From: a virus
Taxonomy: Duplodnaviria; Caudoviricetes
DNA: 34,691 nt
Direction: 5' to 3' (one strand)
IMG/VR virus record: IMGVR_UViG_3300009008_000133
Location: 1-34,691 of that record
The notes under the pieces are model-generated. The model had not been told where the DNA came from and made no database searches. It saw only the letters and a list, made by a program, of their open reading frames with translations. Position numbers and translations under genes: made by a program. Each line of letters opens with the position of its first letter. Positions within the stretch are counted from its first letter, which is position 1. Below, in pieces: positions 1 through 34,691 of this stretch.

Positions 1-148
1 GTCGATGCCGTCCACAGCGCCGGATACCGCGATGTTGCCGTTAACAGTAAGCCCCGCAAAGGTCGGAGAGCTTGAGTTTTTAACGGGCTGATTTAAATAT
101 GCGCTGAGGTCGATGCCGTCCACAGCGCCGGATACCGCGATGTTGCCG
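1..148. repeat. Exact 40-bp direct repeat (1-40 and 109-148), 108-bp period, encoding GNIAVSGAVDGID in the tail fibre
   Basis: gtcgatgccgtccacagcgccggataccgcgatgttgccg occurs at 1 and at 109. The first copy is cut by the window edge. Confidence 0.95.
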
Positions 149-2262
149 CTCACATTTATGCCGCCAGTGGTGGTCTGGATCTTGCTGCTACCAGAATAGA
201 ATAGCGCTACGCCTGCATCTGGGGTAAACTGCGCCATATACTGCTGGGTGCCTGTAACATCCCTGATATTAAGCTTGCCATCAACGCCACTATAAATATC
301 ATTGACCTGTTCTACCCCTCCCGCATCTCGTGAATAAAAAGCAAGATTCACTGAGCTTGTATTGTCTCCATCGTCCGGGTGTACTTGTGTACCCATACGA
401 ATCCCGTTATCACAAGCTCCATCTCTTATATATAAGCCCTCTTTCCATCTAACGGTATAATCATGAGCGTTAAGAGCATTGATATCCATTGCCCTTGCGA
501 CTCCAGGTTGATAACTCGACCCCCCAGCTATGTTAAGCCCAAAGGCCCAGGTATCTGAGTTGGTCACATTTACGTCGATCTCAATCCCATAAAGAACGGC
601 CTTTGTTTTGTCTAAATCCTCGACTAAGGCATTCACGCCCCATGCGCCGGTTCGATTGTCATCGTCTGCTCCATTCGCATTTATCTGCCCCTGGAAATAG
701 CCACCGACAGCATACACCCTGGTGGACGCTGACTTCGCGTACCCGGCCACCCCAGCGTCATGCAGCTTCTCATATACGTTTGTCGGAGGATCATATATCC
801 CATCGTCATTTGAAGGTATGGCATTCGACGGGATATTAACTGCTCCTGTGACTGCCGCATGTATGTGTTGGCTGGCATGGAAAAGATTGCTTTTCCCGTA
901 CCCACCCAGGTCAGCATAAATTGTTGCATAACTGCTGGTCGTTAGCTTAGTTGCCCAACCTGAAAACGGATCTATCACATCGATGTGTCCTAATGTGGCT
1001 TGAGCAGTATCGTAAACCTTCACCCCGGTATTTGAGTTCGGATAAATGAAATTTCCGCTTGCGTCGTCTGTCCAGAGAGAAACCACCCCAAGACCCGCCA
1101 CATAGTCAACAACTGCGCCAGAACTCGGCACTTTTGCATCATCATCAGTTATGGTTGTCTCAAGCTGTGATGCTAATAACTGCGCTCCATCCGTCACATT
1201 GCCCAATCCAACTTGTGTTTTGGTTACACTATGCGGATTGGTTGTGCTGCCTCGATGTGTAGTATTTAGTGCTACATGGGAATGGTCTGCCCCAGTTCCT
1301 CCTGAATGTAAAGTATTCGCTGTGATCGCATCGGCCTGAGCGCCGGTCAACGCTGCGGCTGTCGCAGCCGCACTCACAACCCCATCATCATCCGAATCAT
1401 ATTCGGCTTTTGTCATATCGCCAGATCCGCCGCCGCCAGCTCCAACCGCAGTGAGTACGGTTATCTGAGCATTAGCAGTCCCAGCCGGAATAGCGGAGGT
1501 AAAGGTGATGGTCGTGCCGGAAATTGAGAATTCGGAATGATGCTGGGCAACGCCATCAAAGAAGACAATCACACCCTCATTATCGGCTGTTCCGACGGGA
1601 GTTCCAGGAAGCGTCAACTGAGTGGTGGTGCCAGCGGTAAATTCATCTCCGTCATTATAATCTCCAACGAGGAATCCCTGGTTCATGGTGGCAAGGGCGG
1701 CTTCTGCTGCGGTCTGCGCCGCCTCGGCTGCCGTTTGCGCGGCTTCCGCAGCGGTTTCTGCTGTCTCTGCGTTAGCCTCAGCAGTCTGGGCATTCGTGGC
1801 CGCCGTTTCCGCCGAGTTCTTATACCCAAGGAGCAGGGCTGAGTACGCATCAATATCGATGGGATCTCCGGTGTAAGTGTGCTCGTGAGCCAGCGCTCTG
1901 TCATTGGCCTCATCAATTTCCTGGATCATCATGACAATATTGTCGAGATCCTCCTCGGTTACATCAGCAGGCGTTCTGCGATTGTTTTTATAATCCGTGA
2001 GCTGCTTTAAAGGAGTGGCTCTTAACAAGATAAGGCTTGTCGAGGATGCCGGGGCCGTATTTGCCACGACAGCTCCCCCGGAAATCGTATATCCGGTAGG
2101 GCCTGCGCCATCTTTAACCCAAACGGTTTCTGTCAAATCCGTATCAATATGAGTAACAGAGATATGATCCTCATCACTATAAGGAAACGGAATTGGGAAA
2201 TTTGTGGTAGAACCGTTGCCTGAGTAAACTTTCCTCGGTGATTCTGTGCTCGATACAGTCAT
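1..2262 (-). CDS. Tail fibre protein (T7 gp17-like N-terminal adaptor), >754 aa, 3' end beyond window
   Basis: Not in the ORF track. I checked the frame by hand: open from ATG 2262 (RBS GGAG) to base 1. Starts MTVSSTESPRKVYSGNGSTTNFPIPFPY...LLRATPLKQLTDY...EEDLDNIVMMIQE. Contains Ala-rich coiled-coil repeats, GDMTKAEYDSDDDGVV and NPHSVTKTQVGLGNV fibre motifs. Confidence 0.9.
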   Translation of the reverse strand, partial: MTVSSTESPRKVYSGNGSTTNFPIPFPYSDEDHISVTHIDTDLTETVWVKDGAGPTGYTISGGAVVANTAPASSTSLILLRATPLKQLTDYKNNRRTPADVTEEDLDNIVMMIQEIDEANDRALAHEHTYTGDPIDIDAYSALLLGYKNSAETAATNAQTAEANAETAETAAEAAQTAAEAAQTAAEAALATMNQGFLVGDYNDGDEFTAGTTTQLTLPGTPVGTADNEGVIVFFDGVAQHHSEFSISGTTITFTSAIPAGTANAQITVLTAVGAGGGGSGDMTKAEYDSDDDGVVSAAATAAALTGAQADAITANTLHSGGTGADHSHVALNTTHRGSTTNPHSVTKTQVGLGNVTDGAQLLASQLETTITDDDAKVPSSGAVVDYVAGLGVVSLWTDDASGNFIYPNSNTGVKVYDTAQATLGHIDVIDPFSGWATKLTTSSYATIYADLGGYGKSNLFHASQHIHAAVTGAVNIPSNAIPSNDDGIYDPPTNVYEKLHDAGVAGYAKSASTRVYAVGGYFQGQINANGADDDNRTGAWGVNALVEDLDKTKAVLYGIEIDVNVTNSDTWAFGLNIAGGSSYQPGVARAMDINALNAHDYTVRWKEGLYIRDGACDNGIRMGTQVHPDDGDNTSSVNLAFYSRDAGGVEQVNDIYSGVDGKLNIRDVTGTQQYMAQFTPDAGVALFYSGSSKIQTTTGGINVSGNIAVSGAVDGIDLSAYLNQPVKNSSSPTFAGLTVNGNIAVSGAVDGID
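1696..1812 (-). repeat. Degenerate 21-bp (heptad) tandem repeat, AETAAEAAQTAAEAAQTAAEAA coiled coil in the tail fibre
   Basis: Visible in the translation and the DNA; codons are degenerate. Confidence 0.8.
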
Positions 2263-2274
2263 CGCTTCACTCCT

Positions 2275-5200
2275 TTATTCGTCATCATCTATAGCGGTCT
2301 TCTCGGCTGTGTGTGGACTCCAGCCCATCATTTCCGCAATACCTTTCTCATATTCGCCAGCCAGGGTGTCGCTGAACCCTGTAGAAATATCCACTGCCTG
2401 CTTTAATGGTTTCCCGATTATTGAACCAACGGCACCGGCCAGACCCCTGACAGCCCTTAAAAAGCTTTCTGCATCCAGCTCATCGATGTCCACCAGATCA
2501 ATAGCTTTTGCCAGATCCTCAAAAATCTGATAGATCGGGATGCCCATATCAAAGGCATGCATGTCCAGCGCCTTTCGGATCAGAAAGTCGAGGCCGTCCC
2601 CCAGGATAAAGAACCCGTTCAGAGATCCCAGGATCATGGCTCGCTTCTGCTCTTCCTCATCCCAGGTGAACCGGTCGGAAACCCACTGAAAAAACATCGG
2701 CAGGATAAAATGGTAAATTGCCATGGTCTTAAAAAATTGCTTTCTGGAAATCCGGCCAGCAGCAAGGTTCCTGATAGCTCCGATCTCTTTTCTGAGGTAT
2801 TGGTTCGGGCTGGACCGGAACATGGTGAACAGCTTGGCAAAGGATCCGCCCCTCTGCCAGGTGGACTGCTCGGATAGATCTGAGGACTGCTGAGTGGACT
2901 CAGCTATGCTCTCAAACTGTCTTATAGCCTCCTCATGGGTCATTCCCTGGCTCCGGTAGTATTTGTATACCGGATACCCGCCACCGATGATCGCGCCGAT
3001 GTCACCGAGCTTAATCTGGAACATGAGCGCATTCGTAAAGCTTGGGGATGTCCTGAACTTGGCGTATGAATCTGAGTTCATGGCCGTTTTGATATCACGC
3101 TCGATCTCACCCTTCTCCCACCTGTGCTTCATCATGGTGGAGGTCATCAGTACTTTGGTCGCTTCCCGCAGATTGAATAAGGTCTTAATAAATTCTTTTG
3201 ACCAGAAAGCCACCGGGATGCTATCGGCGAAAGCCACTGAGGATGTAAGCTGTTTCAAGAATAAAGTTGGCTTGACGGCGAGGACGGCCTGCGTGTACCG
3301 CGACCGTATCTTATCAAGACCTCGGATACTCGTAGCCATCTCTGCGCCGCCTCGTGCAAAGTCCTGGATAAAATTCTGGATGGTCCTATCAATATTTTCA
3401 CCGAAATTGATTCTGATCGCCTGGCGTACATTCGGATTTGAGAAAACAGCATTGAGATCCCGGACCTTAAATGCCCAGGCCTTAAAGTGCTCCATCTCAG
3501 CCACATGACTCATGAGCACTTCCATGTCATTCCTGAGCTTAAGCGGGTATAAGTTAGCTGTTCTGCTCTTCAGGCCGCCTGCTGTAGTGGCGCTGGCCCT
3601 GAACGGCATCTCTTTTAAGAACTCGCCCAGACCAGACTCATCGTCTTTATTGACCCCTTCCCTGGAGATGGGGCTATAATTATCGTTCTTCGGAAGATTA
3701 ACACCGTATATCTCGGAGTAGATCTGGTTGGTCCTATTGTAGTATTCACGATACCAATCCATTTGCCGGGCAATAAAAGCCTCGTCCTGCGGGGTTAGAA
3801 ATTCCCGGAGCGCATCGACCATGGCCTGTGACCAGGCCATGCCCTCAACAGCAAAAATGGTGTCATGCAGAGTCGGATCCAGCAGCTCCATGGCCCTCTT
3901 CCGGGCCTGCGCCCTGGACATCTTCAGCTCGACGACCTCGCCCTTCATGTTCTCAAACGTACCCAGGCTCTGCTCCACAGAATCCTGCTGAAACATCTTG
4001 ACCATCTGCCGGTCACTCTGGATTTGGAACACCTCAAAGATAATCTGCCGCAGCTCCTCCATGGCCTGGAGATTGCCTTCTTTCTCGGCATTCTTTACAT
4101 CAAGAACATCGCCAAATTGACTGATCAGGCTTTGGCCGGGCGCTGAACCCTGGTCTTTGTAAGACAATATATCCAGCAGATCCTTCCAGCCGGTCACAAT
4201 GTTGTTGGCCCCACCGGCAAAGATGGCATTACGGATCCGGGTCTTGATAGCTTTGTCTGTGACGGCCTCTTCTCCGGCAGTCTCAATCCCTTCCGGGATC
4301 CCGCCCATGATGTCGATTAATTCCTGCCGGTAAAACGCCATCAGGTTTGATCGGTTGGCGGCTTTCAGATCCCGCTCAAGGATGCCCTCGGATTTGTACT
4401 GCTTTATTTCGTTTAAGAGCCGACCCCAGGATTCCAGTGTCTCAGCATCTATTTCGAACAAACTCGTTGATTTCATGGCAAGGAGCTTAAGCTGGAGGGA
4501 AATTTCATGAGGCGGGATCTCTCCACCTTCCTGGTAAGCAATGAGAGTGCCTTCAAGTCTCTCCGCAGCGTCATCTCTCCTGAGCTTCATAATACCCTTA
4601 AGGGAATTCAACACCTCCTGCCGCTCGGCACCGAACCGGCCCTGCGGCTTGCCATCTTTCTTTTTGAGCTTAGTGGCCTTCAGCTCTCTCCAGATCTGAT
4701 TGCGGAGCTTGGAGGCCTCATTTCTCAGTTTCTGAGCAGCCTGTGACTTAGCCATGATCGCCCGGATTTTTGCCTTACCTTCTTTGACACCCTCGGTATT
4801 GCCCTCTGCGTAGGCCTTCCGGGCATCCTGAACGGCGACCATTAAAGCTCTTTTCAAGGCCTCTCTGCCACCCAACTCCTCGACCTTATCAAGATTGATC
4901 TCCCTACGCTTGTCTTCTCTGCGGTTCGCCAGGCCTTCGCTCATCGCATCAAGCAGAGACTCATCGTCCTTCAGCCATCCCTCTTCCCTGAGTTTGGCCT
5001 CCATCTTGTCGAGCTTCATGCCATCCTTCTTAGATAGCAGGCTCATGCCCTTGGGGAGGTCTTTAAACTTATGCCCTTCAAAGTTAATCCCGCCAAGATC
5101 CTTGATTGCTTTAAAAATAGAGGCTTCTTTTCTGGTGCCGACCTGGGCCGGAACACTCAGATTCCCAGCATGGCCGCCACAGTTGGAGGCGCACTGCTTC

Positions 5201-8200
5201 TGGTGTTTTTTATGGAAACATTTCCCGCCAACCAGACAGCACGTTCTTTCCTCTCCTTGGAATCTGGGGTTCGCCTCGATCCATGCAACCAGATCCTTGC
5301 TATCCTGATTCCTGCCAACGAGCTGGCCGTCCTTGACCATGAAGGCAAAATCAGAAGCACCGGCAGGCAATGGCTTGGTGTAATCACTGTGATGGTAGGG
5401 CGTGATCACATCAATGAAGTTGAGCATCCCCTTGTAATCCAGGGTGGCATAATACTGGTATTCCTTCAGATTGAGTGCCACAGTCCTGACCTTGACATTC
5501 GGATATTTTTTCTTGAGCCTCACCGCAGTGTCCCACGGCATCCCGCCATTCTGGCCCAGCACCCCGTCATCGATGCTGACATTTATGGTAATGCCCCGGC
5601 CAGCAAAATCCTCTACAAACTCAGGGTTTTTTGTGATAGCTTTTATAGACAAGCCCCTCTGCTTTGCATGTTTCAGCAGGAGCGCCACATTATCCTTGTG
5701 CCAATCCCTGACATAGTCAGAAAAGGCGAACAGCCGCAGGCCGCCACTCTTGTTCAGGTCATCGATCTTTTCTTGGCTCCACTTCAAAATGGCATCCCTG
5801 TAAGGCGTGGTTTCATAGACCGGTTTAGCCTTTACGGCGATGACATCGCTTATGCTCTTGCCTTTATTGAATTCATGGACAGCCACCTTCCGGGTCTGCT
5901 CCACATAGCAATAGGAGCACGGCACATCGACCCCATCCTTGACGGCCTGGTCATAAATGCGGATCCAGAAGTCCGGGTTCAACAATTCATCCCAGATTTC
6001 GTTCTGAGCATCGATATCCCGGATATCCCCCAGCTCACCATCAGTCAGGTATTTAGCAACATACTCAAGCAGATTCCGCTTTTTCGGGCATATTGTGCCG
6101 GGATCCCAAGACATGAGGGTTTTGCCATTTGCGGCGAACCCCTGTTTTTTCAAATCCTGAGTGGTGGCATCCTGACCGACTATGTATCTGAGAACCATCT
6201 CCTTGGATGAATAGTAGTATTTTTCCTGAAGATCCCTGCCGTTTGTAATGATGTCGCTGAACAAGTCATCGAGCGGGTGTTTTTTCCCAAGGGACTTCAG
6301 CCTGCGCCAGATCTCCTTGATTGCTGCCAGCACTTTCCTGAACACACCTTGCAGATCCTTAGAAACGATATCACTCTCGCCGTTAAGCTGGCGCAACCAC
6401 CAATCTCTGAAGCCATCAGCGAACCATTCGTTCTTTGCCATGAAGGCCTTGCGAGCGTTCCCCTTTTTCTTTTTGAATTTGGCTTGGGCTTTTTTGTACT
6501 CCCGGCTGACAATCTTCATGTCAGCACTCTGAATCGGGCCAAGCAGTCGCTTATGGGCAAACTCGCCGAACTCATGCAGGAAGGTGTCAATATTGGAGCC
6601 GTTGAACATCACTGCCAGATGCCGGGCCTGCTCTTTCAGATCACCGGCCTTCTCGGTGAGCAGAACGCCCTCGATGATTTTATCACCGGCCTGTGATGCG
6701 GGGATGCCGTGTGCTTTTAACTGTGCGCCGGTCGGGGCAAACTGTTGATCAGAGAATCTGGGTTCGAAATACTCCTGCCAGCTCTCCGGGAAGATCTGCA
6801 TCACGCCATCGATAACAGCGGCCTCATCCTCACTGATCAGCCCGGACTGCGTGGCCTCTCTCAGGTTGACATGGTTAATGCTGTCCGGGGTGAATTCCGG
6901 GAGGGATTGGTTGGTTTTTCCTACCTGGGCGTAAATGTCTGGGTTGTTTGGATCAAACTCCCCAGAATTATCTGCAGCCGATTTAATATTTGACGGGGTT
7001 TCTTCAAACACATGGACATGAGCGGTCTGAGCGCCCATATCCATGTTAGCAAAACGCTGGTCTGCGTTCTGCAGAACAATGCCATCGTAGCCAAGATTTT
7101 TAAAAACTTGGCCTATGATATGGCTTCCGACATTTTCCCCTGACTCATAATCGTCGGCATAAGTCAATGAATCACTGTCTCTTAATCGGTTTTCAAGATC
7201 TGTAGCCGAAATCTCATAATCGTATATCTCCAGCTCTCCATATAATTTGACCGCATCTACATCAGTATCAAAACCCTGTATCGCATTTTGTATTGCTTCA
7301 AAAATAGGAGGTTCGTCATTAATCGCATAATCTTCCATGCGCTCTCGTATTTCATCTTCAAACTCTTCTGTTTGAGACTTGTCAGCGCCATTCTCTTCAA
7401 GCACCTCATCTGTTGCATCTTCTCGGTATTGCTCGATTACGTCATTGTCAATCCATGTCTCCTTCGGGCCGCCTATAAAAACAGGGTTATCAAGTCGAAT
7501 AAAAAGCTCCATGGTCTGGGGGGTGTCACCGGACAGTCTCTCTGTGGCGATCTGTCTCAAGGCTTCATCACTCTGAAGCGCTGCTTCTGCCTCATCAATA
7601 TCAATGCCGAGTTCGTCGGCTATATCCTCTGCGTCCATGCCCTCAAGACGCTCTGCGAGCATGTCGATTCGCAGGGTCAGGTCCGGCCCCTCACCAGCAT
7701 AATTTATGTCGGCATCGCCCTGGTCGGAGGTAAAATAATTAACCGCTCCAAACTGACCCTCCTTATTGCCTTTGACTGTGGGGTCAAAAATACTAAATTC
7801 ATTGGTTGTGCCGTGATAAACCTTGAACACATGGCCCTTGTTCGGGTCGGCCATGATGATGTCATAGCCTTCGACAACATCATGGCCTTTGCTCCATGCC
7901 TCAAAACCTCCTGGTGCATCCTCTTCACTGGTTGCCACAGAACCAATCTGCGCCGGAGCATCCTCCTCAGCCAGCCCATGAGCTTCAGCTATAAACGCTG
8001 CAATCTCTTCCTCAGACTTAAAAGTAACCGGGACAAAAGCGGGGCCTCTTGAAGAATTCTTGCTAAGCCATGTCTCATCGAACTCGTCCTTGACATTGAC
8101 AGAGTACCAATCCTCAAAAACCTCTCCGTCGTCATACTCTATTCTCCGACCAAGGCGATACCCACCTTCTCGATCCTTTCGAATTGTGTACTGTGTGGAC

Positions 8201-9897
8201 TTATCGCCGGTTTTATCAGTCTCATTTATTGGAACTAAGGCCTTTTGTTCGCCAGGTGCGCCTTCTACGGCCAACCACTCACCACTCAGATCGATATGAG
8301 TCGGGGCATCACCTTCTTCGATGCTACCCTTTTCGGTAGCGCCTACCAGATCCGGACGCTGCTCATTAATCAGGGCATCGATATCCAACTCCTGACCTTC
8401 GGCGATGATCTCATCGAGGACGGCTTCGTCGATTGTGGACTCTTCCGGATTCTCAATGAACTGCTGGACTTCTTCCGGCGTGACATTGATCTGTCGCTCT
8501 TCCAGGGTCGTCTGTTCCTGAACCTCCTTGAGCCTCTCAAAAGCCGTGGCCTTAAAAATCTTTTGCGCTCTTTCCTGCCGGGCCTGCTGCTCCCTGGTGA
8601 GCTGGCGGCCTTCATAATACTGAGTGCCGCCGGTCAGTGCGGATCCGGGCAGAGCCATGACAGTGAATGCCTGGGCTGAGGTCTTGGCAACCTCCATCAA
8701 CCGGGAAATGATTTCCTCTTTCTCCGGGCCTGACAGGTCTGTACCATCAAGATGGTTGGTCAGCTTTCTGGAAAAGACTTCCGCCACGACATTTACTGAT
8801 TCCTGAGAAATCTCTTGGGCTGTCTCTTTTGCGATAGTGGTGCCGTACTGAGTGGTGGTCCGGGCCACGATATTATGCAGCGCCCTGGACTTAACCACAT
8901 CGGTGACTGTTTCATTGATCAGGCCCTGAAGCAGCTTCTTGCCGCCAGGGAATGTGTTGAGCAGTGTCTTGAGCTGGGCAAATTCGATCAGGCCATTGAT
9001 AGCCCCGACACCATATGCTGCAGCTCGCGCTACCTCCGGGTTGACTTTCTCACCTGTATCCGGGTCTTCATAATCAAGGAGATCGATGTAGGCCAGGCCG
9101 CCTTCGACCTTGCCGACAAACTCCAGGGATTTAGATGTCTGTCCGACTGCGTACATGGCAGGGATTAAAGGGTAGGTGAACTCTGCCGTACCTGTGGCAG
9201 CCCCAAGCAGGCCGGTTCCACCAGCAAGCAGAAGGCCTCTCCAAGCGCCACGCCTGGTGGACTCAGCAAGGAATGGGAACATCTCGGCAGCAGAAGCTCC
9301 AAACTCCTGGGCAAAATTCTCTGAATAGGCGATTTCTTCGGGCCTGGGCATTTCTGCCTGAGTTCTCCTGATAGCATCCCAAGTCTCTTCAGAATTGTCG
9401 CCAGCAAGAGCTTGTGCTCCCCACAGGCCGAGATTGACCTGGGCATAGCCCTTGGACAGGTTCTGCTTAAGAAGATCCATCCCCTTGGCTCTGAGCTTTG
9501 CCCTGGCTGGGTCGAGTTTAACACCCTTGTCGATGTGCTTACGGAGCCTCATAGCCTGGGAGGGAGTGATCAGTCCCTCTTCGGGCTTCCGGCCAGCATT
9601 CTGCATGTCAGCATCCACAATGGCCTGGACTGCACTGGCTGCCTCTTTCTCAGGATCTTTAAAAAGATTCATGAATCTGGATGTGATCGAAGGCTCCCCA
9701 CCCTGCTCCAGCCTCTCCCCGGTGTCGATGCCTCCAAGGCGCTCCTGCTGCTTGGGCTTGCCCTCCAGAATGGTTGAAAGGTTGCCCGGCTCCCCCTGGC
9801 TTTCACCAGGGGAGGCAATGGAACCGGGCTGGGGTGGAGTTACTGGGGAGTTCTCCACGGGTTTTTTGTTCTCCAATATTTCACTTAAAGAAGGCAT
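2275..9897 (-). CDS. Giant internal virion/DNA-ejection polyvalent protein (2540 aa) with ADP-ribosyltransferase-like, zincin-like and radical-SAM/Gp88-like modules
   Basis: Last ejection gene before the tail fibre (T7 gp16 position). Motifs: VYHGT...NYFTSD...LFIRLDNP...LGYDGI...NIKSAADNSGEFDPNNPDI; TFLHEFGEFAH...NEWFADGF; ICPK...VPCSYCYVE...GGLRLFAFSDY...AITK...INVSID...CCLVGGKC...CASNC. Confidence 0.85.
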   Translation of the reverse strand: MPSLSEILENKKPVENSPVTPPQPGSIASPGESQGEPGNLSTILEGKPKQQERLGGIDTGERLEQGGEPSITSRFMNLFKDPEKEAASAVQAIVDADMQNAGRKPEEGLITPSQAMRLRKHIDKGVKLDPARAKLRAKGMDLLKQNLSKGYAQVNLGLWGAQALAGDNSEETWDAIRRTQAEMPRPEEIAYSENFAQEFGASAAEMFPFLAESTRRGAWRGLLLAGGTGLLGAATGTAEFTYPLIPAMYAVGQTSKSLEFVGKVEGGLAYIDLLDYEDPDTGEKVNPEVARAAAYGVGAINGLIEFAQLKTLLNTFPGGKKLLQGLINETVTDVVKSRALHNIVARTTTQYGTTIAKETAQEISQESVNVVAEVFSRKLTNHLDGTDLSGPEKEEIISRLMEVAKTSAQAFTVMALPGSALTGGTQYYEGRQLTREQQARQERAQKIFKATAFERLKEVQEQTTLEERQINVTPEEVQQFIENPEESTIDEAVLDEIIAEGQELDIDALINEQRPDLVGATEKGSIEEGDAPTHIDLSGEWLAVEGAPGEQKALVPINETDKTGDKSTQYTIRKDREGGYRLGRRIEYDDGEVFEDWYSVNVKDEFDETWLSKNSSRGPAFVPVTFKSEEEIAAFIAEAHGLAEEDAPAQIGSVATSEEDAPGGFEAWSKGHDVVEGYDIIMADPNKGHVFKVYHGTTNEFSIFDPTVKGNKEGQFGAVNYFTSDQGDADINYAGEGPDLTLRIDMLAERLEGMDAEDIADELGIDIDEAEAALQSDEALRQIATERLSGDTPQTMELFIRLDNPVFIGGPKETWIDNDVIEQYREDATDEVLEENGADKSQTEEFEDEIRERMEDYAINDEPPIFEAIQNAIQGFDTDVDAVKLYGELEIYDYEISATDLENRLRDSDSLTYADDYESGENVGSHIIGQVFKNLGYDGIVLQNADQRFANMDMGAQTAHVHVFEETPSNIKSAADNSGEFDPNNPDIYAQVGKTNQSLPEFTPDSINHVNLREATQSGLISEDEAAVIDGVMQIFPESWQEYFEPRFSDQQFAPTGAQLKAHGIPASQAGDKIIEGVLLTEKAGDLKEQARHLAVMFNGSNIDTFLHEFGEFAHKRLLGPIQSADMKIVSREYKKAQAKFKKKKGNARKAFMAKNEWFADGFRDWWLRQLNGESDIVSKDLQGVFRKVLAAIKEIWRRLKSLGKKHPLDDLFSDIITNGRDLQEKYYYSSKEMVLRYIVGQDATTQDLKKQGFAANGKTLMSWDPGTICPKKRNLLEYVAKYLTDGELGDIRDIDAQNEIWDELLNPDFWIRIYDQAVKDGVDVPCSYCYVEQTRKVAVHEFNKGKSISDVIAVKAKPVYETTPYRDAILKWSQEKIDDLNKSGGLRLFAFSDYVRDWHKDNVALLLKHAKQRGLSIKAITKNPEFVEDFAGRGITINVSIDDGVLGQNGGMPWDTAVRLKKKYPNVKVRTVALNLKEYQYYATLDYKGMLNFIDVITPYHHSDYTKPLPAGASDFAFMVKDGQLVGRNQDSKDLVAWIEANPRFQGEERTCCLVGGKCFHKKHQKQCASNCGGHAGNLSVPAQVGTRKEASIFKAIKDLGGINFEGHKFKDLPKGMSLLSKKDGMKLDKMEAKLREEGWLKDDESLLDAMSEGLANRREDKRREINLDKVEELGGREALKRALMVAVQDARKAYAEGNTEGVKEGKAKIRAIMAKSQAAQKLRNEASKLRNQIWRELKATKLKKKDGKPQGRFGAERQEVLNSLKGIMKLRRDDAAERLEGTLIAYQEGGEIPPHEISLQLKLLAMKSTSLFEIDAETLESWGRLLNEIKQYKSEGILERDLKAANRSNLMAFYRQELIDIMGGIPEGIETAGEEAVTDKAIKTRIRNAIFAGGANNIVTGWKDLLDILSYKDQGSAPGQSLISQFGDVLDVKNAEKEGNLQAMEELRQIIFEVFQIQSDRQMVKMFQQDSVEQSLGTFENMKGEVVELKMSRAQARKRAMELLDPTLHDTIFAVEGMAWSQAMVDALREFLTPQDEAFIARQMDWYREYYNRTNQIYSEIYGVNLPKNDNYSPISREGVNKDDESGLGEFLKEMPFRASATTAGGLKSRTANLYPLKLRNDMEVLMSHVAEMEHFKAWAFKVRDLNAVFSNPNVRQAIRINFGENIDRTIQNFIQDFARGGAEMATSIRGLDKIRSRYTQAVLAVKPTLFLKQLTSSVAFADSIPVAFWSKEFIKTLFNLREATKVLMTSTMMKHRWEKGEIERDIKTAMNSDSYAKFRTSPSFTNALMFQIKLGDIGAIIGGGYPVYKYYRSQGMTHEEAIRQFESIAESTQQSSDLSEQSTWQRGGSFAKLFTMFRSSPNQYLRKEIGAIRNLAAGRISRKQFFKTMAIYHFILPMFFQWVSDRFTWDEEEQKRAMILGSLNGFFILGDGLDFLIRKALDMHAFDMGIPIYQIFEDLAKAIDLVDIDELDAESFLRAVRGLAGAVGSIIGKPLKQAVDISTGFSDTLAGEYEKGIAEMMGWSPHTAEKTAIDDDE

Positions 9898-11543
9898 TAC
9901 TTGCTTAAAAGCTCCGTCTTATATTTGTTAAATTCAGTGGTGTTCGCGACCTGTTCCAGTTCCTCTGGGGAAAAATCTTCCGGGTTGTAGCCCTTGGACT
10001 TGATCAGCTCTGCGGCCAGATCCAGATCCCGGTCACCGGATGCAATGGCTTTAAGCCGCTGATCCTCCTGCTCTCCTGGAACAAGGTTCTCCCAGAATAC
10101 ACTCAGTTCTTTCGCCATCTCTTCAGCAGCGATAAGATCGAGCTTGCTGCTGACATACTCAGCCGGATCTTTGCCGGGATTATCCTCAATCCACTCGTTA
10201 AGGCCAACAAGGATGTCAGCTTTGATACGAGCTGCCTTGCCTTTTCTCTTGCCGGTTGTTTTTCCAAAGTCTCCACGATTATACATCTCCTTTATCCGGT
10301 TTTTTTGAGCTGTAATCGATTGTTTGACTTTCTGTTTCTGAGAACTCTTATTGTATTTTAAAAGGCTCTCAAGGTGCGTAGGCTTAACAGATGGGCCGAA
10401 CTCCCGGATAATACTTTCATCTGTCAGTGGCTTATCATCCTCAACAGCCTGATCGATCTTGTCCTGGGCCGTGGTGTAAACAAAATAATCGGTTTGCTGC
10501 TTTTCGCCGTACAGGGACTTGACCAGAGGCCCGATGGCTTTGCGGTCATCCTCATTCTCGATAAGATCCAGGGCTTTCTCCCGGTTGCCCTTGCTCCGCC
10601 AGATTTCCATAACCTGTTTTGTCTTCAGATCCCGGCGCTGCTCGGTCTGCTCTTTCTCTATTTCCTGCGCTTCCTCATACCTCGCCTTGACCCTTTTGAC
10701 CGTGTCATCCCGTACATCGGCGTTTTTAACCTTCCTGGCTGCCTTAAGTTGGTCTTGATAACTGTCATGCTTCCCCATGATTTGATCAGCCATGGCCTGG
10801 CCCTGTACCTTGATATTGGCCTTGTCGACCTTGGCTTTTAATTTATGATATGCCCCACCCAGCTCATCTTTCCATTCTTTGAGCATGTGCTTTGCCATAC
10901 CCGGATTTCCAACGTCCGGATCCAGCATCTCTTGAATGGCTGCGACCCTATTGGCTGCCTTAGCCTTGGCGATGTCGGCAGAGTTGTCCATGCCGGGGTA
11001 AGTTGTCTTGTAAGTCGCCTCGATCTCAGCATCTGCCAGCTTCATGCGACCAATACTATACGGGTCCATACGAACATCAGACTGAAGCCGATCCAAAGTG
11101 CCTTCAAGGTTACTCTTTTTAAATTTGTCGTGTTGGATGGACTCATGCCTGGAAAGGGAATCAAGATCCTGCTCTCTGTGCGGCGTGTAAAGGCGCTCGA
11201 ACATGGATTGCTGTTCCTGATTCTCAAGCTCACCTCCAATCTTAGCAGCCTCCTCGTTATACCAGGTCCCATACTCATCCATGACCCCGGTGGCATCGCC
11301 GCCCCTGCGCTGGAGCTGGGCGTTGTATTTGTCCCTGGCCGTAGACCTGAAGGCATTAAAAACGCTTCTGGCCTTGGCCTCATTGCGTTCTGTCTGCATT
11401 TCAAGGCCACGCTGCGCCATCATTCTTCCAGCCCTACCAAAAGCCTCAGCCACCTCACTGCCTGCATTCGGGCCAACCCTCGGTGCTCCAAGAGATCCTG
11501 GCAATCTTTCCTGTGGGGTTTTTACTGGTATCCTAAGAGCCAT
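9897..11543 (-). CDS. Internal virion/ejection protein (T7 gp15 position), helical
   Basis: Charged alpha-helical protein between the small ejection protein and the giant protein. I moved the start to ATG 11543 (MALRIP) because of a TAATG overlap with the upstream stop. Confidence 0.7.
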   Translation of the reverse strand: MALRIPVKTPQERLPGSLGAPRVGPNAGSEVAEAFGRAGRMMAQRGLEMQTERNEAKARSVFNAFRSTARDKYNAQLQRRGGDATGVMDEYGTWYNEEAAKIGGELENQEQQSMFERLYTPHREQDLDSLSRHESIQHDKFKKSNLEGTLDRLQSDVRMDPYSIGRMKLADAEIEATYKTTYPGMDNSADIAKAKAANRVAAIQEMLDPDVGNPGMAKHMLKEWKDELGGAYHKLKAKVDKANIKVQGQAMADQIMGKHDSYQDQLKAARKVKNADVRDDTVKRVKARYEEAQEIEKEQTEQRRDLKTKQVMEIWRSKGNREKALDLIENEDDRKAIGPLVKSLYGEKQQTDYFVYTTAQDKIDQAVEDDKPLTDESIIREFGPSVKPTHLESLLKYNKSSQKQKVKQSITAQKNRIKEMYNRGDFGKTTGKRKGKAARIKADILVGLNEWIEDNPGKDPAEYVSSKLDLIAAEEMAKELSVFWENLVPGEQEDQRLKAIASGDRDLDLAAELIKSKGYNPEDFSPEELEQVANTTEFNKYKTELLSK

Positions 11544-12046
11544 TATGCGTACCTCCCCCATCTATATTTTGAGCTTAAAAGGCCGCTGGTCTTCGGTTTC
11601 TTAAAACCCCCTGCCACCCTTGAGCCGGTCATCAGCATATCGGAAAAAGCGTTCACATATCCGGCTCTCTTGGCCTGTTTGCCCTGGCTTTGGTACAGCC
11701 CAGCCTGACTTTTTGCGCTCCATTCTTCCATCTTGCCTCCAGACCGAATAATAGAAGCGTCAATGGCAAAGCTCCGCATGATATCCTCTGCGGCATCAAG
11801 GTTGCTGCCAGAGTCAGTGACAAAGCCGGTTGATCCTGCAATTGCTCTGGCAGATCCAATCGTCCTGGCCTCATCATCTCTCAGCAAATCCTCATCAAGC
11901 TTGGCCTTCTGCCTGGCGTACTTGCCTTCGTACTCAGACATGGTAGCGTTAAACTCAGCGTTCTGCTCGGCATTAATGCCAGCGGCAATACCGCTGACCC
12001 CACCCATAACTCCACCGGCAATTAATAAAGCTGTCCCGACTCCCAT
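11543..12046 (-). CDS. Small internal virion/ejection protein (T7 gp14-like)
   Basis: Gly/Ala-rich hydrophobic N-terminus, ARAIAGSTGFVTDSGSNLD motif, located right after the nozzle gene. Confidence 0.75.
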   Translation of the reverse strand: MGVGTALLIAGGVMGGVSGIAAGINAEQNAEFNATMSEYEGKYARQKAKLDEDLLRDDEARTIGSARAIAGSTGFVTDSGSNLDAAEDIMRSFAIDASIIRSGGKMEEWSAKSQAGLYQSQGKQAKRAGYVNAFSDMLMTGSRVAGGFKKPKTSGLLSSKYRWGRYA

Positions 12047-12048
12047 AA

Positions 12049-14310
12049 TTACACCTCAACATCTGTAAGTATTGCTAAAATTTTAAGAGGCAGCGGCTGA
12101 CCCTGCCTTATACACACTGTCGGCGCTCTGTCATCAGGCCCCCCAAAAGAAATCTCATCTGTGAAACCATGGAAGAGCTGGGCTGGCCTGCCCAAAGGAA
12201 CGGCATCAGTGGTCAGGTCATACTCCTTAAGATCGTTAAATGCCGGGCCATAGTTAAATCCAAGGCTTTCGTCGAGCATCAGTATAAGATTCTTGATCTG
12301 ATTTACCTGGCCCATGCTTACGCCTGAATTAAGAGGCACAATCTGTGGCAGCGTTTCAAGATCCGACGTATACCCAAGACCTACATGGATCACGCTTGCC
12401 GAAGCTGTCAGGGTTATAGCACCTCCAGATACTGTTTTAAGTCCTTCAGCATCAGATCCATCCGCCATTACTGTAACTGATTCGCCCTCAAGATGACTCA
12501 GCCCGGAAATGCTCGTGACATTCTCGGCGACCGTGGCAGACACAACCTCATAATGGTTCGTCAAATCCATTACCGTGTCGCTCACATCTTTTAACTGGAA
12601 GGTATTGGCCGTCTTGGCATAGACAGTGAACCGCTCATAATGGAGGTTTTTATCCTCATCATCGATATAACCGTCGACACCATATTTATCATCCTCATAT
12701 AGCGCCCGGATTGTAATGGAATCACCATCGCTGTATCCATGGCCGGTCACGGTGATCACGCCCGGATTCGCATAGGAGATGGATTCTATTGTCTGCCGGT
12801 TGTCCAGGGACAAACCGGAATCCACATAAAAAGCGTCTGTGGTATCGTCGTGCTTGCCGGGCTTAAAGCTCTCGGCCATGCGTTCGATATATCGTTTGGT
12901 CGATCCGTTGACCGTGCGTTTAACAACAAACCAGACTTCGTCTTCAGGCGTGCCTGGGATCACAGCCACAGATTCAAACAGGCCCTCAGTCTCATGCCAG
13001 GCCCATCCGTAAACCTTGTGCTCTTTATAATATGTTAGGCTGAAGAGCTTGCCGCTTTCAGTTACACACCAAAGAACCCTATGGGGAACTTCCTGGAAAT
13101 CCATCTGTAAAATCTTTTCATCACGCAGGAGCTGGCTGATCAGCAGAGAGGCCTCCTCTCCCCTGAACGAGTTTGATTCATAGGTATATTCAAGCTCCTG
13201 GAGGGCATGACCATGCCTCTTGGTAAAGAGAATGGTGTCTCCCACCGACACTGGTGCCACATCTTCGCAGCCATGAGATGAGCCAAGAGATCTGTATTTG
13301 GAAGTCGCCGTGATAGGCCCTTCACCGGATGCACTTGTCAGCCACCATTCGGCACCGGTTGTCCCGATTGCAAACTTCTGAGCACTCTCAATCCACTGGA
13401 TGGTGTTCGCCTTGGCCGTGTTGATCGTCAGCGCCAGGGCATCGTCATCAACCAGCGGCTCAGAAACACCGTGATCCGCATAAAGGCCAACCTTGCTCAA
13501 CCAGAGGGTCTGGAGATAAGCCCAGCAGAGCCGGTCATTATCAAATGTGACTGTCTTCGGAAATCCCGTGGTGTCAGACCAGGCTCCCAGCTTCCAGGTG
13601 GGCATCGCTGTGGTAGCCCCAAAATCATCGACTACGGTGGCATTCACTACCGTAGTGCTGGTAATACTTGTAATCCGTGCGATGCCCCACTCAAGCGGCG
13701 CTCCATTTTCAATAGCGACGAGCCTGCCGACATCTGTGGATATAAAGCCCTGGTCATTATTAATCCCCGTCACTGCCGACGCTGTAATGGTAATGCCCCC
13801 TGTAGTGGCACTCGGAGCGAGAGTGGTAGATGTAGAATTTTGGGCAATAAACGGGCCTGTTTCGTGGGTGATATCAGAGATGGCCCATGAGGCATGATCA
13901 GATCTGACGAGAGTTCTGGGCAGCTTGGATGAGCAGGCAATATACTGCGTGTCATTGAGCTGGGCAAAGTCCAGGCCCTGCAAAAGCGCCTCTGTGTAAG
14001 TGGTTACAACCTCGTAAGGAGCACCAATCACCCCGCCATCCTTAAAAAACCGGATATAAAGATCCCCGTACTCAAGGATGTAGGCCTGCTCAGTATTGAA
14101 TTCAAATGGAACGAGCCTGCACTCTTTATCGTGGTTCTTCGCCTCAGCAATGAATTCAAGGCCCATCCGGCGTGTAACCGGTCCATGGGCGAGGGGGATG
14201 AAGTTCTTAAGCTCCTTCAGCGCATACGGGTACTTGCCGTCAAGATCGATCCTGGCCTTTACCTCCGGGGAAACCACGCCAACATTAAAAGATACCTGGG
14301 CAAAATCCAT
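12049..14310 (-). CDS. Tail tubular protein B / nozzle (T7 gp12-like)
   Basis: QVSFNVGVVSP...RIDL...NFIPLAHGPVTRRMG...RLVPFEFNTEQAYILEYGDLYIRF N-terminus; GWAWH, RYIERM, YVDSG, GLSHLEGE, VGLGY and QPLPLKILAI motifs. Confidence 0.9.
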   Translation of the reverse strand: MDFAQVSFNVGVVSPEVKARIDLDGKYPYALKELKNFIPLAHGPVTRRMGLEFIAEAKNHDKECRLVPFEFNTEQAYILEYGDLYIRFFKDGGVIGAPYEVVTTYTEALLQGLDFAQLNDTQYIACSSKLPRTLVRSDHASWAISDITHETGPFIAQNSTSTTLAPSATTGGITITASAVTGINNDQGFISTDVGRLVAIENGAPLEWGIARITSITSTTVVNATVVDDFGATTAMPTWKLGAWSDTTGFPKTVTFDNDRLCWAYLQTLWLSKVGLYADHGVSEPLVDDDALALTINTAKANTIQWIESAQKFAIGTTGAEWWLTSASGEGPITATSKYRSLGSSHGCEDVAPVSVGDTILFTKRHGHALQELEYTYESNSFRGEEASLLISQLLRDEKILQMDFQEVPHRVLWCVTESGKLFSLTYYKEHKVYGWAWHETEGLFESVAVIPGTPEDEVWFVVKRTVNGSTKRYIERMAESFKPGKHDDTTDAFYVDSGLSLDNRQTIESISYANPGVITVTGHGYSDGDSITIRALYEDDKYGVDGYIDDEDKNLHYERFTVYAKTANTFQLKDVSDTVMDLTNHYEVVSATVAENVTSISGLSHLEGESVTVMADGSDAEGLKTVSGGAITLTASASVIHVGLGYTSDLETLPQIVPLNSGVSMGQVNQIKNLILMLDESLGFNYGPAFNDLKEYDLTTDAVPLGRPAQLFHGFTDEISFGGPDDRAPTVCIRQGQPLPLKILAILTDVEV

Positions 14311-14311
14311 A

Positions 14312-14908
14312 TCAACTCCCTGCCACCACCCAAGAGTCGGTGTCTTTCGTATGTTTTACCTTACTCTCTGCGGTTTTATTGGACTCCGGTGCCTCTTTTA
14401 TTCTCGCTCTTGGCAAGTCGATCAGCTCATAGACCTCGTACCAGGTGTATTTGTTCCCGGATACCATAGTGCCTTTCTTTTTAAGAGGGATCGACAAAAA
14501 GGCTCTGAGCCTGGAATAAAGCGCAACGATAAAGTATGTCGGATATTTGCTTTCGTCGTTCATGTCTTGGATGTACTCCATATTGAACGGCGAGGCATTT
14601 GTCAGGATGTGCTCTCCCCTGCGCTCCCAATTATTACCCTCGTCATCTCTGACCGGTCGGATAAAATCCGTCGGTATCTGATAGGCATAATCCCATTCAT
14701 CATCCACCATTGTGTAGCTGCTGTCTTCAGCGAGAGAGGCCCACTTCTTTGCAAAGTCCCATGTATGATCCTGGAGAACTTCTCTGAGGGCCTGGTCCCA
14801 GAAGGTGCTCACATATTCAGCCTCTTTTGTGGCCTCCGTAAGACTTGAGATCTCGCTGGCCCCAAGGCTGCTCAGTGCCAAATTTGCTATTTCAACTTGA
14901 CTTGCCAT
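14312..14908 (-). CDS. Tail tubular protein A / head-tail adaptor (T7 gp11-like)
   Basis: MASQVEIANLALSSLGA...L...HTWDFAKK...WDYAYQIPTDFIR signature and gene position. Confidence 0.88.
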   Translation of the reverse strand: MASQVEIANLALSSLGASEISSLTEATKEAEYVSTFWDQALREVLQDHTWDFAKKWASLAEDSSYTMVDDEWDYAYQIPTDFIRPVRDDEGNNWERRGEHILTNASPFNMEYIQDMNDESKYPTYFIVALYSRLRAFLSIPLKKKGTMVSGNKYTWYEVYELIDLPRARIKEAPESNKTAESKVKHTKDTDSWVVAGS

Positions 14909-14911
14909 TTT

Positions 14912-15313
14912 TTATGCCTCGCCGTGGGTGTCTATCTTCAGGGCATCAGCAACGACATCGTCTTTCTTTCTGCCCTTATAAGAAATACCATAGGCCTTGC
15001 CGATGTCGCTTGACTTGGTCTTGTCCAGCTCGTCAGGTCCCATGGCATGAACTCTTTTACCCAGAGCCGCAACGACAGGGTCCTCATCAGTCTCAGGCTC
15101 CAGTGTTTCTTCCGGCTCAGAAGAGCCTGTAGACTGCTCAGGCGGTTCGATTTCCATCTGAACCCCCTTGCCCCCGGTTTTTTTAAATCGTTTCAAATGG
15201 GGATATTTCTCAGGGTCCCATTCGTCGATATCGCTGAACTCCACCCTCTGCCCCTCCTCAACATATCCATGCTCAGGTGTGGTGCAGACCTCCTCACAAA
15301 TTGCAGTAAACAT
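14912..15313 (-). CDS. Hypothetical virion-module protein (acidic linker, short helical C-terminus)
   Basis: RBS AGGAGG, sits within the late operon. Confidence 0.7.
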   Translation of the reverse strand: MFTAICEEVCTTPEHGYVEEGQRVEFSDIDEWDPEKYPHLKRFKKTGGKGVQMEIEPPEQSTGSSEPEETLEPETDEDPVVAALGKRVHAMGPDELDKTKSSDIGKAYGISYKGRKKDDVVADALKIDTHGEA

Positions 15314-15326
15314 TTTGCCTCCTTTG

Positions 15327-15358
15327 AAAAAGGACGGGAGCCGGAACCCCCGCCCGTT
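15327..15358 (-). terminator. Rho-independent terminator after the capsid/cement genes
   Basis: Minus strand ACGGG...CCCGT GC-rich hairpin followed by CCTTTTT. Confidence 0.6.
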
Positions 15359-15375
15359 TAATTATGGATTAAAGA

Positions 15376-15798
15376 TTAGCTGGTAAAATCGTTCGCCTGC
15401 GGCGCATGAGCCAGGTACACATGAGCAGCGCCTGCGGTAAGAGCAGCGGTGCCGATGGTCTGCGTAATCCTTAAGTATCGCTCACAGCCAGCCGGTATAC
15501 GAATAGCCAGCACTTGATACCCGGCCACAAGGGTGGCCTTGCCAATGGCAGAGGTCGCATGAAGCTCGTTGGCAGAACCAAAAGCCTCGTCATTATCTGT
15601 CTCAAGCTTAAACAAGACAGTGGCTGCGCCTGCTGAGGTCACGGCGGTGGATATCTGAATAATCAGATACATTTCCCTGCCGTAAGCGTCGCCAGCGGCG
15701 TTCAGATCGATGATGTCGCCAAATTGCGCGGTGGCAGGAGCCGCTGTAGAAAGAGCCGCCGCATTGGCAAATGTGTTAAGTCGGTCAAGAATACCCAT
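15376..15798 (-). CDS. Capsid cement/decoration protein (Bbp16-like)
   Basis: MGILDRLNTF...DIIDL...TSAGAATV.F.L.T...LVAGY...IPAGCERYLR...TAG pattern, directly after the major capsid gene. Confidence 0.85.
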   Translation of the reverse strand: MGILDRLNTFANAAALSTAAPATAQFGDIIDLNAAGDAYGREMYLIIQISTAVTSAGAATVLFKLETDNDEAFGSANELHATSAIGKATLVAGYQVLAIRIPAGCERYLRITQTIGTAALTAGAAHVYLAHAPQANDFTS

Positions 15799-15841
15799 GA
15801 TATTTCTCCTTTGATCAGGTTATTAGTTAATCAATTGCCTA

Positions 15842-16852
15842 TTAAGTAGCCTGTGACAGTGCGGCTTCAGAAGTCAGCATTTTGTCACTTACCCGGATCG
15901 GGATGCCGTCAAACATCATGACCTTTTTACCTTCAACAGTCTCAAAGGTCAGGTTGGTGTTTGTATGGTTCAGCATCTGGATTCTAAGCATGGTGCGAAC
16001 GCCTTCAGGCATGTACCAGGCTTTCCTGCCGTTGCCACGGACACGCTCACTCAGTTTAATCATGAGCTTGATCAGATCTGCGGCAGATGACTCGCCAACA
16101 AGGTTGGAATAATCGATATTGCAGATACGACCAACAGAGCGCCAATCCTTTACGCACATACCGATATCCCATTTGTAATGGGTCACATAAGCCAGAAAGT
16201 CGCCAGAGCTGTCATCAGCGGCGGTAAGCTGCTTTCCGAGATTCTCGGTCTGAAGACCAGCAACAGAACCTTTCGGATACAGCATATGACAAGTCTGATC
16301 GCCCCAGGTGATTAACCACACGGAGCAGTTATCAGAGCCGGAACCCCCGCCGTTCAGAACATTATGGGCGGAGATGGTTTTATCCAGGGTGGCTTTTTCG
16401 TACAGGGTGTACCTTGGAGCCAGGCCCATAAACCTGTCCGGATATGTAGCAGTGTCGCCATAAAACATGGTCGTTGCGATCTGCTGGTTCAAGCCTTCAA
16501 GGTGCGGAGTGTGCTCAGAAAGAAGAGCGGTCGCAGGGTCACCGGATTTATCGATTACATCGCAATCGATTTTCGGCAGGGCTTCCAGCATTCCGCAGGT
16601 ATCAACAACCTGACGGGTGCTTGATTTGGTGGACAGAACGCCACCGTACAGCCGCCTCCAGGTTCCTGAGGGGATGCCGGTTCTCACAGTGCCTTTGTTT
16701 GTGGTGCCGTCATTACACTCTTTGAACACCATGTCATCAAGACACTCATTGGTTTCATTTAACAGTTCAGCGATAGTTGCAATTTTTCCGTCAGGATCTT
16801 TTCTGCGGGATACGTCTGCCAGTGTTAGGTTTCTCGTCGCAAGAGTTGCCAT
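15842..16852 (-). CDS. Major capsid protein (BPP-1/epsilon15-like)
   Basis: LTLADVSRRKDPDGKIATIAELLNETNE.LDD...VRTGIP..TWRRLYGGV...FMGLAPRY...SVWLITWG...HYKWDIG..VKDWR...RICNID...FDGIPIR. Confidence 0.93.
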   Translation of the reverse strand: MATLATRNLTLADVSRRKDPDGKIATIAELLNETNECLDDMVFKECNDGTTNKGTVRTGIPSGTWRRLYGGVLSTKSSTRQVVDTCGMLEALPKIDCDVIDKSGDPATALLSEHTPHLEGLNQQIATTMFYGDTATYPDRFMGLAPRYTLYEKATLDKTISAHNVLNGGGSGSDNCSVWLITWGDQTCHMLYPKGSVAGLQTENLGKQLTAADDSSGDFLAYVTHYKWDIGMCVKDWRSVGRICNIDYSNLVGESSAADLIKLMIKLSERVRGNGRKAWYMPEGVRTMLRIQMLNHTNTNLTFETVEGKKVMMFDGIPIRVSDKMLTSEAALSQAT

Positions 16853-16883
16853 TTATTTTTCCTCCTGTGTTAACAGAATAACT

Positions 16884-17570
16884 CTATGTTTTGGGGAGGC
16901 CTTTCATATCGCCGAACAGTTTTTTCGCGGGGTCTTCTTCCCCCTCCTGCCCAGCGTTATTATTACCTCCGGCTTGCAATGAATCTTCCGAAATCAGTTT
17001 ACCCAGACGAGATAAGCCTTTGAACAGATGCGGATACTCTTCTATCTTCGCATCCTTGAATGCGTCGTCGCCCTCAAAAGCGACGTTTAGGATCTTCTGG
17101 ACCTTCTGTAGCTCGGCTTCATAATTGTCGCCGTGCTCAGTCTTAATCGCATCCAGCGCCGCATCCTTGGCATCGTTAATCTCTTTGATCTGTGCCTGCT
17201 GTCGGGCTGCATCAAGCAGCACCAGCTTGGAATACTGGTCAGCCGTGAATTTGTTTTCAAAAGCAAACTCTTTGAATGCTCCCATCTCGGCCTCATCAAC
17301 CGGCAGGTCTTCCGGCAGCTCGACTTTGTAGTCATCAACGCTTTCCGGTACGACCGGCAAAGATCCTTTAAGCTCGTCGTGTTCTGATTTCAGTTCATCA
17401 TGCGCCTTTGTCAAATCGATGTGGCTCTGACCGAATGCATCCAGGTTTTCAAAAGACTTAAAAGTCTCATTGCCCTTCAGCTCTTCGCTCGCAAACCCAT
17501 CGACGAAAGAGGTGCTTTCTCCGCCATCAGCGCCGGTGTCACCCTGGCCGTTGCCGTTTCCATCACTCAT
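16884..17570 (-). CDS. Capsid scaffolding protein
   Basis: Acidic helical protein with VPESVDDYK and RLGKLISED motifs, directly upstream of the capsid gene. Confidence 0.8.
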   Translation of the reverse strand: MSDGNGNGQGDTGADGGESTSFVDGFASEELKGNETFKSFENLDAFGQSHIDLTKAHDELKSEHDELKGSLPVVPESVDDYKVELPEDLPVDEAEMGAFKEFAFENKFTADQYSKLVLLDAARQQAQIKEINDAKDAALDAIKTEHGDNYEAELQKVQKILNVAFEGDDAFKDAKIEEYPHLFKGLSRLGKLISEDSLQAGGNNNAGQEGEEDPAKKLFGDMKGLPKT

Positions 17571-17916
17571 CTTTTTTCTCCTTGGTTAATTGTTTTTGCC
17601 TCTGCTCATATTTATGAACCAAGGCTTCTTTAAGTAGTGCTGCCGAGTCGACAGACTCATGCAGCTTGATCAAACCATTAAAACCGAGGTTGCCATTGTC
17701 CTCAGTAAATTGGGTAAACTGTAATATTCTCAGACCCACTTCCCTTTTGCCCAGGTGCTTGTAAACACCAGCATTGGTTTCGGTCACGGGCCGGATAGTT
17801 TCTGAAAAGTTAAACAGATCCAAAAAGACAAGCGCTCCCTCCTGCGGGGTGGAGTTGCCGAAAAATACCTTCTGGTAAAGCTCAGGCATGATTAAGTCAT
17901 CATACTTGTCAGTCAT
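17563..17916 (-). CDS. Bbp19-like head assembly protein
   Basis: YQKVF...TPQEGALVFLDL...GKREVGLRIL motif; lies between portal and scaffold. Confidence 0.7.
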   Translation of the reverse strand: MTDKYDDLIMPELYQKVFFGNSTPQEGALVFLDLFNFSETIRPVTETNAGVYKHLGKREVGLRILQFTQFTEDNGNLGFNGLIKLHESVDSAALLKEALVHKYEQRQKQLTKEKKDE

Positions 17917-19572
17917 TTAAACCCCCATAGTCTCTTTGAGATCCCCAAGTGCGGTTCCCTCATTTGTGTTGGCGGATCCGAGATCTTTTGCCACTCCAGC
18001 GGTTGCTGCCATCTGCTCCGCCATCTGGGCCTGTTTCTCTGCCTGGGCGATTGCGGCCAGTTGCTGCTCGACATCTTTCTGCGGCCTGATGATCTTGGGT
18101 GGAACCCCAATAACACCGCCATACTCTTCCAGATATTCAAGCAGATCTGTCTTGACCGTGGACTTAGGATCAATAGTAGCGATCCTCTCCACCTCTTCCC
18201 TGTAAGCCCTTAAGCCCTGAGCGGTCTGAAGCTTCTGGGCCTGGGCGAGAACGCTGACGAACTCAACTTCAAGATCCATCTCTTCCAGCTCTTCAGGAAT
18301 GGGTGGGAACAGACCTCTGTCCATCCCGGCCTCAAATACGAAATCAATGGAAGGCTCCAGTTTCTCTTTGATCTGGCGTTCTACGCTTGGGCCGAGCATG
18401 AGCATCTTTTCTTCCTTCATTTCCAGGACTTGAGTTGCAAGCTTGACGTTGTTGTTAGTGGTGGCATTCGTGATCATCAGGAACAGGTCATTAAAGAAAG
18501 CTCTCTCGATCCGGCTCTCTGTTTTCTCAATCCTCATCTCAAGCGCATCCAGGGGCAAATTGATATCAAAGGCCCTGGTCACTGCCTTTTCTTTTGTGTC
18601 ACCCTCGTTAACTGCGCCAGGCGTGAGATCCAGAACTCCCTTAAAAGATGAATTGACCACCATGGAAGGCTCAACCAGTTGGTGCAGGCCTTTAATGCCG
18701 CTCTTCTCCATCTCCTGAACCATCTGAGTCCTGCCGAGAGCTGCATGGCCGGGGCCGAATCCATACGGAGTCTGACCTCTTGTGGCCCATCTGGCAGCAA
18801 TAGCCCGGAAATCCTTATAGCCGCTTACCCTGAGCTGCTTATGCAACTCTTCAGGCTCGATCCAGACAGACTTGTAAGGCATGTTCAGCGCATCGATCTT
18901 TGTGTGGTCCCTGTCTTCCCTTGGCTCTATAATGTGAAGCACCTTGAACCAGGAGAACGGCTTGGTATCGTGAATCGACTTAACTTTTGTGCTGACCTTA
19001 TCTTTGCCAAACTGACCAATCATTTGATCAGCCGTCATCCAGAAGCGACGGTACAGCCTGTTGACTTTCCTGTCCCAACCTGTGCCAATCCGGTACTCAC
19101 CAACAGTAAACGGATGAAACCGGACAATCTCAGTCGGGTGCTCTTCCATCAGCATGACTTCAGTGCCAAAAGGCCCCTGCTCTTCAAACCCCGTATGGGC
19201 CGCAAGATACCAGTTTGACCTGTAGTAAATGGCGTACATCACATCTTCCACATACTTGAGCCATTGCTTAACAGGCGGATGCTCGGCCAGATCTTTGTCG
19301 GCCAAACTCAGCCTGAACCACTTCCTGGAAGGAGAGCAAAGCCCGGACATATAACCGGCAGCACAAACCTTGTTGGCATACTCACCGGCATCCGACAGCA
19401 TCCCATCATGAACCTTGGCCTTGGCATTCGGCTCTTCCTCCAGCCAGTTGCCGCCGGTCGGCCAGATGTTTGTCCGTACATCCTTGAAGAACGTAAGCCA
19501 CGGCTGGAATTCTGTGTCGAGCTGATTCCACCGCTGCATTAATTTTTGATTATCAGTCAGCATATTAGCCAC
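17917..19572 (-). CDS. Portal / head-to-tail connector protein (Bbp21/T7 gp8-like)
   Basis: AAGYMSGLCSPSRKWFRL, YRSNWY, ARW....TPYGFGPG, IERAFFNDLFLM, TQV....EEKMLMLGP, EFVSVLAQAQK motifs. Confidence 0.93.
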   Translation of the reverse strand: MANMLTDNQKLMQRWNQLDTEFQPWLTFFKDVRTNIWPTGGNWLEEEPNAKAKVHDGMLSDAGEYANKVCAAGYMSGLCSPSRKWFRLSLADKDLAEHPPVKQWLKYVEDVMYAIYYRSNWYLAAHTGFEEQGPFGTEVMLMEEHPTEIVRFHPFTVGEYRIGTGWDRKVNRLYRRFWMTADQMIGQFGKDKVSTKVKSIHDTKPFSWFKVLHIIEPREDRDHTKIDALNMPYKSVWIEPEELHKQLRVSGYKDFRAIAARWATRGQTPYGFGPGHAALGRTQMVQEMEKSGIKGLHQLVEPSMVVNSSFKGVLDLTPGAVNEGDTKEKAVTRAFDINLPLDALEMRIEKTESRIERAFFNDLFLMITNATTNNNVKLATQVLEMKEEKMLMLGPSVERQIKEKLEPSIDFVFEAGMDRGLFPPIPEELEEMDLEVEFVSVLAQAQKLQTAQGLRAYREEVERIATIDPKSTVKTDLLEYLEEYGGVIGVPPKIIRPQKDVEQQLAAIAQAEKQAQMAEQMAATAGVAKDLGSANTNEGTALGDLKETMGV

Positions 19573-19801
19573 CCAGCAAAGTTCGTTTCTTTACATTCGC
19601 ATCACTCTGGAGGCCAAAAGCGCTGGTGTTGAAAGTGCTCTGGTGTCCCTCCTGAGACAACTTACGCCGCCTTTCGGTGGCTTTCTTCCTGCGCTCCTCT
19701 TCTGCCTTTACTCGCTCGGCATTCGGATCTGGGGGCGGTGCGACCTTCGGGGGGTCTTGAATTAGTCCAATGGCCTTCAGGCCTTTTTTCACAATACCCA
19801 T
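19565..19801 (-). CDS. Small basic virion assembly protein
   Basis: Pro-rich then basic, ending KKRTLLGG; typical pre-portal gene. Confidence 0.7.
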   Translation of the reverse strand: MGIVKKGLKAIGLIQDPPKVAPPPDPNAERVKAEEERRKKATERRRKLSQEGHQSTFNTSAFGLQSDANVKKRTLLGG

Positions 19802-19802
19802 G

Positions 19803-20189
19803 TCACTTTCCTCCTATTCTCAACTTGCTTGCCAGGCAGTGCCTGTTCATTTCTTTTATAAAGTGCCGCTCAGGCGGCTCAAAGCCAAAGTATGCGATGA
19901 ACTTGGTCCAGCGGCTTGTATCATCTGTCCAGTTGGATGCGATGACATGCTCAATTCTCCGGCTCCTGAGATATCCCTTAATATCTTCAAAATCCTTTTT
20001 GAGATCTGTCAGAATAACCCCTGAGAATCTGGTGACCTCCAGATGGAAGACACACTCTTTACCCACAAGGATCAGCCCGGCGTAAGCATAAGCGCCGATA
20101 TCATCTTTACCCTCAATCCAAAGATCACATTCGTGATGATCAATCTGAGTGAGGCCGGGTGGTTTCTTGTTGAGAAAACAGATCATCAC
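19803..20189 (-). CDS. GNAT-fold-like protein
   Basis: Beta-rich core and C-terminal TKFIAYFGFEP resembling GNAT motif B; overlaps the terL stop. Confidence 0.5.
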   Translation of the reverse strand: MMICFLNKKPPGLTQIDHHECDLWIEGKDDIGAYAYAGLILVGKECVFHLEVTRFSGVILTDLKKDFEDIKGYLRSRRIEHVIASNWTDDTSRWTKFIAYFGFEPPERHFIKEMNRHCLASKLRIGGK

Positions 20190-21736
20190 CTTCTCCCGAA
20201 CATATCGTACTTTGTTTTAGCCCTGGCCTTGTCAGGCTGGCGCTTTTCAGAATTGAACATATCGTAGTCAGTCTTAGCCCTACCCTGGTTACGGCTGTAC
20301 TTGGTCCGTTTAACCACCGGGTATGCGAATGTGAGCACAAAAGAATCGCCGCAGTCTGGGGAAGCCAGCCCACGCTTTTTCATGTCCTCTTTCTTTTCAA
20401 GCTGGAATTGCTCACGGGATGTGAACCCATATTGAACTGCGGTCAAGTCATCCCTCAGCTCAGGATCATCCGGAATCGCTCCGCCGTCCTCCAGCCAATC
20501 CCTGGCCTTGCCGTACATCTCAACTCTCTTGTTGAAATAAAGCTTGTCGTCATCTGCATTGGATCCGAACCACACACCGGTCACGATGTCCTTGTATCCC
20601 CAATCAACCAGCAGGTCATAGACGGCAGCACCGATGTTCCCCATATCAATAAAGACCTGGTCCGGCTCCCAGGCATTGATCTCCTCGGCAACGATACCGG
20701 CCAGTGTCTGAGTATTCAGGCCTCTGAACTTCTTAATGCCATAGGCCACAGGTCCCTGGCGCTTAGTCAAAACAAACTGGTCATCCCCGAACCTGGCGCA
20801 GTCAACGCCCAGAACCTTGGCCCGGTCAAGCCAGGCTGAGACATGGAACTTTTTGCCCATGGCAGCCTCGACAATGTCGGTGGGAATAAACTGCATGATA
20901 CCAGCTCGTGGTGTCTGCCCCTTTACCCTGACCCGGACAAAGTCTGAGTCTTCGCCATAAGCATCAATCCATTTCTGGATGAGCTTCTTGTCTGTCCTTT
21001 TACTGTCACGGGAATCGATCTCATATGTCACCCACATATCACGGAATTTTCCCCAGCACTCAGCAAAGCGCCCGGTGGGCTGAGTCGGGTTGCCAAAAGT
21101 AATCCAGATCTTAACTCCACCAGAGTCAGTCATAGCCCCCTCAGTAACCTCCCAGATGATATCCGGGACCGCGCTGGCCTCGTCATATTTGATCATGACG
21201 TACTTCTCATGGGTGCCAGCAAAGGCCTCCGAGTTGTTCTCTGATTGTGGGATGGCTGAAGAGAACCATGTGGCCGGGTCAGCCAGGCAGATAAACCTGG
21301 TGGCTGTCCACTTGAACCAGTGCTTATTGATCAGGTGATTGTGCCACTTGGCCTGCTCTCTCCATGTTTTAGATGTGAGCTGCTCTTTAGTGTTGGCTGT
21401 GGTGACCATTGCGGGATTTGGACGAGTGGAGATAAACCAGTGATCCAGCCATGCCATAAGACAGGATTTGCCGATACCATGCCCGGACTTAGCTGCGATT
21501 CTGATACCGGTGGTACAGTCAATGCGCTTGCCGCTATTCTCGATCCAGCCGTGCTCAAGGCCGTGGCCGATATCTTTTAAAACTTTCTCCTGCCATTTAT
21601 CCGGGCCATCCTCGTGCTCAAGCGGTGTGCCTTTCTCTCCCCAGGGGTATGCGAACATAACGAATCCATACGGATCGTTAACGAATTCTCCCATTCGTTC
21701 CTGGAGTTCTATTTCATGGTCAACCGCTACGCTCAT
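20186..21736 (-). CDS. terL: Terminase large subunit
   Basis: Walker A SGHGIGKS, Walker B YDEAS, FGNPT coupling motif, nuclease LGVDCARFGDD and SPDCGDS. Confidence 0.96.
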   Translation of the reverse strand: MSVAVDHEIELQERMGEFVNDPYGFVMFAYPWGEKGTPLEHEDGPDKWQEKVLKDIGHGLEHGWIENSGKRIDCTTGIRIAAKSGHGIGKSCLMAWLDHWFISTRPNPAMVTTANTKEQLTSKTWREQAKWHNHLINKHWFKWTATRFICLADPATWFSSAIPQSENNSEAFAGTHEKYVMIKYDEASAVPDIIWEVTEGAMTDSGGVKIWITFGNPTQPTGRFAECWGKFRDMWVTYEIDSRDSKRTDKKLIQKWIDAYGEDSDFVRVRVKGQTPRAGIMQFIPTDIVEAAMGKKFHVSAWLDRAKVLGVDCARFGDDQFVLTKRQGPVAYGIKKFRGLNTQTLAGIVAEEINAWEPDQVFIDMGNIGAAVYDLLVDWGYKDIVTGVWFGSNADDDKLYFNKRVEMYGKARDWLEDGGAIPDDPELRDDLTAVQYGFTSREQFQLEKKEDMKKRGLASPDCGDSFVLTFAYPVVKRTKYSRNQGRAKTDYDMFNSEKRQPDKARAKTKYDMFGRR

Positions 21737-21845
21737 CGCTTAACTCTCTCCAATAATGTAGAGCACGCATAAAAGCATGCCGAATATAATTACCTGAGTC
21801 ATTTTCAACACCCGCCCTTTGGCAATTTACAATCCCCTGATGGTT

Positions 21846-22436
21846 TCATTTCTTCACCCTCTCAATAGCTGCTGCCAACCTATCACCCAGCTTCTCAAGC
21901 CCGGCTTCAAGGCCAGCGTCTTTCGGCTGATGCAGACCATGGATCTTCTCAAGCCTGTTCAGCGCCTGGCCCTTGTCCCAAAATTTATATTTATAAGTAG
22001 TGATGGTCTGAATGACCTCACCGTCATCGTTGAAGATATCCTGTTCCCTGATCTCAACCCCTGCGATAGCCCTGGCCGTATCCTCATCAAGCTCTCCGGG
22101 TGAGATCAAAACAAACTCGCCGTCAAATAACTTCCTGATATCTGAGCTGGCAATCCGGCTCTCCTCGATCAGGATCTGCTCAACAGTCATGGCTGCTTTT
22201 TTGCTTATCTCTTCAAGATGGGCCTCGACATAGGCCGCAACGTTAGCGTTTGTTAGTAGCTTAGAGGCGTTGGTTCTGGCGGCTGCTTCTTTCTTTACAT
22301 TGGGGTAGGCTTTCAGGTAGGACTGAGTCCCATTGCGATCAATGAGATACTCATCAGCAAACATGCGCTGGTTAGGTGTGAGCTTAGACCTAAGCTCTTT
22401 AAGGTTGGCCTCACATTTTTCTTCTCTCCCGCTCAA
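21846..22436 (-). CDS. terS: Terminase small subunit
   Basis: LTPNQRMFADEYLIDRNGTQSY..AY...ASKLL...V..Y HTH and KFWDKGQALNRL. TTG start with GGGAG RBS. Confidence 0.92.
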   Translation of the reverse strand: MSGREEKCEANLKELRSKLTPNQRMFADEYLIDRNGTQSYLKAYPNVKKEAAARTNASKLLTNANVAAYVEAHLEEISKKAAMTVEQILIEESRIASSDIRKLFDGEFVLISPGELDEDTARAIAGVEIREQDIFNDDGEVIQTITTYKYKFWDKGQALNRLEKIHGLHQPKDAGLEAGLEKLGDRLAAAIERVKK

Positions 22437-22443
22437 TCGTTTT

Positions 22444-22491
22444 CTCCCAGATTAAGAGAACAAATTGTCTTTATTAGCTCATATCTGGGAG
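22444..22491 (-). promoter_or_regulatory. 9-bp inverted repeat (CTCCCAGAT/ATCTGGGAG) covering the terS ribosome-binding site
   Basis: Arms at 22444-22452 and 22483-22491; the 3' arm in the mRNA contains GGGAG, 7 nt before the TTG start. Confidence 0.55.
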
Positions 22492-22543
22492 CAAAGTCCA
22501 GCCACATAGCGTTATATAGCTATATGCAAAAAATAGTTGAAAT

Positions 22544-22578
22544 AAAAAAGGAGCTTAAGTCATCAAACCTAAGCTCCT
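22544..22578 (-). terminator. Rho-independent terminator separating the early/middle region from late genes
   Basis: AGGAGCTTA...TAAGCTCCT stem followed by a T run on the minus strand. Confidence 0.75.
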
Positions 22579-22633
22579 AAGCACTAAGTATTCGCAATAT
22601 ACTGATTTAAGTTTATAGTCCGTAGACTTTGCG

Positions 22634-22816
22634 TCAAATCATGGCATCACCTCCCTTGTTAACCCCATTCTCCCTCACCTTCTCCTCAGTCACCCATGGG
22701 AACCCGCAGCCTTGACACTGGCGCACCCGCTCGATGACATCTTCTCCTGACCCGTTGACCTTCCTGTATGTCTTGAGCACCCTGTTCATCTCACAACCGC
22801 ATTCAGTGCAAAGCAT
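22634..22816 (-). CDS. Stand-alone NrdR-type zinc-ribbon protein (possible regulator)
   Basis: CTECG...RVLKT...IERVRQCQGCGFPWVTEE resembles the NrdR N-terminal ribbon (CPxC...RRRRECxxCxxRFTTxE). Confidence 0.7.
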   Translation of the reverse strand: MLCTECGCEMNRVLKTYRKVNGSGEDVIERVRQCQGCGFPWVTEEKVRENGVNKGGDAMI

Positions 22817-22817
22817 G

Positions 22818-23072
22818 TCAGATCTCCTCTATCTGGTTTAAAATCAAATCCGCCTTGGCATATCCCTTCCTTAAACCGATAAGTCTGCGCCGAAATCTTG
22901 AGATGACTTTTTTCTGGTCCCGGTGCTTCATCCAATCCTCAAAATCCAAGATCTTTCCATGGAGATCCTTCATCTCTTTAAGGATTTTATGATAGCCATC
23001 CAGCCAATCCAGATACTCGCGCATCATATTGGCCCCATTCTTTTGGATCATGTCACAGCCACGGCACATCAC
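22818..23072 (-). CDS. Hypothetical protein
   Basis: Coupled to neighbouring genes; helical. Confidence 0.6.
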   Translation of the reverse strand: MMCRGCDMIQKNGANMMREYLDWLDGYHKILKEMKDLHGKILDFEDWMKHRDQKKVISRFRRRLIGLRKGYAKADLILNQIEEI

Positions 23073-23530
23073 TCACCCCTCCGTTGATTCCAAAGGTTCC
23101 GGGCTTCTGTCCTGGTCGAACCGCTCTGGGCGATTGCCCCGCAGTCAATACAGCCGTACTGATAAGCCACCGGTGTTATACTAAGAATAACTATTTCTTC
23201 AGACCCACAAAACGGGCATGGTTCAAGCTTTAGTCTTGACTTAACCGACAAATACACAAACCCGTCGTCCTCCGCTCTTTCACTTTCCAATGTTAACCCA
23301 CAGGCCGCCGGGGTCCAGCCTCCCCCTCTCTCCATCTCTTTCAACACACACTCCAGCCCTTTGAGCACCAGCAGCCGAGGATCCCGGATTTCGTCAAAAT
23401 TATATCCGTACTTCTTCAAAAGCTCTTTGGCCTTACTCATGCCTGCTGCCCTCCTCTTTTTGTCCTGATGTATCAAGCCAAGAAATTTATGCATATCCCG
23501 AATGGTTTCCCAATACCGTCCGCTTGCCAT
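23069..23530 (-). CDS. Protein with C-terminal Lar-family (restriction alleviation) zinc finger
   Basis: LEPCPFCGS...CIDCGA...EARNLWNQR at the C-terminus; the ~100-aa N-terminal part is not recognised. Confidence 0.75.
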   Translation of the reverse strand: MASGRYWETIRDMHKFLGLIHQDKKRRAAGMSKAKELLKKYGYNFDEIRDPRLLVLKGLECVLKEMERGGGWTPAACGLTLESERAEDDGFVYLSVKSRLKLEPCPFCGSEEIVILSITPVAYQYGCIDCGAIAQSGSTRTEARNLWNQRRGE

Positions 23531-23539
23531 CCCGCCCCC

Positions 23540-23932
23540 TCACCCGATCCGGTTAATAAACAGATCAGCGTTCATACTCGTTATCTCCAGATGCACATGC
23601 GGCTTCATCCTATCCCCGTGTTTTTTCCTCACATCCTGGGCAATACCAATCACCTCGCCCTGGAGCACCTCATCACCGGGCCTGGCAGTTGGCTTGAAAT
23701 AGTACATCTTGACCGTGACATCACTGCCTTTGATCACCAGCCCGGAAAAAGACTCACCCGTATAAGGCTTTGTTTTCCTGATGACCTTGCCAGATATTGG
23801 GGCGATCACCTCTTGACCCGGATCACAGAGATAATCCGTCCCTGTATGAACTCTGCCGCCCCTCTTAGCGCCATAATGCCCGGACCCCATTGAGTCTACT
23901 CTTACCGTTGTTTTCCCTGTTGGACTAATCAT
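23540..23932 (-). CDS. M23-family metallopeptidase, LECT2-like
   Basis: HTGTD (HxxxD) and PHVHLE (HxH) zinc motifs; GSGHYGAKRGGRVH, APISG, KPY and VKMYY blocks match LECT2 as I recall it. Confidence 0.85.
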   Translation of the reverse strand: MISPTGKTTVRVDSMGSGHYGAKRGGRVHTGTDYLCDPGQEVIAPISGKVIRKTKPYTGESFSGLVIKGSDVTVKMYYFKPTARPGDEVLQGEVIGIAQDVRKKHGDRMKPHVHLEITSMNADLFINRIG

Positions 23933-24036
23933 TAGCAGATCTCCCTATCTATTGCTTTAACCACAACCACGAACAGCACAGTGGCACCGCCGAAGACCAG
24001 GCCCACAAGGAAACACATAGTGCCAAATATTATCAT
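23932..24036 (-). CDS. 34-aa single-pass membrane peptide
   Basis: MIIFGTMCFLVGLVFGGATVLFVVVVKAIDREIC; TGATG and TAATG overlaps on either side; below the ORF-track cutoff. Confidence 0.65.
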   Translation of the reverse strand: MIIFGTMCFLVGLVFGGATVLFVVVVKAIDREIC

Positions 24037-24257
24037 CACTCATCTCCTTGCCAGCAGTACCATTTTTCAAGTATGAAATCATAACTCATCCAGGTGGCCT
24101 CGTACCAAGCAAATTCAACTTCCCTACACTCCTTAAGCACTTTAGCCTTGGCTTTGCCATCAAAATAAAACATCGGCAAAAGAATTATCCAAACTGCAAA
24201 GATAAACAACGCCACTGTAAACAACATGCTGTAAATCATCGATAAAACTCGCATCAC
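24036..24257 (-). CDS. Small membrane protein
   Basis: Hydrophobic N-terminal ~30 aa; coupled to neighbours. Confidence 0.65.
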   Translation of the reverse strand: MMRVLSMIYSMLFTVALFIFAVWIILLPMFYFDGKAKAKVLKECREVEFAWYEATWMSYDFILEKWYCWQGDE

Positions 24258-24760
24258 TTCTCCTTCCCCTCAATAACCGGTTTTAATGTCACCTTGCCGC
24301 TCGGCCTGACCCGGACGACCTTGTAGACTTTGTTATGGATAAATGTCTGTCTCTGGCCGAGTGGATTGGTCGATGGAATCATGATGCCGACCCTCCAGCC
24401 CTCTTCAAGCGACGATGTCTCTGTCATCGTTACCGTTATGGCTGGAGTTTGCTGACCCGGCTTCTTCTCACTCATTCTCTTGTCGAATTCCTTAAGCTTC
24501 TCATCAAGATCGATCACGTTTGAATTGCTCAAAACATCTCCTCCTGTTCCTCCGGGTGGACCTTCACAAAGGCATTTAAAAAGGCTTCTCTCCCCCTCAA
24601 GGGTTGTAGCCCAATTACCGCAGCGTTCTTTATATTTTGCAAAAGCCTTGGTGTGCTGGATCCAGAGGGAATCCGCTCCCAACAATGATCCATTATTTGC
24701 GACGAGTTCGATAACCTCTTCCGCCGCTCGCTTTAATTCTCCCATTTGCATTTGTCCCAT
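24254..24760 (-). CDS. Hypothetical protein
   Basis: The ORF track starts it at 24802. An AGGGAG RBS suggests the true start is ATG 24760 or 24751. Confidence 0.6.
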   Translation of the reverse strand: MGQMQMGELKRAAEEVIELVANNGSLLGADSLWIQHTKAFAKYKERCGNWATTLEGERSLFKCLCEGPPGGTGGDVLSNSNVIDLDEKLKEFDKRMSEKKPGQQTPAITVTMTETSSLEEGWRVGIMIPSTNPLGQRQTFIHNKVYKVVRVRPSGKVTLKPVIEGKEK

Positions 24761-24950
24761 ACTCCCTAAATCTCTGGTCCCTTTCAAATGGCCGGAGAGC
24801 ACATTTACCCTCCGGCACCTTCCGATAATTCAGCGAGGGATGAGAATGATAATTACAGGGCTTTTCTTCCTTTTCCCGCCGACCGGCAGCATTGCAGGTC
24901 CGTCACAGCCACAGCTCATCAGCCTCTTCGATATCAATCCAGAACGCCAT
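24693..24950 (-). CDS. Candidate selenoprotein, 85 aa, with in-frame UGA (24903-24905) in a U-x-x-C motif
   Basis: AGGAGG RBS; ATG overlaps the upstream stop. Reads MAFWIDIEEADELWL[TGA]RTCNAAGRREKEEKPCNYHSHPSLNYRKVPEGKCALRPFERDQ...RTRRK, followed by a SECIS-like hairpin. Confidence 0.7.
24876..24905 (-). promoter_or_regulatory. Bacterial SECIS-like element
   Basis: UGA CGGACCUGCAAUG CUGCC-GGUC-GGCGG: 5-bp stem with a GGUC loop at +22..+25 counting U of UGA as 1, the same register as E. coli fdhF (UGCA-GGUC-UGCA, recalled). Confidence 0.65.
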
Positions 24951-25282
24951 CAGACCTCCTCGATCTCGATAGGATAGTGAGCCTCAACCAGCTTCTTTTT
25001 GGCGATGTATTCTTTTGTCCTGTAACCCTTCACATCCTCAAAAGACACGGTGCCATCGGCCCAGAAAATCTGGAAGTCGACCCGGTAGATCACCCGGCCA
25101 GGAAGATGTAACGGCACCTGGCGCAGAAAAAAAACAATCTTACCCTGGTTCTTCATAAACTTCAGCTCATTGTATCTCCGGGCCTCTTTCTTACTGTCAA
25201 ACCGAAATCCGTCATACTCAACCGCAATCGCCCTGTACTTATGCTTTGGCCTGCGCCCCTTCTTTGATGGCATTATTCTCAT
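24950..25282 (-). CDS. DUF1064-family PD-(D/E)xK-like nuclease
   Basis: HKYRA....DGFRFDSKKEARRY.EL...RQVP...YRVDF...FEDVKG..T..Y..KKKL signature. Confidence 0.88.
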   Translation of the reverse strand: MRIMPSKKGRRPKHKYRAIAVEYDGFRFDSKKEARRYNELKFMKNQGKIVFFLRQVPLHLPGRVIYRVDFQIFWADGTVSFEDVKGYRTKEYIAKKKLVEAHYPIEIEEV

Positions 25283-25294
25283 CCCTCACCCCGC

Positions 25295-25528
25295 CTATTT
25301 CTTTTTAGCCGAGTTCTTAGCCGGTGTTTTTTTACCGTCGCCCATTAAGGGGTCTATCTTCTTTGGCGGAGGATCCATCCTCGGCTGCTTCTGCTGAAGT
25401 ATATTCATAGCAGCGCCGACATGCTTCTGGGCCACAGCAAGCGTATTGAGCAGAGCATTCGCATCCGCCAGCACTGAGTGAATCGTGTTCACTTCCGTTT
25501 GAGTAAATTCAAAAACAGGTTCTTGCAT
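25295..25528 (-). CDS. Hypothetical protein
   Basis: Start set at MQEPVF (AAGGAG RBS); the ORF track extends it to 25582. Confidence 0.6.
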   Translation of the reverse strand: MQEPVFEFTQTEVNTIHSVLADANALLNTLAVAQKHVGAAMNILQQKQPRMDPPPKKIDPLMGDGKKTPAKNSAKKK

Positions 25529-25529
25529 T

Positions 25530-25718
25530 TTAATCTCCTTTGGTTTGGTTGTCATCACAGTGGCCGCACGACCCTCTGCCATCGGCCACCAGTTCTTTTT
25601 CAGATAAAGATATATTTAATCCACAGTCACAGCGAGCTTTAAACATCCACTCTTTTGTCTGTGGGTGCCTGCCTAAAACATGCAACACTGTGAGCTTGCC
25701 AAACTTATGGTCTTTCAT
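25530..25718 (-). CDS. Solo 'FGKLTV...CDCG...SCGxC' zinc module of the type found N-terminal in phage HNH/AP2 endonucleases
   Basis: KFGKLTVL...W...RCDCG...L...GRGSCGHC; no nuclease domain follows. Confidence 0.7.
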   Translation of the reverse strand: MKDHKFGKLTVLHVLGRHPQTKEWMFKARCDCGLNISLSEKELVADGRGSCGHCDDNQTKGD

Positions 25719-25897
25719 AGATCTGTAATCCTCTTCTTCTCTCTGGCCGGTGGTTTCCAGCCAAGCTTAATAAGCGCATGCCGGATGTCAGGGTTTTTCG
25801 GGTCGAAGATCTCGCACCGGATAAACTTGTGATTAATCCTGACCCTTCGTTCGATTCGGCCCCTCTTGTCCAAGTTGATGATGTCGCCTTTTTTCAT
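25715..25897 (-). CDS. Hypothetical protein
   Basis: GGAG RBS; overlaps the next gene's start. Confidence 0.6.
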   Translation of the reverse strand: MKKGDIINLDKRGRIERRVRINHKFIRCEIFDPKNPDIRHALIKLGWKPPAREKKRITDL

Positions 25898-25926
25898 AGC
25901 TGCTCCGTGGGATTATAAGTAGTGTG

Positions 25927-26022
25927 ATGACGGGGCAGGGATTTAAACCCTGCATGATATCGACCTTGACATTTGTGATTCTCCATTTACGGTCTGCGTC
26001 TACCTATTCCGCCACCCGTCAT
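25927..26022 (-). tRNA. tRNA-like element / pseudo-tRNA with Leu-type D arm and expanded anticodon arm
   Basis: Acceptor (A)TGACGGG/CCCGTCA(T); D arm TGGCGGAATAGGTAGACGC; T arm GCAGGG-TTTAAAT-CCCTGC; GACC/GGTC stem closing 25 nt; no encoded CCA. Confidence 0.6.
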
Positions 26023-26038
26023 ATTTACTGTACTGTGG

Positions 26039-26236
26039 TTAAGGTGCTACCCCAATATCCCACTCATATGTGTTGGGGCCTTCTTCGCCGTCTTGGTACT
26101 TATCAACCCATTCTTTATATTTATCGCCTGTTAAGATTCTTACAATCTGGTCAAGAACCCATTGTTTATGGTGTCCTCCATCATATCCGCTCCATTCAAA
26201 TATGAAGTCTAAAACCTCTTGATCTTTTGTTTTCAT
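26039..26236 (-). CDS. Conserved-looking phage hypothetical protein (DGGHHKQWVLDQ motif)
   Basis: GGAGG RBS; YDGGHHKQWVLDQ...YEWDIGVAP. Confidence 0.75.
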   Translation of the reverse strand: MKTKDQEVLDFIFEWSGYDGGHHKQWVLDQIVRILTGDKYKEWVDKYQDGEEGPNTYEWDIGVAP

Positions 26237-26266
26237 ATCCCCTCCATCCGATAGAGTGTTCTGTGG

Positions 26267-26419
26267 TTATCCTTCTTCATCATCCTTGAAATGCTCACAT
26301 TCATTATGTTGCATAGCTTTAAAGCAATCATGACCTTCATCACATTGTGGGTTCGGCTTAATGCCAGTTGAATCTATCCTCTCATGTTCACATCTTGCGC
26401 ATATCGGGAAAAAGTTCAT
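26267..26419 (-). CDS. 50-aa Cys-rich protein
   Basis: MNFFPICARCEHERIDSTGIKPNPQCDEGHDCFKAMQHNECEHFKDDEEG; fills the gap in the operon; below the track cutoff. Confidence 0.6.
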   Translation of the reverse strand: MNFFPICARCEHERIDSTGIKPNPQCDEGHDCFKAMQHNECEHFKDDEEG

Positions 26420-26441
26420 TGTCTCCATCCTATAAATTGAT

Positions 26442-26978
26442 TCACGTTATCTGCTTCACAGCCCCTGCGGCCAGTGATTTTAATTTTTCTGCATCGATGC
26501 CATTATAATCAAGCAGCTTCTCATCTGGCAGAACCTTCATCTCGACATAAGACTGGACAAAATTCTTCCTAAACCAAGACAGTTCTTGGTTCATCATCTC
26601 CCCAAGCTTCTTAAACGACCACCTGTTCGTCATGAGATAAGCCGTTATCGGGTCTTTAAACTCATGATCACAATAACTCCCATAATAATTGAAATACTTC
26701 ATCACGATATCACACTGGCGCTCGCCCTCTGTCTTAGGGTTGGTCTCGCCACAGATAGCCTTAATGGCATCCAGAAATTCTTTTACAGTGGGAATAGCTG
26801 GGAAGGTGTTTTCCCTGTTCTGTACCAGCCATGATGCAGCCTTTAGAATCACTTCAATCGGGTGAGTCTTCAAGGCCTCAAACTTTAGCTTGATCCCATG
26901 CTTTGAGATTTGACCTCCGCACTCTTCGGCTATACCATACATGAGCACAGCAAACTGTTTCTTATCCTGATCATTCAT
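26442..26978 (-). CDS. Replication accessory protein (lambda P position; possible helicase loader)
   Basis: Starts MNDQDKKQFAVLM overlapping the initiator's end; FPAIPTVKEF and EFKDPITA motifs. Confidence 0.6.
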   Translation of the reverse strand: MNDQDKKQFAVLMYGIAEECGGQISKHGIKLKFEALKTHPIEVILKAASWLVQNRENTFPAIPTVKEFLDAIKAICGETNPKTEGERQCDIVMKYFNYYGSYCDHEFKDPITAYLMTNRWSFKKLGEMMNQELSWFRKNFVQSYVEMKVLPDEKLLDYNGIDAEKLKSLAAGAVKQIT

Positions 26979-27870
26979 TTGCAAACTCCTTACAGGCTTG
27001 TGCGTTGCGCTCCGACCGGGATGTTGGAGCACTGTTATTTACTCCTCGTTGAAAATGGCCGGGTTTATAATAATCCGGATTTGGTGTTTTCCAACCCTCT
27101 TCCATTGCAATTTCCAGACAGGTGTCTCCGTCCATTCCCCTCTGGACACAACCATTCAGATTTCGTATTAGGCCGTTCGGACCCTTCACAGATTCATACC
27201 TGTCTCTTTTAGGCTTCGCCATCCGGTAATGATAAAATTCGATGAGCTTATCTTGGTATGGTTGTAAATTTTCCTCGATGATTTTTGATTTCAGATGCTC
27301 AAGGAAGGGGTCTTTTTTTGCTTTAGTTTTTTTATTAACTATAGGAGTTGGAACTGGATTAGGATCTGGAGCTGGGGCAGGGGTTGAACGAATTGGCTTA
27401 TTCGTTGAACGAATCGTTAACGAATCGTTAGCATTTCCTTGGGCAGACGTTAACCGAACATACTTTCTTTTCGATATTGAGGTGACCCCATCTTTCTTGA
27501 GCCGCTCATATATTTCAGGGTGGGTCATCGCCATTCTGGAGAACCTGCACTTATCCGACCGGCCCTCAGAATTAAACACCCATGGCTGTCTGATATCCCA
27601 ATTATGGAGGACAAACCCTCCCTCCATAATATCCAGAAACCCCAGCTCGATGAGCGCAGAAACAAAAATACCGGGTTCTCCGTTCCACCCGGCATCTATC
27701 TCAACGTCTTCACCAGTATAATTTTCAAGGACTCCTGTTGGTTTTGTCTCAGCTATTGTCATCCAGAAGTCTAAAAGAGCGAGGACACCATCAGCCCCAA
27801 GTCTCATAAAAAGCTTTTTTCGTTTCCGGTGCGTCTTGAAGCTTAAGGACAACCTTATATCGTCAGGCAT
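26971..27870 (-). CDS. Phage replication initiator (lambda O position)
   Basis: HRKRKKL...LG..GV..LL.FW...AGWNGEP..FV.ALIELGFLD...LHNW...QPW winged-helix N-terminus, Pro-rich linker, first gene after cro. Confidence 0.75.
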   Translation of the reverse strand: MPDDIRLSLSFKTHRKRKKLFMRLGADGVLALLDFWMTIAETKPTGVLENYTGEDVEIDAGWNGEPGIFVSALIELGFLDIMEGGFVLHNWDIRQPWVFNSEGRSDKCRFSRMAMTHPEIYERLKKDGVTSISKRKYVRLTSAQGNANDSLTIRSTNKPIRSTPAPAPDPNPVPTPIVNKKTKAKKDPFLEHLKSKIIEENLQPYQDKLIEFYHYRMAKPKRDRYESVKGPNGLIRNLNGCVQRGMDGDTCLEIAMEEGWKTPNPDYYKPGHFQRGVNNSAPTSRSERNAQACKEFANE

Positions 27871-27887
27871 AATAATTCCTTTTTAAC

Positions 27888-27916
27888 TTGACAAATATTC
27901 CTGTGAGGAGTATTTT
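27888..27916 (+). promoter_or_regulatory. Sigma70-type promoter antisense to cro, pointing toward cI (pRE-like position)
   Basis: TTGACA (27888-27893), 17-nt spacer, TATTTT (27911-27916). Confidence 0.55.
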
Positions 27917-27918
27917 AA

Positions 27919-28131
27919 TCATAATACAGGCTCTATTAGCGATTCAACAGCCAAAAGAATTTCAGCCGGGCAGCGGATATCTCCAGATTCGTATTTGGAA
28001 ATATTTTGCTGAGTCGATTTTAGCTCATGGTCATCGATTAGTTTTTTTGCCAGGCCAGCCTGGGTCAGCTTCAGGGCCTTTCTAATACCTTTAATTTTTA
28101 ACCCGGCTTTTTTGTTAAAGTCAGTTTTCAT
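27919..28131 (-). CDS. cro: Cro-like XRE helix-turn-helix regulator
   Basis: IKGIRKALKLTQAGLAKKL...QQNISKYESG; 70 aa; divergent from the repressor. Confidence 0.8.
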   Translation of the reverse strand: MKTDFNKKAGLKIKGIRKALKLTQAGLAKKLIDDHELKSTQQNISKYESGDIRCPAEILLAVESLIEPVL

Positions 28132-28175
28132 TACATCCTCCTGATATGATTTGAAGAAATTTACTATCTATTAAC

Positions 28176-28192
28176 ATGAATAATTTACACAT
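28176..28192. promoter_or_regulatory. Operator ATGAATAATTTACACAT within the leftward (cro) promoter
   Basis: 15/17 match to the palindrome at 29107; adjoins and overlaps by one base a minus-strand TTGCAA -35 (28192-28197). Confidence 0.65.
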
Positions 28193-28235
28193 TGCAAGCG
28201 TTTTTTAAAATAAATATTCACGAAAGGAGAAAATC

Positions 28236-28604
28236 ATGAGCAGCCAGCACAGCGTATTGCGCCAACTACGGCTGTCTCAGCCCGAAAAATTAACCCAGAA
28301 AGATGTCGCAGAGGGGGCTGGGATATCACAGGGCAACTATTCAAAAAAAGAGAAGGGGGATGTCGCAATTACCTTGACAGACTTGGAGAGGTTGGCTAAA
28401 TTCTACGGCGTTCCAGCCTGGCAGATCCTCCAGGGCAACACTGCTAATTCGAATCAGGAGCCTGAAACCGACAACGGAAACGGAGAAATGATGAAGAGAA
28501 TAATTGAGCTGACCGATGTGATCACGACACTGAATAAGCTGATTAATAAAAAAGATGTTGAGATTGAAAAGTTAAAACAGGAAATCGAACGCAGGGGGGA
28601 GTAG
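28236..28604 (+). CDS. cI: CI-like XRE repressor without S24 peptidase domain
   Basis: LTQKDVAEGAGISQGNYSKKEKG HTH, C-terminal coiled coil, AAGGAG RBS. Confidence 0.8.
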   Translation: MSSQHSVLRQLRLSQPEKLTQKDVAEGAGISQGNYSKKEKGDVAITLTDLERLAKFYGVPAWQILQGNTANSNQEPETDNGNGEMMKRIIELTDVITTLNKLINKKDVEIEKLKQEIERRGE

Positions 28605-28623
28605 CAGCCTTGCCACCAGCCCA

Positions 28624-29013
28624 TTGAGCAAGGCAGTAAGCGATTCGGGCTATATGGTTATAAACGGTGGTGGTGTTGTCGAGGATTACCACTACACGGG
28701 TGACTTTGAGCCACCACGACCAGTGGATTATATGTGTGGTAAGAACCTTGGGGATTTCACCACAGAAAGCATACAAAACAGGTTTTATAAAAGCACCTGG
28801 GAATTGGCCCAGGCCGAGCCTCCGCCGGAAGCGCATATTGTCTATGCCATCGAGCGCCACCTACGCAGCATTCATGTCAAAATAGTGCCTACAAAACACA
28901 ATGACCTATACATAATAATAACAACCATGAAAGACATCCCTGTCTTTAAACCCGCAGTAAAACCCTACTCGTCAAAAAACGTTCTTGACCTTTATAAGTA
29001 CCGCAAAAAATAA
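28624..29013 (+). CDS. Hypothetical protein co-transcribed with the repressor
   Basis: ORF between cI and a terminator; start uncertain. Confidence 0.5.
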   Translation: MSKAVSDSGYMVINGGGVVEDYHYTGDFEPPRPVDYMCGKNLGDFTTESIQNRFYKSTWELAQAEPPPEAHIVYAIERHLRSIHVKIVPTKHNDLYIIITTMKDIPVFKPAVKPYSSKNVLDLYKYRKK

Positions 29014-29034
29014 TCTTTTAAAAACCAACTTCTG

Positions 29035-29069
29035 AAACCCGCTTGGGCTAAGGCTCTCGCGGGTTTTTT
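29035..29069 (+). terminator. Rho-independent terminator ending the cI transcript
   Basis: AAACCCGC...GCGGGTTT followed by a T run. Confidence 0.75.
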
Positions 29070-29101
29070 GTATTTATGTGAATTTATTTGCATATTTACG
29101 C

Positions 29102-29130
29102 TTGACATGAATAATTTATTCATATACGTT
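29102..29130 (+). promoter_or_regulatory. Early rightward promoter (pL-like) with a perfect 17-bp operator palindrome ATGAATAA-T-TTATTCAT (29107-29123)
   Basis: TTGACA, 17-nt spacer, TACGTT; the palindrome fills the spacer. Confidence 0.75.
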
Positions 29131-29180
29131 ATTCACATCTGGAGTTTTTAATTGGCGTTAATTTTAAGAGGAGAAAGGTT

Positions 29181-29423
29181 ATGGAAAAAGATTTAATAGG
29201 ACATGCAAACCATATTTATAGCCAATCTGAGATGACAGCGTTAAGAGTGGAAACAATTGATATTGAAAAAGAAAATGACATACCGCCGTACATAACGATT
29301 GTTGATACTGGAGCACATGACGCTGATGGCTACCACCAAAGAATTAGTATCTCCAGCAAAGAGCAGCTTAACCAGTTAAAGGTATTGCTCAACATGGCTG
29401 AAGATGCGCTGGAGTGGGAATAA
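29181..29423 (+). CDS. Hypothetical protein (first early gene)
   Basis: AGGAG RBS. Confidence 0.7.
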   Translation: MEKDLIGHANHIYSQSEMTALRVETIDIEKENDIPPYITIVDTGAHDADGYHQRISISSKEQLNQLKVLLNMAEDALEWE

Positions 29424-29447
29424 TCAATAATTAAAAGGAGGCCCAAA

Positions 29448-29621
29448 TTGGCAAAGCAAAAGCAAACCACCAACCCTTTAACCCTCATCCTGCTCAACAC
29501 CCGGCAGATCCACAAGCTGGTGGACAGGTATGAGAACGACAGGGTCAGGCTGGCGATTTTTAAAAGCAAGGTTAAGAAAGAGGCCCGGAAAATAATCGAG
29601 GCTGTGGGGAGGGTGAGATGA
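29448..29621 (+). CDS. Hypothetical 57-aa basic protein
   Basis: AGGAGG RBS, TTG start, MAKQKQTTNPLTLILLNTRQIHKLVDRYE...; ATGA overlap with the next gene. Confidence 0.65.
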   Translation: MAKQKQTTNPLTLILLNTRQIHKLVDRYENDRVRLAIFKSKVKKEARKIIEAVGRVR

Positions 29622-30175
29622 TGAGGCTTATTGTTGGATCCAAGTCTGAAAAACTGGCTGATGAGTACTTCAATTATAACTCAGCCAAAGAGATGGAATT
29701 ATCCCGGCTGGCAAATGCGTACCTGAAGCTCAAACCGTTTTTAAAAGCCATTCCACTTCATTATGACAGCTCAGGATATGGCTGGGTGCCGGTAGACTAC
29801 AATGTCTTTAGCGAGCTGGCAAGTGGCGAGCGAGGCGACGGCGAATGCCCAAGGCATGAGGATTTTAAAATTGCAGCATATACCGGAGAGATCGCTGTTT
29901 TTATTATGTGGATGCCCGATGACGACAGGTTTGAACATCCAACTTTTTCTCAGTTTATGGCAGCATATTCAAAGCAAGGTCACATCGAGCTTTACCCTGA
30001 AATGGACGCAGAGACTTATTTAAGGAGCAAACAAAATGGACGCGATAAAAATAGTGCTCGTTGCAGCAATTGCATACCTACTGATCTCATTGATCACCTT
30101 GGCGTTCTTCTTTCTCAGTGCAAGGCCAGAAGAGAGGAATTACACGGGGCTGACCACGCCGGACATTGCGATTGA
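29618..30175 (+). CDS. Hypothetical protein
   Basis: ORF track; its 3' end overlaps the next gene by 140 nt. Confidence 0.65.
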   Translation: MMRLIVGSKSEKLADEYFNYNSAKEMELSRLANAYLKLKPFLKAIPLHYDSSGYGWVPVDYNVFSELASGERGDGECPRHEDFKIAAYTGEIAVFIMWMPDDDRFEHPTFSQFMAAYSKQGHIELYPEMDAETYLRSKQNGRDKNSARCSNCIPTDLIDHLGVLLSQCKARREELHGADHAGHCD

Positions 30176-30233
30176 TATGACGCTGGCGGAGGTGCTGCAT
30201 AGGGATGACTATCAAAACAGGTATGCGAGGTAG
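30036..30233 (+). CDS. Small membrane-anchored protein
   Basis: AGGAG RBS, hydrophobic N-terminal helix. Confidence 0.6.
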   Translation: MDAIKIVLVAAIAYLLISLITLAFFFLSARPEERNYTGLTTPDIAIDMTLAEVLHRDDYQNRYAR

Positions 30234-30235
30234 AT

Positions 30236-30400
30236 ATGTGTTTCATGAACTGTGAATACGAAGGCTGGAGCGGCGAGCCGAACAGGCGCTGCCCTGAAAT
30301 TTGCCCACATGAGGCAGAGGAGTGCTTCGGGTGTGGGGAAATTTTTTATGACGATCAAATAAATAAGCAGGGCCTGTGTGAGGCCTGCGAGGAGGATTAA
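30236..30400 (+). CDS. 54-aa Cys-rich protein (8 Cys)
   Basis: MCFMNCEYEGWSGEPNRRCPEICPHEAEECFGCGEIFYDDQINKQGLCEACEED; TAATG overlap with the next gene. Confidence 0.6.
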   Translation: MCFMNCEYEGWSGEPNRRCPEICPHEAEECFGCGEIFYDDQINKQGLCEACEED

Positions 30401-30585
30401 TGGGATGGCAGGAAGATGCGCTTGAGGCGCTTAACGAAGAAGTTGAGAGAAGGGTTGAAGAGAAGATGAAGAATTACCCTATCAGGATTTTCGACCAGAA
30501 TGATAATGAGATGGATATCACCAAAGAAAACCAGGACGGCGGTGAGTTGTGGCTTTGGGTGGAGGTGCCGGATGACAAAAGTTAA
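30400..30585 (+). CDS. Hypothetical acidic protein
   Basis: GGAGG RBS; coupled to neighbours. Confidence 0.65.
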   Translation: MGWQEDALEALNEEVERRVEEKMKNYPIRIFDQNDNEMDITKENQDGGELWLWVEVPDDKS

Positions 30586-31393
30586 GCTTGGAGTCCACAA
30601 CGAGTGGGTACCAAATTCTGTCTATCACCGTGGACCGGGGGCCAGTAACTCTGACCTCGCCACTTTATATTTTAAATCACCAGCACATCTGAAGTGGCGC
30701 AAAGACCATGTTGAGCCAGGAACCGAAGCGATGAACCTCGGCAGTCTGTTTCATACCTTGGTCTTAGAGCCGGAGCATATGACCCGGAGGTTTCATATTT
30801 TTGAGGGTGAGAAGAGGTCTAAGGTAAAAAAAGAAGAATGGGCCAAGGCTGAAGGCTCAGGGAAGATAGTGGTTAGAGAGAAGGCCACGGCTGATGTCGT
30901 TGAAATGGTTAAGAGCGTGAAGGCTCACCCTGCTGCCGGAGCTTTTTTAGAGCGCATGGATGGGACAATATATGAGCGCCCCATCTATTGGAAAGAAGAA
31001 ACTACGGGTCTTTTGTGTAAAGTGAAGCCGGATATTATTATTCACAACACACAATTGCGTATCCTGGTCGACTTAAAGAAGACACGAGATGCTTCATACA
31101 AAGGGTTCCAGAAGGCTATTGGCACATACCTCTATGATATGCAGGCGGCCTATTATCTTGATGGAGCCAAGGCTGGAACAGGCAAGGACTTCGATGCTTT
31201 TTGCTTCATTTGTTGTGAACCTGAGCCTCCATACGCCGTATCGGTTTATTTGGCAGACGCTGAAATGATTGAAAAGGGCCGTGAGCTTTACAAGCACAAT
31301 CTCGGCATTTTTAAGAAATGTCTAAATACTGGTGAGTGGCCCGGATACCCTAAAGATGTGCAAACGATATCCCTGCCTATGTGGAGGTTATAA
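30572..31393 (+). CDS. RecE/exonuclease VIII-like PD-(D/E)xK nuclease
   Basis: YH...SNSDL...SPAH...GSLFHTLVLEPE...E.PIYW...CKVKPD...VDLKKT...YDMQAAYY; start at MTKVK after GGAGG. Confidence 0.9.
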   Translation: MTKVKLGVHNEWVPNSVYHRGPGASNSDLATLYFKSPAHLKWRKDHVEPGTEAMNLGSLFHTLVLEPEHMTRRFHIFEGEKRSKVKKEEWAKAEGSGKIVVREKATADVVEMVKSVKAHPAAGAFLERMDGTIYERPIYWKEETTGLLCKVKPDIIIHNTQLRILVDLKKTRDASYKGFQKAIGTYLYDMQAAYYLDGAKAGTGKDFDAFCFICCEPEPPYAVSVYLADAEMIEKGRELYKHNLGIFKKCLNTGEWPGYPKDVQTISLPMWRL

Positions 31394-31941
31394 TGGTCAC
31401 CCAAAAAAGAGTTCGGGAGTTGTTCGACTATAGAAGTGACGGGGCGCTCATAAGAAAGGTCAGGGTCGCACAAAGAGTTAGAGTAGGAGATGCGCCAGGA
31501 TGTAAAACACCTTATGGATACCTTATTACAGTTGTAGACGGGGAACACATTTTTAACCACAGGATCGTTTGGCTGTGGCACAAAGGATATATACCAGAGC
31601 ACAACATCGATCATATCAATGGAATTAAAACAGACAATCGCATCGAAAACCTGAGAGAAGCCTCTCCTTCTTGTAACAATCTAAACTCTGGTAAAAGAGT
31701 GGATAATAAGTCTGGAGTAAGAGGTGTTAGCTGGTCAAGGAAAGACAACAGGTGGGTTGCGATATTGTGGAGAAATAAAAAAAGGGGCGTGTTCGGATAT
31801 TACAAAGAGTTTAGCGAGGCCGCACTCGCTCGACTCACAGCGGAGATCTGCCTTGAGATAAAAGGAATGCTGACGAAAAGTTCGGCATACAAATACGCAG
31901 TAAAAAACAACTTAATTAAAAAGGAGTTTATTCATGACTGA
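31393..31941 (+). CDS. HNH homing endonuclease with AP2-like C-terminal domain
   Basis: HRIVW...IDHINGIKTDNRIENLREA...N...NKSGVRGVSW. Confidence 0.92.
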   Translation: MVTQKRVRELFDYRSDGALIRKVRVAQRVRVGDAPGCKTPYGYLITVVDGEHIFNHRIVWLWHKGYIPEHNIDHINGIKTDNRIENLREASPSCNNLNSGKRVDNKSGVRGVSWSRKDNRWVAILWRNKKRGVFGYYKEFSEAALARLTAEICLEIKGMLTKSSAYKYAVKNNLIKKEFIHD

Positions 31942-33367
31942 GAACTTACCGGCAGAAAAAGAAACAAACACTAAGCCTGTTATCACAGCAGGGACAAAGC
32001 CTTACCCGCTCATGCCTAAGAACTTTGACGAGTTTTTTCGGCTGGCGAATATCATCTCGGCTTCTGGTATGGCTCCGAAAAGCCTCCAGCGCCCGGAACA
32101 GGTATTCACTGCCCTCCAGATCGGCAGTGAGATAGGGCTGACCCCCATGCAGGCAGTTACCTCAGTGGCCGTAATTAACGGCATCCCTGCGGTCTATGGC
32201 GATACGCAGCTTGCTCTGGTCAGAGGCTCAGGCCTTCTGGATTATATCCGGGAAGAGTTTGAGGGAACCGGAGATGACCTGACAGCCACCTGTGAGGTTA
32301 AGAGGAAGGATGACGTAATTCCTATCATTCAATACTTCAGCGTGGCTGATGCGAAGCAGGCAGGGTTATGGGGTAAACAAGGCCCATGGAGCCAATACAG
32401 CCGCCGAATGTTACAAATGAGGGCAAGATCTTTTGCTCTTAGAGATGCATTCCCCGATGTACTGAAAGGTATCAAGGCTCAAGAGGAAGTGATTGATTTC
32501 GAGCCGACTGAAGACGGCACATACCAAGCCCCAGCCCTCAATAAGGTCAACGATGCCATCACCGTCGCTAACCAGGGTCAACCCGACACCGAACCAGAGC
32601 CGGATCCTGATCCGCCAAAACCGAAAAAAACCAAGGCCCCTGAGAAAAAGGAAAAGGTTGAGTCTGCTCCATGGGATTACCAGAGCTATAAGAATCAAAG
32701 GACCGGTGACGGCAAGACCACCGGCTTTGCCGCCTATGTCAACGCCAATGCCGACTCTTTCCATGAGCAGTCTGAAGAACGCCAAGATGTCGCTCGGAAA
32801 AAATGGGCCGCCCTGTACGGTAAAAAGCCATTCCCACTCGGTCCTGTTGAAGAGGAGCCTGTGAAAGAGAATCCCGCTGAACCAGAACCTGAGCCTGAAG
32901 AGATGGGTCAGGCCGACGAGGTTGAGTATGTCAAAATTTACGGTGTTGAGATCGCCGAAGGATTTGAAAGAAAGGTCTATCCGCATGAAATTGATAAATG
33001 GCTTGTGGATATCTGGGAACATCCGAGCAAATACAATGATCAGGTGAAAGATAACTCGGAGCAGGCTTTTTACAGGTTTCTGAAATTCTTGTGGGTTAAA
33101 TATCCCGACGGCTCTGAAAAGCGCCTGGTTGATACCGCTGCTGTGAGGCAGGAAAAATACGGCACAGAGCAGGGCTTGCCCGAAGAGGACCAGACACCCC
33201 CAGAAGAACCTGAAAGTGGATCTGAGGATGCAGGGGCTGATGAGGAAGAGAATCTTGGCATAGACCCAGATGGCCTTTACGAATGCCCGAATGCTGGTGG
33301 CGCTCAGGTTAACGGGCAGAGTTGTATTGATTGCCAATATCAAATTGGTTGTCCAGGCCTGGAGTAG
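31934..33367 (+). CDS. recT: RecT-like ssDNA annealing protein with long acidic extension and C-terminal Cys cluster
   Basis: G.EIGLTPMQA...AVINGIPAVYGD...FSVADAKQAGLWGKQGPWSQYSRRMLQMRARSFALRDAFPDVLKG...EE; paired with the RecE-like nuclease. Confidence 0.85.
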   Translation: MTENLPAEKETNTKPVITAGTKPYPLMPKNFDEFFRLANIISASGMAPKSLQRPEQVFTALQIGSEIGLTPMQAVTSVAVINGIPAVYGDTQLALVRGSGLLDYIREEFEGTGDDLTATCEVKRKDDVIPIIQYFSVADAKQAGLWGKQGPWSQYSRRMLQMRARSFALRDAFPDVLKGIKAQEEVIDFEPTEDGTYQAPALNKVNDAITVANQGQPDTEPEPDPDPPKPKKTKAPEKKEKVESAPWDYQSYKNQRTGDGKTTGFAAYVNANADSFHEQSEERQDVARKKWAALYGKKPFPLGPVEEEPVKENPAEPEPEPEEMGQADEVEYVKIYGVEIAEGFERKVYPHEIDKWLVDIWEHPSKYNDQVKDNSEQAFYRFLKFLWVKYPDGSEKRLVDTAAVRQEKYGTEQGLPEEDQTPPEEPESGSEDAGADEEENLGIDPDGLYECPNAGGAQVNGQSCIDCQYQIGCPGLE

Positions 33368-33370
33368 GAG

Positions 33371-33670
33371 ATGACCCTCCACGGCGATTATAACACTCGG
33401 AAGCGCTGCGGGATCAACAAGCGCTCTGTCGCTCGCATGAAGCAGCTCGCCCTGGAACGAGGTATTCGGCACAATGAATGCTCAGGGCGGCTGCTCCGCT
33501 ATATGAATGAGCGGTATCTAAAAAAGCGTATGGCAAATAACATGCGGATCTACGCCGGTCATCTCTGGCTGTTCAGTGGGGAGAGCCTTATCACGGTGTA
33601 TCCGATGCCGAGCAAGTATCATGCGGCGGTGAGGAAATGCATAGCAAGGAGGAAGAAGAATGGCTCTTAG
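33371..33670 (+). CDS. Hypothetical basic protein (possible RelE/BECR-like fold)
   Basis: MTLHG...RKRCG...WLFSGESLITVYP pattern; the fold call is tentative. Confidence 0.55.
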   Translation: MTLHGDYNTRKRCGINKRSVARMKQLALERGIRHNECSGRLLRYMNERYLKKRMANNMRIYAGHLWLFSGESLITVYPMPSKYHAAVRKCIARRKKNGS

Positions 33671-33860
33671 TTGGTTCGATATCAAAGACAAGGTGGATGA
33701 GGCCAAGAGAACACTGAGCTATGCTGATGACATGGCGGATCAGATGGCACGGTTTTTAAAGGGCAGGCTCCGGCATTGTGATGGCTATGTCCTGGCAGAT
33801 CTCAAGCGAGAGCTGAGGGATTTTAACGCTCATACAAAAACCTGGAGGAAGGATGGCTGA
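33660..33860 (+). CDS. Hypothetical protein
   Basis: AGGAGG RBS; overlaps neighbours. Confidence 0.7.
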   Translation: MALSWFDIKDKVDEAKRTLSYADDMADQMARFLKGRLRHCDGYVLADLKRELRDFNAHTKTWRKDG

Positions 33861-33996
33861 TTTTACAATAGATGTGACGGTCTCTGATGATGAGGTGATA
33901 GAGCACGTTGCTCAAAATTATGACCCTGAAGACGTATTCCCAGATAGTGAGCTGAGAGATTGGGCCGAGCGCAATGGGTTCGTTGAGGAGGAGTAA
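33853..33996 (+). CDS. 47-aa acidic protein
   Basis: MADFTIDVTVSDDEVIEHVAQNYDPEDVFPDSELRDWAERNGFVEEE; GGAGG RBS. Confidence 0.65.
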   Translation: MADFTIDVTVSDDEVIEHVAQNYDPEDVFPDSELRDWAERNGFVEEE

Positions 33997-33998
33997 AA

Positions 33999-34160
33999 AT
34001 GGATCACGAAATTAAATGCGTGAATTGTGTGTTTCACGGATATTACGGCAACCTTTTATGCCACCCAGATGACGAGGACAAATCGGTTGAAGAAAGCCGG
34101 TTTAATGTCTGCCCTGAGTGTGGCGCAATCGGTATGGAAAATTTTGTGGAGGTAGAGTGA
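33999..34160 (+). CDS. 53-aa zinc-ribbon protein
   Basis: MDHEIKCVNC...VCPECGAIGMENFVEVE; GGAG RBS. Confidence 0.65.
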   Translation: MDHEIKCVNCVFHGYYGNLLCHPDDEDKSVEESRFNVCPECGAIGMENFVEVE

Positions 34161-34606
34161 TGACTAAAGGAAATTGCGAGCACGGAGTGCCGTTGGGTCT
34201 GCCGTGCGTAATTTGTGCGAGGGAGAAAGGGGAGATGCCCGGGTTAATGATGAGGGGTGTCGAACTCGATTATACCGGAGAGATGATAAAGCCAGAGGAG
34301 CAAAATATCATCGCAGTAATAAAGGCTGCGAGAGAGATCCAAGAGTTCCTGTGGGGTGAGATGAACAGGGACTGTGGCCTGGAGGAATTTAAGCGAATGT
34401 TCCGCAAACGAGTGGCTAAGATCGATGCGGTCAGTATGGACAATCCTCACTGGAAAATTGAGCTTAAGAAGAGGTTGCTTCAAACCGCTGCTATTTCTGT
34501 AAATGTGCTCACAAAGCTGGACAATGATATGATCACTCATGGTGGCACTCACCCTACGCTGCCGAGCAATTTGCCGGAGTTTTACGGCCCGGTGCATGAC
34601 AAATAA
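34160..34606 (+). CDS. Hypothetical protein, possibly a degenerate MazG-like all-alpha fold
   Basis: Start MTKGNCEHG (TGATG overlap). ELKKRLLQTAAISVNVL resembles the ELxQxAA helix, but the acidic ligands are absent. Confidence 0.55.
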   Translation: MTKGNCEHGVPLGLPCVICAREKGEMPGLMMRGVELDYTGEMIKPEEQNIIAVIKAAREIQEFLWGEMNRDCGLEEFKRMFRKRVAKIDAVSMDNPHWKIELKKRLLQTAAISVNVLTKLDNDMITHGGTHPTLPSNLPEFYGPVHDK

Positions 34607-34626
34607 CATAGATTGAGGAGAGAGGT

Positions 34627-34691
34627 ATGAAAAGCGTATTGTTTTATTTCGGAAGTATTTTGCTGGCAAATTGGTTAGTGGTTCAATTTGG
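34627..34691 (+). CDS. N-terminus of a membrane protein, possibly VUT/YhhQ family (truncated by window)
   Basis: MKSVLFYFGSILLANWLVVQFG; GAGG RBS; only 21 complete codons visible. Confidence 0.35.
   Translation, partial: MKSVLFYFGSILLANWLVVQF

Follow-up and report, generated by a model that had tools for sequence, protein, structure and literature searches.

Bacterial SECIS elements, as modelled in the legend to Fig. 2 of PMC13188914, have a loop of 3–9 nt with a G in one of its first two positions, a stem of 4–16 bp, a spacing of 16–37 nt and an MFE of −7.5 or lower, and the E. coli element requires a bulged U17, according to the available text of PMC8659212. Small bacterial selenoproteins with a UxxC motif include, in the available parts of PMC13188914, the CYCXC (PF13798) and dual-CXXC (NF041197) proteins. 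For viruses, the available text of PMC8310308 names the poxvirus glutathione peroxidases of molluscum contagiosum and fowlpox, and poxviruses are the only virus cases there. The words 'phage' and 'virus' are absent from the main text of the 2026 prokaryotic selenoproteome review (PMC13188914), and 'phage' is absent from the main text of PMC2398784 and PMC1794560. A first-pass annotation of the locus described here had named no characterised phage selenoprotein, and our literature search, made on titles and abstracts outside most subscription journals, likewise found no paper on one, although phage-borne entries may be present in supplementary selenoprotein tables. Here we describe a phage gene of one lineage that is a good selenoprotein candidate, from a previously unnamed Cys-rich family. 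If the candidate is true, Sec decoding by the host is recruited by phages for genes of their own, which standard gene calling misses.

An in-frame TGA in a temperate phage

The window, the whole of a 34,691-base virus record, comes from a temperate phage of lambdoid type, with divergent HTH repressors, RecT, ExoVIII, a replication initiator, terminase, portal and capsid; the region studied is present in two DNA runs of one study labelled as marine metagenome. The phage uses translation table 11. TGA ends many of its genes and its long genes are open under this table, with no internal TGA, so genome-wide reassignment of TGA was rejected. Rfam and ARAGORN searches of the window returned no RNA family and no tRNA match. 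Other minus-strand genes encode a virion protein of polyvalent type, 2540 aa long, that carries an ART-PolyVal ADP-ribosyltransferase domain (2275–9897; PF18760, E 2.7e-11), a Lar-like restriction alleviation domain (23069–23530; PF14354) and an M23 peptidase that is probably a lysin (23540–23932).

The replication genes are separated from the terminase by a string of small genes. Within it, on the minus strand and directly 3′ of a DUF1064 or Holliday-junction-resolvase-like gene (24950..25282; PF06356, phrog_190), is an 85-codon ORF interrupted by one TGA (24693..24950). It begins with ATG (24950–24948) and reads 15 codons, the TGA (codon 16, 24903..24905), 69 further codons and TAA (24695–24693), with no lesion besides the TGA. 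Its read-through product has the pattern U16-x2-C19-x12-C32-x17-C50, plus H35 and H37. This geometry and residue spacing had been described in the first-pass annotation, with the strand left unstated, and were borne out on translation. The ATG overlaps the DUF1064 stop in TGATG (24952–24948) and is preceded by AGGAGG (24955..24960), both of which the annotation had noted. Both the motif and the overlap are present, but the AGGAGG is weak independent evidence for a start, because it lies only 4 nt from the ATG and also encodes the E-E-V end of DUF1064. The layout downstream (24745–24254, minus) is ambiguous between a called ORF of 163 or 182 aa and a 54-aa ORF followed by a 92-aa gene. The 54-codon ORF (24529..24693, minus) starts at an ATG that shares TAATG with the stop codon of the read-through ORF; it competes with the 163-aa ORF in another frame. 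The alternative 92-aa gene would start at TTG 24532, which AGGAGGAG precedes by 7 nt. Clear support from codon scores is confined to the last 92 codons, and a search for relatives of the downstream ORFs found none.

The TGA recurs in other assembly data. A Logan contig of run X1, possibly the source sample, has 0 differences from the window over 24850–24925 at a depth of 5.4, with TGA and hairpin (below) unchanged, and a contig from another assembly (CAYUCH010000267.1; L022) carries the same TGA and hairpin. L022 is 99.6% identical to the window, with 7 differing bases in 1586 nearby, none of them inside the gene. These two contigs form the comparison at the TGA, which the contigs of run X2 do not cover, and they give no sign of a sequencing or assembly error at codon 16. 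No RNA run was among those containing the region, and RNA run X3 gave no match to it, a result that bears neither way on expression. L022 (contig C267 of the bin G001, below) also lacks about 31 bases of DUF1064, at about 25025–25055 of the window, and this shifts the frame (protein P0010) so that it ends beyond the start of the read-through ORF, either as a variant or as an assembly artefact.

A Cys-rich family with an invariant Cys at the TGA

A phmmer search of 1.84 billion representatives gave 20 matches at E ≤ 1e-3, of 57–107 aa and with a best value of 4.5e-18. With cluster members of the first 10 matches and the results of a profile search, these make up a set of 41 homologs, to which six later members do not belong. 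The family pattern is C-x2-C-x12-C-x2-H-x14-C, and the TGA, a putative Sec codon, aligns with the first Cys of the CxxC. That Cys is invariant (41/41), and its codon is TGC or TGT in all eight distinct homolog DNA sequences. Homologs with Cys at the TGA and conservation on both sides of it, as the first-pass annotation had predicted, thus exist. The 41/41 count is uninformative on how frequent TGA forms are, because protein databases built with table 11 cannot contain Sec forms. C19 and C50 are likewise present in all 41, C32 in 40, N41 in 39, and Y34, H35 and P46 in 38 each; of the two histidines singled out at first, H35 is therefore conserved, whereas H37 occurs in only 26/41. Position 21, by contrast with the Ala of the query, is Phe in 35 homologs, Tyr in 2, Ser in 2, Trp in 1, Leu in 1 and Ala in 0.

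Scored against a profile built without the query, the read-through frame reaches 86 bits over its full length, like other members. In leave-one-out ranking the query stands 13/24 for residues 3–15, 13/24 for residues 17–30 and 5/24 for residues 31–64; judged by sequence, it appears free of decay on either side of the TGA, mid-rank before and high after. In a tree of 29 rows, built after 13 near-duplicates had been removed from the 42, the query falls within the main unresolved group; its branch measures 0.52 and it lacks a close sister. One base change turns TGY into TGA, and the closest Cys relative shares about 55% identity, which puts no date on the change.

The homologous loci are phage-like and, as read from translations, adjoin replication initiator, loader, helicase or primase-like genes. 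Most protein members derive from Logan and ENA assemblies, and the one homolog with an organism name, a distant one, belongs to a Desulfamplus MAG. In two Cys homologs (L002 at ~2930, minus; L014 at ~2650) a frameshift or truncation breaks the family frame beyond residue ~55–60, so the family is not free of lesions or errors. The family has no match in Pfam, NCBIfam, PHROG or PDB sequences. The query alone found nothing in a word-indexed protein search, and peptide-pattern scans of metagenomes and tblastn of GenBank phages gave nothing useful; one viral match (L001), within a 679-aa tail protein, was rejected as chance. The first-pass annotation had compared the product with a 50-aa Cys-rich protein of the same phage (26267–26419, minus; CxxC plus three more Cys, two close cluster members), but the family profile does not match it and homology was rejected.

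The four conserved Cys/His ligands beginning with CxxC (C16, C19, C32 and C50, with H35) are those of a zinc-finger pattern, and the family sequence makes metal binding of zinc-finger type through residue 16, C19, C32 and C50, possibly with H35, probable. The predicted structure (pLDDT 75.7, pTM 0.56) has helices at residues 7–12 and 54–64 and no sheet. In view of the missing sheet and the lack of a Pfam match, a UxxC oxidoreductase of thioredoxin fold was rejected; the model would fit a metal-organised mini-domain better. Foldseek gave 0 matches in the PDB and, in BFVD, none under E 0.001, and the best VIA-align Z was 2.1, which for a predicted model does not show a new fold. An atlas look-up with a Cys homolog (P0165) returned only unnamed small viral clusters, at 0.91, and the recognition score was low. 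It would be unusual for Sec to sit in what is probably a structural metal site instead of a catalytic redox site.

Few members of the family are present in the collections searched, and the sole second TGA copy is L022, from the same population (99.6%). A scan of metagenome DNA for the family pattern gave 16 loci, 10 of them family members (some redundant) and 6 chance; a genome scan gave 2 loci, 1 of them chance; and a viral scan gave 5, comprising 2 repeats of known members and 3 chance loci. A TGA-specific viral scan gave 14 loci, none in the family and all chance. Profile searches of overlapping samples of 401, 401, 351, 4 and 2 genomes matched only G001, and searches of IMG/VR, of JGI metagenomes and, by exact pattern, of GTDB found no independent TGA lineage. 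Because conservation or covariation of the hairpin needs such a lineage, Sec insertion stays inferred.

A SECIS-like hairpin downstream of the UGA

Counted from the U of the UGA, the RNA reads C17 U18 G19 C20 C21 [G22 G23 U24 C25] G26 G27 C28 G29 G30, a SECIS-like apical hairpin at +17 to +30 (24876..24889, minus) in which the pairs C17-G30, U18-G29, G19-C28, C20-G27 and C21-G26 close a GGUC loop (24884–24881). The loop of 4 nt with G22 first, the stem of 5 bp, the spacing of 18 nt and the energy of −7.8 kcal/mol all lie within the bSECIS ranges given above. The likeness to E. coli fdhF that the first-pass annotation had seen proved real: 9/12 bases at positions 18–29 equal those of the E. coli element (NC_000913.3) in the same register, and G23 and U24 sit in the apical loop as in that element. 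Also as noted there, the bulged U17 is absent, C17 being paired with G30. The C21-G26 pair, which had been called compensatory, is instead a convergence with E. coli, without a change between homologs.

The competing fold that had been suspected is real in the free RNA: GACC at +6 to +9 (24897..24900, minus) pairs with the GGUC loop and prevails, leaving the SECIS pairs a probability of 0.01 (z about −0.3). A ribosome paused on a UGA covers roughly the first 9–12 nt. After removal of +1 to +9 or +12, the apical pair probability rises to 0.95–0.99; since the E. coli element, trimmed in the same way, is wrongly predicted to unfold (0.02), this folding argument depends on the model and is suggestive only.

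We calibrated the hairpin on 66 distinct Sec codons (27 FdhA, 29 SelD and 10 MvhD), taken from the best-scoring loci of 61 Desulfobulbia genomes. A strict contiguous-stem test is passed by 52/66 of them and by the phage hairpin, against 17/1464 TGAs of the window (query included), 61/4000 TGAs of host loci and 0/8 Cys homologs. A test of the FdhA register, which was defined after the hairpin had been seen, is passed by 24/27 FdhA codons, by the query alone among the 1464 window TGAs and by 0/4000 host-locus TGAs. These contiguous-stem tests miss E. coli fdhF and 10/10 MvhD elements. A loose model passes 115/1464 window TGAs and 621/4000 host-locus TGAs, and with 8–16% of the background passing it means little by itself. 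Among the 16 further window TGAs with a strict hairpin, inspection by eye gave no second convincing candidate; TGA 22413 (minus), whose hairpin has a GGTC loop and lies ahead of the start of the terminase small subunit but out of its frame, and TGA 32164 (minus), in a 71-codon open frame antisense to recT, were judged chance.

Part of the hairpin follows from the protein. G19, C20, G22, G23 and G26 are fixed by the Ala-Gly-Arg motif of the family, and two Cys homologs (L005 and L007) have a 3-bp proto-stem with a GGGA loop. Specific to the TGA form are GGU, the CGG-CGG codons and the Ala that replaces Phe21, whose codon supplies C17 of the stem. In 10000 synonymous shuffles with the residues of the query, the register hairpin arose in 1.05% and the strict hairpin in 6.2%; with the residues of the 41 homologs the means were 0.05% and 0.76%. 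Both the protein and the codons of the query thus deviate towards a SECIS.

A second, stronger hairpin of 11 bp lies further on, at codons 45–53 (24791..24816, minus; about −19.5 to −20.6 kcal/mol, z −3.6), and covers a GGAGG and the GTG at 24802. It exceeds its equivalents in 7/8 Cys homologs; across all 8, these equivalents range from −4.6 to −18.7 kcal/mol and are weaker or differently placed.

A candidate host with Sec machinery

L022 belongs to G001, a MAG of an uncultured member of Desulfobulbia, an anaerobic class. The Sec-utilising host that the first-pass annotation had implied finds its counterpart here, through a link by binning only: G001 encodes selA, selB, a Sec-type selD and a tRNA-Sec with anticodon UCA (selC), and its mvhD and fdhA contain TGA. 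One selB and one tRNA-Sec score above the family cut-offs. Across the class Desulfobulbia, selD is present in 60/61 genomes. Two contigs of G001 are purely phage, of 6196 and 2575 bases, together 8.8 of the 34.7 kb, with none from window positions 1–16000. A Sec-using Desulfobacterota host therefore fits, on binning and with the phage–host junction absent from the bin. Matches to a loader-like phage protein, 0/251 among genomes of the phylum, have no bearing on the host. When the host loci were mined for additional Sec families, a single extra FdhA and antisense noise were all that emerged. A further frame in G001 (L039, minus 1992, contig C2) reads ...PGA-TGA-ANRH... and then 419 open codons, with no obvious hairpin.

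Proposed selenocysteine decoding and its alternatives

Five things are directly observed: the TGA, the invariant Cys with which it aligns, a family motif that is intact, the sequence of the hairpin and the Sec genes of the co-binned genome. We consider it likely that this is an intact phage gene in which a lineage-restricted switch from Cys to Sec has occurred, in a probable zinc-binding accessory protein whose UGA is decoded by the host. The proposal of the first-pass annotation, a host-decoded phage selenoprotein, is supported. Translation would start by coupling at the TGATG of DUF1064 and the ribosome would pause at UGA16. By covering the first 9–12 nt past the UGA, it would remove the GACC/GGUC pairing and let the apical hairpin form; host SelB could then bind the G22-G23-U24 loop and, with Sec-tRNA, deliver Sec. 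The product would be an 85-residue accessory protein of zinc-finger type, made in the early region beside the replication genes, with Sec16, Cys19, Cys32 and Cys50 as putative ligands of a metal such as zinc and His35 as a possible further one. Its basic tail suggests binding to nucleic acid or protein, and its amount would be low and dependent on the selenium supply of the host. A plausible route from Cys to Sec is one in which the protein motif pre-forms half a SECIS, the Ala-Gly-Arg proto-hairpin being completed by one residue change (Phe21→Ala), the Arg codon at 25 and codon choice.

The alternative with the best standing, though an unlikely one, is that TGY recently mutated to TGA, as a nonsense change in an accessory gene that the phage can do without, the hairpin being a by-product of the Ala-Gly-Arg codons. 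One base change would suffice, a single population carries the TGA, five stem or loop bases are fixed by the motif, and L005 and L007 already have their 3-bp stem and GGGA loop; moreover, the strict-hairpin background is 1.2–1.5% and the candidate was picked from very many windows. However, a random stop would have to fall on one of the 38 single-base routes to a stop in the gene (4/38 for any Cys codon), and it would need an independent hairpin that 0.05–0.8% of the homolog-residue shuffles yield, through a substitution seen in 0/41 homologs. The gene bears no second lesion, and the two assemblies share the TGA despite 7 differences in 1586 nearby bases. The 1/38 (or 4/38), multiplied by a hairpin background of ~1% or lower, puts chance nonsense at about 1e-3 or less. 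Our prior, itself uncertain, is that broken accessory genes outnumber phage Sec genes by a factor of some tens, and it is from weighing the ~1e-3 against these tens that Sec decoding comes out as likely and nonsense as unlikely.

The UGA might also be decoded as Cys, by an opal suppressor tRNA-Cys of selC* type or by near-cognate leak, to give an ordinary all-Cys protein. All relatives use Cys, and tRNA-Cys(UCA) with a second SelB is known from some deltaproteobacteria, being reported in Desulfobacterales and Syntrophobacterales in the available text of PMC5389517. Against this, only one selB and one tRNA-Sec pass the cut-offs in G001, the phage has no tRNA and TGA is a normal stop at many of its gene ends; we regard Cys decoding as improbable.

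We give slightly less credence still to a reading in which UGA and SECIS serve mainly as a selenium-dependent translational switch, the protein being secondary: read-through would open the 24816–24791 hairpin and couple TAATG to the downstream genes. That hairpin is strong (z −3.6) and weaker or displaced in the 8 Cys homologs, and there is the stop/start overlap at 24693. But the GTG at 24802 beneath it stems from the codons for Cys50-Ala51, which are conserved, and over residues 51–68 codon statistics favour the frame of the Sec ORF (+2.8 bits) over the GTG frame (−6.8 bits); this GTG was rejected as a likely start; the Cys homolog L007 folds almost as strongly, and the protein motif is fully kept. 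Last, a sequencing or assembly error at codon 16 is very unlikely, for although depth in the runs with the region is low (about 5×), the X1 Logan contig and L022 agree on the TGA.

Returning to host-decoded Sec, we would go further, at little better than even confidence: a temperate phage of Sec-rich bacteria of sulfate-reducer type may have converted a structural metal-ligand Cys of its own early protein to Sec, building the SECIS in place and sacrificing a conserved Phe. The result would be a phage-born family with a Sec-ligated site of zinc type, its synthesis tied to host selenium.

Comparison with known selenoprotein systems

The phage gene resembles bacterial genes with a SECIS inside the ORF, such as E. 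coli fdhF, in having UGA at the place of a conserved Cys and a loop that starts with G 18 nt downstream, and it shares with fdhF the GGUC loop at +22 to +25; it differs from fdhF in lacking the bulged U17 and a stable lower stem. It is closer to the FdhA, SelD and MvhD elements of Desulfobulbia, which also have a contiguous GC-rich upper stem without a bulge. The FdhA stems lack the bulged U17 as well, and in 24/27 of them GGU starts at +22, as in the phage. Yet 65/66 of these elements have a predicted loop of 3 or 5 nt and their stems are mostly of 6–8 bp, whereas the phage has 4 nt and 5 bp.

The protein, in turn, is unrelated to the listed bacterial selenoprotein families (no NCBIfam, Pfam or PHROG match), is phage-borne and represents one lineage. 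It resembles the small UxxC selenoproteins in size and, like CYCXC, would place Sec in U-x-x-C, but no member of the phage family scores against PF13798 or NF041197, and the family keeps four Cys/Sec residues plus His and an early-region location. With the poxvirus glutathione peroxidases it would share being encoded by a virus and relying on the Sec machinery of the host. Those proteins, however, use a eukaryotic SECIS and are captured host enzymes, whereas the Sec described here appears to have arisen in place, within a family native to phages.
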